From a virus (taxonomy: Duplodnaviria; Heunggongvirae; Uroviricota; Caudoviricetes), in the IMG/VR virus record IMGVR_UViG_3300044984_001938: a stretch of DNA of 64,000 bases. One strand, given 5' to 3'. Numbering within the stretch: position 1 is the first letter of the stretch; the number at the start of each line of letters is the position of its first letter. The notes under the pieces are model-generated. The model searched no databases. It saw nothing but the letters and a program-made list of their open reading frames with translations, and was not told the DNA's origin. The position numbers and the translations under genes are program-made. This document shows, piece after piece, positions 1 through 64,000 of the stretch.

Positions 1-302
1 ATTGACACCACCTGATACATTGAAAGTATTAATGTTCAGTGTACCTAAACGAGTGATGTTGGCTTGATTTGAATTTACTACTGTATACGCTAGATTAGCT
101 AAAGCTGCCGGTACAAAGTTTGCAGTACCGGCTCCTGCTAAGATTAAATTGCCAGTGATTTGTAAATTAGCTTTTTGTGTAGTTGGCACCCCTGCCATAT
201 TAACCACAGGTATTAGTGTGCTTGGGGCTATATTATTACCTATATTTGGTAATTGTGTTATTTTAATTGCTATGTTTGACGTTGCCATTTATTATTCCCT
301 TA

Positions 303-1403
303 TTATGCAAACACTACACCGTTTTGACCGACACAATACCACTTGCTATTAATGTACTGTAATGTACAGCCGTCGCCAATGTCGTTAAATGTAATTGTTC
401 CTGTGCCTGATGTTTTCCATCCTGCATTGGTAACTGTGATAACCATATCACCACCGTCTGCAACCATCATAAATGTTTTGATTTGCCCTGTACTTCCGGC
501 TGCTAGTGTAGCTGTACTTCCTACTATAGTAGTAAAATAAGTAGCAGTAACTGATAGACTAGCAGCACCACCGTTGACTAAATTATCACTGCTACTTAAT
601 AATAGTTGACCAGTAACTGAGACATTTGCCGGCAACTCAACACTAATAGTACCAACTGTTGTTATTGGGCTGTTTGATACCACTAAGGAACTACTAGACA
701 CCCCAACACTAATTACAGTACCGCTGGCTGTCGTAGTAGATATAGTTACGTTCCCGTTGCTACCACTCAAGTTAATACCTGTACCTGCACTTAATCGTGT
801 AACACCCGTATTAAGTATAGTAATATTACCCGCTGTGGTTATAGGACTACCGGATAATTGTATACCAACACCTGAAGTGATCATTCCTACACTAGTAACA
901 GTGCCCACTGATGCAGCATTGGCAATAGCAGTGACTCTACCATATTGATCAACTGTCATTGCAGGATATGTATATGATCCTGCAGTTGCTCCGGAATTAG
1001 CTAAGTCAATACTTATTGTGCCGGCGCTAACGATGGGGCTATTAGAAACAACTAATCTTGCACTTGATACCGGAAGTAATCCTACACTAGTGACTGTTCC
1101 TCCACTTCCGTTGCCTCCACCTGATGAACTTATTGTGATGTTTCCGGTAGTCCCGGACAATGTAACACCAGTTCCAGCAGTTAAACTGGTTACCCCGATG
1201 TTTGTTATAGTTATCGTATTTGTATTTGCATCTGCACTAGTAAGTATTCCGTTACCACCAATGAATGTATTGTATGGACTAGCACATGCAAATAATGTAT
1301 TGAAATTAGTTACTGTTTTGGTAAACGCGGTGTATAGAGAATCGCTATTAGCCGATTCATTGGGTAACCCTATACCTATAGCTTGTATTCCTGAAATTGC
1401 CAT
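303..1403 (-). CDS. tail-fiber-like repeat protein (Gly/Ser/Thr-rich, internal ~95-aa repeats)
   Basis: 366 aa. Repeated units such as VTSVG..LVVSNSPI..GTIS recur at least three times. Composition is typical of beta-structured phage fibre or receptor-binding proteins. The C-terminal part is distinct. Confidence 0.45.
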   Translation of the reverse strand: MAISGIQAIGIGLPNESANSDSLYTAFTKTVTNFNTLFACASPYNTFIGGNGILTSADANTNTITITNIGVTSLTAGTGVTLSGTTGNITISSSGGGNGSGGTVTSVGLLPVSSARLVVSNSPIVSAGTISIDLANSGATAGSYTYPAMTVDQYGRVTAIANAASVGTVTSVGMITSGVGIQLSGSPITTAGNITILNTGVTRLSAGTGINLSGSNGNVTISTTTASGTVISVGVSSSSLVVSNSPITTVGTISVELPANVSVTGQLLLSSSDNLVNGGAASLSVTATYFTTIVGSTATLAAGSTGQIKTFMMVADGGDMVITVTNAGWKTSGTGTITFNDIGDGCTLQYINSKWYCVGQNGVVFA

Positions 1404-1448
1404 GATTTAATCCTTATTATGTATTTATCAATAGGGATCAAATCAGCC

Positions 1449-1775
1449 TTACCCTGGACTAAAGCTACTCCCGCATCCACATGTGGTTACCGCAGCAGGA
1501 TTTTTAATCACAAATTGACTACCGGATAAATCATCTTTGTAGTCAATAGTTGATCCAGAAACATATTGCATAGACATTGCATCTACTAATACACTGGAAG
1601 TACTGAATGGGATTTCAAAATCATCTTCGTTCATAACTTCATCTAGGCTGAATCCATAACTCATTCCCGAACAGCCACCTCCCTGTACAAACATGCGTAG
1701 TCGCATTGCAGGGTTGTTTTCTTCTGCTAAAATGTCTGTTATCTTTGTTTGTGCTGCTTCTGTTACTATTAACAT
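1449..1775 (-). CDS. Fe-S cluster insertion protein, IscA/HesB (A-type carrier) family
   Basis: 108 aa. The internal Cys and the C-terminal CGCGSSFS motif match the HesB/IscA signature (C-x-n-C-G-C-G-x-S-F). Confidence 0.8.
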   Translation of the reverse strand: MLIVTEAAQTKITDILAEENNPAMRLRMFVQGGGCSGMSYGFSLDEVMNEDDFEIPFSTSSVLVDAMSMQYVSGSTIDYKDDLSGSQFVIKNPAAVTTCGCGSSFSPG

Positions 1776-1826
1776 TTTTATTCCTTAATACATGCATATT
1801 TATTCAATATCGTGTGTGGTGCTATT

Positions 1827-3656
1827 TTAAGTAAAATAGGGGTCTACAATGACTAGTGTACCATCTTTTCGTTGCATGACATTCTCAGTATGTAAGTCCC
1901 ACCTTAATCCACTTTCAAGACCAAGCCGATATAGTCTACTCATTGTTTGATACAATATTCCATATTGTTTATTAATCAATGGATCTGCTAATTTTTCAGT
2001 AACTGATTGAGGCATATTAGCCATACTAGGTTCAAGTTCCCAAGTCTCTGGTTTCTTCATCCTATTAACGACAGTATTCCAAGGTGCTCCGCCCTTGGCT
2101 TCGTCACTGAGCAACCACACCATTGCCTCTTCAAAACTATTATTCGGTATGGACTGTAGTCTCTCCATTGCAATTTGTCTATAGGGAACACCATTGAGTT
2201 TAAATACAGTATGATGTTCTCCACCAATAGCTATGAATTTTGGCAAGTTAGGTAACTCCGGATGATCTTTACAGAAGTTGTAAAATGCCAAGAATCCCCG
2301 TTCAGCATCTTGTGCTGGTCCGGGAACTGCTCTAGATGGCATTAAAATTTTAACCACTGACCCTTCATCCTTTGACCAAACAGTTGCATCTTGACCAGAA
2401 CCTAACATGGTATATTTAAGTTGCTTCAATCTATCAAAAATCTGCAGGCTATTGTCAGTTTGAGTTTCATATTCATTTAGTGTTTCCTCGTTGGCGTCTT
2501 GTTCTAATTCTGCTTCGTCAACCGGACTCTTTGTTGCCCAAAAAGTTTTCCCCAATGCAGTTTGTTTGCTGCTCGGTAAAATATCATTTCCCAATTCTTT
2601 AGCAAATTTATACATAGCAGTAGCTATCCCACGCCTTCTATGTTTGTTATCAACATGCAAATCAAGAGCCTCGATATGATCGTCTTTAATTTCAAAATTA
2701 ACCCAACTCACTTGGTTCTTTCCAACAAATGTTTTTATAGTAAATTGTTCACTGGGTTCATTGAATTTTTGATGCAGAAGAAATCTCCCGGGTGTGGCTA
2801 CCATTGTATATTTGCCAAAAGTTTTTACTTTTTCAAACCCACGCTTGAAAATATCTGGGTTAACTTTTTCAACGACCGTTTCGTCATTATCACTTTGCTC
2901 TAAATCTGCTAAATCAACATAATTGATAGGCACCCCCTTAATTGCAGCAGCTAACGCACGATGATTACCATCAATAATTCTGTTATCTGCCACTACAATA
3001 ACTTTACTTGCTAGTGCTGGATCATTAGTATATGATTGTACAATTGCTTGTTGGTCATCATCCAACATATCAGTTATTTCATCAATATGTTCTACCCGAT
3101 ATTGACCAAGCAATGTAATCATTACTTTATGTCTTTGTAATGTTTGAATAGTTAATGGTTTATCAAACTCATGCGGAGATACATAGTCCCAAAATTGGTC
3201 ATCACGATCTGGATAGTTACCTCCGTATAGTTGAGCTAGAGTAGTAGAGTTAGTCCCATCTTCTTTCATTAGATGCTGTGCATCACCTGACTTCTCCCAT
3301 GCTGCCCACATTGCCTTCCCGTCAGGCGATTGCTCTCTACTGGGACGAACATCATTGCCTAACATTTTGGCGTATGCGTACATTGTACTAGCAACACCAA
3401 ACTTTCTATACTTTTCAGCTACCCATGTGTTCACGCTTTCCAAATGACCGTCACCGCTATCTTGATTTATCTTAAACAAAGCATGAGCAATGCGAGTATA
3501 TCTATTAAAAACATTTACTCGTAACAAATTTCCACCATAGTCGCTTTCGCCAGCCTCTGCCGTGTAAGTAAAATTGCCGATTTCTTGAGTATCTGTAAAT
3601 CTTAGATCACGGATATCTGGATTAATTTCCTCGTTTATGAATTCTTTTGCTCTCAT
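1827..3656 (-). CDS. CTS-like-tagged multidomain protein: GNAT-like, ParB/Srx-like nuclease and protein-kinase-like C-terminal domains
   Basis: The N-terminus MRAKEFINEE resembles the T4 capsid-targeting sequence. VIVVADNRIIDGNHRALAAA is a ParB N-terminal-like motif. HRRRGIATAMYKFAKELGND and TMYAYAKMLGND are GNAT-like acetyl-CoA-binding motifs. The C-terminus has a Gly-rich loop (GSGQDATVWSKD) and DLHTENVM resembling the kinase catalytic loop. Confidence 0.6.
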   Translation of the reverse strand: MRAKEFINEEINPDIRDLRFTDTQEIGNFTYTAEAGESDYGGNLLRVNVFNRYTRIAHALFKINQDSGDGHLESVNTWVAEKYRKFGVASTMYAYAKMLGNDVRPSREQSPDGKAMWAAWEKSGDAQHLMKEDGTNSTTLAQLYGGNYPDRDDQFWDYVSPHEFDKPLTIQTLQRHKVMITLLGQYRVEHIDEITDMLDDDQQAIVQSYTNDPALASKVIVVADNRIIDGNHRALAAAIKGVPINYVDLADLEQSDNDETVVEKVNPDIFKRGFEKVKTFGKYTMVATPGRFLLHQKFNEPSEQFTIKTFVGKNQVSWVNFEIKDDHIEALDLHVDNKHRRRGIATAMYKFAKELGNDILPSSKQTALGKTFWATKSPVDEAELEQDANEETLNEYETQTDNSLQIFDRLKQLKYTMLGSGQDATVWSKDEGSVVKILMPSRAVPGPAQDAERGFLAFYNFCKDHPELPNLPKFIAIGGEHHTVFKLNGVPYRQIAMERLQSIPNNSFEEAMVWLLSDEAKGGAPWNTVVNRMKKPETWELEPSMANMPQSVTEKLADPLINKQYGILYQTMSRLYRLGLESGLRWDLHTENVMQRKDGTLVIVDPYFT

Positions 3657-4345
3657 TAGTTGGCTCTTTCCGGATCATACATCGGGTGATCTTGATTATA
3701 TTGCTGTCTTACTCTCACAGGAACATTGTATTGAGTTTTTTGATAACCTAGTTCTTGTTTAACTTCTGTTCTTGGGTCACGCAATATAGCATCCCATGTT
3801 GCTTTCATTTTGGGATCCTTAAACCAATTATTCTGCATCAATTTATCATTGACCGATACATCATAATGCTGATCCGGATCATCACCAGGTTTGTAGCTAT
3901 AGCGATACATGGGATGCTCACCAGGCGGGGTTGGCTTTATGGTGCGCTTTTTAGGCAACCATATTTGAATCTTTTTCACATATTTTCTAAATGGTTTCAA
4001 TCCACCTTTGATCAATGTTTCAAATCTATCTGTGTCTAGGGAATCGTCTCGGCGTTGAAATTCGTCTCTGGCATCTTCGGGTGGTTCACCTTTGAACCAA
4101 TCAGTGCCGGGCATTCTTTTGCGTCCTATGTCTCTACGCAACAAATCTTGGTCTAATGTGAATATTACACCACCGCTATCAAAGTTTTTCAAGTACCCAA
4201 GTGCATAGTTATAATTGCGGGTAGTGCTGACATCCTTACCTAATCCCATTTTATCATTATGCCACATTTGTAGCATACTAGGTATGCTAGTAGCATGATA
4301 TAAATCGGCTGCTTGCAATTCGTTTAGAAATTCTTTTGCTCTCAT
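3656..4345 (-). CDS. CTS-like-tagged hypothetical protein (putative head-internal protein)
   Basis: The N-terminus MRAKEFLNELQ belongs to the same family as the neighbouring genes. The ATG overlaps the stop of the upstream gene (ATGA). Confidence 0.5.
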   Translation of the reverse strand: MRAKEFLNELQAADLYHATSIPSMLQMWHNDKMGLGKDVSTTRNYNYALGYLKNFDSGGVIFTLDQDLLRRDIGRKRMPGTDWFKGEPPEDARDEFQRRDDSLDTDRFETLIKGGLKPFRKYVKKIQIWLPKKRTIKPTPPGEHPMYRYSYKPGDDPDQHYDVSVNDKLMQNNWFKDPKMKATWDAILRDPRTEVKQELGYQKTQYNVPVRVRQQYNQDHPMYDPERAN

Positions 4346-5208
4346 TACATTACAAAAATTTGCCCCACTGAACTTGATAATACATCATCAAACATATATT
4401 TCATATCGTTTGCTAGTGTTTGGGTAGCCTCTGCCCTTTCGCCTTCATCACGATATTCAGGTTTGATGTTCATATACTTACTAGAATTGCCCCAGTTCTT
4501 ACGGCCATAACCCAAGTTGCCTGGTAATGGGTTGAATGAAACAGTACCAGTACCTAAATACTGTGCAAAAAGTTCGTATAGAAATTCATATGGTCGTTTG
4601 ATTTCACCACCGCGACTACTACGCTGTGTGCCAATTGCATTAAATAGTGCGTTGTATTCAGGTGTTAGGTCCCATTTAATAGCAGTGCTATAGGTAGTTG
4701 CCCCGCGATATACTTTACCGTAATATTCTTCTAACATAGTATTGACTGCTGTAAAGAAATGTTTTTCTGCTTCTGCCCATGTACTCCATTGACTTTTTCC
4801 ACGAGTACCGGCTTGAATAGCATGACCAAATCTATGTGCCATGATCCATGGTGTCATCATCACTTTACTATCACCACTGTTACCAACAAAAACCACAGTG
4901 ATTGCATCTTCGCTGCCATCTATAATCGGTTGTGCTTGTTCGCCAAACATCTGTTGAAGTTGTTGTGCATTGACAGGGCCAGTCTCCTTGTACTTACCTG
5001 TGCCAGGTATGTTACTAAAGAACAATCTAAAATCGTATGGAGTTCTCTCAAAGAACTTTGCTGTCTTTAATTGATTAGTAGGATGCGGCACTAATCGCTT
5101 GTCAACACCTCTGAATGGTCCGGGTTTATCAAAGTCGCCCATTGGGGTGAATTGTTTAAGTGCCATCTCATCGACGGTGTTCTCTGATATAAAGTCATTT
5201 GCTCTCAT
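4345..5208 (-). CDS. CTS-like-tagged hypothetical protein
   Basis: The N-terminus MRANDFISEN fits the family. A HRFGH motif raises the possibility of a metal-binding or hydrolase site. Function is unknown. Confidence 0.5.
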   Translation of the reverse strand: MRANDFISENTVDEMALKQFTPMGDFDKPGPFRGVDKRLVPHPTNQLKTAKFFERTPYDFRLFFSNIPGTGKYKETGPVNAQQLQQMFGEQAQPIIDGSEDAITVVFVGNSGDSKVMMTPWIMAHRFGHAIQAGTRGKSQWSTWAEAEKHFFTAVNTMLEEYYGKVYRGATTYSTAIKWDLTPEYNALFNAIGTQRSSRGGEIKRPYEFLYELFAQYLGTGTVSFNPLPGNLGYGRKNWGNSSKYMNIKPEYRDEGERAEATQTLANDMKYMFDDVLSSSVGQIFVM

Positions 5209-5690
5209 TATAGTCCAATCTTGCCTGGATACATTGGGCCAGTTTCAATTTGTTCACCACCATCAAAGTACTTTATCTCAATGGGCATGGTCTGCCAGTT
5301 TAATCTATCAGCAGCCATGATACGATGATTACCTTCGTTGACCCAGGCTTCGCCATTGTAAGCTACCATGATGTATGGTAAGTATTCATTATCTGTACTA
5401 GACGACATGGGTGGCAATTTACCAGTCTTTTTCATGTAATCCATTAACCATGCCAAGTCATCTTTACGCACCTTGAGTTGTTCATTACGCAACCCCGGCA
5501 ATGAAGCCAAAACCTTTACACTTACACGAGGTGGTGTTCCTTTAACATAAGCGGTAGTACTACCAAAATGCGGTGCACCAAAACTGTCACGACCTTTGCG
5601 TTGAGCATATTCTATTTTACCTTGTAACCAATCCTCATTGGGAACATCTATCCTCAGGGTACCTTCAGTGATGAATTCATTTGATCTCAT
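5208..5690 (-). CDS. CTS-like-tagged ParB/Srx-like domain protein
   Basis: The N-terminus is MRSNEFITEG. VNEGNHRIMAADRL is a ParB N-terminal-like (DGNHR-type) motif. Confidence 0.5.
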   Translation of the reverse strand: MRSNEFITEGTLRIDVPNEDWLQGKIEYAQRKGRDSFGAPHFGSTTAYVKGTPPRVSVKVLASLPGLRNEQLKVRKDDLAWLMDYMKKTGKLPPMSSSTDNEYLPYIMVAYNGEAWVNEGNHRIMAADRLNWQTMPIEIKYFDGGEQIETGPMYPGKIGL

Positions 5691-5694
5691 TATA

Positions 5695-6252
5695 CTATTT
5701 ATAGGGTTTGGCCCACCTGGTATTGATCACATTCCAGTTTATGATCTTCCACTGTTCGGTTAAATACTTTTTCTTGTCTGAACCGTAGTCCAATATCCAG
5801 GCGTGTTCCCATCGGTCAACTAATAACAATATATCATCGCGTACTTCATGGTTCTTGATCGTTTTAATCTTACCATCAGTCGCTAAGTATACCCAACCCG
5901 ATCCTTCTAACTTCATAAATTCAGTTTCAAATTCAGACTTCATGTTATCATAATCACCATAGTGCTTATTGATGAATCCAAACATAGGGCCGTTGGGTTT
6001 GTTATTGTTTCTTACTTCACGGAATTGAGGGAATAAGGTGTTATGCAAAAAAGCACCTGCATAGTTGAAATCTCTGTCACCCTCTTTTTTGTTGTAGCGT
6101 TCAGCGTAACCGTGGGCTAGTTTCCCGTAGTGTAGATCCAATGTATCTTTGGATAGAACGGGACTAACTTCAGCCGGAGTGAAGTTTAGTGGTATAATTT
6201 CTATGTCTTGCGGTTTACTCTTTTCCTCAAGTAACTGGATTAAATGTCGCAT
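5695..6252 (-). CDS. Fe/Mn superoxide dismutase-like protein
   Basis: All four canonical metal-ligand positions are recognisable: LHYGKLAH and FLHNTLF (His), and DRWEHAWILDY (Asp and His), ending in NWNVINTRW. This is SOD_Fe_N plus SOD_Fe_C-like architecture at about 185 aa. Confidence 0.6.
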   Translation of the reverse strand: MRHLIQLLEEKSKPQDIEIIPLNFTPAEVSPVLSKDTLDLHYGKLAHGYAERYNKKEGDRDFNYAGAFLHNTLFPQFREVRNNNKPNGPMFGFINKHYGDYDNMKSEFETEFMKLEGSGWVYLATDGKIKTIKNHEVRDDILLLVDRWEHAWILDYGSDKKKYLTEQWKIINWNVINTRWAKPYK

Positions 6253-6276
6253 AATATGTATTTATGCGTTGTCGTC

Positions 6277-6489
6277 TTAAAGACGCCTAATTATTCTTCC
6301 CTTAGACAAATCATAAGGTGAAAATTCTACTGAAACTGTATCACCTAGTAATATTTTAATATCGTTCTTACGCATACGACCACTGATGTAACCAGTAACT
6401 ACATTACTTAGATTCATCTGTACTTTGAACATGGCATTGGGTAATACATCAATTACCTTGCCATCCATCTTAATTCCTTCTTCTTTCAT
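6277..6489 (-). CDS. infA: translation initiation factor IF-1
   Basis: 70 aa. The sequence is near-colinear with bacterial IF-1 (DGKVIDVLPNAMFKV...ISGRMRKN.IKILLGD.V.VE.SPYDLSKGRI). Confidence 0.9.
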   Translation of the reverse strand: MKEEGIKMDGKVIDVLPNAMFKVQMNLSNVVTGYISGRMRKNDIKILLGDTVSVEFSPYDLSKGRIIRRL

Positions 6490-6512
6490 TTAGTTTATTA
6501 AACTCCTTTTAA

Positions 6513-6908
6513 TTATCTACGCATCCGTGCAATATCAATTGCATCTTGGTCACAGAACACCGGTACTGCGTTGCTCTTGTGAAGTTGACCAACCCCTAAC
6601 ATCTTCGTTCCTGTATATTTTGGTGATGGTTTGCTAGATACAGGACCAGAATGCCCGGTATCTAAACTCTTAATGTGATGTGTGTTTGTACGACCTACTG
6701 GGGTACTAAGTGAATAGATCAATGGTTCTGCTGCCATTGCTCGTTTTTGTTTCTTTAGCCCCTGCTCAACACCCCATTTTTTCTGTAGGGTGTGCCAGTC
6801 AGATGCTAGTTCACGATGTTTTTGTGCTTCCTCAGCATTGCGAAACTTGACTTTACCTTTGCTTTTGCCGCCCATTGATAATGCGGGGTGCATCATGTGC
6901 ATAGTCAT
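6513..6908 (-). CDS. hypothetical basic protein
   Basis: 131-aa ORF that tiles with its neighbours on the coding strand. No recognisable motif. Confidence 0.4.
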   Translation of the reverse strand: MTMHMMHPALSMGGKSKGKVKFRNAEEAQKHRELASDWHTLQKKWGVEQGLKKQKRAMAAEPLIYSLSTPVGRTNTHHIKSLDTGHSGPVSSKPSPKYTGTKMLGVGQLHKSNAVPVFCDQDAIDIARMRR

Positions 6909-6969
6909 ATAGATAGAAACATAGTTAATGTGACTGTAGTATAGCAGAAAGAGGATTTATCGTCAATCA

Positions 6970-7347
6970 TTATCGTTTTAGGGTTGCCCAAATCTGTTCT
7001 TTTTCAATGATTTCAGCTTCTAATTCCATATACGCTTTACGCAATCCACGCAAGTTTTCCCATTTTTCTTCTAGTCTTTCATTGGGATGTAGTATCGCTA
7101 ATCGTTCTTCAATCTTAGTCAATGACTCATTTAGACTTTTACCTTTAATTTTAATATCACCTTCAAACTCAGCATCACCTTTAACTTGCATTACTCCCGT
7201 GCCGATCGTACCGGGTTTAATAGTAAGTGAATCCATCCAATAAGGTGAGGCAGTTGTGTTAGTAGTAAAAACTAAGGCAGTACTATTAGGTGAAGTGTAA
7301 GTACCTAAAGTATCGGTGGCAGTTGATTGTTGAATGTTGTAGGTCAT
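6970..7347 (-). CDS. hypothetical coiled-coil protein
   Basis: 125 aa with a charged heptad-like C-terminal half. Confidence 0.4.
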   Translation of the reverse strand: MTYNIQQSTATDTLGTYTSPNSTALVFTTNTTASPYWMDSLTIKPGTIGTGVMQVKGDAEFEGDIKIKGKSLNESLTKIEERLAILHPNERLEEKWENLRGLRKAYMELEAEIIEKEQIWATLKR

Positions 7348-7532
7348 GTTTTCTTTAATATGTAACGGCCCGCCTCATCAAAACCAATTTCAATGTTGTC
7401 TCCCTCTTTCCAACCCATTTTATCTAATAATGCCTGTGGAATAGGTAATAGTAAATCATCTTCACTATCAGGGCTTGGTTGCGTTATTACTTCATAACGC
7501 ATTTTTTCTTGTCCGGGATTAGGTTTAGCCAT
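7344..7532 (-). CDS. AbrB/MazE-like (SpoVT-AbrB swapped-hairpin) small protein
   Basis: LPIPQALLDKMGWKEGDNIEIGFDEAGRYILKK resembles the swapped-hairpin domain of AbrB/MazE-type DNA binders. It overlaps the upstream gene by ATGA. Confidence 0.4.
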   Translation of the reverse strand: MAKPNPGQEKMRYEVITQPSPDSEDDLLLPIPQALLDKMGWKEGDNIEIGFDEAGRYILKKT

Positions 7533-7563
7533 ACATTAGTATACTATATTAGTATAAGGATAC

Positions 7564-8130
7564 TCAAGTTTTATGGATATACGGTCCATAAATCTTTTCC
7601 AGTTCATGGATAGTTTGTGCAGTATTAGCATCTTCATGCTTAACCGCGATACCACCTGCGTTGCTCCATGCTTCTAAATACTTACCAAAATCATCTACCA
7701 AAACATTTGGTTCACCATCTTGTGTGGCGTATTTGAACTTTCCACTGGTGAAAATAGCTTCACCACTTGTACCCGGATTATATTGATCTAACCAGTGTTT
7801 TTTACCGTCAATGCTGCTTTGCTTAAACGGGCCTCGTAACGGAGCAGACAACACAGTATAGGGAATCTTGTTATCTTTCAGCCACATGATAATACGCATT
7901 CCACCGGTCAATGGTTTCAAGTCTTTGAAAAATTGATAAATTTGTTCTGGACTAGAATTTGCTAATTCGTTGATAGCTTCTTCCGGATTTGGGATTGCTT
8001 TATAAGTTGAAACATTGTGTTTTTGTGCCCATGCTCCAAAAAAATCCGCTTGTACACCGTCCATATCTAGATACAAATGTGGCATTTTCGCTTCAGCCGT
8101 ATCTTCTAATAATTCTCTTATTTGCATCAT
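7564..8130 (-). CDS. 5'(3')-deoxyribonucleotidase, HAD superfamily
   Basis: The N-terminal LYLDMDGVQADF matches the DxDGV HAD motif I of 5'-nucleotidases. The protein is about 188 aa. Confidence 0.6.
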   Translation of the reverse strand: MMQIRELLEDTAEAKMPHLYLDMDGVQADFFGAWAQKHNVSTYKAIPNPEEAINELANSSPEQIYQFFKDLKPLTGGMRIIMWLKDNKIPYTVLSAPLRGPFKQSSIDGKKHWLDQYNPGTSGEAIFTSGKFKYATQDGEPNVLVDDFGKYLEAWSNAGGIAVKHEDANTAQTIHELEKIYGPYIHKT

Positions 8131-8250
8131 AATATTTATCTGTAATTGAGTTTAGACTATTTTAACACTAAATACATGATATGTAACATAATAAGGAAAA
8201 ATGCATGGTATTAAGGTGAGTAAACCATAATATTTAACATAAATACAACT

Positions 8251-9081
8251 ATGAAACAATTACTCACACTCCTAATATTGCTGTTCTCGGCACTTGTCTA
8301 TGCACAATCTCCAACTTCAACAGTACCACTTTCCCCGGATATAGCCGCAATTAAGAAGAAAAATGTCTTGGTTGTAGCAATGACCAAAAAAGATAACCCT
8401 CCCTTCTTTAGTGGGGATGAAAAAAACATACGCGGGCTAGATGTTGAAATTGCTCAACGCATAGGGGTATTACTTGGGGTGCCTGTGGAATTTCGCAGAG
8501 ATGCAGAAAGTTTTGCCGATGTAGTTGAACAAGTTAGGTCTGGTGCCGCAGATGTTGCAGTAAGTAAACTGTCAATCACAGGTCCAAGACTACTTACAGT
8601 TCGCTTTAGTGATCCGTACATCAAACTCAAGCAAGCAATGATTATTAATCGCTTATGGCTAAGTCAACACGGTCAAGGCCGAGAAGTGTATGAAGTGATT
8701 AGAACATTTAACGGCAAGATATCTTTCATCCGTAACAGTAGTTATGATACATTTGCCCGTGCAAATTTCCCCAAAGCAATATATACTCCCGAAGATAGTT
8801 GGGATACGATTGTCAATAATGTAACTAGCGGTGCAATTGCTGCTGGATATAGAGATGAGTTTGAAATTAAGAAAATCTCATTTGAAAAGCCTAATGCAGC
8901 AATTACTACAAAAACTGTAACTATTTCTGACTCTATTGATAATATTGCAGTTGCAGTAAATATTAACTCACCCCAACTACTAAGCATAGTAAACTATGTA
9001 ATTAAAAATGATTACAGTAATATTGACACTAAAAAGTTAATGGACCGATACAAGGCTGAAAAGTCTCCTGTAAAGAAATAA
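8251..9081 (+). CDS. secreted periplasmic solute-binding protein (SBP family 3, amino-acid-binding-like)
   Basis: The signal peptide is MKQLLTLLILLFSALVYAQSP. Size (276 aa) and the VAMTKKDNPPFF..GLDVEIAQ..GV pattern are typical of polar-amino-acid-binding proteins. Confidence 0.5.
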   Translation: MKQLLTLLILLFSALVYAQSPTSTVPLSPDIAAIKKKNVLVVAMTKKDNPPFFSGDEKNIRGLDVEIAQRIGVLLGVPVEFRRDAESFADVVEQVRSGAADVAVSKLSITGPRLLTVRFSDPYIKLKQAMIINRLWLSQHGQGREVYEVIRTFNGKISFIRNSSYDTFARANFPKAIYTPEDSWDTIVNNVTSGAIAAGYRDEFEIKKISFEKPNAAITTKTVTISDSIDNIAVAVNINSPQLLSIVNYVIKNDYSNIDTKKLMDRYKAEKSPVKK

Positions 9082-9093
9082 TTAGGAAATAAA

Positions 9094-10380
9094 ATGAAAT
9101 TTAATTTAAAAAACTTCTTATCTAGTCCGTGGACTATTTTAGGATCAATCATAATCGGAGTGTTGGCAGGAGTACATGCACCTGCATTAAGTATGAACTT
9201 TGAAAGTGTTGGTGGAATTTACATTAGCTTGCTTAAAGTTGTTGTAGTACCTTTCTTGCTTGCAACAATTTTAGTTGGGGTTGTTAGTCTTTTACAGAAA
9301 GAAGGCAGCGCCGCAATGATACGAAAGATTATCATAGGCTTCATTGCAAGTATGTTCATTGCCGCAGTGATAGGAGTTGGTACTGTTGCTGTTACCGGCA
9401 GTGAAATGACACCTGCAAAACAATCTCAACTTGGTGCAATTGTCAACGATAAAGATTCTGGTAGTGATCTAAACATCACTCTAACAGAACCCATGCCCAA
9501 GGCTCCACATATTGATCCAATACTGATGGCACAAAAGTTTATTCCGGAAAACATCTTTAACACCCTGGCTGCAGGTGAAAGTTTAAAGATTGTTATCTTT
9601 TGTTTGATATTTGGTATTGCACTGGGCAATATTAAAAGTTCTGGACAAGAAATGCTAGTAGATGTATTGAAAAGTGTACAACAGGCCAGCATCAGTATCT
9701 TTAAGTTTTTAAACTACTTTCTACCGTTTGCTTTATTAGCAATGATCAGCAGTCAAGTTGGTAAAGTTGGAGTTGGCATATTCTTGACCATGGTTGAGTT
9801 TATCATGCAACAAGCAATTGGTGGATTCTTAATTATTGCACTAGGTACTGTTGTCATCTGGAAGCGTTCAGGTCTTAGCTTGATGACTGTTATTCGTGAA
9901 ACCAAAGAAACACTAATTGTTGCGGTTAGCTCACGCAGTAGTTTAGCATGTATCCCATACGCACAAGAAGCATTGCATAAGTTGAAATTTGACAAAACAG
10001 GTGTTGAGTTAACTGTTCCGCTGAGTTTTACAGTTAATCGTATTGGTAGTATTGCGTATTATGCAATTGCCACAGTGTTTATTGCCAACATTTATGGGGC
10101 TCCAATGGGAGTAACCGGGTTGTTAGTTGTATTGTTTGGTAGTATTCTTGCTGGGCTAGCCAGTGCAGGTACAACAGGTATTCTTACAGTTGCTACCGTA
10201 GCAGTTGTTTGTGATTTATTAAAACTTCCAAGTGAAGCAGTATTGGTATTGTTGATTGCAGTTGATCCATTAATGGACATGATTCGTACAGCAAGCCATG
10301 TACACGGTAATGTGGCTGTGACCGCTTTCGTGTGTGATAAAGAGCCAGAATATGGACAAGATCAAAGAGTTACTGCTTAG
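9094..10380 (+). CDS. dicarboxylate/amino acid:cation symporter (DAACS, GltP/GltT-like)
   Basis: 428 aa polytopic membrane protein. The glycine-rich hydrophobic segments and the DPLMDMIRTASHVHGNVAV region are typical of sodium:dicarboxylate symporters. Confidence 0.65.
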   Translation: MKFNLKNFLSSPWTILGSIIIGVLAGVHAPALSMNFESVGGIYISLLKVVVVPFLLATILVGVVSLLQKEGSAAMIRKIIIGFIASMFIAAVIGVGTVAVTGSEMTPAKQSQLGAIVNDKDSGSDLNITLTEPMPKAPHIDPILMAQKFIPENIFNTLAAGESLKIVIFCLIFGIALGNIKSSGQEMLVDVLKSVQQASISIFKFLNYFLPFALLAMISSQVGKVGVGIFLTMVEFIMQQAIGGFLIIALGTVVIWKRSGLSLMTVIRETKETLIVAVSSRSSLACIPYAQEALHKLKFDKTGVELTVPLSFTVNRIGSIAYYAIATVFIANIYGAPMGVTGLLVVLFGSILAGLASAGTTGILTVATVAVVCDLLKLPSEAVLVLLIAVDPLMDMIRTASHVHGNVAVTAFVCDKEPEYGQDQRVTA

Positions 10381-10957
10381 TTTATTAAACTACATAGGTG
10401 AAAGTCCATTTCGCTTATTCACGGTTATTCTATTATGTGTACTGGGATTTGGCGGATGGATCATATACTCAGAAAAAGATGCGTTTATTGCTAGTTATCG
10501 GGCTCAACAGGCCATGCCAAAGATGAATGGCCGATATGAGGATGCACATAACTTTTTGCTGAAAAACACCACTGCTGAAATGGTGGCTATATTAGAAGTA
10601 AATACACTTTCAAATACAAGAAAAATAGCATTTTTATCTACCCGCGGCGCCGGTAGAGATAAAAATCACGATGGTGTTAATGTTGGGTTGTTCTCAAAAA
10701 ATTATGATAACAACACCGATGTGATCAGTTTAATGTCGGGTAAAATTCCCTGTAGTTCATATCTCAAACCGCAAAGTTTGATTGGATTTGTATATCGTGA
10801 TTATGGGGTGAATTTCATGTGCAGAATCAGTGTACCGGCTGAACCCGGTGTTTTCATTGGACAAATAAGTGTGGGTTGGAAAGAACCCCCAGACAACATA
10901 GAAGAAATTCAAACCGCTATGATGATTGCTTCTTCAATACTGTATAGTAAGAAATGA
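10352..10957 (+). CDS. hypothetical membrane-anchored protein
   Basis: The ORF 10334-10957 has one N-terminal TM helix (FRLFTVILLCVLGFGGWIIY) followed by a soluble domain. The start is ambiguous. It overlaps the symporter end. Confidence 0.35.
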   Translation: MDKIKELLLSLLNYIGESPFRLFTVILLCVLGFGGWIIYSEKDAFIASYRAQQAMPKMNGRYEDAHNFLLKNTTAEMVAILEVNTLSNTRKIAFLSTRGAGRDKNHDGVNVGLFSKNYDNNTDVISLMSGKIPCSSYLKPQSLIGFVYRDYGVNFMCRISVPAEPGVFIGQISVGWKEPPDNIEEIQTAMMIASSILYSKK

Positions 10958-11012
10958 TACTTCCTTCTATTATCAGTGTTGTGTTACTAGTGATACTAAT
11001 ATTGGTGTTAAT

Positions 11013-11726
11013 ATGAGCAAGCGGCTTGGTGTATTGGGTGGTATGGGGCCTGCTGCTTCAGCCGAATTTATGGTAAGACTGATTGCTCAAACTCCGGCAA
11101 AGCGTGACCAAGACCATATCCCTGCAATTCTTTGGAGCGACACCACAGTTCCAGACCGTAGCACTAGTATGCGAAATGGTGATGACAAACCGTTACCCTA
11201 CCTGTTAGCGGGAATACAAGGATTAATATCAACCGGTTGTAATATAATTGTTATACCATGCAATACTGCACATTTTTGGTTTAACGAAATGGAAAAACAA
11301 GCATCGTGGCATGCTAAAATTGCTCATATTGTAGATAGTGTTGCAGATGCATTAAGAGACATAAAAGTTACTAATGCTAAAATAGGCGTCATGGGTACAC
11401 AAGCAACTATTGAGTTGGGTATGTATCAGTACCGTCTAAATAAGTTAGGTTGGGATTGTATTGCACCGACTAAAGAAGAAATGGATACACTAGTACAGCC
11501 TGCCATTGATTTAATTAAAGCCAATCAGATTGCAGAAGCATATCCAATGTTAATGACTGTAATTCATAGTCTTATTGACAAAGGAGCAAAAGCAGTGGTA
11601 TTAGGCTGCACTGAAATACCACTGTCTATTAAAGAAGATACAGTACAGGATACACCAATAATTAACAGCATTGACAGTTTAGTAAAGTCTGTTATTAAAG
11701 AATTCAAAAAGGGGAAACTAACATGA
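11013..11726 (+). CDS. aspartate/glutamate racemase family protein
   Basis: MSKRLGVLGGMGPAASAEF is the racemase N-terminal motif, and the second catalytic Cys sits in VVLGCTEIPL. The internal Met was chosen as the start because the track ORF at 10926 overlaps the upstream gene. Confidence 0.75.
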   Translation: MSKRLGVLGGMGPAASAEFMVRLIAQTPAKRDQDHIPAILWSDTTVPDRSTSMRNGDDKPLPYLLAGIQGLISTGCNIIVIPCNTAHFWFNEMEKQASWHAKIAHIVDSVADALRDIKVTNAKIGVMGTQATIELGMYQYRLNKLGWDCIAPTKEEMDTLVQPAIDLIKANQIAEAYPMLMTVIHSLIDKGAKAVVLGCTEIPLSIKEDTVQDTPIINSIDSLVKSVIKEFKKGKLT

Positions 11727-12049
11727 ACTTATCATCGGTTATATTTGTAATCGCAGTATTTGCCTCAGGTGGTGTTTTCGCACAAGCAAAAAGTCCCGAA
11801 GAACTTGTGAATGTGAAAATAGCATGTTATGATACTGATATACTAATTAAAACATTACTTGATACACATAAAGAGTATCCCATACTTATGGGGATAACCG
11901 ACGATAACGCAAATTCCACTATGGCAGTTTGGATAAACTTTAGAACTAAAACATGGACTATAGTTGCTACTAAGGAAAAGGTAAGCTGTGTTATTGTATC
12001 AGGTAAGGGAATAGAATTAGTTCCATATAAAAAGGAACCAATGATTTGA
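11723..12049 (+). CDS. small secreted hypothetical protein
   Basis: 108 aa with signal peptide MNLSSVIFVIAVFASGGVFAQA. ATGA overlap with the racemase gene. Confidence 0.4.
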   Translation: MNLSSVIFVIAVFASGGVFAQAKSPEELVNVKIACYDTDILIKTLLDTHKEYPILMGITDDNANSTMAVWINFRTKTWTIVATKEKVSCVIVSGKGIELVPYKKEPMI

Positions 12050-12783
12050 AGAAAACTGTACTATTTTTGCTATTAGCCGCATCCCAATGTGTAACTTATG
12101 CACAATCCAATTTAACGGCTCAAGCATGGTTGATTGCAGATGCTAATGGTGCAATACTTGAGGGTGTGCATACCACTGAGGTTAGGGCTATTGCTAGTAT
12201 AACTAAATTAATGACAAGTATGGTTGTATTAGATAGTGGGCAATCATTAACTGAAACAATTCCCAAGAAACTTTACAATAGAAAATTCACCAGACAAGAA
12301 TTATTCAATTTAGCAATTGTTAAATCAGACAACAATGCTGCTAGAATGTTATGCGAATACTATCCTGGTGGAGTTAAAAAATGTGTTGAAGCAATGAATA
12401 CAAAAGCTAGTTCATTAGCTATGAATAATAGCCGGTTTACTGACCCAACTGGGTTGTTTAACACCAATGTAAGTACCGCAGAAGATTTAGTTAAATTAGT
12501 AATGGCTGCAAAGAATTACCCAATCATCACTAATGCAAGTAATACATCAATCATTAAATGGAAAATCAATAAGAAGAAATCTGCGGTCTTTCACAATACT
12601 AACAGGCTAGTGGGCAAAGGTGTTGATTTTATAGTAAGTAAAACAGGATGGATAACTGCCAGTGGCGGATGTATTGTTATGATGTTACAGGGTGAGCAGG
12701 GTATTAGGACTGTAATCCTATTAGGTAGCAAGAATACACAGACACGCATCCCAGAAGCGTATATGTTATCTAAGCTACATTAA
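12046..12783 (+). CDS. D-alanyl-D-alanine carboxypeptidase / serine beta-lactamase-fold protein (peptidase S11-like)
   Basis: It has a signal peptide plus the three penicillin-binding-protein motifs in order: SITKLMT (SxxK), SDNNAAR (SxN) and KTGWIT (KTG). Confidence 0.75.
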   Translation: MKKTVLFLLLAASQCVTYAQSNLTAQAWLIADANGAILEGVHTTEVRAIASITKLMTSMVVLDSGQSLTETIPKKLYNRKFTRQELFNLAIVKSDNNAARMLCEYYPGGVKKCVEAMNTKASSLAMNNSRFTDPTGLFNTNVSTAEDLVKLVMAAKNYPIITNASNTSIIKWKINKKKSAVFHNTNRLVGKGVDFIVSKTGWITASGGCIVMMLQGEQGIRTVILLGSKNTQTRIPEAYMLSKLH

Positions 12784-13034
12784 TTCCGCTTGGGGGTATA
12801 ATCTACTCCTGCTACGGGAGTAAAGTCTTTGGTTAGATTGTTTACCATATCTTCACCGTACTTCAATGTAAGCATACTGAAGTTTTGATCATTGCCGTCT
12901 TTTTTCAGACCAATCATAAAATATTGATACCAGCGTATTTTAGGATTGGCAAACTTCTTAACAATATTGTCTTTTTCAATATCATCAAAATTATTATTTT
13001 CACGGTAAAAAGTATAATATTTCATTGTTTCCAC
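12780..13034 (-). CDS. hypothetical protein
   Basis: 84-aa ORF on the coding strand. Confidence 0.35.
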   Translation of the reverse strand: METMKYYTFYRENNNFDDIEKDNIVKKFANPKIRWYQYFMIGLKKDGNDQNFSMLTLKYGEDMVNNLTKDFTPVAGVDYTPKRN

Positions 13035-13222
13035 AACACAAAAGCTGTGTAGTCTCGTTCTTTTTCAAAGTAAAATTCATACATGCCACCATCACGCCCT
13101 GCAGGTATCAAGCAAGTATAACCCCATTCACCAATACAGTTTCTCTCTAACCAACTAGTCATTGGTCTTAATTTGCCATAATCAATAATGATTTCAGACT
13201 TAAGATTTGTGTTTAGTAACAA
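13022..13222 (-). CDS. hypothetical protein
   Basis: 66-aa ORF. Confidence 0.3.
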   Translation of the reverse strand: MLLNTNLKSEIIIDYGKLRPMTSWLERNCIGEWGYTCLIPAGRDGGMYEFYFEKERDYTAFVLWKQ

Positions 13223-13721
13223 CTACACCACTCTTTTCTAGGAATTCAATTCCAGCTGGATCTCTATAAGTATTGCGATAGTAAAGACTATTGATACCAC
13301 TTTGATAAATCAACTTAGCGCAATTGATACATGGTGCATGAGTACAAAACATTGTTGCACCCTCGCTAGATTCTGTGCTTGCGGACACTTTCATTAGGGC
13401 GTTACTTTCTGAATGGAGGACCTCTGGTTTAGTTTTCAACCGATAGCGCCTGGCATATCCCAAGTCAGGCTCTATATCATCTTCAACAAAAGGCCATTGT
13501 TCATTAATTTCTTCAGGGGCTAGCCATCCACCAGCATCACCACTCATGTATTCAACACTTTCACAATTGTTATCCCATCCACTTGGCATGCCATTAAATC
13601 CACTTGCAAGGATTTTGTTACCCTTGACAATTACTGATCCAACTTGTAGGCGTTTAGCATAACTCAATGTACTAGTGAGTTCTGCTATCTGCATGTAATA
13701 ATTTACAAATTTTTGCTTCAT
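13200..13721 (-). CDS. dCMP deaminase (cytidine/deoxycytidylate deaminase family)
   Basis: The zinc motifs HSESNAL (H[AC]E) and HAPCINCAKLI (PCxxC) are present, at the size of a dCMP deaminase. Confidence 0.7.
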   Translation of the reverse strand: MKQKFVNYYMQIAELTSTLSYAKRLQVGSVIVKGNKILASGFNGMPSGWDNNCESVEYMSGDAGGWLAPEEINEQWPFVEDDIEPDLGYARRYRLKTKPEVLHSESNALMKVSASTESSEGATMFCTHAPCINCAKLIYQSGINSLYYRNTYRDPAGIEFLEKSGVVVTKHKS

Positions 13722-13957
13722 TTTAGGTAGAATGTTTTAATATGTGCTCTTGCTGAATTGTTTCCTAATATACTTAGTATATAATTCGTCTGCCCATATT
13801 TTTCACAAAATGCTGGTCCTAATTTAGTATCACCCTTAATTTCTTCAAACAGAAACTCTTTGCAAAAATCTTCAAATTCTTGTTTGGTAATAGTAAAACT
13901 TTTCTTACTTTTACCCGGTGTCCACATCTGTAATTGTTTGGCCATGTTACTAAACAT
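13718..13957 (-). CDS. hypothetical protein
   Basis: 79-aa ORF with ATGA overlap. Confidence 0.35.
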   Translation of the reverse strand: MFSNMAKQLQMWTPGKSKKSFTITKQEFEDFCKEFLFEEIKGDTKLGPAFCEKYGQTNYILSILGNNSARAHIKTFYLK

Positions 13958-13958
13958 A

Positions 13959-14507
13959 CTAATTCCACAAACTACGAAAATACTTGCCGAACAACTCTAA
14001 TCCTTCTTGGATGCGTTCGTCATGTTTCAAATGCCCAACACCATCGTACCAATGCTCTGCGGGATTCCTATCTACCATTTGATATGTAGCTTCTACTTTA
14101 CCTGTAATTGGAGATTGTTTATTAAGATATATTTTGTCACTTTTGATCCAGTTGTACTCGGCATCACCATGATGATATTGATCAGTATAATCATCCTTGA
14201 GTATTTGCTCAAACGACCAAATCATTTTTTCTAAGATTTCATCCCATCGTTCTGTGCCAACTTTCCATGATTCGTCATGGGTTTCTTGGTAGAAATCAAA
14301 ACTACCTTGCACCCCAAATGCTTCGCCACCAACCTCACCAAACTCAACGGGTACACCGTTCTTAGTTGCTTTAAGTTGAAGCAATGCTGGATAGATGATT
14401 AGTGCTAGTGTACAGTCTAAATTCCAAGTGTCGTAGTTATCAATCTGTACTTTGATCTTTCTAGTACCACTAGAGTTCTTTGGGAATTTACCAATATTTA
14501 TTTTCAT
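13959..14507 (-). CDS. hypothetical protein
   Basis: 182-aa ORF with no clear motif. Confidence 0.45.
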   Translation of the reverse strand: MKINIGKFPKNSSGTRKIKVQIDNYDTWNLDCTLALIIYPALLQLKATKNGVPVEFGEVGGEAFGVQGSFDFYQETHDESWKVGTERWDEILEKMIWSFEQILKDDYTDQYHHGDAEYNWIKSDKIYLNKQSPITGKVEATYQMVDRNPAEHWYDGVGHLKHDERIQEGLELFGKYFRSLWN

Positions 14508-14510
14508 GTG

Positions 14511-14720
14511 TTAACACTCTATATCTACATTTTGTCCCTTACTCCTACCTAAACGCCGATTTGCTTCAGTCCTTAGTTCTTGATTTCTAGTATCTATGCC
14601 CTTGATTATTTTTTTAGTATCTTCAACTATTTTTCTATACCGTTCTTCCTCGTGCGTTCTTATTACTGCTGCTCGTTGTAACTCAACCAGTTGTTGATGA
14701 TTAATCCCTTGTACTTTCAT
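14511..14720 (-). CDS. hypothetical small basic protein
   Basis: 69 aa. Confidence 0.3.
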   Translation of the reverse strand: MKVQGINHQQLVELQRAAVIRTHEEERYRKIVEDTKKIIKGIDTRNQELRTEANRRLGRSKGQNVDIEC

Positions 14721-15061
14721 ATTGAAGTTTTAACCTTTCCATCGTCAAACCATACTACTTCTTTATTGTAACTGACCACTGCAACTTTGCTGTTTTCTTT
14801 CGCAAGTTGTGCAAGTTCATCTAGTGTTTTACCTTGGGCTATAAAGCTATTGGTTTCATGTTCGTAAAGATATAGAACCTCATTGCTATTCTCCACAAAA
14901 TATTTCTTTACTGCAATTACTCCTGCGTTTTCCTCTGCTTCAATATCTATGCCTGCTTCTTTTAGTTTGATACGCAGGTGATAATAGATAATTTTAGCCA
15001 TTATAAACATTCCCAATATGAATGCCAAGACGAGGGCCAGAAAAGATGAAATATAATCCAT
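14717..15061 (-). CDS. hypothetical membrane protein
   Basis: N-terminal TM helix FLALVLAFILGMFIMAKIIYY. Confidence 0.4.
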   Translation of the reverse strand: MDYISSFLALVLAFILGMFIMAKIIYYHLRIKLKEAGIDIEAEENAGVIAVKKYFVENSNEVLYLYEHETNSFIAQGKTLDELAQLAKENSKVAVVSYNKEVVWFDDGKVKTSI

Positions 15062-15065
15062 ACTA

Positions 15066-15347
15066 TTATTTATTAATAGTTAAGTTAGACCATTTTTTCA
15101 GCTTCTCAAATTTTTGTTTCTTTGCTAAACTGATCCCAGTTTGAGTAACTCCGATCTTCATATCAACTAGCAATTCAACCATGGCAAACAGGTCACCAAT
15201 TTCTTCTTCAAGCATATTAAGATTGGTTTTATCTTTACCTGGCTTCATTTGGTCAGGTCCAAACCGCATACACTTACTAACAGCTTGTGTTACTTCTGCA
15301 CATTCTTCTTGCAGGATTAACATGATTTCTTTTAATTCATTATTCAT
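15066..15347 (-). CDS. MazG-like nucleoside triphosphate pyrophosphohydrolase (small all-alpha NTP-PPase)
   Basis: LILQEECAEV...LEEEIGDLF is the EExxE/D metal-binding pattern of MazG-type domains. The protein is 93 aa. Confidence 0.5.
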   Translation of the reverse strand: MNNELKEIMLILQEECAEVTQAVSKCMRFGPDQMKPGKDKTNLNMLEEEIGDLFAMVELLVDMKIGVTQTGISLAKKQKFEKLKKWSNLTINK

Positions 15348-15574
15348 TCTTCAACTCCGAAATGATTTTTAACACTATCTCTAATCCGGTGCATAGTATC
15401 TATCTCCATATAATCAACTGGAGTTTCAAGTATAACCTTGGCACATTCTGCCACAATCAACTGAGCGAACTTTTCATCCCTGGTGTCATACCAATCTGCA
15501 TTGGCATCGGTATCGCAAATATCATTGGCATATTTGTCAGCCTGTATAACAAGTTCTTTAATTTGTTTGTTCAT
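15344..15574 (-). CDS. HFGVEE-family small protein (paralog 1)
   Basis: MNKQIKELVIQA...EKFAQLIVAECAKV...HFGVEE. Confidence 0.55.
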   Translation of the reverse strand: MNKQIKELVIQADKYANDICDTDANADWYDTRDEKFAQLIVAECAKVILETPVDYMEIDTMHRIRDSVKNHFGVEE

Positions 15575-15780
15575 TCTTCAACTCCGAAATGATGTTTAAT
15601 TTGATGTCCTGGGTCTGCCCATCCACCATCGGCAACCTTAGCACATTCCTGAACAATCAACTGGGCGAACTTTTCTTTATTAAACTTATAGTGTTGAACT
15701 ACTGTTTGATTGTAGGAATCAAAAGTTTGGTAATCAAGTTCATCAGCCTGCTGGGCAAGTTGATTAATTCGTTCGTTCAT
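15571..15780 (-). CDS. HFGVEE-family small protein (paralog 2)
   Basis: MNERINQLAQQA...EKFAQLIVQECAKV...HFGVEE. Confidence 0.55.
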   Translation of the reverse strand: MNERINQLAQQADELDYQTFDSYNQTVVQHYKFNKEKFAQLIVQECAKVADGGWADPGHQIKHHFGVEE

Positions 15781-15938
15781 CGTATTTCCTCTAATGCTCG
15801 TTTAACGTGTTTCTTTTTGTAGTGTGAAAAGTATTTGATAATTTCTTCATCAAACAAATAGTGCGGGTTACTCAAATTATGAGCACCGATAAACTCCTCA
15901 ACCTCGTCCAACAATTCTTGGAACTTTTCTGGTTTCAT
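15777..15938 (-). CDS. small hypothetical protein (53 aa, not in ORF track)
   Basis: Hand-translated as MKPEKFQELLDEVEEFIGAHNLSNPHYLFDEEIIKYFSHYKKKHVKRALEEIR. It fills the gap between paralogs and has ATGA overlaps on both sides. Confidence 0.3.
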   Translation of the reverse strand: MKPEKFQELLDEVEEFIGAHNLSNPHYLFDEEIIKYFSHYKKKHVKRALEEIR

Positions 15939-16129
15939 TCTTCAACTCCGAAAAGTTCTGTACCTGCCGCAACATGTCCGCTAGTAACTGCTTTACCGTT
16001 GCGTATAACCATTTCATTCCACATGCCTAATTCAAAGTTCCAACGAATGTATTGTTGATTAGGCAACTCGTACCATTTTCCGTCTCGGGGAGTATCGGCA
16101 AATTTTACTCTAGTTTCAACTTCGTTCAT
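15935..16129 (-). CDS. HFGVEE-family divergent member
   Basis: It begins MNE and ends LFGVEE. The middle region is divergent. Confidence 0.4.
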   Translation of the reverse strand: MNEVETRVKFADTPRDGKWYELPNQQYIRWNFELGMWNEMVIRNGKAVTSGHVAAGTELFGVEE

Positions 16130-16380
16130 TCTTCAACTCCGAAATGTTGTTTGATCTTGCCGACATAGGTTGAAGCAGGTTCACGATGATTTACTGCATT
16201 CTCTACAACACCTGCACATTCCTGCACAATCAACGCAGCGAACTTTTCTATTTGCTCTAATCCGTCTTGTTCAGAGTCAGCCAGGGCGTCAACCGTACCC
16301 CAGTAGTGTAGCAAGAGTGCTGGACCTAGTCTAGCCTGTAGAGCAAGTTGATTAATTCGTTCGTTCATTTTATACTCCAA
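16126..16380 (-). CDS. HFGVEE-family small protein (paralog 4)
   Basis: The internal start MNERINQLALQA is likely. The protein then runs ...EKFAALIVQECAGV...HFGVEE. Confidence 0.55.
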   Translation of the reverse strand: MEYKMNERINQLALQARLGPALLLHYWGTVDALADSEQDGLEQIEKFAALIVQECAGVVENAVNHREPASTYVGKIKQHFGVEE

Positions 16381-16600
16381 ACCGTTTGATAATTGTATTA
16401 AGTGCAGTGATGGCTACACTGTCACCTACAACATCATCAGGGTGCAGCCAAATACCGTCTGGGTTATCTTCCGTTAGTGGGTTCTTACGCCAAGCGGCGA
16501 GTTCTTTTGTAAGATAGCTCTTGTACTCTTTTAATGTCAGCAGTGTAATACGATCTGCTGTTTCACCGTCTAGGGTGATTGGTCCGATTCGTTTGGTCAT
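16370..16600 (-). CDS. hypothetical small protein ending in RFGV
   Basis: 76 aa. Only the C-terminal FGV is shared with the family. Confidence 0.4.
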   Translation of the reverse strand: MTKRIGPITLDGETADRITLLTLKEYKSYLTKELAAWRKNPLTEDNPDGIWLHPDDVVGDSVAITALNTIIKRFGV

Positions 16601-16740
16601 AGTGAATCCCTCAATTTTTGAATCTTACGCAACACTAGGAGACATTCATTAAAACTCTTGCCTTCTTTTTCCATTCTAGTCAGCAAAATCTCTAATCGCA
16701 TAATCTCTTCCGACTTTTGATCACGGGTTAACATTGTCAT
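16597..16740 (-). CDS. small hypothetical protein (47 aa, not in ORF track)
   Basis: Hand-translated as MTMLTRDQKSEEIMRLEILLTRMEKEGKSFNECLLVLRKIQKLRDSL. It is preceded by a degenerate copy of the junction motif and overlaps the next gene by ATGA. Confidence 0.25.
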   Translation of the reverse strand: MTMLTRDQKSEEIMRLEILLTRMEKEGKSFNECLLVLRKIQKLRDSL

Positions 16741-16857
16741 TCTTCAACCCATGTTATCTTGTGGATGATCATCTTTTGGCTGTGTATCTAAATATTGAAA
16801 GAATTTAACAAGACAATATACACTAACAATTAACTGAACCAATTCAACAATCATGCG

Positions 16858-17091
16858 TTACTCCTTGAAATGTTCTATCACTGCGTCAGCAACATCAAGG
16901 TAAGTGTTCTGCGGGAAATTATTGGCCACAACCTGCATTGTTTCTTTGACAATCAGTTCGGCGAACTTTTCTAAATCACGATTAGCTGATTCAGGAAAAT
17001 CAATTGGGTTATCAGTGTTGGTATAGTGCGGCTGCTGTGTCTTCCACTCTAATCCAGCTTGCCGCGCAAGTTGTTTAATTCGTTCGTTCAT
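16858..17091 (-). CDS. HFGVEE-family small protein (paralog, ends HFKE)
   Basis: MNERIKQLARQA...EKFAELIVKE...EHFKE. Confidence 0.5.
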   Translation of the reverse strand: MNERIKQLARQAGLEWKTQQPHYTNTDNPIDFPESANRDLEKFAELIVKETMQVVANNFPQNTYLDVADAVIEHFKE

Positions 17092-17411
17092 TCTTTATGA
17101 AAGTCTGGTTTAGTAATAATCTCAATCGTAGTATTTTCTATTTTAGAAATATCTTGTTGAAACTTAGCTAGGACACTGGCACCATATCCGCTAGTTCCTT
17201 CATTTCCTTTATAACAGATGTAAAGACTTCCCGATATATTCGTATACTCAAATCTATCATCAAATTCTACTGTTTCGGTGATACCTGAACTAAGTTTCCA
17301 ACTGTCACCACCTGTATATCCGCCATACCAATTACCAAATACTTTTTGTATTTTATCACCTTGGTGATTTATTTCAACAACAATCCATTTGTCTGGTTTA
17401 TATGTACTCAT
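17088..17411 (-). CDS. hypothetical protein
   Basis: 107-aa ORF with ATGA overlap. Confidence 0.4.
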   Translation of the reverse strand: MSTYKPDKWIVVEINHQGDKIQKVFGNWYGGYTGGDSWKLSSGITETVEFDDRFEYTNISGSLYICYKGNEGTSGYGASVLAKFQQDISKIENTTIEIITKPDFHKE

Positions 17412-17860
17412 GCTAATTCCTTCAAATACTTTTCATGTTGAACCCAATCCCCATTACACAAGAAACCCCAATCGCGTGATTGCGGTCCCATAAAGAATAA
17501 TGTAGTAGCAGTACCGCCCGCTTTCAATTCAAGCCAATGATACTCGTTTGCTTTGCGATAGATCACGCTGCCTGGTCCGCGCCATTCTTGAAATTCAGTA
17601 ATCACTTTACCTTCATAATTGAAAACAGGGGTATGCTCATAGTAGCCGCCTCTAAGAATGATGGTCATGTAATCCCAAGGATGATCATGCAAAATTGGGT
17701 CGTCACTCCGAACAATCTTGTGCAAGGTGACATTAAAGGGGAACCATTTGCGATCTTTGAGAAAGATATAATAACGATGTATATAATCTGCTCCAGTCCT
17801 ACGATCTGGAATCAATCTATAGCGACCTAACTTATTCATTACATTATGAAAGAAACTCAT
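17408..17860 (-). CDS. cupin-like hypothetical protein
   Basis: The His-rich segment HDHPWDYMTIILRGGYYEH is suggestive of a cupin metal site. Weak. Confidence 0.35.
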   Translation of the reverse strand: MSFFHNVMNKLGRYRLIPDRRTGADYIHRYYIFLKDRKWFPFNVTLHKIVRSDDPILHDHPWDYMTIILRGGYYEHTPVFNYEGKVITEFQEWRGPGSVIYRKANEYHWLELKAGGTATTLFFMGPQSRDWGFLCNGDWVQHEKYLKELA

Positions 17861-17910
17861 TCAATACTCCCTTCGCTTATTATAGCACATAAATGATTTT
17901 AGTGCAAGTG

Positions 17911-17940
17911 AAAAAGGGTGCATAAAGCACCCTTTTCTTG
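17911..17940. terminator. rho-independent terminator, bidirectional hairpin
   Basis: aaaaagggtgc-ataaa-gcaccctttt is a perfect 8-bp GC-rich stem with A/T runs on both sides. It sits immediately downstream of the minus-strand gene ending at 17960. Confidence 0.6.
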
Positions 17941-17959
17941 CTTATCTCAAGTCTTGAGA

Positions 17960-18217
17960 TTAGACTTGGCTCATTGCCAAAGCACGATATCCAGCAGCTA
18001 CCACACGACGGCTAGGACGACCTAGTTCGTACTTGGTAGTAACACGGCCTTTGCTATCTTTATGCTTATTTGCATATACAGCAAAACCAGCGAAACGCAA
18101 ATCGCTAACTGTTGCGGTTGGGTTCTTTACGCCAAAACGTGCAGAAATTTGCTTTGCAGTCAATTTTTGACCGTCTTTGAGAGCCTCCAATACACGGGCT
18201 TGTTTAGTTAAAGTCAT
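17960..18217 (-). CDS. small winged-helix/HTH-like DNA-binding protein
   Basis: 85 aa. LTAKQISARFGV is an HTH-like segment. Basic C-terminus. Confidence 0.4.
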   Translation of the reverse strand: MTLTKQARVLEALKDGQKLTAKQISARFGVKNPTATVSDLRFAGFAVYANKHKDSKGRVTTKYELGRPSRRVVAAGYRALAMSQV

Positions 18218-18338
18218 TTTATTTTCCTTATTAAATGATTCATTGTTCGTACAATGTGTAGCAATTATACGATATTTCTAACTAGGGTACAATATATATT
18301 GGGCAACGAATTGTAATTAGATTCCCAATATAATTTAC

Positions 18339-19232
18339 TCATTCCCTGGTCCAAATAACTCCGTCAAATTTAGGCGGTAGATTGTCTAAGTCAAAATAAG
18401 CCAACTCAAATAAATCAGCAGCGGGATCATGTCCAGCATAGCCCCTAGGATTTGCAGCAACCAAAGTATCACCCATGTAATACATATGAGGATCATGTAC
18501 ATGGCCACATGTCCAGAGGACAATCTGAGGATGATCCAAAATGAATTCACTCAAATCACTGTGATAACCACCGTTCATCAAGTCTTGCCCAACATAACGA
18601 GGATGCGTACTCATTGAAGTAGGAGTATGATGTCCTACAATAACAACCTTGCTATCTTTTGTATCAGCCAATACTGTTTTGAAATAGCCAACTGTTTGGA
18701 GATGCCTAATCGCAGTATGTGCAGGCCGCAACTTAGTATAGCCAAGTTCATCATTACGAATGACTCTAAAATCATTCAGCATTCCACTCAATGCATGAAG
18801 CGTAAGTGGATCGCCCTTATTGCAGTCAGTCCATAGAGTTGCACCAATGAAGGTAACATCACCAATCACCTTAGTGTCTTGCTCAAGAAAATAGACATTT
18901 GGAAACTTACTATATTCATCACGCAGATATTGGATACTTGCTTTCCAGTTGCCATGATAGAATTCGTGATTGCCTGCAACTACCACAACATGTGGGAATT
19001 GAAAACTAACTCGTTTAATAAACTCACGGAAACGCAATGCGGTTGCTTGTCTGCGACCCAAGTCAGCGAGATTTACATTACTATAAGGACCATAAGTCAT
19101 TTCAGGATGATTGTGAAGGTCCTCGGCGATAAGGATATCACCGGACAGGATTAGTACATCTGCATTCTCTGTATTTTGAAGATTGATATCTTGGAACTCC
19201 AAGTGGATGTCCGACGCCAGGGCTATTTTCAT
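18339..19232 (-). CDS. calcineurin-like metallophosphoesterase
   Basis: Motifs appear in order: ALASDIHLE (DxH), ILSGDIL (GDxxD), VAGNHEF (GNHE) and GHHT/GHVH. Confidence 0.6.
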   Translation of the reverse strand: MKIALASDIHLEFQDINLQNTENADVLILSGDILIAEDLHNHPEMTYGPYSNVNLADLGRRQATALRFREFIKRVSFQFPHVVVVAGNHEFYHGNWKASIQYLRDEYSKFPNVYFLEQDTKVIGDVTFIGATLWTDCNKGDPLTLHALSGMLNDFRVIRNDELGYTKLRPAHTAIRHLQTVGYFKTVLADTKDSKVVIVGHHTPTSMSTHPRYVGQDLMNGGYHSDLSEFILDHPQIVLWTCGHVHDPHMYYMGDTLVAANPRGYAGHDPAADLFELAYFDLDNLPPKFDGVIWTRE

Positions 19233-19495
19233 TTTGTTAACAATTCTATTAATTTCTTTTGGGTGATCACCTCGTGAACACTTTTTACTTCTTTGATTAC
19301 CATTTCAATTTCAACGACTTCCCATTCCGATATTTTATGATTAAGAAGTTGGTCATTCATAACCAGTGTCAAGAATGTACGCAACTGACCAATCTTCTGA
19401 AAGATTCTTCCAGAGAAGGTATATGAATTATAACGCGGTGTTCCAGTCACATACCATTCTGGATTGTCTTTACTTCTAATCTTGTAATAAATCAT
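19229..19495 (-). CDS. hypothetical protein
   Basis: 88-aa ORF. Confidence 0.4.
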   Translation of the reverse strand: MIYYKIRSKDNPEWYVTGTPRYNSYTFSGRIFQKIGQLRTFLTLVMNDQLLNHKISEWEVVEIEMVIKEVKSVHEVITQKKLIELLTK

Positions 19496-19821
19496 GCTAT
19501 CGCCACCAGATGTTTACACATGCCGCGAAAAACATACCCCGGGCAGCTACAGGTTTTTTCTTCAGTGTCAAGTGAATAGACCTGACCTTTGCTACCGGAC
19601 ACTTTGACTATTGTACTCTTTTCTTTGACCTTCTTAAAAGGATTTGGGTTAAGTGCTGCAAACTTACGACCACGCTTGTCAATTGTCAATGGAGTTTTGA
19701 GATAGAGTGGGGTAGTAGAACCCTGTCTAATATACGCAAGCACCTTGGTGCCATCAAGCAAGTATTTATGATTGGGCTGAACATCGCCCGACCATTCAGT
19801 TGTTTCTACTACTGCTTCCAT
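19492..19821 (-). CDS. SWIM zinc-finger protein
   Basis: The C-terminal CSCPGYVFRGMCKHLVA matches the CxCxnCxH SWIM pattern. Confidence 0.5.
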   Translation of the reverse strand: MEAVVETTEWSGDVQPNHKYLLDGTKVLAYIRQGSTTPLYLKTPLTIDKRGRKFAALNPNPFKKVKEKSTIVKVSGSKGQVYSLDTEEKTCSCPGYVFRGMCKHLVAIA

Positions 19822-19823
19822 TG

Positions 19824-20033
19824 TTAAACCCCAAAATGTTTTTTAATCGTTTTATCAATTCTCCGCTGATACCGTTCGTCGGTAAATGTTTGCGGAAACA
19901 GTTCAGCACATTCCCGCACAATCAACTGAGCAAACTTTTCAACAAAATCTTTACTGTACGGAATAGTCACAGGATATCCATCCGGACTTTGGTGTGATGC
20001 CTGTTCAGCAAGTGATAGAATTCGTTCGTTCAT
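19824..20033 (-). CDS. HFGVEE-family small protein (dispersed paralog)
   Basis: MNERILSLAEQA...EKFAQLIVRECAEL...KKHFGV. Confidence 0.5.
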   Translation of the reverse strand: MNERILSLAEQASHQSPDGYPVTIPYSKDFVEKFAQLIVRECAELFPQTFTDERYQRRIDKTIKKHFGV

Positions 20034-20458
20034 TCTGCTTCAACCTTAGTCAATTGCTCACTCAATACATACAGTTGACCGGGCACCATGTTATCTTCGG
20101 CTTCATATGCAACACCAACATACCAAACACCATCCCGCATAATGTAGTAGTATTCGCAATCATACTCCTTGTCTAAGAATTCTGCATAAGATTGGTCCAC
20201 AGTAAAGTCAACATCAGAATCACCACGATCACGACCGTAGAAAGTACAGCTATCAGTGAGAGCATCAAAATCGTGCTTCTCACCAATTTCTTCTTTGAGG
20301 GAACTCAAGGAACCAAGAGATACCAGACGATTTGCCTTAGCACTATCATAGTGTTCTTGCAGGATACGACCATTGTACGACAGATAACCGTCCCAATGAC
20401 AGTAAACGCTTTTCAGCTTGTCACCATGCATAACACCGATTCGTGAACGAGTACTCAT
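20030..20458 (-). CDS. hypothetical protein
   Basis: 142-aa ORF with ATGA overlap. Confidence 0.4.
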   Translation of the reverse strand: MSTRSRIGVMHGDKLKSVYCHWDGYLSYNGRILQEHYDSAKANRLVSLGSLSSLKEEIGEKHDFDALTDSCTFYGRDRGDSDVDFTVDQSYAEFLDKEYDCEYYYIMRDGVWYVGVAYEAEDNMVPGQLYVLSEQLTKVEAE

Positions 20459-20473
20459 TTCTAATTCCTTTAA

Positions 20474-20791
20474 TTAAATTTTACCAGTTGCAAACGCAAA
20501 CTCTGCTTGATACCCATTAGGGAACCAGCCAAGGCACGCTGTGCCGTTTTCAGTTACAAAAACAGAGTCACCGCGCTGATTGATTCGCAATTTTAATACG
20601 CGGCCGTTGAACTTCATCGTGGCGCTTCTTTTGCCTTTCGCATATGTAGAATCAACTTGATTGCGAATCTCTTTACGAGCGTTAGCAAGTGTAGTGTCGA
20701 GAGTTGTATACTGCACCTTGAGGTCAGTAATCTGTTGACACAGGGCTTCTTGTGCAGCAAGCAATTTGTTGTAGTCTTTGAGATTTGTCAT
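20474..20791 (-). CDS. hypothetical protein (early gene)
   Basis: 105-aa ORF directly downstream of a sigma70-like promoter. Confidence 0.45.
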   Translation of the reverse strand: MTNLKDYNKLLAAQEALCQQITDLKVQYTTLDTTLANARKEIRNQVDSTYAKGKRSATMKFNGRVLKLRINQRGDSVFVTENGTACLGWFPNGYQAEFAFATGKI

Positions 20792-20799
20792 TTTTCAAG

Positions 20800-20854
20800 T
20801 CCTTTAATTAACTGTCTAAGAGTATATTATATCACCAAAACCATTTGTTGTCAA
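20800..20854 (-). promoter_or_regulatory. sigma70-type promoter with conserved leader (TTGACA-17-TATAAT)
   Basis: On the minus strand, -35 TTGACA is at 20854-20849, followed by a 17-nt spacer and -10 TATAAT at 20831-20826. The leader atactcttagacagttaattaaaggact precedes the ATG at 20791. Confidence 0.7.
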
Positions 20855-20858
20855 CCTT

Positions 20859-21098
20859 TTACAGTGCTTCCAACTTAGCGATTTCAGCCTTCAATGCCTG
20901 AATTCGTTCAGCAACAACTTTAGCTTTGACAAGTGGAATCTGTTTCATTACATCATCAAAAAACTTGTTAAAAGTAACCCCTAGATTCTCGGCAGCAGGG
21001 CGCCATTCCCTTTGAGAAACCATACCTTGTGTCAGTTTGTCTTTAACTGCTTTTTCAGCATATTGATTGATTGCGTTTGTGTATTTTATTGTTGCCAT
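20859..21098 (-). CDS. hypothetical protein (early gene)
   Basis: 79-aa ORF downstream of promoter copy 2. Confidence 0.4.
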   Translation of the reverse strand: MATIKYTNAINQYAEKAVKDKLTQGMVSQREWRPAAENLGVTFNKFFDDVMKQIPLVKAKVVAERIQALKAEIAKLEAL

Positions 21099-21103
21099 TT
21101 TTA

Positions 21104-21159
21104 GTCCTTTAATTAACTGTCTAAGAGTATATTATATACCCAAAACCATTTATTGTCAA
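21104..21159 (-). promoter_or_regulatory. sigma70-type promoter with conserved leader (copy 2)
   Basis: -35 TTGACA at 21159-21154, 17-nt spacer, -10 TATAAT at 21136-21131, with the same leader. Confidence 0.7.
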
Positions 21160-21164
21160 CCTTT

Positions 21165-21443
21165 TTACACTAGATCCACTTGAATTTGTTTACCGCGGAT
21201 AGTAGTTCCGAGACCAGTTGGGATTCCAAACCGATTTGCTTTAGCTAGCAGCCGATCTTGGGCCAGTATTTCTAGTGCATCCCAGCACAATGAACGAGCA
21301 TTAGTCGTAGCAAATTGTTCGGACATTTGCTTGACAGTCAAGTATATGCCAATATCATTTTCACTACCATCACCCTTGAAAATCACACGAATTTTTTGAG
21401 AATTTTTCAAACCTTGGATAATAGCTTTTGTACGCATTTTCAT
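21165..21443 (-). CDS. hypothetical protein (early gene)
   Basis: 92-aa ORF downstream of promoter copy 3. Confidence 0.4.
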   Translation of the reverse strand: MKMRTKAIIQGLKNSQKIRVIFKGDGSENDIGIYLTVKQMSEQFATTNARSLCWDALEILAQDRLLAKANRFGIPTGLGTTIRGKQIQVDLV

Positions 21444-21444
21444 G

Positions 21445-21499
21445 TCCTTTAATTAACTGTCTAAGTATGTATTATATACCCAAAATCATTTAATGTCAA
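21445..21499 (-). promoter_or_regulatory. sigma70-type promoter with conserved leader (copy 3)
   Basis: -35 TTGACA at 21499-21494, 17-nt spacer, -10 TATAAT at 21476-21471, with the same leader. Confidence 0.65.
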
Positions 21500-21939
21500 C
21501 CTAGTCGTGCTTTGATTTCCATGAAGAAAGTATGATATTTTGCCATCCTGGCAATATCCTTTTCTGTAACTCCCTTCAGTCGGCGAATATCGGTGTTGTG
21601 TCGCAAATCAGCCATCTTGACCCGCATCGCATCCTCGCTAGCAAAAACACCTTCCTTGTACTCATCATATGTCTGACCAGGAACTTTAGTCAATGCACGA
21701 ATGCCAGAGATGACTCGCTCACTGATACCAGCATCACGAAGGTCTTTGTAAGTAACCGAAGTATCTTCAATAACATCATGCCCCAGAGCAATGCACATCA
21801 ATTCCTCGTCATCACTTTTCAGGTAGTGCATAACTTTCAGTGGATGTAGAATGTACGGGGCACCACCGCGATCAAATGCACCAGCATGGGCGTTAGTAGC
21901 AATGACTAGCATTGTTCCAAGCATTTCACCCCTTTTCAT
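21496..21939 (-). CDS. HD-domain (p)ppGpp hydrolase-like protein (RelA/SpoT HD family)
   Basis: ILHPLKVM...LGHDVIEDT carries the His and HD motifs of the SpoT/RelA hydrolase domain. 147 aa. Confidence 0.65.
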   Translation of the reverse strand: MKRGEMLGTMLVIATNAHAGAFDRGGAPYILHPLKVMHYLKSDDEELMCIALGHDVIEDTSVTYKDLRDAGISERVISGIRALTKVPGQTYDEYKEGVFASEDAMRVKMADLRHNTDIRRLKGVTEKDIARMAKYHTFFMEIKARLG

Positions 21940-21964
21940 AATGTGTACCCTTTCTTTATCTGTA

Positions 21965-21998
21965 CTTACAGTATAGCATATTGCCTATTTAATGCCAA
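21965..21998 (-). promoter_or_regulatory. sigma70-type promoter (TTGGCA-17-TATACT)
   Basis: -35 at 21998-21993 and -10 at 21975-21970 on the minus strand, upstream of the HD hydrolase gene. Confidence 0.5.
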
Positions 21999-22002
21999 CC
22001 TT

Positions 22003-22098
22003 TTACGGCTTCATCATAAACGCAAAGTAATAGAAAAAAGGGCCAAACATTGTTACTGCAATGATGGCTGCTTGAAGTAGTTCAATTAAGTATTTCAT
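22003..22098 (-). CDS. small hydrophobic peptide (31 aa, not in ORF track)
   Basis: Hand-translated as MKYLIELLQAAIIAVTMFGPFFYYFAFMMKP. It sits between two promoters. Low confidence. Confidence 0.2.
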   Translation of the reverse strand: MKYLIELLQAAIIAVTMFGPFFYYFAFMMKP

Positions 22099-22099
22099 G

Positions 22100-22133
22100 C
22101 TGTAAGTATATCACCGAAATCACTTATTGTCAA
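22100..22133 (-). promoter_or_regulatory. sigma70-type promoter (TTGACA-17-TATACT)
   Basis: -35 at 22133-22128 and -10 at 22110-22105 on the minus strand. Confidence 0.5.
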
Positions 22134-22138
22134 CCGTT

Positions 22139-22726
22139 TTATGGACGCTTTTTCAGTACAGAATCAGACAAACCATATGCTACTGATTCGGCAGCACTCA
22201 GAAAATAGTCTCTTTCCATATCCTTAGCTAGTTCTTCATAAGTTTTACCTACACTATTGTGGTCAACATAGATTTGTGTAAGACTCTTTTTCATAGCTAA
22301 AATTTCTTTAACTTGAATTTCCATATCAGTAGCTTGTCCACGTGCGCCGCCTGAGGGCTGATGAACCATGTGCCGAGCATTTGGTAACATATAACGCTTG
22401 CCCTTAGCACCTGCTTGTGCAAGTAAACTTCCCATTGAGCAGGCCTGACCCATAACAATAGTCATAATATCGGGTTTAATGAATTGCATACAATCATATA
22501 TGGCCATGCCCGCCGTTACACTTCCACCGGGACTATTGATGTAGATAGAAATATCTTTATCTGCTTCACTTTCTAGGTAAAGCAATTGGGCAACAACTAG
22601 ATTGGCCATTTGATCATGTACTTCACCTTCAAGCAAAATAACACGGTCACGCAACATGCGGCTGTATATATCATACGACCTTTCACCTTTACTTGTTTGT
22701 TCTAAAACCATTGGGACTAGTGACAT
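22139..22726 (-). CDS. clpP: ATP-dependent Clp protease proteolytic subunit ClpP
   Basis: Near-colinear with bacterial Clp[17 protein letters not shown] carries the active-site Ser, [11 protein letters not shown] and [16 protein letters not shown] carry the His region. Confidence 0.9.
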
Positions 22727-22787
22727 AAGATTCCTTAAATAAAGTCTTATTGTACTGCAATCTCAAGCAGAAGTCAACTGATTGTGG

Positions 22788-23516
22788 TTAGTTACTTATC
22801 CAATCTCTGTTACGATACGGTTTACCATACATTGCATTTGGTAAATATCGTACAACTTTTTGTTTTACTCGTTTTATGATTGGATGTTCATGGTCATGAT
22901 TAAATGCTTTTAGATACATTCTCCAACTATTATAATTTCTTTTCTTACCGTACTGATCCTCGTCAAGATATTTGATTACATGGTCAGTGCTGTTTCTAAA
23001 ATTCCATAACAACTCACAAGCAATATTATATCCATATGCGTCAATCTCATCACTAGAACCCAAATATTCTTGTTCTTTACGCTGGCGAGTTCTTGGTGCA
23101 GTGCTATTATATGAGGGTAATCCGTTGAATTCTCTCCGGCGATATTGACGCATATGAATTATCTCATGCATTATGGTGTTTGATATAGTGCGACAAGTTC
23201 TAATAAAAATTTTATCAGTGATAGATATCAAATCAGTTTTGTTCTTGTACACCACTATTAATTCAATTGAGTTTTTGTTTTCTTTATCTAGCTGACTGTA
23301 GTAGGTGCCGCCAATCCAAGCACGGTTTCTGCCAACTTTACTATCTATCAATTTTTTTAATTTGACAGGTATCATCTGTTTTATATGATTACCTAGCAGT
23401 CTATGAAACTTTTCCATAGACATTGGGATGTTAATTATCTTAGGATGCAATTTCCAAATATATTCAATTAATTCGTAGCGATTGATTGAAGACCAGTCAA
23501 AATTGCAAGTTGCCAC
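22788..23516 (-). CDS. SprT-like / zinc metallopeptidase-like protein
   Basis: The HExxH motif MHEIIHM sits in a 242-aa protein. Confidence 0.35.
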   Translation of the reverse strand: MATCNFDWSSINRYELIEYIWKLHPKIINIPMSMEKFHRLLGNHIKQMIPVKLKKLIDSKVGRNRAWIGGTYYSQLDKENKNSIELIVVYKNKTDLISITDKIFIRTCRTISNTIMHEIIHMRQYRRREFNGLPSYNSTAPRTRQRKEQEYLGSSDEIDAYGYNIACELLWNFRNSTDHVIKYLDEDQYGKKRNYNSWRMYLKAFNHDHEHPIIKRVKQKVVRYLPNAMYGKPYRNRDWISN

Positions 23517-23529
23517 GCTATATTCCTAA

Positions 23530-25059
23530 TTATTTTCTCTTAGTGCGGGATCCAGTTTCTCTTGGCTTATTGACAGGATTAACAATATCTTTTGCAGATG
23601 TTGTTAATTCGTCTTTGCCTGCATTCTTTTCTCGTTTTGATCTGATAGTTGGGGTGCTAACTTCTTCATCATCCTTAGGCTTACCTGAACCCTTATCAAT
23701 TTTGAATGTATAGTTACCTTTTATACCAGTGCTATAATATGTTTTACCTGAAGATAGATAAACGCCCTTAATACTTTCACCAGGGTAAACAGTATTGAAT
23801 TCTTGTAAGGTCCATTTACCTTTGCCTTCACTTGCTTTAGTATAAACTTGTACCAACGCCCCGTTGTTTAATATATCAGCAGCGGCTGCACTAAATTTTG
23901 TCTTGTCGTTCACTTCTTTGGCTGCTTGGTGTGCAACCACTGCCATTAAATGATAGTATAAGTTTACATTCTCTGGATCATCGGTTCTGCGTTTTTGTGC
24001 TAATTTTAATAGATTTTCACTAAGACCCAATTGCTCTATATTGTCCATACTAACTGGACCAATTTTCTTAAATGCTCTAATCATTTCAGCATCATCAGGA
24101 CTGATGACACCATACTGCATACCTAACATTAGTGGTGAACTTGCTTGTCCGGCAGATCGTATAAGTTTTATCAATGAAACTACTTCACTGTGTTTTTCTA
24201 AGAATTTTTTACCATCAGATGTTTCTTCTAGTTGATTGATTTGATCAACCAGATTCTTTATGCTGGCAGTAGCACCATTGCCACCTTTTGTGCTAATTAA
24301 TACACTGTGACCATCACTCGTAGACAAAATGCTATCACTTAACCCTGCTGTCTTGCTATCATCAAAACTGATTAATGTTTTCTGAAATGTCCCGCCCAAA
24401 AACTTAGCCGCTGCTTCACCTGCGTTACCCGTGTATTGACCTTTTTGCAATGCAATTGGCTGTAGTATTTCACAGAAGTAATCACGGAATGCAGTAAAGC
24501 TAACTCCTTCAGGAGCATCAAATGTCATGGGTAATGGTTGACCCATTGCAATATTGTGTGCTACTTTATATAATGGATTGTTAGTTCCCAAACTACTAGC
24601 CAGTTGATTCATTAAGCTAGCGATAGTTAAATCAAGTTTATTAACTAACAAATCTTGTGGACTTAAGCCTGCTTCTGATTTAGCGGCAGCTTTGCTACTG
24701 AGCTTATAAGTTGACCCGTCTACAGTAAATGTATTTGATACTTTGTTGTCAGTTCTGGATGGTTTAATTTCTTGTAGATATTGTCCTATGGTAAAATTAC
24801 CAAATGAGATTAGTGCGAATCCACCTGTTCGTCCCGAACGACTGTTTTGCCAAACAATTCCAGGAACTTGTTTTTCAATTTCTGCTAAGGATTGATCTAG
24901 TTCTTCGGGTTTGTATTTTCCACCACTTTCTGGGAAGAATTTAATATCGTTGAATATTGCTTCTTCCCCGTTTTCATTTTTAAAAATCTCGCCGGGTTTA
25001 CGACCGGCTAAGCCAGTACTTTCAGTTAGTTGTTTAATTATATTAATAAATTCACGCAT
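23530..25059 (-). CDS. hypothetical protein (509 aa)
   Basis: Long ORF on the coding strand. The N-terminus MREFINII loosely resembles the CTS-like family. No catalytic motif recognised. Confidence 0.5.
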   Translation of the reverse strand: MREFINIIKQLTESTGLAGRKPGEIFKNENGEEAIFNDIKFFPESGGKYKPEELDQSLAEIEKQVPGIVWQNSRSGRTGGFALISFGNFTIGQYLQEIKPSRTDNKVSNTFTVDGSTYKLSSKAAAKSEAGLSPQDLLVNKLDLTIASLMNQLASSLGTNNPLYKVAHNIAMGQPLPMTFDAPEGVSFTAFRDYFCEILQPIALQKGQYTGNAGEAAAKFLGGTFQKTLISFDDSKTAGLSDSILSTSDGHSVLISTKGGNGATASIKNLVDQINQLEETSDGKKFLEKHSEVVSLIKLIRSAGQASSPLMLGMQYGVISPDDAEMIRAFKKIGPVSMDNIEQLGLSENLLKLAQKRRTDDPENVNLYYHLMAVVAHQAAKEVNDKTKFSAAAADILNNGALVQVYTKASEGKGKWTLQEFNTVYPGESIKGVYLSSGKTYYSTGIKGNYTFKIDKGSGKPKDDEEVSTPTIRSKREKNAGKDELTTSAKDIVNPVNKPRETGSRTKRK

Positions 25060-25131
25060 AGTTTAGTATTTATCTATAGAAAAAAATATAAAATTCTTAA
25101 CCGATAGTAAATAGATGTGAAGGAGAAAATT

Positions 25132-25422
25132 ATGATCAAATTTCTAAAAAGTCTATTCGGGATTGAAACCACAGCCCCAGTAGCAACACCCGCACCTATG
25201 GTAACAGCCCCTTATAAGATTCCGGAACCAGTAACAGCAACACCAATTCCATTAGTAGTTGAAGCTGCACCGGTCGTAGTAGCTAAAAAAGCACCTGTCA
25301 AAGCTAAAGCACCTGCTAAGCCAAAGGTAGCAAAGCCTGCCGCGGTTAAAGCACCTGCTAAAGCACCTGCTAAAGCACCTGCTAAAGTACCAAAAAAGCC
25401 TAAGATTAGCATCGCCAAGTAA
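25132..25422 (+). CDS. histone H1-like AKP-repeat protein
   Basis: The ATG at 25132 is preceded by aggag. The C-terminus is KAPAKAPAKAPAKVPKKPK, Lys/Ala/Pro repeats typical of H1-like DNA-binding tails. Confidence 0.45.
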   Translation: MIKFLKSLFGIETTAPVATPAPMVTAPYKIPEPVTATPIPLVVEAAPVVVAKKAPVKAKAPAKPKVAKPAAVKAPAKAPAKAPAKVPKKPKISIAK

Positions 25423-26120
25423 TGAATACGATAGGGTTTGACCTAATTAGTGATTTGAATCTATACCCCGAGGATAGTTTCAATTGGGAAGGTAAAGCAA
25501 CTAGTTTATACTGCATAATAGCAGGAAATATTAGTGAAGATTTACGCACTATAAAACAAACTCTGTCGCATTTATCTAAATTTTATCAAGGTATATTTTA
25601 TACTCTGGGTTCGTTGGAATATCATAATACAAGTGATATAGTAAAAAGAACGAACGAAATTTATAAGGCTTGTCTTTCAATTAGTAATTTAGCAATAATG
25701 CACCACAATGTGGTTGTTGTTGATGGGATAGCAGTTGTGGGAGCAAATGGATGGTATGGAAATACTATACACGATGAAGAAGCTGAAAGCATACTTGAAG
25801 TGCATCGTAATGCAGATATATTATACCTCAGAAATACAATAGAACGACTGCAAAAACACCTAGATGTTAAAAAGATTATAGTGGTCACTAACTCAGTTCC
25901 CAGTATAGAGTTATACTTTGGAGAACATCCCAGCACTATAGATAAGCAACTTAATTTAAATATCGCTTTAGTTGCTGACACCGAAAGCAAAATTTCACAT
26001 TGGTTATATGGTACATATGAAAAAGTAGTTGACACCAATATAAACGATATCAACTACATTAACAATAGCAGTTTCAAAAGAAACCCCTATTGGTCTAGGC
26101 GAATAGAAATTTCTATTTAA
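25422..26120 (+). CDS. hypothetical protein
   Basis: 232-aa ORF, ATGA-coupled to the preceding gene. Confidence 0.45.
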   Translation: MNTIGFDLISDLNLYPEDSFNWEGKATSLYCIIAGNISEDLRTIKQTLSHLSKFYQGIFYTLGSLEYHNTSDIVKRTNEIYKACLSISNLAIMHHNVVVVDGIAVVGANGWYGNTIHDEEAESILEVHRNADILYLRNTIERLQKHLDVKKIIVVTNSVPSIELYFGEHPSTIDKQLNLNIALVADTESKISHWLYGTYEKVVDTNINDINYINNSSFKRNPYWSRRIEISI

Positions 26121-26422
26121 GCATCAGCCTCTACTTTAATCTGCAACGGAAAACCTTGACTTCGCGCATCAAGTGTAACTTCAATACCTCGTTGTTCAGC
26201 AATCTCGTAGGGTAAAACAGCAACTACCGCACTACCCTCTTCATGGATATTATGAGTAATTGTTTTCGCTGTATCTTGGTTATAATTAAAGTAATCAATC
26301 AAACTACTCACTACAAATTCCATACTAGTAACATTGTCATTAATATAAATGATTTTGAACAACGGTGGTTCAACTAATGCGAGGTTAGGTTTAATCTTGA
26401 TTTTTGTTTCTGTTTTAGACAT
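26117..26422 (-). CDS. clpS: ATP-dependent Clp protease adaptor ClpS
   Basis: PPLFKIIYINDNVTSMEFVVSSL...AKTITHNIHEEGSAVVAV aligns with the ClpS core (PxxYKVILxNDDYTPMEFV). 101 aa. Confidence 0.8.
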   Translation of the reverse strand: MSKTETKIKIKPNLALVEPPLFKIIYINDNVTSMEFVVSSLIDYFNYNQDTAKTITHNIHEEGSAVVAVLPYEIAEQRGIEVTLDARSQGFPLQIKVEADA

Positions 26423-26483
26423 ATTAGTTACCGGTTATAATTTATAAAAATGTGCAGCTTTTCAACTGCACACTGCTATTATA

Positions 26484-26990
26484 CTATTTAGTATGGGATA
26501 TTACAATTGATCTGGGCTTTTGTTCTTCAGGTACTTCACGCTTTAGATGAACACTAAGAATACCCAATTCAAGATGTGCATTTACTATCTCAACATGATC
26601 AGCAAGTTTGAATTCTCTGCGAAAATCTCTATTACTGATACCCTTGTGTAGATAGTTAATCTCAGGTAAGTCTTCTTCATTGATAGTATTTTTACCTTCA
26701 ATAATCAAAAAGTTTTTATCTTTTGTTACTGAAAGGTTATCAAAACCAAATCCAGCTACTGCTATACTAATCATATATTCGTCCTCAGTAATTTGGACGA
26801 CATTGTATGGGGGATAGTTTGTGTTAGATTGTTGGGAATGCATCCTATGTAAATCATCAAAAATAGTATCAAAACCGATACCAAATTTGTGAAGTTGCGG
26901 AATGTCAAGGGAACGAAGGGTTAATGTTTTTGTCATGTTATTTCTCCTATAAGCAAATATGACTGTGTGAGCCCGACTATCGGCACTCAC
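26484..26990 (-). CDS. small heat-shock protein, Hsp20/alpha-crystallin family (IbpA-like)
   Basis: An alpha-crystallin domain (PPYNVVQITEDEYMISIAVAGF...LIIEGK...RREFKLADHVEIVNAHLELGILSVHL), similar to IbpA/IbpB. Confidence 0.75.
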   Translation of the reverse strand: MSADSRAHTVIFAYRRNNMTKTLTLRSLDIPQLHKFGIGFDTIFDDLHRMHSQQSNTNYPPYNVVQITEDEYMISIAVAGFGFDNLSVTKDKNFLIIEGKNTINEEDLPEINYLHKGISNRDFRREFKLADHVEIVNAHLELGILSVHLKREVPEEQKPRSIVISHTK

Positions 26991-27036
26991 ATATATTTAG
27001 TGTATCAGCAATACGCAAAAAATTATACTATTTAGA

Positions 27037-28239
27037 TTAAATCATTGATTTTGGTTCTAAAACTTGCTCTCTTGATATATCTATCTTGGTAATGTTATTT
27101 TCTCTGTATTTCTTCGTATTAAACATTGCCGGCATCAAAACTTTTTCTATTTCAGTGTGTAATCCACGTGCCCCTGTCTTGAGCTTTAAGCAGTTTTCAA
27201 CTATTTGATCCAATGCACTTGGAGAAAATGTCAACTTAATATTATCAATACTCAACAGATATTTGTACTGTTCAATATAGTTGTTTTTAACTTCAGTAAG
27301 AACTTTGAGTAATTCCTCTTTGTTTAATTCACCAATACTAACTGTAGTAGTGAAACGACCGATAAATTCGGGAATCATTCCATATTTGGTCAAATCATCT
27401 GGGGTAACTTCTTTAAGATCACCCTCTGCCTTTTTATCTTTGATATCTGCACTAAATCCAATATTAGAACCATTTTTACGATCACTGATCAAGTCTTTCA
27501 ACCCGACAAATGCACCTCCTGCTATGAATAGGATGTTTTTTGTATCAATTTCTAACATATCACCACCAGGATGCTTTCTACCACCTGCTGCTGGGATACG
27601 ACAAATTGTACCTTCTACTAATTTAAGCAATGCTTGTTGAACACCCTCACCCGACACATCACGGGTAATACTTGCACTTTCACTCTTGCGGGCAATCTTG
27701 TCAATTTCATCAACAAACACAATGCCGCGTTCCGCCAGTCTAGGATCTCCACCAGCAGCATTAACTAACATACTAATCATTGATTCAACATCATCACCCA
27801 CATAACCAGCTTCTGTCAAACTAGTAGCATCAGTTACAACAAAAGGAACTTTAAGATATTTTGCCACTGTCTTTGCCAGCAAAGTTTTACCTGATCCCGT
27901 GGGCCCGATCAGTAACACATTGCCCTTTTGAATTTCTAAGTCTTTTGGCGGATAGGTAATGCGTTTGTAATGATTAGCAATAGCAACACTCAATACCATT
28001 TTAGCATTATCTTGACCGATAACATGCTCATCTAAGTATTCCTTGATATCAGAAGGATCGTATTTAACTTCTTCTTTGGATTGAGTATCAACTACTAAAC
28101 TATCATCTTCAACCAAGTTATTACATAATACAATACAATCGCTGCAAATTGCAACATCTTCACTTACGATAAGTTTTTTAACTTTATCTTTGTGGGTGTT
28201 ACAAAAAGAACAATGTATTAGTTTATTTTCTGAAGTCAT
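27037..28239 (-). CDS. clpX: ATP-dependent Clp protease ATP-binding subunit ClpX
   Basis: N-terminal C4 zinc finger (CSFCNTH...CSDC), Walker [12 protein letters not shown], and the IGF-like loop region, at ClpX size (400 aa). Confidence 0.9.
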
Positions 28240-28294
28240 ATAGTAATTTTACCTTTTTGCAATTTGTCTTTGAGTCCTCTTACTTTGCTAAAGA

Positions 28295-29377
28295 TCATGT
28301 AATGTTTTCCAGTAAGTTTGTTGCACTAAAAAAGTTATGATGCATAAGTTCTCGGGTTTGAATTATTTTCTCAAAATGCAATGAACCATCCATCTCTGTC
28401 ATTATAGTACGTATATGCTCAACTAACCTATCTTTAAATTGTAAGTAACTATTAAAGCTATCTGACCATCTAGAATCATATTTAAATGCACTTGGATACA
28501 TTTCTGTATAACTTAGTCTATTAGGAACTAATGGAAATGCATTAACACATAATGCTTCAAAGCAACTGATACCTAATGTTTCTTGTAAGTTTGCACTAAA
28601 CACAATTTTACTTTTACCTAACAATGTATGATATTCATGTTTAGATAGGTGTTGATCCTGTGCAATAACAAATTTATATTCTGGTAATGCTTCTGCCAAG
28701 TCCCTAAAGATATCAAGTTGCTTTTCAGGAGCAATACGATGTGGAAACAAAATGATGTTTTCTTTTTCTAAATTGCTATATGTCACTAGCGTATCTTTAA
28801 GATACTCCATTGGCCAGCCAGTCTTTACAATTTTCTTAGACATTATCAATGATTTCTTTGCTTCCGGAAGCAAAAAGCAATCACTCCATAATTGTATATG
28901 AAAGTCTGTTGCAAAGTAATTATGATTAATAGCTTCAAAGAAACTACATTCTGCATGTCTGACCCATTTAGCATCACCGATAATTCGTCCCAAGAAGTCT
29001 TGAGGGTCATAACTGCCAGCATGCCATAATCCGTGTATAGTCCAGTTGAAGCCTAATAGGTCTGACATATATTTCAGTTGGATCACTGTGGGGTTCCACG
29101 CATCTGTAAAGATAAAGTGATCGTCGGGGCCAGTCTTGCCTTGATTGTGCTGTTCTAAGAACGCACACATTTGAGCACTCTTCCAATAGTTAGTATCGGA
29201 GAAGTTTAAGAACGCACCCGGAGTCAGTTGGCTGTTCTTCTGAACACCATCTACTTGAACCACATTAAAACGGTCGCCTAACTTGTTCTTGAGTAGAGCG
29301 GGCACATGACTGTGCCACTGTGCTGTATAGCGAGTCTCAATAGGCTCCAGCGAGAATATCCATATTGTTGATTTCAA
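28295..29377 (-). CDS. glycosyltransferase, GT-B fold (GT4-like)
   Basis: The C-terminal half has the GT4 pattern FPHRIAPEKQ...KIVFSANLQETLGISCFEALCVNAFPLV (R..PEK ... E-x7-E). Confidence 0.5.
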   Translation of the reverse strand: MKSTIWIFSLEPIETRYTAQWHSHVPALLKNKLGDRFNVVQVDGVQKNSQLTPGAFLNFSDTNYWKSAQMCAFLEQHNQGKTGPDDHFIFTDAWNPTVIQLKYMSDLLGFNWTIHGLWHAGSYDPQDFLGRIIGDAKWVRHAECSFFEAINHNYFATDFHIQLWSDCFLLPEAKKSLIMSKKIVKTGWPMEYLKDTLVTYSNLEKENIILFPHRIAPEKQLDIFRDLAEALPEYKFVIAQDQHLSKHEYHTLLGKSKIVFSANLQETLGISCFEALCVNAFPLVPNRLSYTEMYPSAFKYDSRWSDSFNSYLQFKDRLVEHIRTIMTEMDGSLHFEKIIQTRELMHHNFFSATNLLENIT

Positions 29378-29438
29378 AGTTGTCTCCTATACGAGTTAGT
29401 TAAAGATAATAGTATTATAGACTATATTGGATTAAAGA

Positions 29439-31127
29439 TCAATCGCGTTTGGTCAAATATTCTTCAATTTGCTGTCTTTCAATATCAGACAACAATTCAA
29501 TATCATACTCGCCCGCTTCAATCTTTTTGATCAAATACTTGATATATTCTTGGTCATGCAAGTAGCTAGTTGATTGGTCTTTATTAATAATGATCCATCT
29601 GTTTCCGTCAAATTTGTAAACCTTATTTGGTAAGGCATCTACTCGTACAAAGGTATCACCTTTTGTGGATACAGATGGAAATGTAGTGCCAAAACTAGTT
29701 TTGCTCTCTCTTCCTGTATCAGTGAATAATTTCAACATATCTGGATGCTTACCCAATAACACATCTTTATGCATGTGCTTACCGTCAAACATTACATATC
29801 CGCCTTCTAAATTTTCAAAAGAAATAGTATTGGCTACGATTTTATCAGCTAATTCAGTTTTAGGTATTTCTTTAAAAGCAGGACCTGTTTGTATCCATTC
29901 ACCATCAACTTTTATACCTTCAAAGTTTGGATCTTGATCAACAATTTTCTCAGTAGAATCTCTAGTCATTTCTTTTTCATCTACAGATTCTATTGATAAC
30001 GATCCAAACGGAATATAAGTAATTTCAATTGGTTCTTTATCTTTTAAATAAGGTCCATCAAATACATCACACTTTTTATTTGGGCAGAACGGACCAATTC
30101 CAGGAGCATCAACTAATGGTGTACCGCACTTATAACAAGGCTCTAATGTATCATAGCTTGGTTCTGGGTTGTATACTTGAATCGGAGCAGGTTCTATTCC
30201 AGGTGGGGTATGACTGCCTGCAGGTTTAAACAAATATGGATGATCTTTAATATCAAATTCTTTTACAGGTTCTTCTTCAATTTTGGATTTAGGTTCATCA
30301 ACTGTTTCTAGTAGATCATCTGTGCGCTCTTGGTGATCAATCTCTGATTCAAGTTCTTCATTGTCCCAGTCTTTGCTTGCATTAGCAGCTAGAACAAGTG
30401 CAATAGCAAGTGGATCAAATACGATAACAAGTAATATAATAACCCATCGTACTGCTTTTTCTAAAAGATTTTGATCAGGATCATCGCCGTATAGCAATGC
30501 TGCTATGTATTTGATCGGACCAACCTCTGCTTCTACTTTTCTAACCTCAGCAGCAATAGGCGCGCGGGCATCGTTAAGTACCGCGATAGACTTCTGCGAC
30601 TGTAGTATTTCATTTTGAAGTCTGATCCGTTCTTTCTGCTGAGACTTACGCATAACCACAGCTTTCTCGGCACCTTTTTCATCGGTTGATCGGCCTAAAA
30701 CTTGATCCACTCCCTCATCCATTTGTTTTAGTGCCTTACGATTTGCTTCAATATTCTCTTTTTCTGTTTTAATCTTCTCATCATAAATTGCTATCTTGGC
30801 TTGCACATCACCTGAGGTAACACCTTGATCCATGTGTGCTTTACTTAAAAAGCCAAAAATACCCATACTGGTAATCAATGCAATAGCTATTACAGCAGGC
30901 ACTAAGTACAGTTTAATTAACCAACCGGCACGATTCCAATACTTACGCAGCCAAACTGTTGTGGTTATCTTTGCAAGTTCAAGTACTGAACCCATGATGA
31001 TTACTGGAATCACTGCCCCGGCAAAAATAGTAGTTAACCCAATAATACTATACCATGCGGCGATAGTACTAAGGATTAATGCTACTAATAGTGTGAAATT
31101 GGAAAAACTGAATATTCTTTTGAGCAT
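29439..31127 (-). CDS. hypothetical membrane protein with coiled coil and C-terminal zinc-ribbon-like motif
   Basis: N-terminal TM helices, a long charged coiled-coil region, and CYKCGTPLVDAPGIGPFCPNKKC. Confidence 0.5.
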   Translation of the reverse strand: MLKRIFSFSNFTLLVALILSTIAAWYSIIGLTTIFAGAVIPVIIMGSVLELAKITTTVWLRKYWNRAGWLIKLYLVPAVIAIALITSMGIFGFLSKAHMDQGVTSGDVQAKIAIYDEKIKTEKENIEANRKALKQMDEGVDQVLGRSTDEKGAEKAVVMRKSQQKERIRLQNEILQSQKSIAVLNDARAPIAAEVRKVEAEVGPIKYIAALLYGDDPDQNLLEKAVRWVIILLVIVFDPLAIALVLAANASKDWDNEELESEIDHQERTDDLLETVDEPKSKIEEEPVKEFDIKDHPYLFKPAGSHTPPGIEPAPIQVYNPEPSYDTLEPCYKCGTPLVDAPGIGPFCPNKKCDVFDGPYLKDKEPIEITYIPFGSLSIESVDEKEMTRDSTEKIVDQDPNFEGIKVDGEWIQTGPAFKEIPKTELADKIVANTISFENLEGGYVMFDGKHMHKDVLLGKHPDMLKLFTDTGRESKTSFGTTFPSVSTKGDTFVRVDALPNKVYKFDGNRWIIINKDQSTSYLHDQEYIKYLIKKIEAGEYDIELLSDIERQQIEEYLTKRD

Positions 31128-31161
31128 TGTTTATTTAGTCTGTAATAGACTACCTAAATAG

Positions 31162-31359
31162 TCATTCAAATAACTGTCCGTAGATTTCAATGAATTGATC
31201 TAAATTTAATATTAATTTCTGTGGAATACCAGGACCTTGATAAGCCAAATAAGTAACACTAGCACCGCCGCGCAGTTCATCTTGTTCTCTTACTTGGATT
31301 ATCTCCATCCTATTGCCATCCTCAAAGGTATATGATTTACCTACTAAAGGATGTGTCAT
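31162..31359 (-). CDS. hypothetical protein
   Basis: 65-aa ORF. Confidence 0.35.
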   Translation of the reverse strand: MTHPLVGKSYTFEDGNRMEIIQVREQDELRGGASVTYLAYQGPGIPQKLILNLDQFIEIYGQLFE

Positions 31360-31580
31360 ACAACGTGGCCAAGCATCTGATAAATCAACTGATCCAATTC
31401 TTCTTGATAGTTGTCATTTTTAATCCTACGCTTTAACCAGATCGCTTCTAGCAATTCTTTAGCAGTATCATCTTCTCCTGCTGATCCACGACTTGCTAAT
31501 TCTTCAACTAGCTCCTTGGTCTCAAACTCGCTCAAGTCAACTTCAATTTCAACTTCAACTTCTTTGTAAAATAATGCCAT
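31356..31580 (-). CDS. hypothetical acidic protein
   Basis: 74 aa with ATGA overlap. Confidence 0.35.
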   Translation of the reverse strand: MALFYKEVEVEIEVDLSEFETKELVEELASRGSAGEDDTAKELLEAIWLKRRIKNDNYQEELDQLIYQMLGHVV

Positions 31581-31597
31581 GATTTATTCATTCAATG

Positions 31598-32392
31598 TCA
31601 TTTGGTCATCATCAATGCGTTAAAGTTTGAAGGAACAACAATTGTCTGCACTTTGCCATTCTTGATACCTTCACTAATGTTCAACATGGCCTGTGCCTGC
31701 ATGAATGCAATTGAACTACCGCTGTTGTTAGCCAATGCTGCCATACGACGGCTTTCAGCCTCAGCAGTCTTAACTTCAACTTCTTTCTGCTTGAGTTCGT
31801 TCTTGGCTTTGACTAATTCATTAGCACTTGCCACAACTGAATCTGCTGGTACTACATTACGAATCAACACTTGACTGATCATAATGCTACCATCCAGCTT
31901 TTCTTCAGTAAGATTGCGAACAATTTCTTCCTTGATGAAGTTTTCCATATCGCTACGAGCATCTGCCATGTCCAGGGCCTCGTACTTACGGGCTGCCTTG
32001 TAGATGGCATTACGAGCATTTTGCACAATGTAATTGTACATCACATAAGTATCACCCTTGAATTCAGTGTGGAAGCTCTTGTTCTTAGTAGAATATAGCT
32101 CTGCTACTTGTGCAGGGTTGATGTTATAGACAACCACAGCATCAAAGTCTTTCATTGTTGAGTTGTCTTTGGCAACGGGAGTCATATCATTCAACGGGAC
32201 ATTGACATCTTTAATCGGGAATGTAAGTACATCTCCGATCAATACTTGATTGAACGAGCCGGGCAAGAGTTCACCACTTTGTACCTGCTTGTCAAATCCC
32301 ACACGCACACCCACCTCACCGGTTTCAATACGAGTGCAACCTGTTGCCAATACTGCCGCAGCAAGAACGGAGAGAGTTAAAATACGCTTCAT
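31598..32392 (-). CDS. lipoprotein with SPFH/band-7 (prohibitin/HflC-like) domain
   Basis: Lipobox LATGC after the signal peptide. Core segments TGEVGV, DAVVVYNINP and the alanine-rich coiled C-terminal region are typical of SPFH proteins. Confidence 0.45.
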   Translation of the reverse strand: MKRILTLSVLAAAVLATGCTRIETGEVGVRVGFDKQVQSGELLPGSFNQVLIGDVLTFPIKDVNVPLNDMTPVAKDNSTMKDFDAVVVYNINPAQVAELYSTKNKSFHTEFKGDTYVMYNYIVQNARNAIYKAARKYEALDMADARSDMENFIKEEIVRNLTEEKLDGSIMISQVLIRNVVPADSVVASANELVKAKNELKQKEVEVKTAEAESRRMAALANNSGSSIAFMQAQAMLNISEGIKNGKVQTIVVPSNFNALMMTK

Positions 32393-32401
32393 GTTTTTTC
32401 C

Positions 32402-32578
32402 TTAAAATAAAATTACAATTACAGTTATTACTAGAACAGCTAGCAATGAGACAAGTATACTATAGACAGCAGTTTTTGTCAATGACCAACGCTCTTTTCT
32501 TTCCATCTTTCGCCAGACAGTAATACCAAAATGAATCAATGCTGCAAAGATAATAAATGCCAACCAAAGTTTAATCAT
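32402..32578 (-). CDS. small membrane protein (58 aa, not in ORF track)
   Basis: Hand-translated as MIKLWLAFIIFAALIHFGITVWRKMERKERWSLTKTAVYSILVSLLAVLVITVIVILF. It is preceded by an orphan copy of the family junction motif. Confidence 0.35.
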   Translation of the reverse strand: MIKLWLAFIIFAALIHFGITVWRKMERKERWSLTKTAVYSILVSLLAVLVITVIVILF

Positions 32579-32621
32579 CATTCAACTCCAAAATGTTCAA
32601 GCAGTAATAAAAGGTCAACTG

Positions 32622-33968
32622 TTATTTGTCAGTGCGGAATGTCTTGAATCTGGGAAACCGGAGACTGTATGATCCATCCTGATTCTGAGTAATAGCATCA
32701 GCCATTACTACAATAGTTTGACCAATAACTGAATATCCATCATTCCAGTATGCTTGTCGTTCTTCATCGGTGTACCCACTACCCACATTAACTACAATGT
32801 GCTTACCATCATCAATTCCTTCGCAAACAAGAGCGCCCATACGACCTACATTCTTACCAGTACCTTCTTCAATCGCAATAACGGTTAAATCATAGTCATA
32901 CACCGGTTTATATTTCATCCAACTAGTTGACCTCTTGCATTCGTAAGGTGCATCTACTGATTTTATCATAACGCCCTCAAAGCCAGCGTTTACCATATCT
33001 GTACAATATCTACTAAACTGATCCTTACCTGCTGCGGTGTCAAGATCAACCATAATATGGGGTAGCAATTCCATATTGGTCATTGCTTCAATTACAGGAC
33101 GCATTGCATCAAGCAATTCAATACGCTTACTCAAAGGAGCATTCCACTGTCCTTTACGGAAATCTTGTAGTGGGATAATATCAAACACATTGAACACACT
33201 ATCTGCTGCTTGTACATTATCCTTACGCCGTGCTTGTCGCATAAGTTCTTGGAATGAGTTGCCAATCACTTCACCGTCAAGTACAAAACCATTAACCAGA
33301 CTACGACCTTGATCTACACCTGCACATGCACGAACCATTAGGGTCCAATTAGCATGAATCTGTTCTTCAATATGACCAAAGTTCTCAAACACTTTACCAT
33401 TGCGGCTATAGCAAACTACAGTGATGCCAAAGTCGCTAGGGATAACCGTGAACAATGCCCGAACCCCATCTAGTTTGGGTTCAAGCCGTTTTGTACCCTT
33501 CATTTCAGGACGACCTTCACCATTGGCTGCTAGTTGACAGCTAAAGATTGGGATTTCGTATTCAGTCTTTTTACAGATTTTGTTGATAGTAGTTGATGAG
33601 ATACCCACACGAAGGTCTCTGCGTAACACTGGTGCTAAGAAAGTATTCCATTCATTACTATCAAACCGTTCAGCTAAACTGTGTACCGCATCTCGTGCAG
33701 CATGACCGGTCAATTTTCGTTGACTAAGATCGGTCAGTAGTTGATTAAAATCATCCCAGGGATTTTCTGCGTCAACGATTCCCGCAGTATCGGGAATCTG
33801 TTTAACACCAAAAACCAAGTACGGGTTATAGCAGGCTTTTGCAAATTTCAAAAAATTTTGAGCATTTGTACTACCCAGGACACTCGCCTCTAATGCTTGC
33901 AATACTACATCTTCTTTGTGAAGGCGACTATTTGATAGATTTAATTTTGTTATCCATGAAGCTGACAT
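32622..33968 (-). CDS. ATP-dependent DNA ligase
   Basis: Motif I EPKLDGVRALF (KxDGxR) sits in a 448-aa protein, a size consistent with phage ATP ligases. Confidence 0.7.
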   Translation of the reverse strand: MSASWITKLNLSNSRLHKEDVVLQALEASVLGSTNAQNFLKFAKACYNPYLVFGVKQIPDTAGIVDAENPWDDFNQLLTDLSQRKLTGHAARDAVHSLAERFDSNEWNTFLAPVLRRDLRVGISSTTINKICKKTEYEIPIFSCQLAANGEGRPEMKGTKRLEPKLDGVRALFTVIPSDFGITVVCYSRNGKVFENFGHIEEQIHANWTLMVRACAGVDQGRSLVNGFVLDGEVIGNSFQELMRQARRKDNVQAADSVFNVFDIIPLQDFRKGQWNAPLSKRIELLDAMRPVIEAMTNMELLPHIMVDLDTAAGKDQFSRYCTDMVNAGFEGVMIKSVDAPYECKRSTSWMKYKPVYDYDLTVIAIEEGTGKNVGRMGALVCEGIDDGKHIVVNVGSGYTDEERQAYWNDGYSVIGQTIVVMADAITQNQDGSYSLRFPRFKTFRTDK

Positions 33969-33980
33969 TGTTTTTCCTAT

Positions 33981-34199
33981 TTAAATTTTTGTTTTGTTAC
34001 GGGTAGTAGCCGCTACTGCACGGGCACGACATTCAGCAGTTACTTCTGGGGGTACATTTTCATAATCAGCTAGATTGTTACACTCATATTCAATGACAAC
34101 AGTGTTGGGATCATCTGTACACAAATTCTCAGGATCCGGTCGTAGCGCAAGCATCAGTGTTATGAGGAGAAGTCCCCCAATTGTAATATTTTTTGTCAT
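33981..34199 (-). CDS. small secreted Cys-containing protein
   Basis: Signal-peptide-like N-terminus ITIGGLLLITLMLAL and four Cys. Confidence 0.35.
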   Translation of the reverse strand: MTKNITIGGLLLITLMLALRPDPENLCTDDPNTVVIEYECNNLADYENVPPEVTAECRARAVAATTRNKTKI

Positions 34200-34543
34200 G
34201 TTATCACTAAACTATTCTTTTCATTTTTCAAGATGTTGACCAACTGACGATTGCGTTCATCTTGTTCTTTGCGTTCACGCTTTTTGACATCGCTAATCTT
34301 TAGCATTTGATCATAATCACGCGCCCACACTACACCTTGCATAAACTTGCCAGCCTCTTCCAATGATCCAACAAATAAGACAGCATCACGACAATAGATA
34401 GGCAATGAATCTTTATCTTTGGGAACCAATGCTATAGTTTCACCATAAGTATTATCGTATTTATTTGAGGCAAACTTCATTCCGATCTGATCGGTCATTT
34501 CTTCTAACTTGCGAATTTTTTGAATTGTAACCCAGCCTAACAT
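34196..34543 (-). CDS. hypothetical protein
   Basis: 115-aa ORF with ATGA overlap. Confidence 0.4.
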   Translation of the reverse strand: MLGWVTIQKIRKLEEMTDQIGMKFASNKYDNTYGETIALVPKDKDSLPIYCRDAVLFVGSLEEAGKFMQGVVWARDYDQMLKISDVKKRERKEQDERNRQLVNILKNEKNSLVIT

Positions 34544-34544
34544 A

Positions 34545-34907
34545 TTATGCTTTCAATGTTTCCCAAATATATTCTTTTTCCATCTTTTCAACCCACTTGG
34601 TTCTGATACCACCTTCATCATGCAACCAAGCTATTACATTTTCATTACATCCCCAGCTAGTTGGCGGGAGTCTTGATTCAGTAGTTAACCATTTGACAAT
34701 CTCAAAGATAACATGCTTGTTGGCATTGTCTGCGCTTGATACGGCTCCATACAAATTATTAGTAAGTATGCTTGTGAGAAAACCACCAGGCGGGTAACCT
34801 TTAAGGAAATAATTGTCCAATGCTTCCATTGTATGCTCAGGAAAAGCTAACTCACCCAATCGACGACTTTCTTTCTGTTTTGAAACCAGTGATAATTTTT
34901 TAGTCAT
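34545..34907 (-). CDS. hypothetical protein
   Basis: 120-aa ORF. Confidence 0.4.
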   Translation of the reverse strand: MTKKLSLVSKQKESRRLGELAFPEHTMEALDNYFLKGYPPGGFLTSILTNNLYGAVSSADNANKHVIFEIVKWLTTESRLPPTSWGCNENVIAWLHDEGGIRTKWVEKMEKEYIWETLKA

Positions 34908-35029
34908 GCTAATTCAAAAATAACATTAGTCCCGTGTTTTACATCTTCACCGACTCCCTTGACTGCTCCCGCTATTGTACTGCATCCTGAGATAAAAGTC
35001 AATAGCAATATACCCAATATCGTTTTCAT
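34904..35029 (-). CDS. entericidin-like small lipoprotein (41 aa, not in ORF track)
   Basis: Hand-translated as MKTILGILLLTFISGCSTIAGAVKGVGEDVKHGTNVIFELA. It has a lipobox and the GVGEDV..G core of EcnA/EcnB. Its stop overlaps the next ATG (ATGA). Confidence 0.55.
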   Translation of the reverse strand: MKTILGILLLTFISGCSTIAGAVKGVGEDVKHGTNVIFELA

Positions 35030-35667
35030 GCGATTACCTTTACCCGATTCAATTGAGTAACATTGTCACGGTGTGCTTTGACAGTGCCCTGCAGGTCAAC
35101 CATCATACCCACTTCTAGTTGATGTTTGAATGCAAAGAACAACACTTGGTCATCACTGGTGATGCCAGTGACATAGTTGGTGTCCCATTGTTGCGAATAG
35201 AAAGTTTTGAGAACTTCAATCCTGACCGAGACTTTATCAGTCAGTTGGCCAATGAATCCACCGGTAGCAAACGCAACTCGCTGGTCCACAGTTTGTCGTT
35301 TCATGCCACGCTCGTAGCATGAAGGCAAACTAGTGAGTACTGCGATATCATAATTAGTTTCAATAGTTTCACGATTGGCAAGTAGCATTGCAGTGTTGTC
35401 AAACTCCGACAACTTGATACCTTTAAGGATTTTGAATGTGAATGCTTGATAGAACTGTCGAACCAATTTACCTTGCTCAACATCTTCTGCGGTAATCATA
35501 CTGGGTTCAGCAAGCAAATTCAGTACCAATCGGCGATTAGTTTGACCAGCGGGAGCATCTGCATCAACCTTGATATAACCTTGATTGAGGCGTTGTGCTT
35601 GACAGGCCGCAGCCCATGCGTCATCAGCGTTGATATTCAGGAGAGCAGGTTTGTGATAGTTAGCCAT
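35026..35667 (-). CDS. hypothetical protein (early gene)
   Basis: 213-aa ORF directly downstream of promoter copy 4. Confidence 0.5.
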   Translation of the reverse strand: MANYHKPALLNINADDAWAAACQAQRLNQGYIKVDADAPAGQTNRRLVLNLLAEPSMITAEDVEQGKLVRQFYQAFTFKILKGIKLSEFDNTAMLLANRETIETNYDIAVLTSLPSCYERGMKRQTVDQRVAFATGGFIGQLTDKVSVRIEVLKTFYSQQWDTNYVTGITSDDQVLFFAFKHQLEVGMMVDLQGTVKAHRDNVTQLNRVKVIA

Positions 35668-35679
35668 TTTGAGTCCTTT

Positions 35680-35738
35680 AATTAACTGTCTAAGATTGTA
35701 TTATATACCCAAATTCATTTAATGTCAAATTTGGTTAA
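35680..35738 (-). promoter_or_regulatory. sigma70-type promoter with conserved leader (copy 4)
   Basis: -35 TTGACA at 35738-35733, 17-nt spacer, -10 TATAAT at 35715-35710, with the conserved cctttaattaactgtctaag leader. Confidence 0.7.
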
Positions 35739-36054
35739 TTGCGGACACCCGAATCTCAGCACTATCAACTTTGATACTGCGACTATAAACAGTGTTTTTG
35801 AACTTTTCACGCAGGTTGTATTTGCGATATTTGTCCAATGTCAGTGTCTTACCTTTAGTGCCAATTCCACCGCGACCCATAGAAATCAATGTATTCAATT
35901 GCTTGGAAAAGTAATAGTTACTATGTGTCAAATCAACGCCAATACCATTAGAGACAATGCGTTTGAGTTTATATACACTAGTAGGTCCTACAACACCTTC
36001 AACAAGTTTGTATTCAGCATTTTTAGAGAATTCAGCATAGTCAGATAAAATCAT
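35725..36054 (-). CDS. hypothetical protein (early gene)
   Basis: 109-aa ORF downstream of promoter copy 5. Confidence 0.45.
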   Translation of the reverse strand: MILSDYAEFSKNAEYKLVEGVVGPTSVYKLKRIVSNGIGVDLTHSNYYFSKQLNTLISMGRGGIGTKGKTLTLDKYRKYNLREKFKNTVYSRSIKVDSAEIRVSAINQI

Positions 36055-36059
36055 TTTGA

Positions 36060-36115
36060 GTCCTTTAATTAACTGTCTAAGATTGTATTATATACCCAAA
36101 TTCATTTAATGTCAA
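36060..36115 (-). promoter_or_regulatory. sigma70-type promoter with conserved leader (copy 5)
   Basis: -35 TTGACA at 36115-36110, 17-nt spacer, -10 TATAAT at 36092-36087. Confidence 0.7.
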
Positions 36116-36156
36116 GGCAGAAACGCCCCAATTAAGGGGCATTATTTGGGTAAGAA

Positions 36157-36426
36157 TTACTTCTTAGGTGTGTTTTGGTTTACGAAAGCATACATCTTTT
36201 CAGCAGTTTCCAATACTTTGTCAAGTCCCGGGAACTCTGGCATACCAAATTTGGTTAAGATGCTACCGTCTTGGGCTTTTGATTGAGCCATTTCCCAGCC
36301 TTGCCATTTGTATGAAAACTCTTGGCTAGTAAGGTGCTGTGCTTGTTTAAGAATCTCGGTACGAATCTCGTAACCGTTTTTTGATACCCGAATTTCGGGC
36401 ATCTTGGGAAAAGTATTTTCTGACAT
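36157..36426 (-). CDS. hypothetical protein
   Basis: 89-aa ORF. A GC hairpin (cgcccc..ggggc at 36124-36140) lies just downstream. Confidence 0.4.
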   Translation of the reverse strand: MSENTFPKMPEIRVSKNGYEIRTEILKQAQHLTSQEFSYKWQGWEMAQSKAQDGSILTKFGMPEFPGLDKVLETAEKMYAFVNQNTPKK

Positions 36427-36503
36427 ATTAATCTCCTTATGTGTTAATGTCGGTGTGTGAATGGCTTATTTTATCAGTCTTTGCCTTGACTATTTCACCC
36501 TCA

Positions 36504-36752
36504 TTATGAGGATAACTTGTTTTTACTGATACTGTCAGCAGCATAAGACAACATCTCTATTGTATTCTTTGCTAGCATCTTTGCAAAGACTGTTTGGGCA
36601 TCTATAAAGTCATTGGCAACTTTATTTAATCTCTCGTCTTTGTAAATTTGATTAGTTGCCATCCTTTTTGAGGATTGAATCAGATCAATATAAAATTCAG
36701 GTGTAAACATAATATTTCCTTTGTGTGTGTAATGAGTTTTTACAGAACTCAT
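36504..36752 (-). CDS. hypothetical protein
   Basis: 82-aa ORF. Confidence 0.35.
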   Translation of the reverse strand: MSSVKTHYTHKGNIMFTPEFYIDLIQSSKRMATNQIYKDERLNKVANDFIDAQTVFAKMLAKNTIEMLSYAADSISKNKLSS

Positions 36753-36968
36753 AACTGTATTTATACTTCAATATAGGTTTCTCTATACTTCTGCATAGCT
36801 TTTGCTCTGGCAACTGCTAATCTTACGATTACATAATCAGATAATGGTTCATCATCTAAATCTATAACCTTTATGTCTACTTCGTAGACTTTAGGACGAC
36901 TGTATGCACGATGACAGTCCAAATCTTCTGGGCCATCATCGTCCCTATTATTGTCGTCTATTGTTAGA

Positions 36969-37328
36969 TTACTTAGAAGCAGGAGTTGCTGGCTTGACTG
37001 CCGGTGCTGCTGGAGCAGCTTTATCTGTAGCTTTTTTGTCCTTGACAGGTTTATCACTTTTAGTGGCATCCACTTTTTTGTCTTCCTTTTTCTTAGCCAA
37101 TTTAAGTTCTTCTTTGGCTGGTGCTGTAGCCTTAGCAGGTGCTGCTACTGGTTTAGCCGCGGCTGGTGCCGCGGCTTCAACTTTGTCAGCTGGAGTCTTT
37201 TTAGCTTCTTCTTTCTTGGACGGGGCCGCAGCGGGTGCAGCAACAGCGGGTGCTGTAGTCTTGGCTGGCTCAGCAGCCAAGGCGGCAGTGGCCAATAAAG
37301 TAGCGATAACAGTGACGATTTTCTTCAT
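36969..37328 (-). CDS. secreted Ala/Lys/Pro-rich low-complexity protein
   Basis: A convincing signal peptide MKKIVTVIATLLATAALAAEP, then AKP-rich repeats. Preceded by aaagga. Overlapping plus-strand ORFs are judged low-complexity artefacts. Confidence 0.5.
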   Translation of the reverse strand: MKKIVTVIATLLATAALAAEPAKTTAPAVAAPAAAPSKKEEAKKTPADKVEAAAPAAAKPVAAPAKATAPAKEELKLAKKKEDKKVDATKSDKPVKDKKATDKAAPAAPAVKPATPASK

Positions 37329-37430
37329 TTGTGGTTTCCTTTTAAAGTATGAAAGTTGGTAGCAACATTATTGTGTCTACATATATATAACGTGGCAGCC
37401 CACGGAACCGTTGACAAGACTAAATACTAA

Positions 37431-37925
37431 ATGCAATTACAATACATTTCTTATCAGGGCATCTACGATGGAACTAATTTTGAGGATGCTGCCTTACCTA
37501 AACAAATAACCAAATCCATGAATCATGGATTTAGTACCATGGTGAATGTCTGGCGCGATAGTGGGAAACTTTATTTGGGTGTTAATCAACCAATTACTGA
37601 AGTGACTGAGAAATATCTGCAAGGACCTAGATTTTGGCTAAATGCCATGAATAGTGATATGCAGAATTGGATTGTAACTCAACCAAGCAATCTTTACCCA
37701 AACTACTTCTGGTTCCCCACTGCTACCGAAAGTACACCGGTAACCGCAAGTAATGGAAAAATTATTACTCCCGGTACTGTTCCTGTAAACAATACCAGTG
37801 TTATATTTCTTCCTGAGATACAGGATAGAGGAATGTTCAGTACAGTACACCTACGATGTTTCGGTGTATGTAGTAATTATTTGTCTTTTATTAAACGAAT
37901 GCGTAATGAAGGTGTGTGGTATTAA
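37431..37925 (+). CDS. hypothetical protein (plus strand)
   Basis: 164-aa ORF lying between minus-strand genes with no opposing long ORF. Confidence 0.35.
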   Translation: MQLQYISYQGIYDGTNFEDAALPKQITKSMNHGFSTMVNVWRDSGKLYLGVNQPITEVTEKYLQGPRFWLNAMNSDMQNWIVTQPSNLYPNYFWFPTATESTPVTASNGKIITPGTVPVNNTSVIFLPEIQDRGMFSTVHLRCFGVCSNYLSFIKRMRNEGVWY

Positions 37926-37941
37926 CTGGATTTTCCTTCAG

Positions 37942-38331
37942 TTATTGTCGCACCCTAACTGATTCTAAATAACTTTCTATATCACCATATAGTGCTAGCA
38001 TCATTGCTATCTTACTATCATATAGTCTTATAAACGGTTCTTTTGCTTCTATGGTTTTATTTACGCTAAAGTAATATGGACATTTAATTTTCTTATTACA
38101 TTCAGTTAGAAACTTATACCAATGGTTAAGTTTAATCTTAACCGGTAAGTCAAAATATTCAATTTCTGCTTGTCTAAACATTAGATCACCTTGTGGGGTG
38201 AGGCGTAGACTATCACCTGATTTGGTGAACCACCAATCACTTATAACTGTTTCAATTGGGATGTTATTACTAGGCAGTTGATCCATAACTGCTCTAGTGA
38301 TTGTGTATTTTACTTTTCGTCTATCATTCAT
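37942..38331 (-). CDS. hypothetical protein
   Basis: 129-aa ORF. Confidence 0.4.
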   Translation of the reverse strand: MNDRRKVKYTITRAVMDQLPSNNIPIETVISDWWFTKSGDSLRLTPQGDLMFRQAEIEYFDLPVKIKLNHWYKFLTECNKKIKCPYYFSVNKTIEAKEPFIRLYDSKIAMMLALYGDIESYLESVRVRQ

Positions 38332-38617
38332 CTGGGTACACTGTGGTACCGGTATTCATAAACACCACAGTGAACAAAGCTGTTTTAAATTGTATGTTTA
38401 GTTTGCGACAAAGATTCCGTGCATGTCCAGGATTACTGAAACTTGTTTTCTTATACTTGGGAGTAGCATCCGGATCTTGATAGTGCTGTGACTTTAAATT
38501 GATAGGTTGACCATCATAGAATACAGCCCATATACCTGCAGCTTCTACGATTTGATCAGACTTGTATGTTACTTTATCTACAAATTCTAATAATACTTTT
38601 GGTTGCATTCTTGCCAT
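38324..38617 (-). CDS. hypothetical protein
   Basis: 97-aa ORF. Confidence 0.4.
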   Translation of the reverse strand: MARMQPKVLLEFVDKVTYKSDQIVEAAGIWAVFYDGQPINLKSQHYQDPDATPKYKKTSFSNPGHARNLCRKLNIQFKTALFTVVFMNTGTTVYPDE

Positions 38618-38814
38618 TAAAATTTACCTCCGACTATTTCAAGTTGAATAACTTCGGAAGTGTTTTTCTTTCCCTCAGTAACCTCATAGTGATCTACCAA
38701 CAATTTAGCTAATTCATCACGCAGACCACGCGCATCGGATAATGGGATAACCACATCCTTACCCTGTCTACTTTCAATATTAGTTACTCTATCAATAAAT
38801 CGTTTAATATGCAT
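38617..38814 (-). CDS. hypothetical protein
   Basis: 65-aa ORF with ATGA overlaps. Confidence 0.35.
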   Translation of the reverse strand: MHIKRFIDRVTNIESRQGKDVVIPLSDARGLRDELAKLLVDHYEVTEGKKNTSEVIQLEIVGGKF

Positions 38815-39272
38815 TAGATATTTATCTGAGTTTTTGCTTCGTCCTCAGTTTTATAAGGACCCATATACTCATAACGCTGGATAAAGATGTATTTAGGACA
38901 AAAAATGATATTTGGTTCTTCACCTTGATACAAAACATACCAACCCGCGGCATGAAAGCACTTGCTTTTCAGTGTTTTTGTAAAAACATGTATCTTGCGC
39001 TTGATATCAAGTATAGAGTTATATGCCTTCTTGGTAGTGGGATAATCGTTGAAAGGAACTTCTTTTTTTGTTTTATCTAGCTTAATGGTTTGAAACTCTA
39101 TATTGGTTTGCTTTTGAATACTATTAGTATTTTTAAAATGAGTTTTACTGCCGTTAAGTTTTACCTCAAAGCCGGACCCATCAGCAATAACATTTCCTAC
39201 CTTTTCAGTACCATCAGTAACAATCCAAAATTGATTCTTAACGACGGGTTTTGCGATTAGTGGTTTTGTCAT
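38814..39272 (-). CDS. hypothetical protein
   Basis: 152-aa ORF. Confidence 0.4.
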   Translation of the reverse strand: MTKPLIAKPVVKNQFWIVTDGTEKVGNVIADGSGFEVKLNGSKTHFKNTNSIQKQTNIEFQTIKLDKTKKEVPFNDYPTTKKAYNSILDIKRKIHVFTKTLKSKCFHAAGWYVLYQGEEPNIIFCPKYIFIQRYEYMGPYKTEDEAKTQINI

Positions 39273-39531
39273 CTTCTTTCATTTCTATTAATTTTGTAAT
39301 CTTTTTAAAATTACTTTGTTTGTCTACTATAACATTATAGGTTACATCTGCAAAGCGAATTGGCAAATCTAAATGAATGACAAACTGCGGACCAATTGTA
39401 TCATTGATTACAGTATCAAGTCCAATCGCACCCACAAACGGAATTTTGTTCCAATATCCAAAGACTCGTTGACCAAATGCATATTTAGCCTTGTGCCTAT
39501 TCTTAGCAAAATAATCAGCTAGACTTACCAT
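39238..39531 (-). CDS. hypothetical protein (start trimmed to internal Met)
   Basis: The track ORF 39238-39633 overlaps the upstream gene by 100 nt. An internal start MVSLADYF avoids the overlap. Confidence 0.3.
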   Translation of the reverse strand: MVSLADYFAKNRHKAKYAFGQRVFGYWNKIPFVGAIGLDTVINDTIGPQFVIHLDLPIRFADVTYNVIVDKQSNFKKITKLIEMKEDDKTTNRKTRR

Positions 39532-39532
39532 A

Positions 39533-39796
39533 CTATTCCCATTGATGTGTTTTGTCATTCCAGTGACGAGTATCGTACAGGTACAATTCACATTCGTAAC
39601 CAAACAGTCCAAATTCCATGCGTAGTCCAGCATGATCTTGTCTAATTGAATATGCTAATGCTAATTTAACAATATTTGCTGTACAGTAAATATTGGCTTC
39701 AACTGCTTTATTCTTAGTGAGTAGCTTGCTAGTACCTGTTAATATTTCAAAGCGGGTGCTGAAGGGATAGTCAATAGAAAAATTTATATTGATCAT
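39533..39796 (-). CDS. hypothetical protein
   Basis: 87 aa, ATGA-coupled to the family gene upstream. Confidence 0.4.
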   Translation of the reverse strand: MININFSIDYPFSTRFEILTGTSKLLTKNKAVEANIYCTANIVKLALAYSIRQDHAGLRMEFGLFGYECELYLYDTRHWNDKTHQWE

Positions 39797-40002
39797 TCTT
39801 CAACTCCGAAATATTCTTCTATCTCTTTCATCGCAGCGACTCCTACCATGCCTGATACTTTTTTATCAACAATGTCGAGGCATTTAATAACAATCAACCG
39901 GGCGAACACCTCTAAGTCTGGTTGTGGAAACGGGATTTCATTACCTAGCCTGTCGTATTTTCTAGTTGCTTCTTCAGCAAGCAGTTTAATTTGTTCGTTC
40001 AT
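39793..40002 (-). CDS. HFGVEE-family small protein (dispersed paralog)
   Basis: MNEQIKLLAEEA...FARLIVIKC...EEYFGVEE. Confidence 0.5.
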   Translation of the reverse strand: MNEQIKLLAEEATRKYDRLGNEIPFPQPDLEVFARLIVIKCLDIVDKKVSGMVGVAAMKEIEEYFGVEE

Positions 40003-40034
40003 GTTATATCTGCTAGGATGTTTAGTAAAGTCGT

Positions 40035-40589
40035 TTATTCATTTTCTTTTTCGTTACTATGGGCTGCACATACTGTTTTAATCCAACCGCCACTAGTTTG
40101 CTCACCGGGAGCTCCGCATTCTTCACAAGTAACCCCACTCATGCTTTCTGCCATACGGACCATTCCGTCAATAATATCATCGCCACCTGTGTAGTAGAAG
40201 CGTAGTGTGCCAAACTTTTCTTTAACTTGATCTAGTGTAACTTGTGGAATCGGTTCAGGCACTTGTCTACTGTCTCCGGCAATAATTTCCGCAAGCCGTT
40301 TTTCTTTGTACTCTGGATTGATAACACTTTTCATTTCTTCTTCAAACAGATCAAAATTGCCCCCTCTGGCTTGTGTAGCCATATTGTTATAATCTATGGC
40401 CCACTTACGCTGTTTCTCTTGCCAATCAAGATGATGTTGGATATTGCCCATAAGTTGATCCAATATATTGAACCATCCTTCACCGCATGAAAAACCCCAA
40501 CACATGCAAGTCTCCATTGGAGATTTATTGCGGTTGACCATCATCTTTGGATACTTCTCGCATAATAGCGTATCTAATTCTTGTTTCAT
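40035..40589 (-). CDS. hypothetical Cys-rich protein
   Basis: 184 aa with CMCWGFSCGEGW and a C-terminal CEECG...C zinc-ribbon-like segment. Confidence 0.45.
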   Translation of the reverse strand: MKQELDTLLCEKYPKMMVNRNKSPMETCMCWGFSCGEGWFNILDQLMGNIQHHLDWQEKQRKWAIDYNNMATQARGGNFDLFEEEMKSVINPEYKEKRLAEIIAGDSRQVPEPIPQVTLDQVKEKFGTLRFYYTGGDDIIDGMVRMAESMSGVTCEECGAPGEQTSGGWIKTVCAAHSNEKENE

Positions 40590-40885
40590 TCTTCAACTCC
40601 AAAATGTTCTTTAATTTGATCAATACCTTGATCTACAGCATCATGCCAAGTACTTGAGTATTCTTGATTATTCATAGTCTGCCACGAGTGCATTTCATTC
40701 AGAATGGCACAACATTCACCTACAATCAACTTGGTGAACTCTCTCATTTGATCAAAAGTATACCCGTGCATATCTCCTTGTTCAGGATCATACCCTAACC
40801 ATTCTTGCGCTGGTAATTTAATTTGGTTGTTCATACCACCTCCACTACACGATATTGACTGTGCGGGTAATTCTTCATAAGCCAT
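40586..40885 (-). CDS. HFGVEE-family small protein (dispersed paralog)
   Basis: The internal start MNNQIKLPAQE is likely. The protein then runs ...FTKLIVGECCAIL...KEHFGVEE. Confidence 0.5.
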   Translation of the reverse strand: MAYEELPAQSISCSGGGMNNQIKLPAQEWLGYDPEQGDMHGYTFDQMREFTKLIVGECCAILNEMHSWQTMNNQEYSSTWHDAVDQGIDQIKEHFGVEE

Positions 40886-40952
40886 TCAATCATACCTTCT
40901 TCATAAGGAAGAAATACACTATTGAATTTGTTGGTTATACACTTTTGCATGA

Positions 40953-41417
40953 TCAATCCTTTGTTAATTCAGCAACTAATAAGAAATGATCGTATGCTTT
41001 CTTAACTGCTGGATTAGAGTATAACACATCTGCTTCCTTTTGTAAAGCCTTTATAGCTACTTGGGCAATATCATGTGCGCTTGAATGGCTCAATGAGCAA
41101 AGTTCATCACCAAACTCTTTGGCCAATTTCTTCCATGCTCGTTGTTGTCCTTTGGTAACAGGAGTTTGTTGTGGACGCATTTCACTGGCCACACGTATAG
41201 CATGAGTAATCGCATCCTCTGCTACGCGGCCTGCTGCAATCATTGCTGCATAGTTAGGATCGATGTTGTACCTGCGACTCTGCCCTCCCGGATAGCACAT
41301 CACAAGATGATTACCTTTTGGAAAACTATCAATGTATTCACTGTCATATTCTGCAACAGGTTTATAAATTACCCTACCTGCATTAGATAGTAGTTTTTCG
41401 TAGTAAATCTTTTTCAT
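40953..41417 (-). CDS. hypothetical protein
   Basis: 154-aa ORF. Confidence 0.4.
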   Translation of the reverse strand: MKKIYYEKLLSNAGRVIYKPVAEYDSEYIDSFPKGNHLVMCYPGGQSRRYNIDPNYAAMIAAGRVAEDAITHAIRVASEMRPQQTPVTKGQQRAWKKLAKEFGDELCSLSHSSAHDIAQVAIKALQKEADVLYSNPAVKKAYDHFLLVAELTKD

Positions 41418-41418
41418 A

Positions 41419-42258
41419 TCATGTCCACAAACTCTGCCTGATCTTAATTAAACGAATCAGCATTTCTGTATCTTCTTTTTCGTAGGCTTTTTCAATCTTG
41501 GATAACAGTTTCATGGCCTTGTTGCTTGCTTTTTTACTAGCAGTATCTTTTGAATTCATCCCAATCCAGTGATCACCATGTTCATTCCGCAAACTATCGC
41601 AGTAAGCACTCCACCCACTTGCATCATGTGGATCGGGACGATTGCGATAGGTAACTGTCCACCAAGTATAAAGTTCTTTGAGTTCCTTGGCCCTAATTGC
41701 TTGACTAGTAAGTACTGCCTCACCTTTCTTATCTTCATCCAAGAATTCTTCATTGGTAAGTGTCATTTCCCAATCAAGATGATCTAGCCCAGCCTGTGGA
41801 CAGCGCCACACCCTCCAACGCCACCAACCACTGGCCCAGAATGGAGGATTGTACTTAGCGCGGGCTGTTTTATCACCCCAGGCAATGTGTGACCATGCTT
41901 GTTCAATTTCAACAAAGTCTACCAGTTCGTTAAACAAGCAAGGAAGAAACCGATTACCAACATCGCACCAATCACCAGGCTTAATATCACGCGCATGGGC
42001 AGTAAGACTGTGAGTACGACTAACCCAGCGATTATTGATGTAATACTTGATGCTGTATAAACTTCTAATAGGCCAAGTGACAAAATCTTGGATATCACCA
42101 AGGGCTTCTTCAGCTACCCAATAGCGGAAGTTATGTTTCATTTGAGCCCGAGTTGTCCATTCATTCCATTCTTCGGCTGTGCCTGCTTTAAGTTTGTTAG
42201 TGCCTCGAATCCAATCAGCGAGTGGACCGCAAGACCAATAGTGTGTGTGCTGTGCCAT
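41419..42258 (-). CDS. hypothetical Trp-rich protein
   Basis: 279-aa ORF. Confidence 0.45.
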   Translation of the reverse strand: MAQHTHYWSCGPLADWIRGTNKLKAGTAEEWNEWTTRAQMKHNFRYWVAEEALGDIQDFVTWPIRSLYSIKYYINNRWVSRTHSLTAHARDIKPGDWCDVGNRFLPCLFNELVDFVEIEQAWSHIAWGDKTARAKYNPPFWASGWWRWRVWRCPQAGLDHLDWEMTLTNEEFLDEDKKGEAVLTSQAIRAKELKELYTWWTVTYRNRPDPHDASGWSAYCDSLRNEHGDHWIGMNSKDTASKKASNKAMKLLSKIEKAYEKEDTEMLIRLIKIRQSLWT

Positions 42259-42492
42259 TTATTCTCCTAGTTTTTCCCATACCCATTCAGACTCTTTCAT
42301 GTGTGCTACTGGTTTCAACCATCCATTACTAATGCAGTCAGATATAATTTGCTTATAATTTTCAGGACATTCTCTGTTAATTTCAAAACTAGCCCTAGGA
42401 ATATTAACAAAACCCTTTTTATCAATCATAGTAAACTCTGGATCACCGCATCGTATTGTCTTAATGCGAAAAGATGATTCAGTTACCTTCAT
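42259..42492 (-). CDS. hypothetical protein
   Basis: 77-aa ORF. Confidence 0.35.
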   Translation of the reverse strand: MKVTESSFRIKTIRCGDPEFTMIDKKGFVNIPRASFEINRECPENYKQIISDCISNGWLKPVAHMKESEWVWEKLGE

Positions 42493-43484
42493 TTCAAAAT
42501 ACCCTCATAAGGACTGTTAAGCCATTTTGCATAAGTCTCAGCATTTGTACTAATTTTAGCCAAATCGTATTTACCACAAAACTTCAGAAAGTGAATACCA
42601 ACTTGCGGAATAGTAGTTGTACGAACACCCTCACGAATATGTGTGTCTACTGACAGTTTAACATCATCGGGCTGGGCTGTCAAGTCTATGAGTACCCGAT
42701 TGCGTTCATAATCATCACGCACACGATGTTCCACACCATTGTGGTCCTGCCAATGTTGCAACATCAGATTGTTCCACGCATAGCCTTGCTTAGTTCTATC
42801 AGCGTATGCCTCAATCAATCCAGCTTTCTTTTGTGTACCTTTTTCTCTTACACCCGGATAAGCCGAAAACACATTGTCAGTGGCATCACCCCTCATGGTC
42901 TTCTTGAACAGCAGATATTGTGGATCCTCTAGTAGTTTAATATTCTTTTCTTTGTCCTTTACAGGTTTACCCTTGTCATCAAAATATCCTTCAAGTGTGA
43001 TTAGATGCCCAGCGACACCGTTATACTGTTTTACCTTGGGAGTGATAAGTTGCAAATAATCAGTATCGCTACTGATAATAAAATGTTCATCATCGGGATG
43101 CAAGTGAATGAATCGTGCAATCAAGTCATCAGCCTCAGCTTTTGGATCACGCAGGACACTACAGTTTGTGCGGTCTTTAAGATATGTGCAAAATGTCTCA
43201 TACGTGGTCCAAAACAGGGTGTTCTCATCGGCCTCAGCTACTGTTTGAGACAAGGTATCTACTACGCGGTTCTTCTTGTACGGAGCATAGAAGTTTTTGC
43301 GCCAGCTTTTCCCCTCCAAGCAGAAGACCACATGATCCACCCCAAACTTACGCACAATTTGATTTGTGCTAGCCAAGGTAAGATGTAGGGCCATTCCTAT
43401 TTTCTCCTCAACTGTACTACTGCGTGATGCAATGTGCCGGGCACGAAAAAATGTATTTGCGGTATCGATCAGGGCGTATTTCAT
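42489..43484 (-). CDS. rnh: 5'-3' exonuclease / RNase H (T4 rnh-like flap endonuclease)
   Basis: FCLEGKSWRKNFYAPYKKNR closely matches T4 RNase H LCIDNAKSGYWRRDFAYYYKKNR, and EADDLIARFI matches EADDHIAVLV. Size 331 aa versus 305 aa. Confidence 0.8.
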   Translation of the reverse strand: MKYALIDTANTFFRARHIASRSSTVEEKIGMALHLTLASTNQIVRKFGVDHVVFCLEGKSWRKNFYAPYKKNRVVDTLSQTVAEADENTLFWTTYETFCTYLKDRTNCSVLRDPKAEADDLIARFIHLHPDDEHFIISSDTDYLQLITPKVKQYNGVAGHLITLEGYFDDKGKPVKDKEKNIKLLEDPQYLLFKKTMRGDATDNVFSAYPGVREKGTQKKAGLIEAYADRTKQGYAWNNLMLQHWQDHNGVEHRVRDDYERNRVLIDLTAQPDDVKLSVDTHIREGVRTTTIPQVGIHFLKFCGKYDLAKISTNAETYAKWLNSPYEGILK

Positions 43485-43527
43485 ATGTGTGTATTATATA
43501 TTACTATGTAGATATTGTCAAACTATA

Positions 43528-45504
43528 TTAATCACCGTTTACCCGCTTACCATTTTGATCATATTTATTTAGGTAATCCTCATTGATTGAGGTTTTCAAC
43601 GCATCGCTGCTTGCACACCGGGTATATAAATTTTCTGGTCTATTGTCAGTTCGGTCACCGTTAAGATGATCACATTTCAACTGTCTTTTCCAATGCATAT
43701 TGAATTCATCATCAGTCAATTTACGCTTCAATTTATGCAGCGCCAGATCATCTGCTTGTACGCTCCCAGTACGTTTACAGAAGGTAACTCCCTTAGCATC
43801 AACTAATCCCAAGTCGGTGCAATGTTGGCAATAGTCTTTCTTGTTCATTTGATTTTGTGAACCCGGATCGTAACCCTGATCAAAGTGAGGCTTAATCACT
43901 TTAGTTACATTATTCTTTTCAACGGGCACATGAGTGCGAATGATGTTCAGATACAAGTCTAACCCTTCATTAGGGGTGTGCATGTTTTGCCGGAACTGAT
44001 CAAACGCAACATCTAGCAATGATGAATCATTGGGAATGACAATTTTAACAGTATTAACAAACACTACATACTTTGCCAACAGAATTTTTTGTTCAAGTGA
44101 CACCTCCAATTCAGCAATTTGTCGTGCTTTGTCGGTGTGATCATATACTCCGCACAATAAACGCTTTGCTCTTGCCATTGTTTGCAATTGCATCAAGCAA
44201 ACATTCTTTGCGCTAGGATAACCCAAGAATGAAATTTGTTTCAGTCTAGGTATATCCCAACCCATATTACCTTGCATAACCACACCTAGCAAAAACGGAT
44301 CTATAATATTAGATTTGTTATTAGCCAAATCAATAATGTCATACGCATCATTGCAGTTATTATATTGATTATGGCTTGTTTTAAAATACACTTTTTCGTC
44401 TGATGTAACAATACCAATATCTGCTTGCAATGATTTAGCAAAATTTATGAAATTATTCTTCCGACCACGAGTTTTATACAATGGAATAGACTTACCGGCA
44501 TCATAACGCCCAAATTTAAAAAACGCACCGGGAATAATTTGAACAATGTCAATTTCCATTGCCTTTTTCCAAGTTTCTACATCAATGTCATTGAAAAATT
44601 TATCACACTTTTCAACAGTCACTTCATAAGTCAACTTTGACAATTCATATGTATTCAACAATTCACTCCGGTAAGTAGATGAATTGACATATGGTTTAAT
44701 AGGTGTCATTTCTGCAAACACACTAGTATTTTTATACTCAGGCATAGGGGACAACGATTTAAACACCTTAGCACCCAATGTAGTTCCGCCTTGCTGACTT
44801 ACAGTAGCAGTACCGGTATAACCTAAGACACGCGATCCGGCAACTGCCATACCATTTATAGTAGGCAACCACTTGGGGTCAAAGTTTTTGTTATTACGAC
44901 CTTGATCATAAAAGATTGTAGTAGCATCAATTGTACCCATACCAAAGTGAATTTCATCAACAAAAATATATTGAGGGACTCCTATATTTTTAGGAATAGC
45001 CGGATCACGATAGCTTCCCCAGATACGGCCGAGCCACTGAGTAGACACAAACCAAACATCAACTACATTTTCCGGTGTTAGTTCATGTAGTTCCCATGAC
45101 TTTTTAATTTCATCCTTGCAGCGGGCACGAATCGTTTTGATTTTACCATCATCACACTGAATACGCCTTTCATTCCACTCTGCGTGAAACTTATGGTAAG
45201 GACCAGATACACACCCACTATCAGGTGATGTGAACACGATAGTTTTCACTGACGAATCACGCTGGATCACAGATGGGATTGTGATTTTAGTAATCACAGT
45301 AGATTTGCCTGCGTTAGTCCCTGCAGGTATGATTGTAATACGATTGTCGTTAGCTAGTTCAGAATCGGCAATAGAAGTAAAAAGATTGTCGTGCAAATAT
45401 TTCTTTTGCAGCGGCCGCATAAAATCTAAATCAATCTTCTTTGTTGCAGTTGACAATTTGATTATGTTTGTATTTGTGTTTGTGTTTGGAAACAAATGGC
45501 TCAT
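43528..45504 (-). CDS. SF2 helicase/ATPase with C-terminal HNH endonuclease domain
   Basis: Walker A AGTNAGKST, Walker B/DExH YIFVDEIHFG, and motif III GYTGTAT. The C-terminus has CQHC...CDHLNGDRTDNRPENL...C, an HNH signature. Confidence 0.55.
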   Translation of the reverse strand: MSHLFPNTNTNTNIIKLSTATKKIDLDFMRPLQKKYLHDNLFTSIADSELANDNRITIIPAGTNAGKSTVITKITIPSVIQRDSSVKTIVFTSPDSGCVSGPYHKFHAEWNERRIQCDDGKIKTIRARCKDEIKKSWELHELTPENVVDVWFVSTQWLGRIWGSYRDPAIPKNIGVPQYIFVDEIHFGMGTIDATTIFYDQGRNNKNFDPKWLPTINGMAVAGSRVLGYTGTATVSQQGGTTLGAKVFKSLSPMPEYKNTSVFAEMTPIKPYVNSSTYRSELLNTYELSKLTYEVTVEKCDKFFNDIDVETWKKAMEIDIVQIIPGAFFKFGRYDAGKSIPLYKTRGRKNNFINFAKSLQADIGIVTSDEKVYFKTSHNQYNNCNDAYDIIDLANNKSNIIDPFLLGVVMQGNMGWDIPRLKQISFLGYPSAKNVCLMQLQTMARAKRLLCGVYDHTDKARQIAELEVSLEQKILLAKYVVFVNTVKIVIPNDSSLLDVAFDQFRQNMHTPNEGLDLYLNIIRTHVPVEKNNVTKVIKPHFDQGYDPGSQNQMNKKDYCQHCTDLGLVDAKGVTFCKRTGSVQADDLALHKLKRKLTDDEFNMHWKRQLKCDHLNGDRTDNRPENLYTRCASSDALKTSINEDYLNKYDQNGKRVNGD

Positions 45505-45559
45505 ATAATTTTCCTACAGTTTAAAAATAAAGTATAAACACTGCTATTCATATTCAATA

Positions 45560-45591
45560 TGCATTATAGCATAGAATTCATTTATCGTCAA
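45560..45591 (-). promoter_or_regulatory. sigma70-type promoter (TTGACG-17-TATAAT)
   Basis: -35 at 45591-45586 and -10 at 45568-45563 on the minus strand, upstream of the gene starting about 46050. Confidence 0.5.
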
Positions 45592-45594
45592 CCT

Positions 45595-46050
45595 TTAGCT
45601 GACTTCTGTACGCCCGTCACCCAAATCCTTAGCACGGACCACTCTCATATCAGTAGCTTGTGCCCGATTCTCGGGATCGGCTTGCTGCTGTTCATATAGC
45701 TCTAATGCCACATTGCGGCAAACCGTCTGAAACCACCGATCGACTATGATAGTATCACTATCATCATCACGCATCTTATACCCTGCACGAATTAAATTTA
45801 ATACAAATTTGTCATTAAAATCAAGTTCAAACGCACCGCTGTTAATATCGTACGGATCAATTTCCATCTTTAAAATATTAACATAGGGAAGACCCTCACT
45901 ATCTGCTTTTGCCTTGTCAGATATAATAGGTGCTTCTTTCTTTTCCTTAGGTTTGCGTGGTTTCTTTTCCTTAGTAGTCTTTGGCACCTCTGCTACTGGT
46001 TCTGGCTCTGGCTCTGGCTTTTTGCCAAATAGTTTATCAAATAATCCCAT
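45595..46050 (-). CDS. hypothetical protein with Lys/Glu/Pro-rich N-terminus
   Basis: The start is taken at MGLFDKLFGKKPEPEPEP to limit overlap with the upstream gene. Confidence 0.4.
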   Translation of the reverse strand: MGLFDKLFGKKPEPEPEPVAEVPKTTKEKKPRKPKEKKEAPIISDKAKADSEGLPYVNILKMEIDPYDINSGAFELDFNDKFVLNLIRAGYKMRDDDSDTIIVDRWFQTVCRNVALELYEQQQADPENRAQATDMRVVRAKDLGDGRTEVS

Positions 46051-47104
46051 TTTTATATCTTTCAAATAATTTAAAACTAGCTAGGTTTTTTCCTTTACTC
46101 TCGGTCATTATATCAAAATTGTCAAGAAATGTCAATGCCCAATCGTTAACCGCAGTATTCCAATAGTGGTCGCTATGTGCCCGAAGTTTCTGTTTATTAT
46201 ACCCTGCATTAATCAACGCACCATGATCGGGTAATTGTGTAGTGGAATGATCTGTGAGTACATTTTCGCGGCTAACACTGTAATGCATAGTAGGGCGAAC
46301 ACCACGCCAACTATCAATAACCCGTTGTACAAGCGTATCAGTAGATTGAATATATTCACCTTCACGAATCCAGTTGTGATGGATATCGAGTACCGTAGGC
46401 ACGAGGTCAGATAACGATAAGCAGTCAGATAGTCCATGTGTGTATTCCTCATTTTCTAGTGTAAGTGTGTTTCGGGCTTCTGGGGACAAACGACCATAAA
46501 CATCTCTGATACCCTGAGGCCCTTTTCTACCAGAAATGTGTACATTAACTTTGAAGTCTTGAAATGATTTGCCATAGCCCATCCAACGAACCATGTCACA
46601 ATGATATTCAAATTCTTCTATACTCTTATTTACTACTTCTTCACGGTCACTCGCTAAAACTGTAAATTGTCCGGGGTGCATACTAAGACGAACATCATTG
46701 GCTCTAGCTGTTTCACCAATTGGTGCCATCCAGTGTGCTAGTTTGTTTTGAATATCACTATCTTGCCAGAAGTCTTTCCAGTCATCATGGGTGTAAAAAC
46801 TCAGCATGTCACTAGTCAGACGAACCATGCGTAGTTCGGGTTGTAGTGTTGCTACCTTTTTGACTAGATTATGAGTATGTAGAATGTTGCGTTTGGCAAC
46901 TTCAATTACCTTTTCTTCTGCTACACTACGCTTTTGCCTTGCGGCCCAAGCCAGAGTAGTACCGCCTGTATTCAATTCAGGTATGCTGGTAATCTCACCC
47001 TTCTTGTTTAGTTCTGAAAATTTGCAAGCAAATCCAATCCGTTTGATATTATTATTTGTCAAGATAAAAGCCCAAAGCGATAAATAAGATATGTATTGTC
47101 GCAT
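46037..47104 (-). CDS. UV-damage endonuclease UvdE-like (TIM-barrel)
   Basis: IGFACKF, RLSMHPGQFTVLAS and TLENEE resemble the UvdE conserved blocks (GYAC.., R.S.HPGQF.., LENDD). Confidence 0.5.
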   Translation of the reverse strand: MRQYISYLSLWAFILTNNNIKRIGFACKFSELNKKGEITSIPELNTGGTTLAWAARQKRSVAEEKVIEVAKRNILHTHNLVKKVATLQPELRMVRLTSDMLSFYTHDDWKDFWQDSDIQNKLAHWMAPIGETARANDVRLSMHPGQFTVLASDREEVVNKSIEEFEYHCDMVRWMGYGKSFQDFKVNVHISGRKGPQGIRDVYGRLSPEARNTLTLENEEYTHGLSDCLSLSDLVPTVLDIHHNWIREGEYIQSTDTLVQRVIDSWRGVRPTMHYSVSRENVLTDHSTTQLPDHGALINAGYNKQKLRAHSDHYWNTAVNDWALTFLDNFDIMTESKGKNLASFKLFERYKNGII

Positions 47105-47141
47105 AATTGCACAATAAAGTCAACTATTTACGGGCAACAAC

Positions 47142-48332
47142 ATGAGATTTAATGAAATTATATCCGAAGCAGGTAGTCCTGCCCAACAAGCAGCAATTGC
47201 AATTGCCATGAAAAAAGCTGGAAAGAAGCCAAAGCAAGGTGTGGCGGAAGGCAACCTAGAAGAAATTGACCGCAGAGGATTCTTAAGAGGCTTGGGTGCG
47301 GCCACTGTGGCAGGTGCGACTAATAATGCAATGGCTGCTCTAGGGTCACCTACTGCTCCAAGGGCACAGGTTAAAGTGCCGCCTGTGCCACAGTTACCCG
47401 CACGAGACGGTGATCTAGGTAATGGCAATAGAGTAACAACAAACAAAGATGGTACTAGAACTTATTCTGGCGGGTTTGGTTCATTTACATACAATGCTCA
47501 GGGTAAGGCTATAACATATAGTAGTCCTAACTTTAATGGATCTGGCCAAACCATCGACTTAACTACTAATCAAATTACGCAAAATTACAATGCAGGACCA
47601 TTGAAGATTAAACAAACTACCGATGCTACCGGTAAGCAAGTAGCGGCTGATAAATCATATGATCTTGGTGCAGCAACTGTCAGACAGCAAACCGACGCAA
47701 CGGGGAAAAATACTAACACAGCTTATGTTCCAATGGATGATACAACTCATGTTGTAGATAAACCAACCCTTAGAAAAGCCTTTGCGAAATGGCTGCCGGA
47801 AGGCTCTGAGGCAAGTGATAATCTAGTATCCACACTGAATTCTTTCGGATATTACTCTGACAACAGTAGTGTTTATGCAAATGATGACGGTGATAAGATT
47901 GTTCGTCAAGGTTCTAATTGGAAACATCAAGATGGTCAACGTGGTACTGGTGCTGAAGAATTAGGTAATTTCCTCAGTTCACAAGAAGTTGATGAAGGCG
48001 AAACTTGGTCAAAGCATAACAACCCAAGAGCAGGTGGGATGAGTAAAAAGTCTGTTAGTAGCTATCGCCGCAGTCATCCTGGTAGCAAGATTCAAACAGC
48101 GGTAACAACTAAGCCAAGCAAACTTAAAAAAGGTAGCAAGGCAGCAAAGCGTAGAGCTAGCTTTTGTGCCAGAATGCGTGGAATGAAGAAACATCGTACT
48201 GGTGCAAAAACAGCAAGAGATCCAAATAGCAATATAAATAAAAGTTTGCGTAGATGGCATTGCGAAAGCATTGAAGAACTACATGAATTAGTAATGCTTG
48301 CTGAACAATTTATTAGGAATAACAAGAAATGA
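47142..48332 (+). CDS. CTS-like-tagged protein with Tat-like RRxFLR motif and basic C-terminus
   Basis: The N-terminus is MRFNEIISEA. An internal DRRGFLRGLGAATVAGATNNAMAA segment follows. The C-terminal region is Lys/Arg-rich. Confidence 0.5.
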   Translation: MRFNEIISEAGSPAQQAAIAIAMKKAGKKPKQGVAEGNLEEIDRRGFLRGLGAATVAGATNNAMAALGSPTAPRAQVKVPPVPQLPARDGDLGNGNRVTTNKDGTRTYSGGFGSFTYNAQGKAITYSSPNFNGSGQTIDLTTNQITQNYNAGPLKIKQTTDATGKQVAADKSYDLGAATVRQQTDATGKNTNTAYVPMDDTTHVVDKPTLRKAFAKWLPEGSEASDNLVSTLNSFGYYSDNSSVYANDDGDKIVRQGSNWKHQDGQRGTGAEELGNFLSSQEVDEGETWSKHNNPRAGGMSKKSVSSYRRSHPGSKIQTAVTTKPSKLKKGSKAAKRRASFCARMRGMKKHRTGAKTARDPNSNINKSLRRWHCESIEELHELVMLAEQFIRNNKK

Positions 48333-49984
48333 ACTTCAAAGAATTATTAGAAGGCGCAGAGCCAAAGTTGCCGGGCGCCCCAAAGGGTATCTCAATTATG
48401 ACACCTCAGCAATTTGTTGCTAGTGCTGGTGATATGCCAGATGAAGAAGTAGATGAAGGCAGATTTACACATGGTCCAGGTGGCGTTCCACTTGATCGCC
48501 AGGGTAATCCCAAGGTAGCAAAGCCAGCTATGCCTAAATTATCAAGAATGTCTGCACCAGAACCTAAATTAGATTTAGATAAGATTTGGTTTGATGTTAC
48601 TCAGATCATCAGCAACATTTTCCCAGATGGTGATCCAGCTGACTACTTGCCAAAGTATGCCCGCAAACATGGGATAACATATGATGATATTCGCGCAGCA
48701 GCTAAAAAGAATGGTTATGAAGATGAGTATGCTTACATTGATGATATGAAAACCGGTGACTATGGTTATGATGAGCAAAGTTTAGCGGAAGGTGAAGAAC
48801 ATCTAGCAAGAATTCGTAGTCTATCTGGACTAGATGAAGCAACTAAACTACCAGCACAAACTCGTGACTTAAAGGGTCAAGAGTTTCAAGATTACATGAA
48901 ACGAATCGTTGGTACTCCCGATGTAGATAAAGCAGGCAATGTTAAAGTAGATAAAAAGGGCAATGAAAAATATACAACTGGTAAAACTAAAGGTGACAAG
49001 TACAAGATGCCTTACATCCATCGTAGTAGTGTAGTTACATACTTAAGTCCAGATGGTAAAACATACGATGAAGATGCTGTTAAACAAACATTAGCAATTC
49101 GTCCCAAAGCATTACTTAAACAAAACGAAAAGATGAAGCACAGCAATGGTGAGTTTGAACAATTCTTTAATGTTGGGTTCGCGGCATTGGTAGGTATTGC
49201 ATTAGATGAACAAACAAATAATCTAATTGTTGTTAACACATGTCCAGGCGCCGGCTCTTGTAAAGTTGATTGTTTCGCCATGAAGGGCGGCAAGATTCAA
49301 TTTAAGGCTGCATGGCAAAGTGACGGCAGAATACTTACATATCTGTTGAATGATCCAGATGGTTTCTTTAATCAACTAAGCAATGAAATCTCTGCTGAAT
49401 CACAAGAGGGTGCTGCAGGCGATAAGAAATTCCCCAATGGATGGAAAGTAACGGTTCGTTGGCATGATGCCGGCGACTTCTTCAGTCCAGAATACTTGGA
49501 TATGGCATTAAAAATGGCTGCTAAACATCCTGATGTTAGATTCTATGCGTACACTAAGATGGCAGGAGCAGCATTAGCTAAGAAGCCAGATAACTTCATC
49601 ATCAATTGGAGTGAAGGTGCTAACACCGAGCAAGAGAAACAAGTAAAGGCTCAGGATCCTAAATTAGATAAGACAAAGAACAGTCGTATTGTTCCAGAGA
49701 AACTATTCTATGACTTATTGGCCAAGGATGAGAAGGGTAACTTGAAAAAGACGGATGACGGAGCATGGCAACCTGCTGATGACGCAGCACTTAAACAAAT
49801 GAAACAACGAATTGCTAACGAATACGGCATTAGTTCTTCAAGTATTTTAAGTTATAATGAATATATGTCTAAGAGAAATTCAATTCCAGCTGGAATGAAG
49901 TACAATGTTATCGTTGCACCGGGTGAAGGTGATGTTAGTGCGAATGATCCTGGTGTATTGAGTACCCTATTGTTAAGACATTAA
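48329..49984 (+). CDS. CTS-like-tagged hypothetical protein (551 aa)
   Basis: The N-terminus is MNFKELLEGA. ATGA overlap with the preceding gene. Confidence 0.5.
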   Translation: MNFKELLEGAEPKLPGAPKGISIMTPQQFVASAGDMPDEEVDEGRFTHGPGGVPLDRQGNPKVAKPAMPKLSRMSAPEPKLDLDKIWFDVTQIISNIFPDGDPADYLPKYARKHGITYDDIRAAAKKNGYEDEYAYIDDMKTGDYGYDEQSLAEGEEHLARIRSLSGLDEATKLPAQTRDLKGQEFQDYMKRIVGTPDVDKAGNVKVDKKGNEKYTTGKTKGDKYKMPYIHRSSVVTYLSPDGKTYDEDAVKQTLAIRPKALLKQNEKMKHSNGEFEQFFNVGFAALVGIALDEQTNNLIVVNTCPGAGSCKVDCFAMKGGKIQFKAAWQSDGRILTYLLNDPDGFFNQLSNEISAESQEGAAGDKKFPNGWKVTVRWHDAGDFFSPEYLDMALKMAAKHPDVRFYAYTKMAGAALAKKPDNFIINWSEGANTEQEKQVKAQDPKLDKTKNSRIVPEKLFYDLLAKDEKGNLKKTDDGAWQPADDAALKQMKQRIANEYGISSSSILSYNEYMSKRNSIPAGMKYNVIVAPGEGDVSANDPGVLSTLLLRH

Positions 49985-50880
49985 TGAGAGCAACTGAATT
50001 TATCGCAGAAGCAATACTAGATGAAGCAGCTACTGCTATTGTCTACCATTATGCCGGTGTATCTGCTGCTGCAAAAATTCTAACTACTGGAGTTTTTCAA
50101 TTAAGTAGTGTCACAGGTAACTCTAGTGAAGAACAATATGCACCGCCGGGATATCTTTACTTTCTAAGCACAACTCGCAGCAAAGTGGGAGACTATCACC
50201 GATATACTGGTAGCAGCGCCGCTATGTTTGTAATTGATGGGAACTGGTTAAATCGGCATTACAAAACAAAAGCAATTGATTATTGGGAAAGGTCTTGGCA
50301 ACATAGTAACGGTACTCGTACCAGTGAAAGCGAAGATAGAGTATTTTCAAAGACACCTGAAATTCCAATTAACGGAGTAATTGCTGTTCATGTTTTGCTC
50401 AAAGAACAGAGCGAAAATCGTAGCCCCGAAGTTAGAACAATTTTAATCACTGCCAAGAAGCAAGGTATATCAGCTTACTTATACACAGATGAGAAGGCAT
50501 GGCGTTTACAAGATACCCGCAAAGCAGTTACTCCCGGTGACGCTGCTAAATTGCTTAAAGGACAACAACCAAAAGGTTACACACCAAGTCGTCCGCCGAC
50601 AATGTACCTTGAACCGTGGGTAGAACTAATATATAAAAACAAAAAATCAGATTTAACTAGCCGTGCTGAAAAGTTGCGATATGAATTAGTCTACTATGGC
50701 AGTAGACGTCCAGATTCCGATAGTAATCTTGGTGTAGATATGAGCAATGCTCGTAAACCTAATTCTACTGATTATCCAACTGCTGTTAAATTAAATGATT
50801 TTATGCGTAAGAATAAGTTACCAGATACAGTAGCACTTAAAAATATGCTAGTTGATAAATGGGTTAAAATTAAATCTTAA
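49984..50880 (+). CDS. CTS-like-tagged hypothetical protein (298 aa)
   Basis: The N-terminus is MRATEFIAEA. TAATG overlap with the preceding gene. Confidence 0.5.
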   Translation: MRATEFIAEAILDEAATAIVYHYAGVSAAAKILTTGVFQLSSVTGNSSEEQYAPPGYLYFLSTTRSKVGDYHRYTGSSAAMFVIDGNWLNRHYKTKAIDYWERSWQHSNGTRTSESEDRVFSKTPEIPINGVIAVHVLLKEQSENRSPEVRTILITAKKQGISAYLYTDEKAWRLQDTRKAVTPGDAAKLLKGQQPKGYTPSRPPTMYLEPWVELIYKNKKSDLTSRAEKLRYELVYYGSRRPDSDSNLGVDMSNARKPNSTDYPTAVKLNDFMRKNKLPDTVALKNMLVDKWVKIKS

Positions 50881-51703
50881 GCAAATCTTCCAAAGAGTAT
50901 ACCTCTTTCATATAGGGTGACACATTATCTAATACAGATATTGCTAAGTCACCCTTTCTTCTTGGGCCTATCTTTGTAAGCAAATTAATATTAGGTATAT
51001 TATTTACTTCTTTGAACTTATTAACTATCTCGGCAACAGTATAACCTACCCCATGCCCTAAACATTCTATTTGATTACTTGGCTTCTCAATAGCAGTACA
51101 TAATGCGTCACATATCTCGTTAACATGAACATAATCACGAATGCAGGTTCCATCTCGTGTATCATAATCATTGCCAAAGATGGTAAACTCGCCTCTTTCC
51201 TTAGCCTTCATTAGATTATACATTAATCCATCAGGATTGGTTGGATCAAACCCATCACTACCAATAACATTGTAGAATCTAAATATTGTATAAGGTTTAG
51301 GATTATGCTGAGTAAAATACTCACGCACCACATCCTCTGCTGCTCGTTTACTAATGCCATACGCACTAGCACATCCCACTGCTGCTCCAGTGCTGGCAAA
51401 TATAAAGTTCTTTGTCCGTACCTTATTGATAACATTCATTGTACCATTCAAATTAGTGATGTAATAACTTAGTGGGATACGCTCACTTTCACCCACATTG
51501 ACTAGTGCTGCCAAGTGAATCGTTGCATCAAACTCGGTTGGTAATTCAAATAGTCTACGAATATCAACTTGATAGAATTCTTGTAATCCGTCAGCTTGCG
51601 GAACATTGATATCTAGGCCGTGTACCTCGTAGTCATTTGCTAGCATCTTAACTAGATGACTACCAATGTAACCCGAACAACCTGTAATTAATATTTTTTT
51701 CAT
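50870..51703 (-). CDS. NAD-dependent epimerase/dehydratase (SDR family)
   Basis: The N-terminal Rossmann motif is ILITGCSGYIGSHLV (GxxGxxG). The later AYGISK fits the SDR catalytic YxxxK pattern. Confidence 0.7.
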   Translation of the reverse strand: MKKILITGCSGYIGSHLVKMLANDYEVHGLDINVPQADGLQEFYQVDIRRLFELPTEFDATIHLAALVNVGESERIPLSYYITNLNGTMNVINKVRTKNFIFASTGAAVGCASAYGISKRAAEDVVREYFTQHNPKPYTIFRFYNVIGSDGFDPTNPDGLMYNLMKAKERGEFTIFGNDYDTRDGTCIRDYVHVNEICDALCTAIEKPSNQIECLGHGVGYTVAEIVNKFKEVNNIPNINLLTKIGPRRKGDLAISVLDNVSPYMKEVYSLEDLLKI

Positions 51704-53043
51704 TCAAAACTAAAAAGACTCTCGCCTTCTTCCTCTGGTTCAAACGACGGGTCCTTACTCAAGTAAGTATCATCGTCCGTGTATAGTATACGAAACTTAT
51801 GCTTGTTTGTCAATACTGATTTGATATCATCAATGCATAACAAGCTACGACCTAACTGTGTATTAAAATCACTCAATTTAATTGTGGGTTCTTCGCATAT
51901 CTTTGCAGTGTTGCTATTAGACTTCTTGCCTTCAAATTCATTGAAGCAGGTATTCCACTTGTGAAATACAGTGGCTTCCACTTGTCGTGCATGTGTTAAT
52001 GAATCTAAGTTGTACCAAGTTGCGGCGTGTTCAAACGAATCATACAACTGTTTTGCTCGTTCAGCCATATTTTTCTTAGTACATTTATAGAAAAAATTCT
52101 CGTTGAAATTATTAGTCCAGCGTTGATTCTCTAATACTAGTGTAGGCAACTGAATATGTTGCTCATAAAAAGCCATACCATAACTCTCTACATTACTTGG
52201 GTTAAAAGCAACTCTGCAACTGGTGATGAAGTCTACTTTCGTTTGCCCAATGATACTAACACCAATCTTATAGTCAGTTATTCCCATCTTCTTAAATCGT
52301 TCTTCAAACTTCTTAGCACCGTTTGTATTAGTCATAACTCGTGCAGGTAATTTAGTTTGTTCAATTAGTTCCAAGTAAAGTTCCGGGTTCTTACCTTCTT
52401 CCCATCTGCCAACAAACAATACACCATCACGCGGATGGTGATGTTCTTCTAACAAACCTTGTTCGGTGATTGGAATTGGTAAATGATATGAATCATCAAT
52501 CTCTAATTGATTGAATTTACTCTGTGTACCAATAAATATACCAGTAGTAGTAAGCTGTTGACGCATCAACTCATTTGTGTTATGCAAAAAAGGATTACTG
52601 GTATCTCTGAAGATTTGACTTTCTAAATGAGTATAAGCAATTATCTGTATAACATCCTCTAGACCCATTGTACTTGCAACTTGTACAGTTTCATATGTAT
52701 TGCATACTAATGCATCGTATATATTATGCTCTAATGCTTCAATGATACTATTGCGAAAGTTAGCCATGCGTTCATAACAAAATGTATCCCCGAACATAAA
52801 GATATTACTGTGGTCAGTGTACTTTAATGATTCATTTGGACAAACAATATTAGCTTTGAGAGATTTAACAAACTCACTATCTTGTGGTTTTTTATCTGTG
52901 ATAATATCAACTTTAATATTATGAATATCCATCAATTCACAAAAACTCTTAGCAAACTGTCCTATTCCACCATGCGGAATAAGATACTGGTAGCTAATTA
53001 GAAATCCAATTCGTTTGTTATATGTTCGCATTCTTAACCTCAT
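51700..53043 (-). CDS. glycosyltransferase family 1/4 (GT-B)
   Basis: The C-terminal half has FVGRWEEGKN...AFNPSNVESYGMAFYEQ, matching the GT4 GRxxxxKG and PSxxE-x7-E motifs. Confidence 0.55.
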   Translation of the reverse strand: MRLRMRTYNKRIGFLISYQYLIPHGGIGQFAKSFCELMDIHNIKVDIITDKKPQDSEFVKSLKANIVCPNESLKYTDHSNIFMFGDTFCYERMANFRNSIIEALEHNIYDALVCNTYETVQVASTMGLEDVIQIIAYTHLESQIFRDTSNPFLHNTNELMRQQLTTTGIFIGTQSKFNQLEIDDSYHLPIPITEQGLLEEHHHPRDGVLFVGRWEEGKNPELYLELIEQTKLPARVMTNTNGAKKFEERFKKMGITDYKIGVSIIGQTKVDFITSCRVAFNPSNVESYGMAFYEQHIQLPTLVLENQRWTNNFNENFFYKCTKKNMAERAKQLYDSFEHAATWYNLDSLTHARQVEATVFHKWNTCFNEFEGKKSNSNTAKICEEPTIKLSDFNTQLGRSLLCIDDIKSVLTNKHKFRILYTDDDTYLSKDPSFEPEEEGESLFSFE

Positions 53044-53212
53044 CTACCGTTGGAACAGTAATCCAATCAGTTAACTCATTTTGTTTTGTAATTTCACCTG
53101 TTTTTGGATTTAGTATACAGTAATCCGGTGTTTCTCTTTCAAAGCGATATTGTAGTATTTTTTCAGGGCCGTCCCAACCAGCTGTTATAAGCCAGCGCAT
53201 TTCTAAATTCAT
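53018..53212 (-). CDS. hypothetical protein
   Basis: 64-aa ORF. Confidence 0.3.
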   Translation of the reverse strand: MNLEMRWLITAGWDGPEKILQYRFERETPDYCILNPKTGEITKQNELTDWITVPTVDEVKNANI

Positions 53213-53433
53213 ATTAAATCCTTTAATCTTGCTATTAAATATTCATTTTTATCATACCAGCGATATTCAAATATAGGCTCACCGGGACCTGTATACATTG
53301 CGGTAATACAATATGCGTACTCTAACCATAGTAGACGATTTGTTATATGGCAATGTCTAGGCATAAGTGCAACCTTCAATTGTCTGCCCACAACATGGTC
53401 CATGAAGTAGTCATTAGGTATAGGACTGTACAC
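53209..53433 (-). CDS. hypothetical protein
   Basis: 74-aa ORF. Confidence 0.3.
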   Translation of the reverse strand: MYSPIPNDYFMDHVVGRQLKVALMPRHCHITNRLLWLEYAYCITAMYTGPGEPIFEYRWYDKNEYLIARLKDLI

Positions 53434-53533
53434 TATTTAATTCCAGTATAGTCTCTGTCATTTTCATTTGAACGATAGCACATATAGAAAACCCCTACTA
53501 TATACCCAAGTAAAAATCCCCAAAAGAAATCCA

Positions 53534-54382
53534 TTAGGTATTCCATGCGTTTTTAAAGAGTGGCACCTGAAGTCTATCACTATAACGCCAGCCTAACCGC
53601 ATTGCTTCAAGTGCAACTGTTTTGGCATTCATGTTATATACACTTTCAACTCCGCCACATGGCATCAAGTAAGCATTACCCCTAAATCCGTGAGTACGAT
53701 ATTGATTAACTGCTTCTTGTGCTTCTTCTACATCTTGTCTATTGGCCACAACAAACTTCAGATATGTATGACCTACTTGACTATATTCATCAATAATTTC
53801 AGGACATATTGCTTCTTCCCACTTCTCGCCACTGATACCAAGTTTAGGACTAACACTAAATGTTATTGCACCTCTAGAACGATTGATGGCCCATTGATGC
53901 AAGTAGGTTTTCAATTGATGTTGCAACGGTTGAGTGCCATTTGTTTCAAATGTTAGTTCTTGTAAACCCGTCATGTTTTCATGTGAAAGTAAATCAATAT
54001 AACTGCGTTGCCAACCTAGCAAAGGTTCACCCCCTGTAATAACAAGATGTTCTTCCATCCAACGCTTGTGCGGAAGCATTGTCATAATACTTTCAACAAT
54101 ACTATCAGTAGTACGTATTGGACTGAAATCTTTGAAACGAGGATCCCAACTTGCATAACTATCGCAACCTGTACTAACTAATGGTAGTTGGGTGTAAGCC
54201 GTGTAGTAATGCACACGGGCTGCGATATCTTCTACTTCACTACTTATTTCGCCCCTTGGCATACCAAACCCTGCACATTTGAAGTTGCAACCAAATGTTC
54301 GTAGGAAAATACTTGGTACTCCGATATATCGGCCTTCTCCTTGAATACTATAAAATAGTTCACTAATTTTTAATTTGCTCAT
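53534..54382 (-). CDS. queE: 7-carboxy-7-deazaguanine synthase QueE-like radical SAM enzyme
   Basis: ISELFYSIQGEGRYIGVPSIFLRTFGCNFKC matches the QueE N-terminus (IQGEG..G.P..F.R..GCN..C). A third cluster Cys is not obvious. Confidence 0.6.
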   Translation of the reverse strand: MSKLKISELFYSIQGEGRYIGVPSIFLRTFGCNFKCAGFGMPRGEISSEVEDIAARVHYYTAYTQLPLVSTGCDSYASWDPRFKDFSPIRTTDSIVESIMTMLPHKRWMEEHLVITGGEPLLGWQRSYIDLLSHENMTGLQELTFETNGTQPLQHQLKTYLHQWAINRSRGAITFSVSPKLGISGEKWEEAICPEIIDEYSQVGHTYLKFVVANRQDVEEAQEAVNQYRTHGFRGNAYLMPCGGVESVYNMNAKTVALEAMRLGWRYSDRLQVPLFKNAWNT

Positions 54383-54549
54383 TTTTTGATCCTTAATCTA
54401 ACTAATTGCACCTGCTATGATAAACAAGTTTGTAATGACATAGCATAACACAATACAAGTTCTAATACACGCAATACGGTCAGATTCTGTATCGGTTGTG
54501 CCCGCTTTCTCACCTAGGGATTTTGCCCATATTCTCCAAAATATCTTCA

Positions 54550-54768
54550 TTATTTCTTTAATGGCTTTAGAGGCATATCAGGAAATGAACCCCATGCTTG
54601 TTTCAATTCGGCTGAAACTCCTTCTGGTCCTCCACTATTTACCCACGCACGATTGATAACAACAGTTGGATTACCATTGACTATAACATATCGTGTAAGA
54701 AAGTCACTGTAATCATAAGTACCATCAGGTACCCATTTAAACATTTTAAAGTCTGAATCAGAACTCAT
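54550..54768 (-). CDS. hypothetical protein
   Basis: 72-aa ORF within the deazaguanine cluster. A further 50-aa membrane ORF (54383-54550) lies just downstream. Confidence 0.35.
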   Translation of the reverse strand: MSSDSDFKMFKWVPDGTYDYSDFLTRYVIVNGNPTVVINRAWVNSGGPEGVSAELKQAWGSFPDMPLKPLKK

Positions 54769-55268
54769 TCAAACAAATCCTCATTCCATTCACGATGCCC
54801 CTCTCTAAAAGCCATATTTGCCTGTGTTTCACGTACTTCAACCCGATAGCACCACAAACGCTTTGCTTCACTTTCACCCCACATATCAGGAATGTAAACC
54901 CCGTTAACATACTTGTATAGCATATCTGCAAGACTTTCACATCCTAAGTTGGGGAGAATAGTTAATTTCATAATGCCACGATGTTCCGCCTGCACATACC
55001 AGTCTAGATGTGGATCTGATTCAGCCACTAATGTTGTATGGTCAAATTGACTCTCTAATGTTTGCTTTAGTTCTTTCAAGCCGCCATAATCCGCAGCCCA
55101 TCGGCGCGCATCTAAGTCGTTTGTTCCAAAATAGAACTTCATTGAGAAGCTATAACCATGTAAAAACTGGCAATGGCTGTCGGCTTTGTACTGTCTATAA
55201 GCACAGGGGAACGCATCGTGATACTCTTTTGTGGAAGTCCACTTATATGTTACTGGTAGTTGTGTCAT
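54765..55268 (-). CDS. queD: 6-carboxytetrahydropterin synthase QueD / PTPS-like
   Basis: HCQFLHGYSF matches the QueD/PTPS Cys..HGH-type motif. The start is trimmed to the internal MTQLPV to avoid overlap, giving a QueD-like size. Confidence 0.55.
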   Translation of the reverse strand: MTQLPVTYKWTSTKEYHDAFPCAYRQYKADSHCQFLHGYSFSMKFYFGTNDLDARRWAADYGGLKELKQTLESQFDHTTLVAESDPHLDWYVQAEHRGIMKLTILPNLGCESLADMLYKYVNGVYIPDMWGESEAKRLWCYRVEVRETQANMAFREGHREWNEDLFE

Positions 55269-55269
55269 T

Positions 55270-55749
55270 TTACTTATCTTTTTGATGTGCGTCCGCAACT
55301 CGTTTACGTAGACTTGAACTACTGAAACTGTGATCACGCTCATTAAATACTATTTCAATTCTGCGAGTTTGACAAATATCGCTACCCGTAAAATCCTTAT
55401 CTTTGTATTCTACACCCAAGATACGAACATCAATAGGTAGTATGAGTAGAATATCTTCCAAGTCCTTCTCAGTATTGTAAACAACAATTTCATCTACAAA
55501 ACGGACAGCACTTAAACTAATCTGCCTCTCAACAATACTTTGAATAGGAGCATTCTTCTCCGCTCTATCCCATTGTGCGTTATTCTGCAAACCAGCAATA
55601 AGATAGTCGCAATGATTTTTAGCTTCACTAAGCATTGCAATATGCCCGGCATGTAGAATATCAAATTGGGAGAATACGATACCTATCTTAAGCCCTTGTT
55701 GTTTTAGTTCTTTGATTCTGTTGAATATCATTTTTTTAATGTTCTCCAC
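55270..55749 (-). CDS. cytidylyltransferase-like nucleotidyltransferase (HxGH; RfaE domain II / TagD-like)
   Basis: FSQFDILHAGHIAML matches the HxGH motif of the nucleotidyltransferase superfamily (for example GCFDILHAGH in the heptose-1-P adenylyltransferase domain). Confidence 0.6.
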   Translation of the reverse strand: MENIKKMIFNRIKELKQQGLKIGIVFSQFDILHAGHIAMLSEAKNHCDYLIAGLQNNAQWDRAEKNAPIQSIVERQISLSAVRFVDEIVVYNTEKDLEDILLILPIDVRILGVEYKDKDFTGSDICQTRRIEIVFNERDHSFSSSSLRKRVADAHQKDK

Positions 55750-56039
55750 ATCTTTATTTTAGAATGTTCATCAAGAAATTCTTCTTCGCCGGCGAATGTA
55801 GGTGAATCAGCCATAATCTCATCAAGCAACCACTTGATACGATGTAAGTCTTTTTTGATTTCAAACTGATTGAAACCATCGTTGTAGTTGCTATGCAATT
55901 CTATTCCAGCTGTGTAAATTTGATGATGAACACCGGTATAGTCCATTGGTTTACGAAATCCCATTTTTTCCTCTGCATGTACAGTTACGACCTTGATTAC
56001 AATTTCCGGTACATACCGAGTTTGTACTTTTCCAAGCAT
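55728..56039 (-). CDS. hypothetical protein
   Basis: 103-aa ORF. Confidence 0.35.
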   Translation of the reverse strand: MLGKVQTRYVPEIVIKVVTVHAEEKMGFRKPMDYTGVHHQIYTAGIELHSNYNDGFNQFEIKKDLHRIKWLLDEIMADSPTFAGEEEFLDEHSKIKMWRTLKK

Positions 56040-56132
56040 TAGTAAATATTGATATAAATGCTGCTAGCAGTGGATTTAGTATATATCCAATTATAATTCC
56101 CATCATCAAATTGTCTATATTGATCCAGTTCA

Positions 56133-56807
56133 TTATCGTCCCCTTGCTAATTGATAGAATTCTGCTCTAGCTGCTGGATCAGTTTTAAACCCACCACCTA
56201 ATCTACTTGTTACAGTACTACTACCCGTATCCTCAACTCCCCTGCTTTTCACACAGTAATGTTGTGCGTCAACCATAACCGCAACATCTTCTGTTTCAAG
56301 TATGTATTGTAATGCGTGAAAGACTTGTTCTGTTAATCGTTCTTGGATTTGTGGTCGCTTGCTAAAGTATTCTACGATACGATTGATTTTACTCAATCCA
56401 AGTACCTTTTGTTTAGGCACATATGCGACAGTTGCTAGACCGGAGATAATCACTAAATGATGTTCACAATTACTTTGTACATTAATATTGCGTTCACATA
56501 CCATTTCATTGTACTTCATTTTGTTATCAACTGCGGTACATTTAGGGAATGCTTCGTAATCAAGACCCCAAAAGATTTCGTTGACATACATTTTTGCTAC
56601 ACGCTTTGGGGTATCCATTAAACTATCGTCTGATAAGTCAAGACCTAAGATACGCATAATATGTGCAAAGTGCGCTTCAATATGGTCTATCTTTTCTTTA
56701 CGGTCGTAGTTGTTTGGGATAGTAGGAGTTTCAACTCCCATCTTAACTAAATGTTCGTGTACTCGTTGACCCAACTCTGGGTCTGTTTTTTGCTTATTAT
56801 ACGCCAT
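56133..56807 (-). CDS. folE: GTP cyclohydrolase I FolE
   Basis: NCEHHLVIISG is the CEHHLV zinc motif of FolE. The following ...KINRIVEYFSKRPQIQERLTEQV is also typical. Confidence 0.85.
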   Translation of the reverse strand: MAYNKQKTDPELGQRVHEHLVKMGVETPTIPNNYDRKEKIDHIEAHFAHIMRILGLDLSDDSLMDTPKRVAKMYVNEIFWGLDYEAFPKCTAVDNKMKYNEMVCERNINVQSNCEHHLVIISGLATVAYVPKQKVLGLSKINRIVEYFSKRPQIQERLTEQVFHALQYILETEDVAVMVDAQHYCVKSRGVEDTGSSTVTSRLGGGFKTDPAARAEFYQLARGR

Positions 56808-56973
56808 AGATAACCTTCCTTTGTGATGGTTTTTGTTTTGAAATGTAAACTACCGTTGTGTATCTTACATTTTATTTATCACAGATTAAGCCTTAGCTTC
56901 TTTTCTTGCTGCTTTTTCAGCGGTAATTTCGTTACGGCGATCCTTAACCGCTTTAGCTAGTTCACCCAATACC

Positions 56974-57180
56974 TCATGGACGAACCGTTTCCTGCCACTG
57001 ATCTCTTGCAACTTTACCAGATGCAAGTTTTGTATACTGACGATACACATAACTACGTTGGTCGTAGAGTTCTGCTTCGTTGTACTTATAACCAAAATCC
57101 ACACAGAATGTTAGATATTTCTCTAGGTCCTCAAAGATTTGAGTAACACGTGGGTTTGATTGAAAAGTTTGTTTTGCCAT
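56974..57180 (-). CDS. hypothetical protein
   Basis: 68 aa with an aaagga SD upstream. A second frame (56886-57104) continues it. Confidence 0.35.
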   Translation of the reverse strand: MAKQTFQSNPRVTQIFEDLEKYLTFCVDFGYKYNEAELYDQRSYVYRQYTKLASGKVARDQWQETVRP

Positions 57181-57192
57181 GTTATATTCCTT

Positions 57193-57645
57193 TTAAATAG
57201 CGAGTGATTGATACGGGTGAGTTTTACTATAAAAAATCGTAGCACCATTCTCATTGTCCTCTGAGACTGTGATAGTGATATTACGATTTGGATACCGAGT
57301 TGCAATAACCTCATAAAGATCATCACTAATCATTTCACAACTTTTATGGTTCAATTCAAGAATATTACCGGCATAGAGATTTTCTAACCAGCGTTTTACT
57401 TGAATAAATTCCAAATCACGGTCGTTGTGAAATACTTCCATAGTCACTTCAAAATGAAAGATGTGACGATGCAAAGTTCCTAAAAAGCTAACATCATACT
57501 CATCACCTGTAGCAAGTGCTGGGTCTGTTGCTGCTGCCGGGTAACAATGAATACCCTCTTTCTGAAAACGTACAAAAATTGTACGAATTGCTTTTTCTTT
57601 AATGCGCTGCCGCTTTTCTGCTTGTGCTTGTATCATCTGTTCCAT
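57193..57645 (-). CDS. hypothetical protein within the deazaguanine cluster
   Basis: 150 aa with no recognisable motif. It lies between folE and dpdA. Confidence 0.45.
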   Translation of the reverse strand: MEQMIQAQAEKRQRIKEKAIRTIFVRFQKEGIHCYPAAATDPALATGDEYDVSFLGTLHRHIFHFEVTMEVFHNDRDLEFIQVKRWLENLYAGNILELNHKSCEMISDDLYEVIATRYPNRNITITVSEDNENGATIFYSKTHPYQSLAI

Positions 57646-57813
57646 TATCTATCCCTTTTGTAATCATATGTATCACGTATACTTGCCCACTGCAACTTAT
57701 TAAGTCGCTGTATGTTATAGTATATCATACTATGTTGTGATTGCATAGCTTTACGGGAATCTTTGTCAAAGTTATCAACCTTTTTTTCTATTGCAATTTG
57801 TTGGCTATACATA

Positions 57814-59400
57814 TTACTCCAAAACTAATGCGATAGCATCATCACTATCTTCTAGTTCTTCTAACGGTTCTTCATCTACTGAAAACAATTCATCAAACAT
57901 ACTCATAGCATTAACAGTTTTCTTACCACTAATACCCTGACTACCTGATTGGAATTGTTTCCAATAACTATTATGAAAATCAATCAAATCTAGTGATTCT
58001 TGTTTAGTTTTCTTTGCAAAGATTTCATCAACTAATTGAGTAAAGAACCTATCACCTTCAAACTTATGTACTAACATCTTTGGAACTACACCTTGTTCAT
58101 ACTGACGATTAGCCTCTTGAACTGCATTCATATGCATCCAAACATTGTGACTTTGTAACAGTGTATAACTTAATGTATCCCAACTTGTTTTAGTTTCTTT
58201 ACCGTGCTGTCCCAAGAAACCTACACCACGATAACATAAATCTTTCATAACTAATGCATCAGTTACTGGACTATCTGTAAATAATTTATGTATACCATCA
58301 GCTAATACAGCATCACGATACTTGCGATTATCATTGGCATAACTTTTCTTTTCAGCAGTCTTTTCCATGCTGTAAGACCATTTTTTATTATGCTGGATAT
58401 TAGTATTGAAATATGCCAATCCTTTAGCAGCACTAAAGAATGGGCTGGCACAGTCAAATGTAATTTGTAGTTTTGGATTATGATACTTTCGTATTGCCTT
58501 CTGTATATCAGTAAACAACACAGCATATTCCAAGATACTTGTTCCCAAGCAATGAATCAAATCATGCTTACCTTCAACTAACAATCCATCATGGATAATA
58601 CCAACTAATCTACGTAGCATTAAATGTATATCAATCTTGTTCTGTCCACCGAATGCCCAGCCATTGAAATGATTATCTGGAAAGATGTTAGTATCGCAAT
58701 ACTTTTTCATTTCTTCATACCAATCATCTGATTGAGTATGATTGCGACCCTGTAATACATTTAATAACTTGCATTTCCCTGAGCGATTATTTATAAAGTA
58801 TTCGTTATTAATATGTGTAGCTGCAATGGCTTCTTCAATAGTACTGATACCGTGTAAACTGTTGCCGTTCTTATCTTTCATTCCAAATGTAGTCAATGAT
58901 TGACTTGGAATATCTAAACACATACCATAATCCATGTATGTGTCCATCCAATTCAATACTGCTTTACGCTTTACCATAGCCCGTGGACAGTTGGGATCCT
59001 TCCAATCAGCTGGCCATTGACCTTTTAAAATCTGAAAGCCACCACTATCGCCCAATATGAATGTACCTTCTTCACGTTCACGGATGATTGATTCACTTGA
59101 ATCATCTTTGGTAGTATCCAAATTAGCGTGACCAGCACTGTATAGTCCCCACTTGTAGTAGTAAAGACCTTCTTTGCTGTTAAGAAAGTTTAGTTTCTCT
59201 ACATCACCTTTGAAACTGGCAGGGATACGTGCTTGGTCAAAATAGTTTTCACCCTTACGTTGCTTACCCAAGCCAGCAATATAAAAACTACTGACTGCGG
59301 GTAAGAACAATGCCCAATCTGGGTTATGCTTCGCTGATAGATTATCTTGTTTCAATTGATACTCTTGATCATTTCTTATTAGCTGGCAACAAGTAAACAT
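57814..59400 (-). CDS. dpdA: TGT-family transglycosylase, DpdA-like (7-deazaguanine DNA-modifying)
   Basis: LGDSGGFQILKGQW carries the DSGGFQ catalytic motif of queuine/archaeosine tRNA-guanine transglycosylases. The Tgt zinc-binding C-terminus is absent. Its position beside FolE/QueD/QueE is as in phage dG+ and preQ0 DNA-modification clusters. Confidence 0.7.
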   Translation of the reverse strand: MFTCCQLIRNDQEYQLKQDNLSAKHNPDWALFLPAVSSFYIAGLGKQRKGENYFDQARIPASFKGDVEKLNFLNSKEGLYYYKWGLYSAGHANLDTTKDDSSESIIREREEGTFILGDSGGFQILKGQWPADWKDPNCPRAMVKRKAVLNWMDTYMDYGMCLDIPSQSLTTFGMKDKNGNSLHGISTIEEAIAATHINNEYFINNRSGKCKLLNVLQGRNHTQSDDWYEEMKKYCDTNIFPDNHFNGWAFGGQNKIDIHLMLRRLVGIIHDGLLVEGKHDLIHCLGTSILEYAVLFTDIQKAIRKYHNPKLQITFDCASPFFSAAKGLAYFNTNIQHNKKWSYSMEKTAEKKSYANDNRKYRDAVLADGIHKLFTDSPVTDALVMKDLCYRGVGFLGQHGKETKTSWDTLSYTLLQSHNVWMHMNAVQEANRQYEQGVVPKMLVHKFEGDRFFTQLVDEIFAKKTKQESLDLIDFHNSYWKQFQSGSQGISGKKTVNAMSMFDELFSVDEEPLEELEDSDDAIALVLE

Positions 59401-60100
59401 AAATTGCTATACCACTATCAACTGTGATTTCCGTTGCACCTTGTTCACTAATCTTAACTGTCTTGTCCCCGACTAAATCCATGATACTCAAGAATTCTTT
59501 AACGGGCCACTTATGTGTACCAGCTAGTGTTCCGGTAACTGGAGTATTGAATACAAAGTTACCGCTATGTGTTGATGCGTCACCAAAGTATACTTTCAAA
59601 TCACTTCCATCAGTTTTGAATACAAAATGATCTTCTTCGCTATTTGCTTGTGATTGCTTCTTAAGTCGTTGAATACCAGCAATTGTAGGTTCAAATTCAA
59701 CATTCCACTTAGCACCCTTAAAGGATACACTTTTAACTTTCTCGTCAACTACACTTTTAAGCATAAGACGATAATCATTAACAAAGTCACCACTCTTTGT
59801 TTCAAAGTGAATAGTAGAAGGTACATCTACCCCGTCACGTTGAGTACGAACAACATTAATTTTAGATGTTCCGTCATATTCATCAAACCCAATAATTGTC
59901 TTGAGTTTATTCAAGTTGGGCATTCCGAATACACCAATAAAGTCGGCAATCGGATCTTTGAATGTACCACTAATAATTACGCTTTTGTTTTCTGCTACCG
60001 CATTGATTACTGTTTCAGTATCAGTACCTGTAACTTTAATCAGTTCAATTGTACCAAGACCAAGAGTATGATCAATTAAGTCTTTTAAAAAATCTTTCAT
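59369..60100 (-). CDS. hypothetical protein
   Basis: The start is chosen at MKDFLKDL, which is preceded by aaaggaaacaaa. The track ORF extends to 60202. Confidence 0.45.
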   Translation of the reverse strand: MKDFLKDLIDHTLGLGTIELIKVTGTDTETVINAVAENKSVIISGTFKDPIADFIGVFGMPNLNKLKTIIGFDEYDGTSKINVVRTQRDGVDVPSTIHFETKSGDFVNDYRLMLKSVVDEKVKSVSFKGAKWNVEFEPTIAGIQRLKKQSQANSEEDHFVFKTDGSDLKVYFGDASTHSGNFVFNTPVTGTLAGTHKWPVKEFLSIMDLVGDKTVKISEQGATEITVDSGIAIYVYLLPANKK

Positions 60101-60159
60101 TTTGTTTCCTTTGTATGTTAAATTGTACACGTTTTTAATAAAATATGCATTTAATATGT

Positions 60160-60726
60160 TCACTTCCAATATGGGCCCCATGCCCAACAATTCAGTGACC
60201 ATCGTTCACCTGCTGTTATTGGTTTTACTTCATGTAAATAGAATGCAGGTAAAATGGTCAATGATCCTATTGTTTTACTTACCGCATTCCTAATTACATG
60301 AAGATTGCCTCCCTGATATTCTGATCCATCAGTTAATTGCAATAGCATTGTTAATTTTCGTTCAGTACCTGCTGTGCCATAATATTGGTCAACATGTTCT
60401 GTGACGTAATCTCCTTCGCTATATCTTTTTATCTCATATTGTTCTACATGAGTTACATGAAAACCATAATAGTTAAACGCTTCTTCCCAAATAGGAGACA
60501 ATATTTCGTGTAATTTATTGTCATTCCAATTTAAAGGTACTCTACAAGTATGGCATTCAATGTCCCAATGTTTGGGAGTACGATTAACAGAACGATGCCA
60601 GCCTGATTCACTGCTTAATGCAAACTCTCGTAGTGAATGGCAAATATCAAAACTTAATGCTTTTTCTTTTTTAAATAATTTTATTGGGAAACTATTATTT
60701 CTAGTAAATTCAATTTGTTGTATCAT
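60160..60726 (-). CDS. 2OG-Fe(II) oxygenase superfamily protein
   Basis: YVTEHVDQ (HxD), ...GGNLHVI...LHEVKPITAGERWSL (distal His and RxS) fits the double-stranded beta-helix 2OG oxygenase pattern. Confidence 0.5.
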   Translation of the reverse strand: MIQQIEFTRNNSFPIKLFKKEKALSFDICHSLREFALSSESGWHRSVNRTPKHWDIECHTCRVPLNWNDNKLHEILSPIWEEAFNYYGFHVTHVEQYEIKRYSEGDYVTEHVDQYYGTAGTERKLTMLLQLTDGSEYQGGNLHVIRNAVSKTIGSLTILPAFYLHEVKPITAGERWSLNCWAWGPYWK

Positions 60727-60791
60727 AATAATATATTTAAATGTCCCTGTTGCGTATTATAACGGAATATTTTACTAAAAGCAATAGCAGT

Positions 60792-63497
60792 TTACCCGAA
60801 GCTGAACAAATCATCAAATGTTGAGTTAACATCAGTATTACTTCTGATATCCCAATCCAATACACCAAGTAAGTTGTCTATCTTCTCATCTACTAGTGTT
60901 GATTCCATTAGTAAATCATCAAATGGCAAGTCTTTGAACCATTGTGGTAATCTTAATTCATCAACCGGATATGCAATACTAGTGAATCCCAATGCATTAT
61001 CTTTGAGTTTACATACAACAATCTTCATACCATCTATAATCTTTTGACTGTAATTATCCCCGTATACTCTGCGTAGATAGTTCCAGTTAATTGCTGCTCG
61101 GGCATGACCAACACCACACTTGCCCGACTTTTCAAACTCAATAGTATGTTTAGTTAGATTGTTAACACTCTTTGGTGATCCCTTTGTCCAGCTATCTTGT
61201 TCAGACAACTTGTTTTTGAATTCTTTAACCATTTCAATAACTTTGTCCCGCTGCTCACCAGCAAGGACCTTTGTAAGCACCGTCATTAAGAATTCTTGTA
61301 TATACTTTGGGGTATCGGCACGCTTTAAGTCAAGGCCCGTCGCTTTGATATCACCATTCTTACCATTGATATCTTTACGCTTGCCTTCTTTATCAAAGAT
61401 ATTGATGGCATAGCGTTTCTTTGTGATGAAGATAGCACGATCACCAATCAATTCACGACCAGCTTTGATGATTTCACCGTTCTTTCTTGGGGCATGAAAT
61501 GCCTTTTCCATGAATGCAGGGAATGATTCATTTGCTTGATCAGCTATACTATCATACAAGCCGATACAAGTTTCTTTGTTCCACTCTAGTTCACCACTTG
61601 CTATTTGTGTTTTGAGAATAGGATATGCAGTAAAATAACATGAGTCAGTATCTCCATACACAATAGCTTGACCATCATGTGAATATTCACCTGCGATTGT
61701 TTCATTGATTGTACTCATCATATGCTTAACAATCTGACGACCACTCAAGGTAACACTTTGACCGATGCGCTTATCATAGAATCTGCAATGCTCATTCAAC
61801 AACGCACCATATGCTGAGTTCAACAAAATTTTACGAACAAGCTGACGCTTATCAAAATATTCATATTGATCAGTGCCATAAGCTGATTTAGCTTTAGCTT
61901 GCATTTCTTTACGCTCACTATACCAGCGAGTAAGTAGTCCAGGGACTACACCCTCTTTTTCGTAAGTAAAGATAGTAGCATTAGCTGACAACATCCATGG
62001 GCGATTGCTATCAAAAATCATCTTCCAAATCTCGGCTGCACTCATCTCTACTGACCTGCCATCTTCGTAGTCTAATGTCAGTATTGTTCCGCGTTCTTGA
62101 TTCATAATAGCAGTATATTCTAATACGCTAAACAAGTTTTCCCAAAGAATAGCACCAGTAACGTCCTCGTCACCCTCTTTGAATCGTTTCTTAACGCTAG
62201 CAAGTTGCTTGCCTTTGTCGTCCATATACTTGTCAGTTAATGTCTGTCGGACTTGACCGATGATGGTTTCTCCTGCCATGTTGAGGGCACGAATAACCGA
62301 GGGATAGAGCGAGTTGATGTCAACTGCTCCGACATATTCGTGCATGCCTCTTTTCGGCGTAGCAACGAAGGCACCTGCTGCTGTCGTTGTTTCTTCTGCA
62401 TTTTCAATCTTTCGTTTTTTGTCTGGCACTACCAATCCACGTTCGTGGGCTTCATTAAAAATTGCCATCTCAACCATTGCTACTGAACCCATGACTGTTG
62501 GAAGCAGTACAGTGTTCTCGTGCGCCAATTGATTAGCAAGTTCTAAAAACTTAAGTTTGTTGTGAATCTTCACCAACAACATAGTATCTTGTCTGTTGTA
62601 TTCAATAAACTTTTTAAAGTCTTTGTTATACAATTGATCTAGCGTACCTTCGTATTGAGTTTTGTTTTCTCCTACTTCCATTTCACCAATCGCATCTAAC
62701 TTGTAGCTGTGACGGGATTCATAGTTGTATTTCTTGTAGAGTTGTAAGTAGTCCAAATGAATACGACCAACTAAGTCGTATGTTTGTTCTTCTTTACCAA
62801 ACCGTTCATATGTGCGTGGTTTAGGCAGTTGACCCATCAAACAAAACTTGCGTGTATCATCTTTACTCATTACTCGGGTAACCCGATTAACCATGTAAGG
62901 TATGTCATATCCTTCTGAGTTCCAACCAGTCAATACATCAGCATCTTCAATGAGTTGAAAGAAAACATCAAACATATCCTTCTCATTGGCAAAAAGTAAA
63001 CAGTTTTCAAACTCATTACAAATTTCCTGTGCTGTTTCTTTACTCATATGCTTGGGAGCAATGACCAATGTAACCAATTGATCCAGCCAATCTAGATAAC
63101 AACTGATAGCGGTTACTGGATTGAACGGATCGGTTGTTGGACTAAACCCCTTAATCGGATCAAAATCAGTTTCAATGTCAAAGAAGCAAGTATGCAGATT
63201 GGGAACATCTGCCTTAAGATAGTTTTCACTAAGGCAACGAAACACCACTGGTACATCACTTTCAAATAATTTCTTACCTGAATGGATGCGTCTTTCTTTT
63301 TCAAACTCTTGTCGTTTGCGTGTGCTGAAACGATTTACGGGGTCACCGTATATACTGCGATACTTGCCCTTACGATCAGGATAATACAGTACATAGTTTG
63401 TGGAATATTCTTTGTATTGACGCTTGCCATTCTTATCCCGTTCTACTACAAAAATTTTATCTTCATCTCTGGAATGTATTGCATCCACATATGACAT
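60792..63497 (-). CDS. DNA polymerase, family B (T4 gp43-like)
   Basis: 901 aa. It has the polymerase motifs DINSLYPSV (motif A), KILLNSAYG (motif B) and YGDTDS (motif C). The N-terminal exonuclease region is present. Confidence 0.95.
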   Translation of the reverse strand: MSYVDAIHSRDEDKIFVVERDKNGKRQYKEYSTNYVLYYPDRKGKYRSIYGDPVNRFSTRKRQEFEKERRIHSGKKLFESDVPVVFRCLSENYLKADVPNLHTCFFDIETDFDPIKGFSPTTDPFNPVTAISCYLDWLDQLVTLVIAPKHMSKETAQEICNEFENCLLFANEKDMFDVFFQLIEDADVLTGWNSEGYDIPYMVNRVTRVMSKDDTRKFCLMGQLPKPRTYERFGKEEQTYDLVGRIHLDYLQLYKKYNYESRHSYKLDAIGEMEVGENKTQYEGTLDQLYNKDFKKFIEYNRQDTMLLVKIHNKLKFLELANQLAHENTVLLPTVMGSVAMVEMAIFNEAHERGLVVPDKKRKIENAEETTTAAGAFVATPKRGMHEYVGAVDINSLYPSVIRALNMAGETIIGQVRQTLTDKYMDDKGKQLASVKKRFKEGDEDVTGAILWENLFSVLEYTAIMNQERGTILTLDYEDGRSVEMSAAEIWKMIFDSNRPWMLSANATIFTYEKEGVVPGLLTRWYSERKEMQAKAKSAYGTDQYEYFDKRQLVRKILLNSAYGALLNEHCRFYDKRIGQSVTLSGRQIVKHMMSTINETIAGEYSHDGQAIVYGDTDSCYFTAYPILKTQIASGELEWNKETCIGLYDSIADQANESFPAFMEKAFHAPRKNGEIIKAGRELIGDRAIFITKKRYAINIFDKEGKRKDINGKNGDIKATGLDLKRADTPKYIQEFLMTVLTKVLAGEQRDKVIEMVKEFKNKLSEQDSWTKGSPKSVNNLTKHTIEFEKSGKCGVGHARAAINWNYLRRVYGDNYSQKIIDGMKIVVCKLKDNALGFTSIAYPVDELRLPQWFKDLPFDDLLMESTLVDEKIDNLLGVLDWDIRSNTDVNSTFDDLFSFG

Positions 63498-63757
63498 TAT
63501 AAAGTTTTTCCCACAGTTTCCAAAATTGTCACAAGTTCTTCGTGGTCAGCAGTGGTTTGGCCAAGACTTGCTTTGTGTGCCACAGAGATTGCTTTCTTAA
63601 GTATACTAGGCTTAACTTCTAGTTCTTCACCAATAGCCTTAATAGTATCGGATAGTCCCTCACGAAGGGTATCAATCTCATGTAGGACTACCATTCCTTC
63701 ATTCACCAATTGGGTTAACTTAATTTTTTGCTCACCTGTAAACATTTTTGCTGACAT
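63497..63757 (-). CDS. hypothetical protein
   Basis: 86-aa ORF, ATGA-coupled to the polymerase gene. Confidence 0.4.
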   Translation of the reverse strand: MSAKMFTGEQKIKLTQLVNEGMVVLHEIDTLREGLSDTIKAIGEELEVKPSILKKAISVAHKASLGQTTADHEELVTILETVGKTL

Positions 63758-64000
63758 AAAAACTCCTTATAAAAATATAGTATACAGGCTTTGTGTAGAA
63801 AAGTCAAACATTTTGCTGATTTTCTACAATCTTTTTTACCACCGTTCTTAGCCCGGGGTTAATATGGAATGCGTGTGGTATAATATGTTGTCTGACATAG
63901 TTACGCATATATTTGGTGTCATCATTACTATTATCGTGACACCAATCAATAGATTTCTGTTTACACCAATTTGTGAATTCGGTTTTAGTTGTTGTTAGAA

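What the first reader, a model, noticed from the sequence alone, without database searches (positions are those of the whole stretch)
15344..17091. Multi-copy family of small proteins ending in HFGVEE (tandem array plus dispersed copies)
At least nine ORFs of 69-99 aa belong to one family: 15344, 15571, 15935, 16126, 16858, 19824, 39793, 40586 and, more weakly, 16370. They share an N-terminal MNERI[NK]QLAxQA, a central EKFAQLIVxECA[KE]V and a C-terminal HFGVEE, with variable inserts. Five to six sit in one tandem array. Family expansion like this within a single phage genome is typical of rapidly evolving host-interaction or anti-defense genes.
Basis: seen in the sequence. Interest (0 to 1): 0.65.

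Follow-up and report, generated by a model that had tools for sequence, protein, structure and literature searches.

The report
Cassette-shuffling small phage protein family
The window carries seven copies of an uncharacterised, very large family of ~70-residue phage proteins; the family is built from three near-constant sequence blocks and two swappable variable blocks, and its "GVEE" tail is mainly the ribosome-binding site and start codon of the next gene read as protein.

Summary
Seven minus-strand ORFs are significant members (15344, 15571, 16126, 16858, 19824, 39793, 40586). ORFs 15935 and 16370 share only the gene-boundary sequence.

The family is large and unannotated:
- 9,346 clusters at 50% identity.
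- No hit in Pfam, PHROGs, NCBIfam, PADLOC, PDB or Rfam.
- Absent from 50,697 cultured-phage records. Found only in uncultured phage contigs, often as arrays of up to 13 copies per 12 kb.

Each gene has the layout box1 (MNERIKELAEQA) – V1 – box2 (EKFAELIVREC) – V2 – box3 (IKEHFGVEE). V1 and V2 occur as discrete alleles that reassort. A 99%-identical strain has swapped one V1 exactly between box1 and box2. Another phage shares only half-genes at 94-97% nucleotide identity.

The boxes are held constant even at synonymous sites. The tail is almost always GGAGTTGAAGAATGA, which reads as a Shine-Dalgarno sequence, a 7-nt spacer and an ATGA stop/start overlap. This 15-mer also ends unrelated ORFs.

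AlphaFold predicts a three-helix scaffold formed by the boxes. The genes lie behind sigma-70-type early promoters.

Biochemical function is unknown. An early, acidic binder repertoire aimed at host or rival-phage targets is plausible but untested.

The parts
15344..15574 (-). Family copy, 76 aa (MNKQIKELVIQA ... EKFAQLIVAECA ... KNHFGVEE). Its stop overlaps the ATG of the MazG-like gene 15066-15347.
   Evidence: HMM E=3.7e-21; identical protein P0001; junction 15344-15361.
15571..15780 (-). Family copy, 69 aa. Its stop overlaps the ATG of copy 15344.
   Evidence: HMM E=5.8e-23; junction 15571-15588; box1 15764-15780.
16126..16368 (-). Family copy, 80 aa from the ATG. Its V1 cassette is replaced in the 99%-identical strain L002/L003.
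   Evidence: HMM E=3.3e-22; V1 swap of 103 nt for 61 nt with breakpoints in box1 and box2; AF2 model pLDDT 81.7.
16858..17091 (-). Family copy, 77 aa, ending HFKE. Its AAGGAG supplies the RBS for the 36-aa ORF 16744-16854.
   Evidence: HMM E=7.9e-22; its V2 is shared at 95-96% nt with a different V1 in phage L007.
19824..20033 (-). Dispersed family copy, 69 aa, ending HFGV. It lies about 0.8 kb downstream of a perfect sigma-70 consensus promoter.
   Evidence: HMM E=7.5e-25; AF2 model pLDDT 79.6; promoter at 20826-20854.
39793..40002 (-). Dispersed family copy, 69 aa, ending YFGVEE. Its stop overlaps the ATG of 39533-39796.
   Evidence: HMM E=6.4e-18; junction 39793-39810.
40586..40885 (-). Dispersed family copy. 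The ORF is 99 aa and the family domain starts at the internal ATG at 40834 (MNNQIK...). Its stop overlaps the ATG of 40035-40589.
   Evidence: HMM E=2.1e-13, aligned from residue 18; junction 40586-40603.
15935..16129 (-). Non-family 64-aa ORFan inside the array. It starts ATGAACGAA and ends with the same junction (LFGVEE).
   Evidence: HMM E=13; own small family P0270-P0272; junction 15935-15952.
16370..16600 (-). Non-significant 76-aa ORF ending KRFGV. Its GGAG supplies the RBS of copy 16126.
   Evidence: HMM E=14; junction sequence.
15777..15938 (-). 53-aa ORF replaced by a different 61-aa gene in strain L002/L003. The breakpoints fall at the box3 junction and at box1 of copy 15571.
15434..15475 (-). 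Box2 DNA repeat (EKFAxLIVxECA). Further copies at 15634-15675, 16207-16248 and 16930-16971.
   Evidence: Direct-repeat family D3; synonymous-site bias across loci.
17870..17936 (-). Terminator-like hairpin followed by a TTGCAC-17-TATAAT promoter with TG extension and an RBS. It sits directly upstream of the operon 17860 to 15066 that holds the main array.
   Evidence: consensus match only.
20826..21499 (-). Three copies of a ~65-nt perfect sigma-70 promoter, leader and RBS cassette, upstream of the gene run that contains copy 19824.

Best explanation
These are real protein-coding genes of a very large, unannotated family that so far appears only in uncultured phage sequences. Each gene encodes an acidic protein of about 65-90 residues.

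Three near-constant segments are predicted to form the helices of a small helical bundle: box1 MNERIKELAEQA, box2 EKFAELIVREC and box3 IKEHF. Two variable cassettes, V1 and V2, form the exposed loop and helix ends.

The same three boxes are held nearly constant at the nucleotide level and act as short homology tracts. Recombination within them swaps V1 or V2 between paralogues and between phages, and expands or contracts arrays while keeping frame.

Each unit starts with ATGA and usually ends with GGAGTTGAAGAATGA. The terminal 'GVEE' is therefore a Shine-Dalgarno sequence, a 7-nt spacer and a stop/start overlap. It couples translation of the next gene and works as a portable gene boundary.

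The genes lie in sigma-70-type, presumably early, operons.

Shown: family membership, cassette reassortment with breakpoints in the boxes, synonymous-site constancy of the boxes, and the junction anatomy.
Inferred: the fold, early expression and translational coupling.
Speculative: the proteins are a repertoire of small binders aimed at variable host or competitor targets.
For: Membership and size:
- 7 copies at E 1e-13 to 1e-25.
- 7,977 of 8,000 candidates match the profile.
- 9,346 clusters at 50% identity.
- Up to 13 copies per 12-kb locus in other phages.

Cassette exchange:
- 256 parsed proteins give 133 V1 clusters and 156 V2 clusters in 217 combinations. One V1 pairs with 34 V2 types. 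There are 6 four-gamete violations.
- Among gene pairs that share a cassette at >=80% nt identity, 8 share V1 only, 12 share V2 only and 3 share both.
- Strain L002/L003 is 98-99.6% identical to the window in the flanking blocks. It has V1 of copy 16126 replaced, with breakpoints in box1 and box2, and a neighbouring ORF replaced between a box3 junction and the next box1.
- Phage L007 shares only half-gene modules with the window, at 94-97% nt identity.

Coding constraint: V alleles show far more synonymous than amino-acid change.

Nucleotide constancy of the boxes:
- Gly GGA 104/106 against 25% background.
- Val GTT 105/106 against 40% background.
- TGA stop 103/106.
- Box1: Arg CGA 164 of 178 against 15% background.
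- Box2: GAG 86% against 26%, and GCC 83% against 26%.
- Synonymous differences per conserved codon are 0.12-0.25 in the boxes, against 0.32-0.39 in shared V alleles.

Junction:
- 175 of 223 copies end in ATGA, and 156 of those open an ORF of >=40 aa.
- The 15-mer occurs 134 times in 875 kb. 117 occurrences end family ORFs and 17 end unrelated or remnant ORFs.
- The junction RNA shows no significant structure, z from -0.6 to +1.1.

Fold: two AF2 models, pLDDT 80 and 82, pTM 0.63 and 0.68. The helices coincide with the boxes and the GV(EE) tail is non-helical.

Expression signals: perfect sigma-70 promoters and a hairpin-plus-promoter element lie upstream on the coding strand.

Charge: median pI 4.9 and median net charge -6.
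Against: - There are no expression or protein data of any kind, and no cultured phage carries the family.
- The fold is a prediction on a mosaic alignment. V1 has low confidence (pLDDT 50-69).
- Constant synonymous sites could come from gene conversion alone, with no selected nucleotide function. The data do not separate 'the boxes are kept for recombination or translation' from 'the boxes are homogenised by recombination'.
- Promoters are consensus matches only.
- Three window copies (16858, 19824, 39793) lack a canonical junction or have a weak upstream SD.
Confidence: 0.6

Rival explanations
1. Capsid-targeted ejection or internal proteins. In this reading the invariant N-terminus MNERIKELAE acts like the T4 capsid targeting sequence (MKTYQEFIAE, cleaved after L/I-x-E), loading a diverse set of anti-restriction cargo proteins into the head.
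For: The phage belongs to the T4-related jumbo group by DNA polymerase. T4 internal proteins are described as a highly diverse set of defence-countering proteins that share only a conserved ~10-residue CTS. Box1 has I/L-x-E triplets at positions 5-7 and 8-10. The CTS cleavage rule is from my own recollection.
Against: T4 internal proteins are highly basic, whereas this family is acidic, with median pI 4.9. The genes sit behind sigma-70-type promoters in runs of small early-type genes, and TATAAATA late-promoter motifs are not enriched. Box2 and box3 are conserved as strongly as box1, which a targeting peptide alone does not explain. The resemblance to the CTS covers only 3-4 residues.
Confidence: 0.07
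2. The repeats are primarily nucleotide elements (portable translation-initiation or gene-boundary cassettes and recombination linkers). In this reading the ORFs between them are evolutionary filler with no protein function.
For: Synonymous sites in all three boxes are nearly constant. The junction also caps unrelated ORFs. The GVEE tail is predicted to be unstructured.
Against: Hundreds of copies keep intact frames despite length-variable cassettes. V alleles show 89 synonymous against 31 amino-acid differences (V1) and 130 against 70 (V2), which indicates purifying selection on the peptide. Box residues follow an amphipathic-helix pattern and tolerate conservative substitutions (EKFAQLIV, EVFARLIV, REFTKLIV). 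AF2 gives a confident helical hairpin, pLDDT 94-97 over residues 41-70 of copy 16126.
Confidence: 0.12
3. An ordinary paralogous ORFan family decaying or drifting in a hyperplastic region. In this reading the mosaic pattern is only a by-product of generally high phage recombination, and the cassette architecture has no selected role.
For: T4-type phages shuffle accessory genes in hyperplastic regions by recombination at short repeats. Remnant and truncated copies exist in other loci.
Against: The family persists across thousands of clusters and many phage lineages, with the same five-part layout and intact ORFs. Half-gene sharing outnumbers whole-gene sharing 20 to 3, and breakpoints coincide with the boxes. 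All seven window copies are intact.
Confidence: 0.15
4. Diversity-generating retroelement or another targeted hypermutation system acting on V1 and V2.
For: Variable segments are flanked by constant ones.
Against: V alleles differ in length and are unrelated in sequence, rather than differing at adenine-templated positions. The same allele recurs almost unchanged in different genes and phages. No template-repeat copy of a V segment was found among the array repeats. No reverse transcriptase was seen among the ORFs that were scanned, and not all ORFs were scanned.
Confidence: 0.02

Closest known systems
gp38 tail-fibre adhesins of T2/T6-type phages: hypervariable segments separated by conserved glycine-rich motifs (Trojet et al. 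2011, PMC3157838)
   Same: Conserved motifs that form the structural core alternate with independently exchangeable hypervariable segments. The authors present this modular design as enabling easy interchange of specificity determinants.
   Different: There is no sequence or fold relationship: no Pfam hit of any kind. gp38 is a single-copy late virion protein of about 260 aa. These are ~70-aa acidic proteins in multi-copy early-type arrays with only two cassettes, and their last conserved block doubles as the next gene's RBS.
[quoted passage not shown] 2010, PMC2839356; Comeau et al. 2014, PMC4122927)
   Same: Short repeated sequences at gene boundaries in early accessory regions act as recombination substrates. 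Closely related phages then differ by insertions, deletions and replacements. The window also has repeated promoter cassettes and a hairpin-plus-promoter element upstream of the array.
   Different: Here the repeats lie inside coding sequence and at a translational stop/start junction. They carry no promoter and no stem-loop. They shuffle half-genes as well as genes.
T4 internal proteins IPI/IPII/IPIII with a shared capsid targeting sequence (PMC3012670, PMC8442874)
   Same: A short invariant N-terminal peptide precedes highly diverse sequence, and the diversity is interpreted as an arms race with host defences.
   Different: Internal proteins are basic and packaged in the virion. This family is acidic, has two further conserved blocks, and lies behind sigma-70-type promoters.
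Uncharacterised proteins of 'uncultured Caudovirales phage', e.g. UFOVP242_221 (P0101) and UniProt A0A6J5RVR4
   Same: True family members. The profile matches at E about 1e-18 over the full length, and the predicted folds match at TM 0.7.
   Different: None in kind. They carry no annotation, so membership adds no functional information.

Membership tests
Unnamed MNERI / EKFAELIV / HFGVEE small-protein family (uncultured Caudovirales hypothetical proteins) | Full-length match to the family profile (box1, box2 and box3 in order) | tested here: met
   Seven window ORFs at E 2e-13 to 7.5e-25. ORFs 15935 and 16370 fail at E 13-14.
Unnamed MNERI / EKFAELIV / HFGVEE small-protein family | 3' end encodes GGAGTTGAAGAATGA with the stop overlapping the next gene's ATG | tested here: met
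   Exact in 5 of the 7 window copies (15344, 15571, 16126, 39793, 40586). Variant forms occur in 16858 and 19824. 175 of 223 homologues end in ATGA.
Any Pfam, PHROG, NCBIfam or PADLOC family | Significant profile match | tested here: not met
   Only chance-level hits with E >= 0.006, all below the curated cut-offs where such cut-offs exist.
T4-type internal proteins (CTS-bearing) | About 10-residue N-terminal capsid targeting sequence ending in a prohead-protease site | tested here: inconclusive
   Box1 is invariant and contains IKE/LAE triplets. Similarity to MKTYQEFIAE is limited to 3-4 residues. The protease and the cleavage event are not testable here.
T4-type internal proteins (CTS-bearing) | Highly basic, DNA-associated virion proteins | tested here: not met
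   Median pI 4.9 and net charge -6. Window copies have pI 4.4-6.7. Compare 'highly basic'.
PeSL mobile regulatory cassettes | Sigma-70-like promoter plus terminator stem-loop forming the repeated unit at exchange boundaries | tested here: not met
   Exchange boundaries are the coding boxes and the stop/start junction. The junction shows no significant RNA structure and no promoter. A PeSL-like element does exist upstream of the operon at 17870-17936.
gp38-type adhesin | Homology to gp38, with glycine-rich motifs separating the HVSs | tested here: not met
   No Pfam hit to any adhesin family. The boxes are helical rather than glycine-rich. The resemblance is architectural only.
Diversity-generating retroelement target | Template and variable repeat pair with adenine-specific substitutions, plus a reverse transcriptase | tested here: not met
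   V alleles differ in length and overall sequence, and they recur unchanged in different genes. The only array repeats are the three boxes. Presence of an RT elsewhere in the genome was not tested exhaustively.
Anti-defence protein (generic) | Demonstrated inhibition of a defence system, or homology to a known inhibitor | not testable with these tools
   No anti-defence library is available. No fold match to known inhibitors in PDB or BFVD.

The most novel reading that the evidence does not exclude
The family is a natural combinatorial binder library. A minimal three-helix scaffold has two specificity cassettes that are continually re-dealt among paralogues and among co-infecting phages, through three coding homology boxes kept constant at the nucleotide level. 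Each unit is built to concatenate in frame (ATGA ... GGAGTTGAAGAATGA) and to carry ribosomes on to the next gene. On this reading it is a widespread, previously undescribed phage strategy for keeping a large, rapidly reshuffled repertoire of early host-takeover or counter-defence proteins.
Probability: 0.3. Interest if true: 0.85.

Novelty: new variant of a known kind. Interest (0 to 1): 0.66.

Why it matters
If the reading holds, one of the largest unannotated phage protein families becomes a tractable model. It has more than 9,000 clusters at 50% identity and is often present at 7-13 copies per locus. The model would address how phages generate and exchange specificity at sub-gene resolution.

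The five-part layout gives an immediate annotation rule for thousands of 'hypothetical' ORFs. It cautions that conserved C-terminal 'motifs' in compact genomes can be translated ribosome-binding sites. It also supplies natural chimeras (same V1 with different V2, and the reverse) that are ready-made material for mapping which cassette determines target specificity.

The finding extends the idea of linker-mediated modular shuffling, known for PeSLs and gp38, to coding boxes inside a 70-residue protein.

Tried and rejected
- Nucleotide and protein searches of 50,697 cultured-phage records found no relative of the region or of two family members.
- Pfam, PHROGs, NCBIfam, PADLOC, PDB sequence search and Rfam gave nothing meaningful.
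- The scan of 185,579 species genomes found only 19 short MAG contigs, presumably mis-binned phage DNA, so no host could be assigned.
- A full-text search for the motifs found no paper.
- I tested whether the junction forms a regulatory hairpin around the SD and ATG. It does not, with z-scores from -0.6 to +1.1.
- I looked for domain fusions among the top 150 representative proteins. All are 61-158 aa. The longer ones whose sequences were read (from both protein searches) are N-terminal extensions, tandem duplications or read-through fusions.
- Neighbourhoods in a 363-kb relative were examined for informative partners. The neighbours were only unannotated small genes.
- I considered and rejected ORFs 15935 and 16370 as members.
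- I considered a DGR and a T4-like capsid-targeting role and judged both unlikely (see rivals).
Full report
**Setting.** The window is phage DNA. It is a long run of small minus-strand genes together with a family-B DNA polymerase, an ATP-dependent ligase and a GP88-like protein. The polymerase is 43-48% identical to those of 346-490-kb jumbo phages such as Sinorhizobium phage Phosso, Agrobacterium phage Atu_ph07, Vibrio phage 2.275.O and Klebsiella phage RaK2. No cultured phage matches at the nucleotide level. The same sequence occurs on metagenomic contigs of up to 234,546 bp.

**Checking the observation.** All nine ORFs exist as described.
- With a profile built from 247 diverse homologues, exactly seven window ORFs are significant, at E 2e-13 to 7.5e-25: 15344, 15571, 16126, 16858, 19824, 39793 and 40586.
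- ORFs 15935-16129 and 16370-16600 score E = 13 and 14.
- ORF 15935 has its own three-cluster ORFan family, with tails ELFGVEE, ELFGVEQ and ELYGI. It shares only the gene-boundary sequence.
- The 18-mer at the 3' end occurs six times exactly against 0.01 expected. The 5' 17-mer occurs seven times against 0.33 expected.
- All seven copies are intact.

**Size and distribution of the family.**
- A profile search found 7,977 matches among the 8,000 candidates scored.
- An exhaustive HMMER search of representatives clustered at 50% identity found 9,346 clusters at E <= 1e-3 and 2,068 at E <= 1e-10. The 150 best-scoring are all 61-158 residues.
- None has a Pfam domain. The only source names are 'hypothetical protein' and, for one protein, a 'roadblock/LC7 domain' label, for example UFOVP242_221 of an uncultured Caudovirales phage.
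- There is no meaningful hit in Pfam, PHROGs, NCBIfam, PADLOC, the PDB or Rfam, and no paper contains the motifs.
- Two members searched by tblastn against 50,697 cultured-phage records gave nothing credible.
- In 185,579 species genomes only 19 short MAG contigs carry it. Their project names look like lake or freshwater studies, which is my inference from the record titles.
- In IMG/VR at least 396 stretches encode relatives, on contigs from 4 to 374 kb.
- Multi-copy arrays are the rule, with up to 13, 12 and 11 copies within 12 kb in L041, L029 and L012.

**Anatomy.** Every member has the same five parts:

| Part | Typical sequence or size |
|---|---|
| box1 | MNERIKELAEQA |
| V1 | about 15-30 residues |
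| box2 | EKFAELIVREC |
| V2 | about 20-35 residues |
| box3 | IKEHFGVEE |

The near-invariant residues are N2, E3, R4, I5, L8, A9 and A12; then E, K, F, A, L, I, V and E in box2; then H, F, G and V in box3.

**Cassette reassortment (shown).** V1 and V2 occur as discrete alleles that recombine freely.
- In 256 parsed proteins there are 133 V1 clusters and 156 V2 clusters in 217 combinations. The V1 allele SHQSPDGYPVTIPYSKDF pairs with 34 V2 types. The V2 allele ETMQVVANNLPQNTYLDVADA pairs with 11 V1 types. There are six four-gamete violations.
- Among genes with DNA in hand, pairs sharing a cassette at >=80% nucleotide identity share V1 only (8), V2 only (12) or both (3). Some of these pairs are adjacent paralogues in one locus.
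- Strain L002/L003 is 98-99.6% identical to the window across the flanks, and it differs in three blocks. V1 of copy 16126 (103 nt) is replaced by an unrelated 61-nt V1, with breakpoints in box1 and box2. The 53-aa ORF at 15781-15935 is replaced by a different 61-aa gene between a box3 junction and the next box1. A 136-nt stretch is deleted.
- A more distant phage, L007, shares with this 16-kb region only three pieces, at 94-97% identity. These are box2+V2 of copy 16858, junction+box1+V1+box2 of copy 15344, and the whole of copy 19824. Its genes are reciprocal chimeras with new partners.

**Coding constraint and nucleotide constraint.**
- Shared V alleles change mostly at synonymous sites. V1 shows 89 synonymous against 31 amino-acid differences in 258 codons. 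V2 shows 130 against 70 in 472 codons (example). The peptides are therefore under purifying selection. The diversity is a pool of discrete alleles, not hypermutation.
- The boxes, by contrast, are nearly constant at synonymous sites across about 80 contigs. In the tail, Gly is GGA in 104 of 106 (background 25%), Val is GTT in 105 of 106 (40%), Glu-Glu is GAA-GAA in 105-106 of 106, and the stop is TGA in 103 of 106.
- In box1, Asn is AAC at 86% (background 31%), Arg is CGA at 92% (15%) and Leu is CTT at 74% (15%).
- In box2, Lys is AAG at 87% (38%), Phe is TTC at 79% (28%), Ala is GCC at 83% (26%) and Glu is GAG at 86% (26%).
- Synonymous differences per conserved codon are 0.12-0.25 in the boxes, even between genes with unrelated cassettes. 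They are 0.32-0.39 within shared V alleles.
- Several preferred box codons are rare in the family's background, so codon bias does not explain the pattern. Either the nucleotide sequence is selected, or the boxes are continually homogenised by the same recombination that shuffles the cassettes. The data do not separate these two.

**The 'HFGVEE' tail.** The conserved 3' end reads CAT TTC GGA GTT GAA GAA TGA. GGAG lies 7 nt before an ATG that overlaps the stop codon as ATGA.
- In the window, all six occurrences of the 3' 18-mer, five on family copies and one on ORF 15935, open the next gene at that ATG.
- The copies with variant tails (HFKE, HFGV) and ORF 16370 (KRFGV) still place GGAG or GGGG 6-7 nt before the next start.
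- Across loci, 175 of 223 copies end in ATGA, and 156 of those open an ORF of >=40 aa.
- The exact 15-mer occurs 134 times in 875 kb. It ends family ORFs 117 times and unrelated or remnant ORFs 17 times.
- The junction RNA shows no significant structure.
- Because members also begin with ATGA (Met-Asn), units can be joined or exchanged at junctions without disturbing either reading frame. This last point is my inference from the sequence.
- I conclude that H and F belong to the protein core, and that 'GVEE' is largely a translated ribosome-binding site and stop/start overlap. Translational coupling is inferred, not measured.

**Expression context (inferred).**
- Seven perfect TTGACA-N16-18-TATAAT matches lie on the coding strand, against 0.18 expected. 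Five of them belong to a repeated ~65-nt promoter, leader and RBS cassette. Three of those five lie just upstream of the gene run that contains copy 19824.
- The main array lies in a gene run that starts at 17860. Immediately upstream are a terminator-like hairpin and a TTGCAC-17-TATAAT promoter with a TG extension.
- T4-type late-promoter motifs are not enriched.
- This pattern matches early, host-RNA-polymerase-dependent accessory regions of T4-type phages.

**Mechanism and rivals.**

*Best explanation (0.6).* This is a family of small acidic three-helix proteins. The scaffold is encoded by three boxes that also serve as recombination tracts. The third box is in addition a portable translational junction. 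The family is maintained as reshuffled multi-copy repertoires in early operons. It is untested.

*Rivals.*
- The ORFs are filler between nucleotide elements (0.12). Purifying selection on V peptides argues against this.
- An ordinary drifting ORFan family (0.15). The conserved layout across thousands of clusters and the 20:3 excess of half-gene sharing argue against this.
- T4-like capsid-targeted internal proteins (0.07). T4 internal proteins are highly basic virion proteins, whereas these are acidic and lie behind sigma-70-type promoters.
- A DGR (0.02). The pattern of variation is wrong.

**Comparison with known systems.** The nearest analogues are architectural, not homologous.
- gp38 adhesins have hypervariable segments between conserved glycine-rich motifs.

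This case differs in three ways. The linkers are coding boxes inside a ~70-residue protein. Half-genes are the unit of exchange. The 3' linker is a ribosome-binding stop/start junction. I rate it a new variant of a known kind, in a family that is itself undescribed.

Noticed in passing
window 8251-12783 (+ strand): A plus-strand island sits in an otherwise minus-strand phage region, with reversed GC skew. It encodes a family-3 solute-binding protein, a sodium:dicarboxylate (glutamate/aspartate-type) symporter, an unknown 207-aa protein, an Asp/Glu racemase and a DD-carboxypeptidase (Peptidase_S11). This is a host-like amino-acid uptake, D-amino-acid and peptidoglycan module. The S11 gene lies in the same position in related strains.
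   Followed up: partly
window 20826-20854, 21131-21159, 21471-21499, 35700-35728, 36087-36115 (- strand): Five copies of a ~65-nt cassette: a perfect sigma-70 promoter, a conserved leader and an RBS (TTGACAWTAAATGRWTTTGGGTATATAAT...CTTAGACAGTTAATTAAAGGAC...ATG). Each precedes a small gene. This resembles the mobile regulatory cassettes of T4-type phages.
   Followed up: partly
window 17870-17936 (- strand): A terminator-like hairpin (AAAAGGGTGC-TTTAT-GCACCCTTTTT) is followed immediately by an extended -10 promoter and an RBS. The arrangement is PeSL-like and sits at the head of the operon containing the main array.
   Followed up: partly
box2 versus box3 consensus (e.g. window 15434-15475 versus 15344-15361): Box2 DNA (TTCGCCGAGTTGATTGTGCGGGAATG) contains the same words in the same order as the junction (TTCG-GAGTTGA-AGAATG). 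It differs by a 2-nt indel and then a longer one. This may be chance, or a trace of the two-cassette gene having arisen by fusion of two units at a junction. It is unexplained.
   Followed up: no
P0125, P0135, P0145, P0078, P0052, P0017 (homologues): Some homologues have duplicated box2/V1 segments, or are tandem two-unit fusions, or are read-through fusions to the downstream gene (…HFGVEEMKRMI…). These look like footprints of unequal exchange and stop-codon loss at the boxes.
   Followed up: no
window 15571-15780 and 16126-16368: The two array copies share the unusual box1 variant MNERINQLA, with identical first 26 nt. The same V1 alleles in other phages carry IKELA or IKQLA. This suggests gene conversion of box1 within the genome.
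   Followed up: no
L106 versus L107 (363-kb jumbo-phage contig and a related 13-kb contig): A second strain pair differs by small ORF insertions or deletions inside a family array. The array sits next to a Band_7 gene and a 279-aa protein the same length as window ORF 41419-42258. Homology between those two proteins was not checked.
   Followed up: no

Follow-up and report, generated by a model that had tools for sequence, protein, structure and literature searches.

The gene set of ClpX, ClpP, ClpS and an IbpA-like small heat-shock protein (Hsp20) has already been published for phages Atu_ph07, AP-J-162 and G, and it is annotated in Phosso. In Agrobacterium phage Atu_ph07 (Attai et al. 2018, PMC6102473), and Sinorhizobium phages Phosso and AP-J-162 (PMC11242549), these genes extend over at least 25 kb, with a thymidine kinase (TK) between Hsp20 and ClpS. 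The order is ClpX-IF3-...-Hsp20-TK-ClpS-...21 kb...-ClpP in Atu_ph07, and Phosso likewise has Hsp20-TK-ClpS. ClpA, ClpB, and DnaJ are also encoded by Atu_ph07 (PMC6102473). Full-length ClpX is further carried by Bacillus phage G, whose ClpP-ClpX pair (gp257-gp258) retains the bacterial clpP-clpX adjacency, and by Lak megaphage. These are independent captures: in the tree, the ClpX of phage G clusters with Firmicutes and that of Lak with Bacteroidota. A tblastn search of the phage collection revealed no ClpS homologue in either. The alpha-crystallin small heat-shock protein is a common phage auxiliary gene, and our Hsp20 query matched 509 phage records. The cyanophage, pelagiphage, and other phage Hsp20 records matched this query only, and no cyanophage or pelagiphage record was among the matches listed when ClpX or ClpS served as query.

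We analyzed a 64,000-nucleotide stretch of IMG/VR record IMGVR_UViG_3300044984_001938 (the window). The T4-type PolB, ligase, and exonuclease encoded in it identify it as phage DNA (Table 1). Its PolB was 47-48% identical to those of Phosso and Atu_ph07, and its ClpX had 249 IMG/VR relatives, on contigs of up to 524 kb. The source is an uncultivated T4-related jumbo phage. ClpX, Hsp20, ClpS, and ClpP are arranged in the same relative order as in the Atu_ph07 group but are packed into 6.1 kb, and ClpA, ClpB, and DnaJ were not seen in the window.

Table 1. Features of the island and of the surrounding window
Feature	Position	Strand	Description	Basis
SpoT/Mesh1-like HD hydrolase	21496-21939		Island neighbour	
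ClpP	22139..22726	-	Housekeeping-type serine protease subunit, 195 aa	Pfam, NCBIfam, PDB alignment
Predicted sigma-70-like promoter	22749..22777	-	TTGACT-17-TACAAT, upstream of clpP	Consensus scan 10/12
HExxH-motif ORF	22788..23423	-	Variable insert, 211 aa from ATG or 242 aa from GTG at 23516	
p509	23530..25059	-	Variable insert, 509 aa, CTS-like N-terminus (MREFINIIKQLTE)	
Small protein	25132..25422	+	Lys/Ala/Pro-rich tail, same orientation as p232	ORF list, JGI gene calls
p232	25422..26120	+	Clade-specific, predicted metallophosphoesterase fold	
ClpS	26117..26422	-	N-degron adaptor for ClpA/ClpC-type unfoldases, 101 aa	
Hairpin and U-run	26446..26473	-	Between Hsp20 and ClpS	Sequence read
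Hsp20	26484..26936	-	IbpA-like small heat-shock protein, 150 aa, C-terminal I-x-I motif	
Two-hairpin ROSE-like leader	26931..27002	-	5' leader of hsp20	Rfam ROSE_3, folding, covariation
ClpX	27037..28239	-	AAA+ unfoldase, 400 aa, N-terminal C4 zinc-binding domain, IGF loops for ClpP docking	
Ligase	32622-33968			
Exonuclease	42489-43484			
PolB	60792-63497		T4-type	

Clp and chaperone genes of the island

An earlier note on this DNA had described a complete Clp system next to an Hsp20 chaperone, and all four genes were indeed found intact on the minus strand. ClpP matched Pfam CLP_protease (E 1e-76), NCBIfam PRK00277 (299 bits, cutoff 249), and, in a PDB alignment, ClpP structure 8r05 (E 1.6e-75). 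Its Ser-His-Asp triad coincided with that of solved ClpP structures and was invariant in all 48 clade sequences, in which the pocket residues Y62 and F82 did not vary either. The protein lacks a propeptide and begins at a conserved mature N-terminus. As judged from these alignments, clpP encodes a housekeeping-type ClpP with intact triad and IGF-docking pocket. The clade ClpP was 64-68% identical to that of Atu_ph07 and Phosso, with which it was monophyletic (bootstrap 100%). The gene seems to possess a sigma-70-like promoter of its own; in 47 aligned upstream regions, the columns resembling -35 and -10 elements were conserved.

ClpX scored above the cutoffs of both NCBIfam ClpX equivalogs (512 bits vs 359 and 484 vs 371), and its best PDB match had an E of 1e-117. 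The C4 zinc finger, Walker A/B, GYVG, RKH, IGF, Arg finger, and sensor-2 motifs were all present, and every one was conserved across 66 sequences. The protein is a full-length ClpX that has its zinc-binding domain as well as its pore and IGF loops. Since the docking pocket of ClpP and the IGF loops of ClpX are intact, a phage-encoded ClpXP degradation machine could form. The clade ClpX had no close bacterial donor in the tree (identity at most 53%).

ClpS matched the Pfam ClpS model at 79.5 bits (threshold 23) as well as ClpS structures in the PDB. In 59 sequences, N34, D35, T38, H66, E79, and E82 were invariant, M40 was kept in 56, and position 84 (K84) was K or R; the N-degron pocket and the residues contacting the ClpA N-domain are both retained. 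ClpS brings N-degron substrates to ClpA/ClpC and not to ClpX (Dougan 2002, as cited in PMC6102473). ClpA was found neither within the window nor in the 10-kb flanks of ClpX in any of 80 related loci. Because ClpS requires a ClpA/ClpC partner that is absent from the window, the set is not biochemically complete, and the word "complete" was an overstatement.

Hsp20 matched Pfam HSP20 at 52 bits. Its best NCBIfam model was IbpA (124 bits, under the equivalog cutoff of 212), and its PDB matches were sHsp/AgsA. The C-terminal IAI/IVI motif was conserved, and by its sequence the protein is an IbpA-type holdase. A GTG at 26990 was considered as its start and rejected in favour of ATG 26936, because the N-terminus (MTKTL...) is conserved, AGGAG provides a Shine-Dalgarno sequence, and the gene calls on JGI contigs agree with it. 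Of the 80 loci, 22 also carry a bona fide DnaK gene (981 bits vs 648) between ClpX and Hsp20.

The dN/dS values were 0.10 for clpP, 0.11 for clpX and clpS, and 0.22 for Hsp20, indicating purifying selection on the island genes (0.10-0.22), and all catalytic and docking residues of the Clp proteins were kept across 48-66 distinct relatives. The Pfam/NCBIfam matches, PDB and clade alignments, and dN/dS together establish ClpP, ClpX, ClpS, and the small heat-shock protein as genuine, selected, phage-borne genes with intact motifs.

The order Lig...ClpX-Hsp20-ClpS-><-p232-[variable]-ClpP was found in at least 80 IMG/VR loci with ClpX identities of 72-88%, and also in a more distant phage contig. 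The ClpX-Hsp20-ClpS-(p232)-...-ClpP order is ancestral to the lineage. Ligase and p562 were syntenic across the clade as well; gene order is thus generally conserved, and clustering by itself is no proof of functional coupling. New here are the compact conserved order in these loci, the DnaK carried by some of them, and the ROSE-like leaders described below.

The bacterial clpP-clpX operon and ClpS-ClpAP pathway share with the phage proteins the triad, IGF loop, hydrophobic pocket, pore loops, zinc-binding domain, and the ClpS residues named above. The arrangement differs: in most bacterial loci fetched, clpP lies directly upstream of clpX, whereas in the phage clpX comes first and clpP follows 4.3 kb downstream, with a chaperone and unrelated genes in between. 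Phage ClpP also differs in lacking a propeptide, and phage ClpS is not beside clpA.

Among the remaining genes, p232 (970 homologues, dN/dS 0.18) was always convergent with ClpS, with a 4 bp overlap, and adjoined it in every locus reaching far enough; no homologue was found at the equivalent position in the Atu_ph07/Phosso/AP-J-162 group. Its AF2 model (pLDDT 86.7) gave Foldseek matches to PptH, Mre11, and Dbr1 (best E 1.7e-7), and its metal-ligand motifs look degenerate. The HExxH ORF had no match in Pfam, NCBIfam, PHROG, or PDB and occurs in only about 10 of the 80 loci; p509 matched no family in Pfam, NCBIfam, or PHROG and occurs in a minority. The small Lys/Ala/Pro-rich protein was weakly conserved. 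The hairpin between Hsp20 and ClpS, whose stem was conserved with compensatory differences in aligned ClpS upstream regions, is likely a terminator or attenuator.

A ROSE-like leader of hsp20 and dnaK

Pseudomonas ibpA is controlled by short two-hairpin ROSE elements of about 60 nt with U(U/C)GCU (Krajewski et al. 2013, PMC3669281; ROSE_3, RF02523). The phage hsp20 leader resembles them in its length, its two hairpins, its position directly upstream of an ibpA-like gene, and its GC-rich hairpin I, where the loop region is nearly identical to the ROSE_3 consensus (GAUGCCGA...UCGGGUC). In hairpin II, an invariant UUGCU lies opposite the AGGAG Shine-Dalgarno sequence, as in Pseudomonas, and GUCAU lies opposite AUGAC. 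The leader matched the full length of ROSE_3 at 24.7 bits (E 0.0017); the phage leaders score 24.7-30 bits, below the gathering threshold of 43. They also have a shorter hairpin II than the Pseudomonas elements, and pairing of the start codon is predicted (P about 0.75), whereas this codon is unpaired in Pseudomonas. In addition, the element is phage-borne and occurs upstream of a phage dnaK too.

The fold energy was -18.6 kcal/mol (z -3.2). Covariation in hairpin I was strong, with 8 of 9 pairs supported and the observed score reached by none of 500 shuffles. An in-house model of the leader detected it in every clade locus and gave weak matches at the same position, directly upstream of hsp20, in Atu_ph07 and Phosso. 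The leaders preceding Hsp20 and DnaK were both conserved. Nearest-neighbour folding predicted the Shine-Dalgarno sequence to be about 40% paired, with near-zero temperature dependence from 10 to 45 C. Given this temperature-flat pairing and the sub-gathering Rfam score, we infer thermosensing from homology only. As the mRNAs carry a short ROSE-like leader, temperature or stress probably gates the translation of hsp20, and of dnaK in the relatives, in the way known for bacterial ibpA.

Role of the island

We consider the region to be a proteostasis ("heat-shock-like") island that has passed vertically down a lineage of T4-related jumbo phages, with a probability of roughly 55%. The earlier note had raised, as worth testing, use of ClpP as a prohead or CTS-processing protease. 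That ClpP, with or without ClpX, matures proheads or removes the CTS-like N-terminal tags after Glu now seems highly improbable. The tags themselves are real: CTS-like N-termini exist on at least 10 ORFs of the window, including p509 inside the island, and the best PHROG match of ClpP was a "head maturation protease" family. However, the tags terminate in phi-x-Glu (I/L-x-E), which is the cleavage signature of T4 gp21 and not of ClpP; ClpP degrades unfolded chains processively to short peptides and is no Glu-specific endoprotease. ClpP passed the housekeeping model, as given above, and fell short of the ClpP-related head-maturation model of NCBIfam (104, cutoff 120). It is paired with a cognate ClpX that carries the IGF loops for docking, its neighbours are chaperone genes and not head genes, and p509 is a variable insert missing from most related islands. 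Moreover, a prohead protease of the T4 gp21 type, in which His and Ser are conserved, is present in relatives, and the virion of Atu_ph07, the closest cultured relative, contained such a protease (gp204), whereas ClpP, ClpX, ClpS, and Hsp20 were not detected.

ClpX might instead act by remodelling, regulating phage DNA replication or other assemblies, as in ClpXP degradation of lambda O and ClpX disassembly of the MuA transpososome. This is unlikely. The island does lie in a replication-rich region (ligase, exonuclease, PolB), and clpX adjoins topoisomerase genes in Atu_ph07 and AP-J-162, whose authors suggested that it has a role in replication (PMC6102473; PMC11242549). However, that argument is one of proximity, the neighbours of clpX in this clade are a glycosyltransferase-like gene and Hsp20 and not a topoisomerase, and ClpS, Hsp20, and DnaK are left unexplained. 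A tentative but more plausible alternative is targeted host takeover or counter-defence, with general quality control not the main role: ClpXP, and ClpS through host ClpAP, would selectively degrade host proteins, for instance defence systems, antitoxins, transcription factors, or competing proteases, or ClpS would shield phage proteins from host ClpAP. The zinc-binding domain and RKH loops, with which ClpX engages particular degrons and adaptors, are conserved throughout, ClpS retains the residues that contact ClpA despite having no ClpA nearby, and the neighbouring SpoT/Mesh1-like hydrolase would manipulate host stress signalling too. According to a proposal by Iyer et al., phages use ClpP and ClpS, which are patchily distributed among them, against the host (PMC7824862). 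Reprogramming of host proteolysis by the phage, as the note suggested, is a reasonable hypothesis. However, these ancient genes have been inherited vertically across hosts as different as those of the cultured relatives, Agrobacterium and Sinorhizobium, and those of the uncultivated ones, which suits a generic function better than an effector in an arms race. The co-location with Hsp20 and DnaK, together with the ROSE-like leaders, points to proteostasis.

A general role in proteostasis was also suggested by the authors of the Atu_ph07 study (PMC6102473). During a long, protein-heavy infection, phage ClpXP would clear stalled, misfolded, or specific regulatory proteins, while Hsp20, with DnaK in some relatives, would hold aggregation-prone phage proteins, its translation probably gated through the leader. 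ClpS would steer a ClpA-type unfoldase away from other substrates and toward those that bear N-degrons or are aggregated; this unfoldase may be the host's own or a phage ClpA encoded outside the window, as in Atu_ph07.

Gene content and integrity of the Clp and Hsp20 island

The island of Clp and chaperone genes comprised eight ORFs within window positions 22139-28239, six on the minus strand and two on the plus strand (see table). Family scans located ClpP, ClpS, ClpX and Hsp20 there, which bore out the earlier note that Clp genes and an IbpA-like gene lie within 6 kb of each other. With its genes for a T4-type PolB, for an ATP-dependent ligase and for an exonuclease, the window is phage DNA; no tRNA genes were found in its 64 kb.

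Features of the island, ORFs of the window with tags like the T4 capsid-targeting sequence (CTS), and DnaK of related loci
Feature	Coordinates	Strand	Basis or remarks
ClpP	22139-22726	-	Family scans
HExxH ORF	22788-23423, or up to 23516 from GTG	-	HEIIH motif; no Pfam, NCBIfam or PHROGs match
p509 (509 aa)	23530-25059	-	CTS-like tag (N-terminal motif); no Pfam, NCBIfam or PHROGs match
Small Lys/Ala/Pro-rich ORF	25132-25422	+	No Pfam, NCBIfam or PHROGs match
p232 (232 aa)	25422-26120	+	Convergent with ClpS, 4-bp overlap; no Pfam, NCBIfam or PHROGs match
ClpS	26117-26422	-	Pfam
Hsp20	26484-26936	-	Pfam, NCBIfam
ClpX	27037-28239	-	NCBIfam equivalogs
CTS-tagged ORF	1827-3656	-	N-terminal motif
CTS-tagged ORF	3656-4345	-	N-terminal motif
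CTS-tagged ORF	4345-5208	-	N-terminal motif
CTS-tagged ORF	5208-5690	-	N-terminal motif
CTS-tagged ORF	5695-6252	-	N-terminal motif
CTS-tagged ORF	7564-8130	-	N-terminal motif
CTS-tagged ORF	47142-48332	+	N-terminal motif
CTS-tagged ORF	48329-49984	+	N-terminal motif
CTS-tagged ORF	49984-50880	+	N-terminal motif
DnaK (631 aa)	L044:11460-13426		21 further loci, e.g. L038, L048, L053, L058, L065-L069, L071, L077-L080, L084

ClpP matched its Pfam family (257 bits versus 20, E = 1e-76) and the NCBIfam subfamily PRK00277 (299 versus 249), and scored just under the cutoff of the stricter TIGR00493 equivalog (290.7 versus 308.6). Its start coincided with the mature N-terminus, which was conserved and lacked a propeptide. 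ClpX matched the equivalogs NF003745 (512 bits versus 359) and TIGR00382 (484 versus 371). Alignment with PDB sequences revealed the C4 zinc-binding domain, Walker A/B motifs, GYVG pore-1 loop, RKH and IGF motifs, Arg finger and sensor-2 of ClpX, all of which were conserved (n = 66). The Ser-His-Asp triad of ClpP (GQACSMG, MVHQP, ERDYF) likewise aligned with solved ClpP structures and was invariant in 48 of 48 clade sequences. The active-site and Walker motifs were thus intact, as the earlier reader had described them.

ClpS was recognized by Pfam (79.5 bits versus 23) and its fold was supported by PDB alignment; it missed every NCBIfam equivalog cutoff, the best score being 67.7 versus 149. 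The N-degron pocket residues N34, D35, T38, M40 and H66 (E. coli numbering) were invariant or nearly so (n = 59), position 36 was D, N or E, and conservation extended to E79, E82 and K84, the residues that contact ClpA (n = 59). Residue counts were taken from distinct related-locus sequences (48 ClpP, 66 ClpX, 59 ClpS); E. coli reference sequences were used for numbering, and the PDB alignments served as the independent check. Hsp20 scored 52.3 bits versus 20.8 against Pfam HSP20 and retained a conserved C-terminal I-x-I motif (IVI/IAI). Its best NCBIfam model was IbpA, and because it remained under that equivalog cutoff (123.7 versus 212), we describe it as IbpA-like and not as an IbpA equivalog. 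Median dN/dS values were 0.10 for ClpP, 0.11 for ClpS, 0.11 for ClpX, 0.22 for Hsp20 and 0.18 for p232. Judged by each available sequence test, the Clp and Hsp20 genes are predicted to be functional.

The description of these genes as a complete Clp system was accurate only for ClpXP. ClpS is an adaptor of ClpA/ClpC and not of ClpX, as established biochemically (summarised in PMC6102473), and the Agrobacterium phage Atu_ph07, a cultured relative, carries ClpA (gp292, adjoining DnaJ), ClpB and others (PMC6102473). A tblastn search with Atu_ph07 ClpA matched only ClpX in the window and in the 10-kb flanks of 80 related loci, and no ClpX-bearing contig was among the matches listed in IMG/VR scans with this ClpA, whether as a single protein or as an alignment. 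ClpS therefore occurs without ClpA in the window, and its partner would be host ClpA or a phage ClpA encoded outside the window.

Conservation and origin of the island

The PolB of the window shared 47-48% identity with those of Atu_ph07 (490 kb) and of the Sinorhizobium phage Phosso (469 kb); Rak2-like jumbo phages came next. The exact ClpX protein was present on 19 JGI metagenome contigs, and ClpX relatives were present on at least 249 IMG/VR contigs, the best 80 having 72-88% identity on contigs reaching 524 kb. No near-identical DNA was found in the GenBank phage collection. The source is an uncultivated jumbo-phage clade. Wherever a contig reached far enough to be scored, the gene order in the 80 loci was ligase ... 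p562 ... ClpX - Hsp20 - ClpS, convergent with p232, then a variable portion and ClpP.

The variable portion consisted of the HExxH ORF, p509 and the small Lys/Ala/Pro ORF. The HExxH ORF adjoins ClpP and could encode a zinc metallopeptidase; its comparison with PDB sequences gave only noise. In the small ORF product, the C-terminal half consists of Ala/Pro/Lys repeats (KAPAKAPAK...), similar to a histone H1 or AlgP tail. Just downstream of ClpP, a 147-aa ORF (21496-21939, minus strand) has a SpoT/Mesh1-like HD hydrolase domain (NCBIfam spoT_relA 50 bits, E = 1.5e-13; weak Pfam HD_4) and may be a small ppGpp hydrolase; it was found in only two related loci.

The p232 gene was kept beside ClpS throughout the clade. 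Nearly all of its 970 homologues were unnamed or hypothetical, with a couple labelled 'predicted phosphohydrolase' by JGI, and no homology was found between p232 and the genes following ClpS in Atu_ph07 and Phosso. Its predicted fold was that of a metallophosphoesterase (AF2 pLDDT 86.7; Foldseek matches to PptH, Mre11 and Dbr1, E down to 1.7e-7). The metal-binding motifs appeared degenerate by eye (DLN, GN..D, GSLEY), and p232 may be inactive or divergent. Position alone ties it to the Clp genes.

In neighbour-joining trees, ClpP of the clade, Atu_ph07 and Phosso was monophyletic (100% of 100 bootstraps), and the clade ClpX was monophyletic (100%) with no close bacterial relative (at most 53% identity); these trees used small sampling and a simple method, and their deep branches are unreliable. 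ClpX of phage G grouped with Firmicutes and that of Lak phages with Bacteroidota, which indicates separate captures. A recent bacterial donor of ClpX was considered and rejected, since bacterial matches showed 45-53% identity and the single exception, at 59%, was a 70-kb contig deposited as 'MAG: Haliscomenobacter sp.' (L205, NZ_JBBAKG010000031.1), which is a phage contig by its ligase-p562-ClpX-Hsp20-ClpS-p232 synteny. L205 also has the ROSE-like leader; either it was binned wrongly or it points weakly to the host.

Atu_ph07 has the same order, more widely spaced: ClpX, IF3, a few ORFs, Hsp20, thymidine kinase, ClpS and, after approximately 21 kb, ClpP. In Phosso, Hsp20-thymidine kinase-ClpS lies approximately 15 kb from ClpX, and ClpP is far off. 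The window order differs from that of most bacterial loci fetched, in which clpP is directly upstream of clpX. Such genes have been reported in Atu_ph07 (ClpX, ClpA, ClpB, ClpP, ClpS, Hsp20; PMC6102473), in a jumbo-phage survey (ClpP, ClpS, ClpX, ClpA, Hsp20; PMC7824862) and in the Sinorhizobium phage AP-J-162 (six Clp ORFs and Hsp20; PMC11242549). Phage G has ClpP and ClpX, and the Phosso record annotates ClpP, ClpX, ClpS and Hsp20. The gene content is thus already known; what is new is that the island is compact, widely conserved and ancestral to the lineage, that one variant includes DnaK, and that ROSE-like leaders are present.

Head maturation and the role of the island

CTS-like tags co-occur with the Clp genes, as the earlier note had observed: at least 10 window ORFs carried one (MRAKEFINEE, MRANDFISE, MRATEFIAE, MREFINIIKQLTE and others), including p509 inside the island. 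The tags resemble the T4 capsid-targeting sequence (MKTYQEFIAE). Several tagged ORFs encode enzymes, namely a GNAT/kinase protein, an Fe/Mn superoxide dismutase, a 5'-nucleotidase and a GP88-like protein, which suggests that the tagged products are effectors packaged and injected as a set.

The earlier note had suggested that ClpP may be a prohead or CTS-processing protease, and that this co-occurrence made the idea worth testing. Such a role for ClpP, with or without ClpX, is very unlikely. ClpP scored 104.3 bits against NF045542, a model of ClpP-related head-maturation proteases with a cutoff of 120, and was rejected as a member; its neighbours were chaperone genes and genes of unknown function, not portal, scaffold or capsid genes. 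The tags end in I/L-x-E, the cleavage site of the T4 prohead protease gp21, and p509 was missing from most relatives. Homologues of gp21 with conserved His and Ser occur in the lineage, and the Atu_ph07 virion contains one (gp204, annotated gp21); ClpP (gp676), ClpX (gp2), ClpS (gp708) and Hsp20 (gp710) do not appear among its listed virion proteins. No gp21-like protease was found on ClpX-bearing contigs among the matches listed in two scans, and many relatives of 52-56% identity occurred in the same samples. ClpP may have a minor virion association. PHROG-based pipelines call this ClpP 'head maturation protease', and it is so labelled in the Atu_ph07 RefSeq record (NC_042013.1, 463653-464234), which is probably an annotation artefact; the present finding corrects this easy error.

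We favor the reading that the island is a phage proteostasis module, with a probability of roughly 55%. Targeted host takeover is a distinctly less probable role, and control of replication an improbable one. Taken as a whole, the earlier interpretation held in its observations and only in part in its explanation.

Related loci bear on the proteostasis reading. A subclade that accounts for 22 of the 80 loci encodes a full DnaK between ClpX and Hsp20 (NCBIfam equivalog, 981 bits versus 648), preceded by a separate ROSE-like leader; DnaK was absent from the window. Its presence in relatives lends weight to reading the locus as an island of chaperones and proteases.

ROSE-like leaders and other signals

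The hsp20 leader, 60-75 nt upstream of the gene (26931-27002, minus strand), was highly conserved. Rfam ROSE_3, a model of bacterial RNA thermometers, aligned over its full length with the leaders of the window hsp20 (24.7 bits), L026 (30.0 bits) and dnaK of L044 (25.6 bits), all short of the 43-bit gathering score. Their E-values (0.0017, 7e-5 and 0.0011, respectively) were significant only for searches of 141-161 nt, and a 10-kb search gave no match at E up to 1. Rfam 'freshwater-2' was also tried and rejected; it was far under threshold, with its signal from the Shine-Dalgarno region.

The leader folded into a GC-rich hairpin I and a hairpin II (energy z-score -3.2). In hairpin II, UUGCU lies opposite the AGGAG Shine-Dalgarno sequence and GUCAU opposite AUGAC, and UUGCU was invariant in 41 aligned leaders. 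The two-hairpin architecture, with U(U/C)GCU facing the Shine-Dalgarno sequence, was present directly upstream of both hsp20 and dnaK. Compensatory changes affected 8 of the 9 hairpin I pairs, 97% of cells were paired, and 0 of 500 shuffles reached the observed covariation; the alignment used had been fitted to the model, which biases it toward the structure. The covariation evidence is for hairpin I, hairpin II being nearly invariant. An in-house covariance model detected one copy before hsp20 in each clade locus (38-88 bits) and in L205, and weak matches at the identical position in Atu_ph07 (25.6 bits) and Phosso (21.9 bits).

Thermosensing by ROSE elements depends on non-canonical pairs, which nearest-neighbour models ignore. 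In a partition function of this kind, the probability of a paired Shine-Dalgarno sequence was approximately 0.40 and flat from 10 to 45 °C, with no temperature-dependent opening, and that of a paired AUG fell from 0.79 to 0.68. The architecture matches that of the short ROSE-like thermometers of Pseudomonas ibpA (PMC3669281), and from this homology we infer that the hsp20 leader may be a thermosensor. A literature search found no paper on such an element upstream of a phage hsp20.

Other signals were also observed. A predicted sigma-70-like promoter before clpP was conserved in the alignment, as were a hairpin and U-run between hsp20 and clpS. Perfect sigma-70 consensus sequences (TTGACA-17-TATAAT, 12/12) at 21471-21499 and 21131-21159 (both minus strand) precede small ORFs beside the island; these promoters hint at host-RNA-polymerase-dependent (early) genes. 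A candidate shared promoter motif, AAATAGTATAAT, had three exact copies and was rejected as not significant, with 6 of 100 shuffles reaching four matches. The T4 late-promoter motifs TATAAATA and ATAAATAC were not enriched in the window. Copies of ATAAATAC at 1421-1428, 6258-6265, 25066-25073 and 36757-36764 (minus strand) and 8239-8246 (plus strand) lie 5-20 nt upstream of starts, two of them CTS-tagged; the motif also precedes hairpin I in most hsp20 leaders of relatives and may be a late-promoter-like signal.

A mini heat-shock regulon of the phage is a tentative extension, which we regard as possible and somewhat unlikely. ROSE-type RNA thermometers, inherited with the ibpA-like and dnaK genes and long kept, would gate translation of the phage chaperones, and the same island would supply phage ClpXP together with a ClpS able to take over host ClpAP. 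Sensing of temperature or proteotoxic stress, and the adjustment of proteostasis during infection, would then fall to the virus as well as to its host.

Phage ClpXP, ClpS and small heat-shock protein genes have been catalogued in several jumbo-phage genome papers. In one large, environmentally widespread clade, they are grouped in a compact island and evolve under strong purifying selection, a clean setting in which to study why giant phages encode machinery for proteolysis and chaperoning themselves. If functional, the leaders would be an instance of a bacterial RNA thermosensor that a virus has retained upstream of its chaperone genes.

What the first reader, a model, noticed from the sequence alone, without database searches (positions are those of the whole stretch)
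53534..59400. 7-deazaguanine DNA-modification cluster (FolE, QueD, QueE, DpdA-like TGT) with QueC replaced by a nucleotidyltransferase
FolE (CEHHLV), QueD-like, QueE-like and a TGT-family protein with DSGGFQ lie together on one strand. This is the gene set used by phages that put preQ0 or archaeosine-type bases into their DNA. No PP-loop QueC (SGGxDS) was found in the window. Instead an HxGH cytidylyltransferase-like protein and two unknown ORFs (57193-57645 and 59369-60100) sit in the cluster. The final base could therefore differ from the described dPreQ0, dG+ or dADG series.
Basis: partly seen in the sequence, partly recalled or inferred. Interest (0 to 1): 0.7.

Follow-up and report, generated by a model that had tools for sequence, protein, structure and literature searches.

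The report
QueC-free 7-deazaguanine DNA-modification cluster with glycosyltransferases
A large environmental phage carries the known QueC-independent gene set for replacing guanine in its DNA with a 7-deazaguanine base. The set always travels with sugar-transferring enzymes, so the final base may carry a sugar that nobody has yet described.

Summary
FolE, a QueD-like protein, a QueE-like protein, a TGT-fold protein with DSGGFQ and an HxGH nucleotidyltransferase lie on the minus strand at the stated coordinates. The window has no QueC.

The interpretation needs correcting. The "unknown" ORF 57193-57645 is DpdL. DpdL is the QueD paralogue (motif LxxxHRHxF) that Cui et al. 2023 proposed as a decarboxylase of 7-carboxy-7-deazaguanine (CDG). 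DpdL, not the nucleotidyltransferase, accounts for the missing QueC. The gene set is the one found in Cellulophaga phage phiST, whose guanines are all replaced by 2'-deoxy-7-deazaguanine (dDG).

The nucleotidyltransferase resembles sugar-phosphate or polyol-phosphate nucleotidyltransferases. It is absent from about half of the close relatives and is common in phages that lack the pathway. ORF 59369-60103 belongs to the replication module and is annotated elsewhere as a sliding clamp.

What appears unreported: a GT4-like glycosyltransferase family (window 28295-29377) is a near-obligate neighbour of dpdL and dpdA. It lies beside dpdL in 65 of 80 viral loci, in six phage lineages and in bacterial isolates. 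A second GT-B protein, a GalE-like epimerase and the nucleotidyltransferase are interleaved with the cluster here.

Predicted product: dDG, possibly glycosylated. This is a new variant of a known kind. It can be tested on cultured relatives (PA5oct, ACP17).

The parts
57814..59400 (-). DpdA-like DNA-guanine transglycosylase (TGT fold). It belongs to a divergent family shared with PA5oct and Phosso. The start codon is uncertain, because homologues are 513-518 aa.
   Evidence: AF2 model pLDDT 88.7. Foldseek top 11 PDB hits are all TGT, ArcTGT or QTRT1, E 3e-6 to 2e-3. D118-S119-G121, D163, H283 and D316 are invariant, and Q123 and G218 nearly so, across 54 relatives. No CxCxxC...H motif. hhalign to the ACP17 DpdA gives 96%.
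57193..57645 (-). DpdL: a QueD/PTPS-fold paralogue and the predicted 7-carboxy-7-deazaguanine decarboxylase.
   Evidence: Motif LGTLHRHIF matches LxxxHRHxF (PMC10516641). tblastn and blastp hits to ACP17 and phiST DpdL. Alignments A1 and A7. hhalign of the DpdL family against the QueD family gives 91.7%, E 7.6e-7.
56974..57180 (-). Conserved 68-aa ORF of unknown function that always follows dpdL in this clade.
   Evidence: Present after DpdL in 79 of 83 related loci. No Pfam family above its cut-off.
56133..56807 (-). FolE, GTP cyclohydrolase I (GTP to H2NTP).
   Evidence: Pfam PF01227 3.6e-62. PHROG 5.5e-76.
55728..56039 (-). 103-aa ORF of unknown function, variably present.
   Evidence: Present between FolE and the nucleotidyltransferase in 21 of 83 loci. 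No family hit.
55270..55749 (-). HxGH cytidylyltransferase-like nucleotidyltransferase, probably a sugar-phosphate or polyol-phosphate nucleotidyltransferase. Accessory to the cluster. The likely start is Met7, at 55731.
   Evidence: Pfam CTP_transf_like 5.4e-9. NCBIfam rfaE_dom_II 3e-19 and TagD 2e-14, both below their cut-offs. PHROG 7878 7e-30. Lies between FolE and QueD in 22 of 42 loci.
54765..55343 (-). QueD-like 6-carboxytetrahydropterin synthase of the phage subtype, with AYR and HGY in place of AHR and HGH. The likely start is Met26, at 55268.
   Evidence: Pfam PTPS 1.2e-14. PHROG QueD-like 1.9e-35. Alignment with E. coli, ACP17 and phiST QueD.
53534..54382 (-). QueE-like radical-SAM 7-carboxy-7-deazaguanine synthase, with a split cluster motif C-x3-C-x36-C.
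   Evidence: PHROG QueE-like 5.1e-50. NCBIfam QueE models 6e-15 to 6e-11, below their cut-offs. Alignment.
51700..53043 (-). GT-B glycosyltransferase-like protein ('GT447'), linked to the cluster in this clade and in cyanophage BUCT-ZZ01.
   Evidence: hhalign to the GT360 family gives 92.5% over 255 columns. Weak PDB hits to starch, glycogen and trehalose synthases. A full-length homologue, 37% identical, lies between FolE and DpdA in BUCT-ZZ01. Downstream of QueE in 18 related loci, 17 of which also contain QueE.
50870..51703 (-). GalE-like NAD-dependent sugar epimerase/dehydratase.
   Evidence: Pfam Epimerase 4.2e-32. NCBIfam galE 3.4e-48, below its cut-off. Follows GT447 in 13 relatives.
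28295..29377 (-). GT4-like retaining GT-B glycosyltransferase ('GT360'). It is the orthologue of the glycosyltransferase that sits beside dpdL and dpdA in other phages and bacteria. Here it lies 28 kb from the cluster.
   Evidence: 45% identical to PA5oct 0317 and Phosso gp224, and 38% to ACP17 gp124, all adjacent to dpdL. Of 80 viral loci fetched with this family, 74 carry 7-deazaguanine genes and 65 carry DpdL. Foldseek hits to glycogen synthase, BshA, GlgM and MshA. A family profile hits PDB GT4 enzymes at 3e-4.
60160..60726 (-). 2OG-Fe(II) oxygenase, an accessory gene that changes position within the cluster among relatives.
   Evidence: Pfam 2OG-FeII_Oxy_3 1.1e-12. In 6 of 83 relatives it lies between DpdA and DpdL, or after ORF68.
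59369..60103 (-). 244-aa replication-module protein, probably a sliding clamp. It is context, not part of the pathway.
   Evidence: Follows PolB in 72 of 83 loci (73 carry the protein). Homologues occur in jumbo phages with no deazaguanine genes found here (Atu_ph07, GAP32, CBB, BF). Annotated 'sliding clamp' in Phosso and 'PCNA' in PAC2. No Pfam or PDB sequence hit.
60792..63497 (-). Family-B DNA polymerase, the conserved upstream anchor of the cluster.
   Evidence: 47% identical to the PA5oct and Phosso polymerases. Pfam DNA_pol_B in the orthologue of L004.

Best explanation
This is a phage module that replaces guanine in the phage's own DNA with a 7-deazaguanine base, without QueC.

Proposed steps:
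1. FolE converts GTP to H2NTP.
2. QueD converts H2NTP to CPH4.
3. The radical-SAM enzyme QueE converts CPH4 to 7-carboxy-7-deazaguanine (CDG).
4. DpdL is a QueD paralogue that has lost the catalytic Cys but keeps the metal-binding His and Glu residues. It is predicted to decarboxylate CDG to 7-deazaguanine.
5. The TGT-fold DpdA-like enzyme exchanges guanine in double-stranded DNA for that base after replication.

What is shown here: the identity and fold of each protein, and their conserved co-occurrence. What is inferred: each enzymatic step, from the family assignments and from phage phiST, which has the same five functions and has dDG in place of all dG.

A sugar module rides with the cluster. 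It comprises the HxGH nucleotidyltransferase, a GalE-like epimerase and two GT-B glycosyltransferases. One of them, GT360, belongs to a GT4-like family that is almost always next to dpdL and dpdA elsewhere.

My reading is that the nucleotidyltransferase and epimerase make an activated sugar, and that the glycosyltransferases put it on the 7-deazaguanine. The acceptor could be the base in DNA or the free base. This last step is inference from gene neighbourhood only.

My estimates: about 0.8 that the core is a DpdL-type deazaguanine DNA modification, about 0.4 that the final base is plain dDG, and about 0.35 that it is glycosylated.
For: - Protein identities.
- DpdA-like fold: TGT family only among significant PDB matches. 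The catalytic-type residues DSGG, D163 and the FDC Asp316 are invariant and Q217 is conserved in the consensus across 54 relatives.
- DpdL: signature motif, homology to the DpdL proteins named in PMC10516641, and a QueD-like profile match.
- No QueC in the window, nor in 83 + 80 + 29 related loci.
- Gene order PolB-clamp-DpdA-DpdL-ORF68-[sugar slot]-FolE-(NTase)-QueD-QueE-GT447-epimerase is conserved in 83 loci.
- The relative PA5oct has the same DpdA, DpdL, glycosyltransferase and QueE. Its DNA resists G-containing restriction sites and is targeted by sensors of modified G (PMC12191111).
- Glycosyltransferase linkage.
- Glycosyltransferase fold.
- Chemical precedent: a GT4 enzyme glycosylates a 7-deazaguanine base in huimycin biosynthesis.
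Against: - No chemistry was done here.
- DpdL has never been shown to decarboxylate CDG. Cui et al. found no dDG when they expressed phiST or ACP17 dpdA + dpdL in E. coli.
- The DpdA-like protein is only marginally related to phiST DpdA3 (hhalign 48%). Its substrate may therefore differ.
- In this window GT360 lies 28 kb from the cluster, and the usual sugar slot between dpdL and folE is empty.
- dDG offers no obvious hydroxyl for O-glycosylation.
- The closest structural analogues of GT360 act on small molecules or glucans, not DNA.
- Only 64 kb of a probably much larger genome (related contigs reach about 360 kb) was seen, so a QueC or a phosphoribosyltransferase could lie elsewhere.
Confidence: 0.75

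Rival explanations
1. The final base is plain dDG, as in phiST. The glycosyltransferases, epimerase and nucleotidyltransferase do something unrelated to DNA, such as glycosylating virion proteins or host envelope, or making a small-molecule glycoside.
For: - phiST makes dDG with FolE, QueD, QueE, DpdL and DpdA3 and has no glycosyltransferase.
- Nucleotidyltransferase homologues occur in many phages without deazaguanine genes.
- A distant member of the glycosyltransferase family sits with GlmS and a BshB-like deacetylase in phage PhiXhv-12.
- The structural neighbours of GT360 are not DNA enzymes.
- GT360 is far from the cluster in this window.
Against: - GT360-family genes lie directly beside dpdL in 65 of 80 viral loci. 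They do so in PA5oct, ACP17, Phosso, BCSR5, X1/BUDD and BUCT-ZZ01, and in compact GT-DpdL-DpdA-QueD operons of Magnetospirillum and Methylobacterium isolates.
- Such tight, cross-lineage linkage is hard to explain without a shared pathway.
- ACP17 dpdA + dpdL alone gave no dDG in E. coli.
Confidence: 0.35
2. The HxGH nucleotidyltransferase replaces QueC by adenylating the CDG carboxylate, in the manner of PanC or class I aminoacyl-tRNA synthetases, and so leads to a new amide or ester derivative.
For: - HxGH-superfamily enzymes include carboxylate-adenylating members. There is a weak N-terminal Pfam match to Pantoate_ligase, 1.8e-3.
- The gene sits between FolE and QueD.
- Campylobacter phages make dADG without QueC by an unknown route.
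Against: - The best matches are phosphate-directed nucleotidyltransferases, RfaE domain II and TagD.
- It lies between FolE and QueD in only 22 of 42 close relatives.
- It is absent from all seven outgroup clusters.
- It is common in phages lacking the pathway, and there is no Campylobacter phage homologue.
- DpdL already accounts for a QueC-less route.
Confidence: 0.05
3. The base is built into nucleotides and incorporated by the phage polymerase before or during replication. The route would resemble tubercidin biosynthesis: CDG + PRPP, then decarboxylation. DpdA would have a minor or different role.
For: - An XGPRT-like phosphoribosyltransferase sits in the cluster in 32 of 80 viral loci, in PA5oct and in BUCT-ZZ01.
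- Tubercidin clusters lack QueC and use CDG with a phosphoribosyltransferase and a decarboxylase.
- Replacement of G is complete in phiST.
- The cluster abuts the polymerase and the clamp.
Against: - The window has no phosphoribosyltransferase homologue.
- A DpdA-family protein is found in 48 of the 80 viral loci and in 78 of 83 clade loci, and most of the rest are truncated contigs.
- The phosphoribosyltransferase could equally recycle the guanine that base exchange releases.
- Cui et al. argue that all known cases are post-replicative.
Confidence: 0.1
4. The genes serve tRNA queuosine or archaeosine, or folate metabolism of the infected cell, and not DNA modification.
For: FolE, QueD and QueE are shared with the queuosine pathway. 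FolE alone occurs in some viruses for folate synthesis.
Against: - The TGT homologue has no zinc motif, no PUA domain and no detectable Pfam TGT signal.
- There is no QueC, QueF or QueA.
- The cluster lies beside the replication genes.
- PA5oct DNA shows G-specific restriction resistance.
Confidence: 0.03

Closest known systems
Cellulophaga phage phiST dDG system (FolE, QueD, QueE, DpdL, DpdA3; Cui et al., NAR 2023, PMC10516641)
   Same: - The same five functions, no QueC, and a position next to the DNA polymerase.
- DpdL carries the LxxxHRHxF signature.
- QueD is of the same phage subtype, with HGY.
- The predicted product is 7-deazaguanine in DNA.
   Different: - The transglycosylase here is 528 aa, against 259 aa in phiST. 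It is related only at marginal profile level (hhalign 48%).
- phiST has no GT4-like glycosyltransferase, nucleotidyltransferase or epimerase.
- phiST DpdL is only 32% identical.
Pseudomonas jumbo phage PA5oct (Wroclawvirus) and Sinorhizobium phage Phosso
   Same: - Closest cultured relatives of the module.
- DpdA-like protein 32% and 28% identical, DpdL 57% and 66%, GT360 both 45%.
- PolB and the clamp-like protein are syntenic.
- PA5oct DNA behaves as G-modified.
   Different: - In both, the glycosyltransferase sits right next to dpdL.
- PA5oct adds an XGPRT-like phosphoribosyltransferase.
- Neither has the nucleotidyltransferase or a GT447 homologue in the regions examined.
- In GenBank the DpdA-like and DpdL genes are annotated only as hypothetical proteins.
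Acidovorax phage ACP17 cluster (dpdA and dpdL tested by Cui et al.)
   Same: The cluster QueD-FolE-DpdA-GT-DpdL-QueE has DpdL 51-53% identical and the glycosyltransferase 38% identical to those of the window.
   Different: - Its DpdA belongs to another sequence cluster (424 aa, shared with X1 and BUCT-ZZ01), related to the window's at hhalign 96%.
- Expression of dpdA + dpdL without the glycosyltransferase gave no dDG.
Campylobacter phage CP220 dADG system
   Same: FolE, QueD, QueE and a DpdA3-type transglycosylase are present without QueC. Replacement of G is complete.
   Different: - Its product is the amide dADG.
- No Campylobacter phage appeared among the DpdL, GT360 or nucleotidyltransferase tblastn hits.
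Huimycin and dapiramicin biosynthesis (GT4 HuiG glycosylates a 7-deazaguanine base)
   Same: A GT4-type glycosyltransferase is encoded with FolE, QueD and QueE homologues and puts a sugar on a 7-deazaguanine scaffold.
   Different: - It is a secondary metabolite of actinomycetes.
- It starts from preQ0, so QueC is present.
- It acts on the free base, not on DNA.
T4 glucosyl-hydroxymethylcytosine and other phage DNA glycosylation
   Same: GT-B enzymes decorate a non-canonical base of phage DNA after replication. Sugar cassettes vary between relatives.
   Different: - The acceptor there is a hydroxymethyl pyrimidine.
- No purine-linked sugar in phage DNA came up in the literature I searched.
- T4 glycosyltransferases were not among the structural matches.
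Bacterial Dpd system (DpdA/DpdB/DpdC plus restriction genes)
   Same: A TGT-fold DpdA inserts a 7-deazaguanine into DNA. Bacterial loci carrying the DpdA-DpdL-glycosyltransferase trio sit beside nuclease-like genes.
   Different: - The Dpd system inserts preQ0 made by QueC and converts it to ADG.
- Neither DpdB nor DpdC was looked for here.

Membership tests
DpdL-type (QueC-independent) phage 7-deazaguanine DNA-modification system | FolE, QueD and QueE are encoded together. | tested here: met
   Synteny.
DpdL-type (QueC-independent) phage 7-deazaguanine DNA-modification system | A DpdL homologue with the LxxxHRHxF motif replaces the QueD motif CxxxHGH. | tested here: met
   LGTLHRHIF is present. 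The protein is 51-53% identical to ACP17 DpdL and 32% to phiST CGPG_00067.
DpdL-type (QueC-independent) phage 7-deazaguanine DNA-modification system | QueC is absent. | tested here: met
   No tblastn hit and no SGGxDS motif in the 64 kb window. None in 192 related loci. The rest of the genome could not be tested.
DpdL-type (QueC-independent) phage 7-deazaguanine DNA-modification system | A DpdA-family transglycosylase is present. | tested here: met
   TGT fold. Conserved DSGG and FDC motifs. hhalign to the ACP17 DpdA gives 96%.
DpdL-type (QueC-independent) phage 7-deazaguanine DNA-modification system | dDG replaces dG in virion DNA. | not testable with these tools
   This needs LC-MS/MS of virion DNA.
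DpdA3 subfamily (phiST CGPG_00065 type) | Detectable sequence or profile homology to phiST or Campylobacter DpdA3. | tested here: inconclusive
   BLASTP finds nothing. hhalign gives 48% probability over 81 columns. The subfamily tables of Cui et al. are not held.
tRNA-guanine transglycosylase (Pfam TGT, PF01702) | Matches the Pfam model above its threshold. | tested here: not met
   No hit for the window protein. Only 2 of 54 relatives hit, at E = 0.04.
tRNA-guanine transglycosylase (Pfam TGT, PF01702) | Zinc-binding CxCxxC...H subdomain, or a PUA domain in the archaeal enzymes. | tested here: not met
   Only single Cys residues follow Asp316. The C-terminal part (409-491) is helical in the model.
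QueC (PP-loop 7-cyano-7-deazaguanine synthase) | SGGxDS PP-loop and homology to QueC. | tested here: not met
   The nucleotidyltransferase has HxGH instead and a different family assignment.
Cytidylyltransferase-like nucleotidyltransferases (PF01467) | Pfam model above its cut-off, and an HxGH motif. | tested here: met
   36.8 bits against a cut-off of 21. LHAGH is visible in the translation.
RfaE domain II / TagD equivalogs | Score above the NCBIfam equivalog cut-off. | tested here: not met
   69.3 against 181.5 for RfaE domain II, and 53.8 against 165.4 for TagD. The substrate is therefore unknown.
GT-B (GT4-like) glycosyltransferases, tested for GT360 | Two-Rossmann GT-B fold with conserved R/K and E residues in the donor site. 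| tested here: met
   Foldseek hits to glycogen synthase, BshA, GlgM, MshA and PimA. The model is only moderate, pLDDT 73.6. A family profile hits PDB GT4 enzymes at 3e-4. R214, E218, K219, E274 and E292 are invariant. Pfam Glycos_transf_1 scores 22.8, below its cut-off of 26.4.
GT-B glycosyltransferases, tested for GT447 | Homology to GT-B enzymes. | tested here: inconclusive
   No Pfam or NCBIfam hit. hhalign to the GT360 family gives 92.5%. Weak PDB hits to starch and trehalose synthases, E 0.03-0.2.

The most novel reading that the evidence does not exclude
The trio of a DpdA (window type or ACP17 type), DpdL and a GT4-like glycosyltransferase makes a sugar-bearing 7-deazaguanine in DNA. 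Here the trio is supplemented by a nucleotidyltransferase, an epimerase and a second GT-B enzyme. This would be the first glycosylated purine hypermodification of a genome. The variable sugar cassettes between dpdL and folE would diversify the glycan among related phages. The same trio sits next to nuclease genes in Magnetospirillum and Methylobacterium, which would make it the modification half of a new bacterial Dpd-like restriction-modification system.
Probability: 0.35. Interest if true: 0.85.

Novelty: new variant of a known kind. Interest (0 to 1): 0.6.

Why it matters
7-Deazaguanine replacement of G lets phages escape restriction enzymes and some CRISPR nucleases. It also complicates sequencing and phage-therapy design.

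Three points follow from this window:
- The QueC-free, DpdL-based route is the norm in a very abundant clade of large environmental phages. The DpdA-like protein has thousands of metagenomic homologues.
- The transglycosylase of this clade, and of the therapy candidate PA5oct, is a TGT-fold protein that standard domain searches miss.
- A glycosyltransferase is a fixed companion of dpdL and dpdA.

The third point gives a concrete reason why dpdA + dpdL alone failed in E. coli. It also predicts an undescribed modified base that can be sought directly in cultured phages (PA5oct, ACP17, Phosso, X1).

Tried and rejected
Approaches that led nowhere:
- Megablast of the 8 kb region against GenBank phages found no match.
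- phmmer and profile searches of the DpdA-like protein against PDB sequences found nothing. Only the fold search worked.
- Pfam scans of 54 DpdA relatives gave only two marginal TGT hits.
- A DpdL profile against PDB and Pfam gave only a non-significant PTPS hit, 2dj6, E 0.16. Profile-profile comparison was needed.
- The supplementary tables of Cui et al. are not held. I could not check whether PA5oct-type DpdA is already classed as DpdA3.
A genome-contig scan with the glycosyltransferase alignment was impossible.
- ORF 59369-60103 could not be confirmed as a sliding clamp by sequence. That call rests on annotations in relatives and on synteny.

Ideas rejected:
- The nucleotidyltransferase as a QueC substitute (see the rival explanations).
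- A link between the TagD-like nucleotidyltransferase of cyanophage S-B43 and its carboxymethylcytosine pathway. The paper does not mention one.
- The HGY/AYR substitutions in QueD as a sign of a different enzyme. phiST and ACP17 QueD share them.
- The genes around GT360 (Hsp20, ClpX, SPFH) as part of the pathway.

Full report
**The sequence**

All genes of the finding lie on the minus strand, downstream of a family-B DNA polymerase at 60792-63497.
- FolE (56133-56807) matches Pfam GTP_cyclohydroI at 3.6e-62.
- The QueD-like protein (54765-55343) matches Pfam PTPS at 1.2e-14 and the PHROG 'QueD-like' family at 1.9e-35.
- The QueE-like protein (53534-54382) matches the PHROG 'QueE-like radical SAM' family at 5.1e-50. 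It also hits five NCBIfam QueE models at 1e-11 to 6e-15, all below their cut-offs.
- The 159-aa HxGH protein (55270-55749) matches Pfam CTP_transf_like above its cut-off.
- The 528-aa protein with DSGGFQ (57814-59400) has no hit in Pfam, PHROGs or NCBIfam.
- No QueC is present. tblastn with E. coli QueC finds nothing below E = 5, and no frame contains SGGxDS.

There are small corrections to the starts: QueD probably begins at 55268, the nucleotidyltransferase at 55731, and the 244-aa ORF at 60103.

**The TGT-like protein**

It has thousands of metagenomic homologues: 5958 hits, and 840 cluster representatives at 50% identity.

An AlphaFold model built on 54 diverse relatives is confident, with pLDDT 88.7 and pTM 0.88. 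Its 11 best PDB matches are all bacterial TGT, archaeal ArcTGT or human QTRT1, at E 3e-6 to 2e-3. Generic TIM barrels follow only at E above 0.01.

Asp118-Ser119-Gly121 (DSGGFQ), Asp163, His283 and Asp316 (FDCA) are invariant across the family; Gly218 (in VLQG) is nearly so and Gln217 is conserved in the consensus. By my knowledge of TGT, these correspond to the catalytic and substrate-binding positions Asp102, Asp156, Gln203 and Asp280 of the Zymomonas enzyme.

There is no CxCxxC...H zinc motif and no PUA domain.

The closest GenBank relatives are 'hypothetical proteins' of the PA5oct group of Pseudomonas jumbo phages (32% identity) and of Sinorhizobium phage Phosso. Profile comparison links the family to other transglycosylases:
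- the DpdA of Acidovorax phage ACP17, at 96%;
- the TGT-annotated protein of Xanthomonas phage X1, at 95.5%;
- the DpdA candidates of BCSR5 and BUCT-ZZ01, at 92%;
- phiST DpdA3, only marginally, at 48%.

**The 'unknown' ORF 57193-57645 is DpdL**

Cui et al. [quoted passage not shown] They proposed a QueD paralogue, DpdL, as the CDG decarboxylase. In DpdL the QueD motif CxxxHGH has become LxxxHRHxF.

The window protein reads LGTLHRHIF. It is 51-53% identical to ACP17 DpdL and 32% to phiST DpdL. The DpdL family matches a QueD family profile at 91.7%, E 7.6e-7.

The QueD of the window has AYR and HGY where E. coli has AHR and HGH. phiST and ACP17 QueD share this, so it is a trait of the phage subtype.

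The cluster is therefore the already described QueC-independent design: GTP, then H2NTP, then CPH4, then CDG, then (by DpdL) 7-deazaguanine, then exchange into DNA by DpdA. The enzymatic steps are inferred from family membership and from the phiST chemistry. Nothing here shows them directly, and DpdL activity has never been demonstrated.

**Conservation**

I fetched 83 related loci through the DpdA-like protein and through DpdL. They show one order: PolB, clamp-like ORF, (121-aa ORF), DpdA, DpdL, ORF68, a variable slot, FolE, (ORF103), (NTase), QueD, QueE, (two small ORFs), GT447, epimerase. None has QueC.

PA5oct keeps PolB, the clamp-like ORF, DpdA, a glycosyltransferase, DpdL and QueE. [quoted passage not shown] The chemical identity of its modified base was not reported there.

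**The nucleotidyltransferase**

Its best family matches are heptose-1-phosphate adenylyltransferase (RfaE domain II, 3e-19) and glycerol-3-phosphate cytidylyltransferase (2e-14). Both score far below the equivalog cut-offs.
- It lies between FolE and QueD in only 22 of 42 relatives that span that interval.
- It is absent from the clusters of PA5oct, ACP17, phiST, Phosso, BCSR5, X1 and BUCT-ZZ01.
- Its closest phage homologues, at 60-63% identity, are in Vibrio and Acinetobacter phages where no deazaguanine genes are annotated nearby.

It is an accessory gene, not a QueC substitute.

**The second 'unknown' ORF**

ORF 59369-60103 follows the polymerase in 72 of 83 loci. It is annotated as a sliding clamp or PCNA in Phosso and PAC2. 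I could not confirm that by sequence. It belongs to the replication module.

**The glycosyltransferase link**

A 360-aa protein of the window (28295-29377) is 45% identical to PA5oct EST35_0317 and 38% to ACP17 gp124. Both of those lie directly between dpdA and dpdL.

In GenBank phages the family is found in 23 records, and 18 of these also carry DpdL. In Phosso, the PA5oct group, ACP17, BCSR5, X1/BUDD and BUCT-ZZ01 it lies within 0-4 kb of dpdL.

The reverse test gave the same answer. I fetched 80 IMG/VR loci with the glycosyltransferase family alone, at 23-100% identity to ACP17 gp124.
- 74 of them carry at least one deazaguanine gene within 10 kb.
- 65 carry DpdL, mostly adjacent to the glycosyltransferase.
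- 48 carry a DpdA.
- None carries QueC.

In genome records, 21 of 29 DpdL loci have the glycosyltransferase beside dpdL. These include the compact operons GT-DpdL-DpdA-QueD of Magnetospirillum aberrantis and M. sulfuroxidans and DpdA-DpdL-GT of Methylobacterium frigidaeris and Methylobacterium sp. EM32. In M. aberrantis the operon is flanked by a protein with a CoiA-like nuclease domain, a HEPN protein and an integrase.

Loci of the phiST type, including Pseudonocardiaceae and Streptomyces loci, pair DpdL with the short DpdA3 and have no glycosyltransferase.

There are therefore two designs. One is DpdA3 + DpdL, for which dDG is proven in phiST. The other is a trio of a long DpdA, DpdL and a glycosyltransferase. 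The window belongs to the second design, although its glycosyltransferase has moved 28 kb away.

**Nature of the glycosyltransferases**

A profile of the GT360 family hits GT4 enzymes in the PDB at 3e-4. A moderate AlphaFold model (pLDDT 73.6) matches retaining GT-B enzymes: glycogen synthase, BshA, GlgM, MshA, PimA, PglA and WaaG. Arg214, Glu218, Lys219, Glu274 and Glu292 are invariant.

The 447-aa protein next to QueE (51700-53043) has no database family. It matches the GT360 family profile at 92.5% over 255 columns. It has a full-length homologue, 37% identical, between FolE and DpdA in cyanophage BUCT-ZZ01.

It is followed by a GalE-like epimerase.

In the clade, 48 of 60 loci carry sugar genes in the slot between dpdL and folE. 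These are another GT-B, a nucleotidyltransferase-cupin fusion or an epimerase. The window has the shortest, empty slot.

**What the sugar genes may do**

The linkage argues that a sugar is part of the pathway. It would also explain why ACP17 dpdA + dpdL alone gave no product in E. coli.

There is chemical precedent. The GT4 enzyme HuiG glycosylates a 7-deazaguanine base with UDP-GlcNAc in huimycin biosynthesis. I found no report of a glycosylated deazaguanine in DNA.

Several points count against this reading:
- phiST does without a glycosyltransferase.
- dDG has no hydroxyl group.
- The structural neighbours of GT360 are not DNA enzymes.
- The evidence is gene neighbourhood only.

I put the glycosylated-base reading at about 0.35.

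An XGPRT-like phosphoribosyltransferase is found in 32 of 80 loci, in PA5oct and in BUCT-ZZ01. It may recycle released guanine, or it may point to a nucleotide-level route like that of tubercidin. The window has none.

**Verdict**

- The system is a new variant of a known kind. It is a DpdL-type deazaguanine pathway with a transglycosylase family that domain databases miss. It also carries a conserved, previously unremarked glycosyltransferase partner.
- The prediction can be tested directly on cultured relatives.

Noticed in passing
window 8251-12783 (+ strand): A block of cellular-type genes lies on the opposite strand, where the GC skew flips to positive. It comprises a family-3 solute-binding protein, a sodium:dicarboxylate symporter, an Asp/Glu racemase and a D-Ala-D-Ala carboxypeptidase. 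This is an unusual auxiliary set for a phage, suggesting amino-acid uptake, D-amino acids and peptidoglycan metabolism.
   Followed up: no
window 22139-22726, 26484-26990, 27037-28239, 31598-32392: A phage-encoded proteostasis set: ClpP (1e-76), Hsp20, a ClpX-like AAA+ protein with a zinc finger, and an SPFH/Band 7 protein. GT360 sits among them.
   Followed up: no
window 53534-54382 (QueE): The radical-SAM cluster motif is split. It reads C32-x3-C36, then about 36 residues, then C73 (GCDSY), where E. coli has CxxxCxxC. PA5oct, X1 and BUCT-ZZ01 QueE have the same insertion. ACP17, Phosso, BCSR5 and phiST do not.
   Followed up: partly
window 60160-60726; L014, L023, L027, L047, L056, L071: A small 2OG-Fe(II) oxygenase lies between PolB and the clamp-like ORF here. 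In six relatives it lies between dpdA and dpdL, or after ORF68. It may be a mobile accessory gene that stays within the cluster, and could be a tailoring enzyme.
   Followed up: partly
L191 (Magnetospirillum aberrantis SpK) 7182-12911; also L199, L193, L194, L196: Bacterial isolates carry a compact GT4-like glycosyltransferase, DpdL, long DpdA, QueD operon. In M. aberrantis it follows a 519-aa protein with a CoiA-like nuclease domain and lies near a HEPN protein and an integrase. It looks like an undescribed Dpd-like restriction-modification or defence island.
   Followed up: partly
L001 13925-14359 (PA5oct EST35_0321); L091 4084-4545 (BUCT-ZZ01); 32 of 80 IMG/VR loci: An XGPRT-like phosphoribosyltransferase is a frequent member of these clusters, next to QueE or FolE. 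The window has no homologue. It may salvage guanine released by base exchange, or make a deazaguanine nucleotide.
   Followed up: partly
L179, L181, L183 and others (genome contigs): Contigs up to 335 kb carrying this phage cluster are filed in MAGs of unrelated phyla: Neomarinimicrobiota, Rickettsiales, Methanobacteriota and Phycisphaerae. These are most likely jumbo-phage contigs binned by mistake. They suggest that the clade is aquatic.
   Followed up: no
window 46037-47104, 42489-43484, 32622-33968, 5695-6252, 1827-3656: Other notable genes: a UvdE UV-damage endonuclease, a FEN/RNase H-like 5'-3' exonuclease, an ATP-dependent DNA ligase, an Fe/Mn superoxide dismutase and a 609-aa protein with a GNAT domain.
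   Followed up: no
L096 9254-10405 (Vibrio phage Bakedbeans gp176): The DpdL homologue appears to be the C-terminal part of a 384-aa protein, which may be a fusion.
   Followed up: no
L098 6750-9984 (Xanthomonas phage PhiXhv-12): A distant member of the GT360 family (26% identity) sits with GlmS and a BshB-like deacetylase. This looks like a phage-encoded pathway of the bacillithiol or mycothiol type for a GlcN conjugate. No deazaguanine genes are annotated in the 19-kb stretch examined.
   Followed up: no
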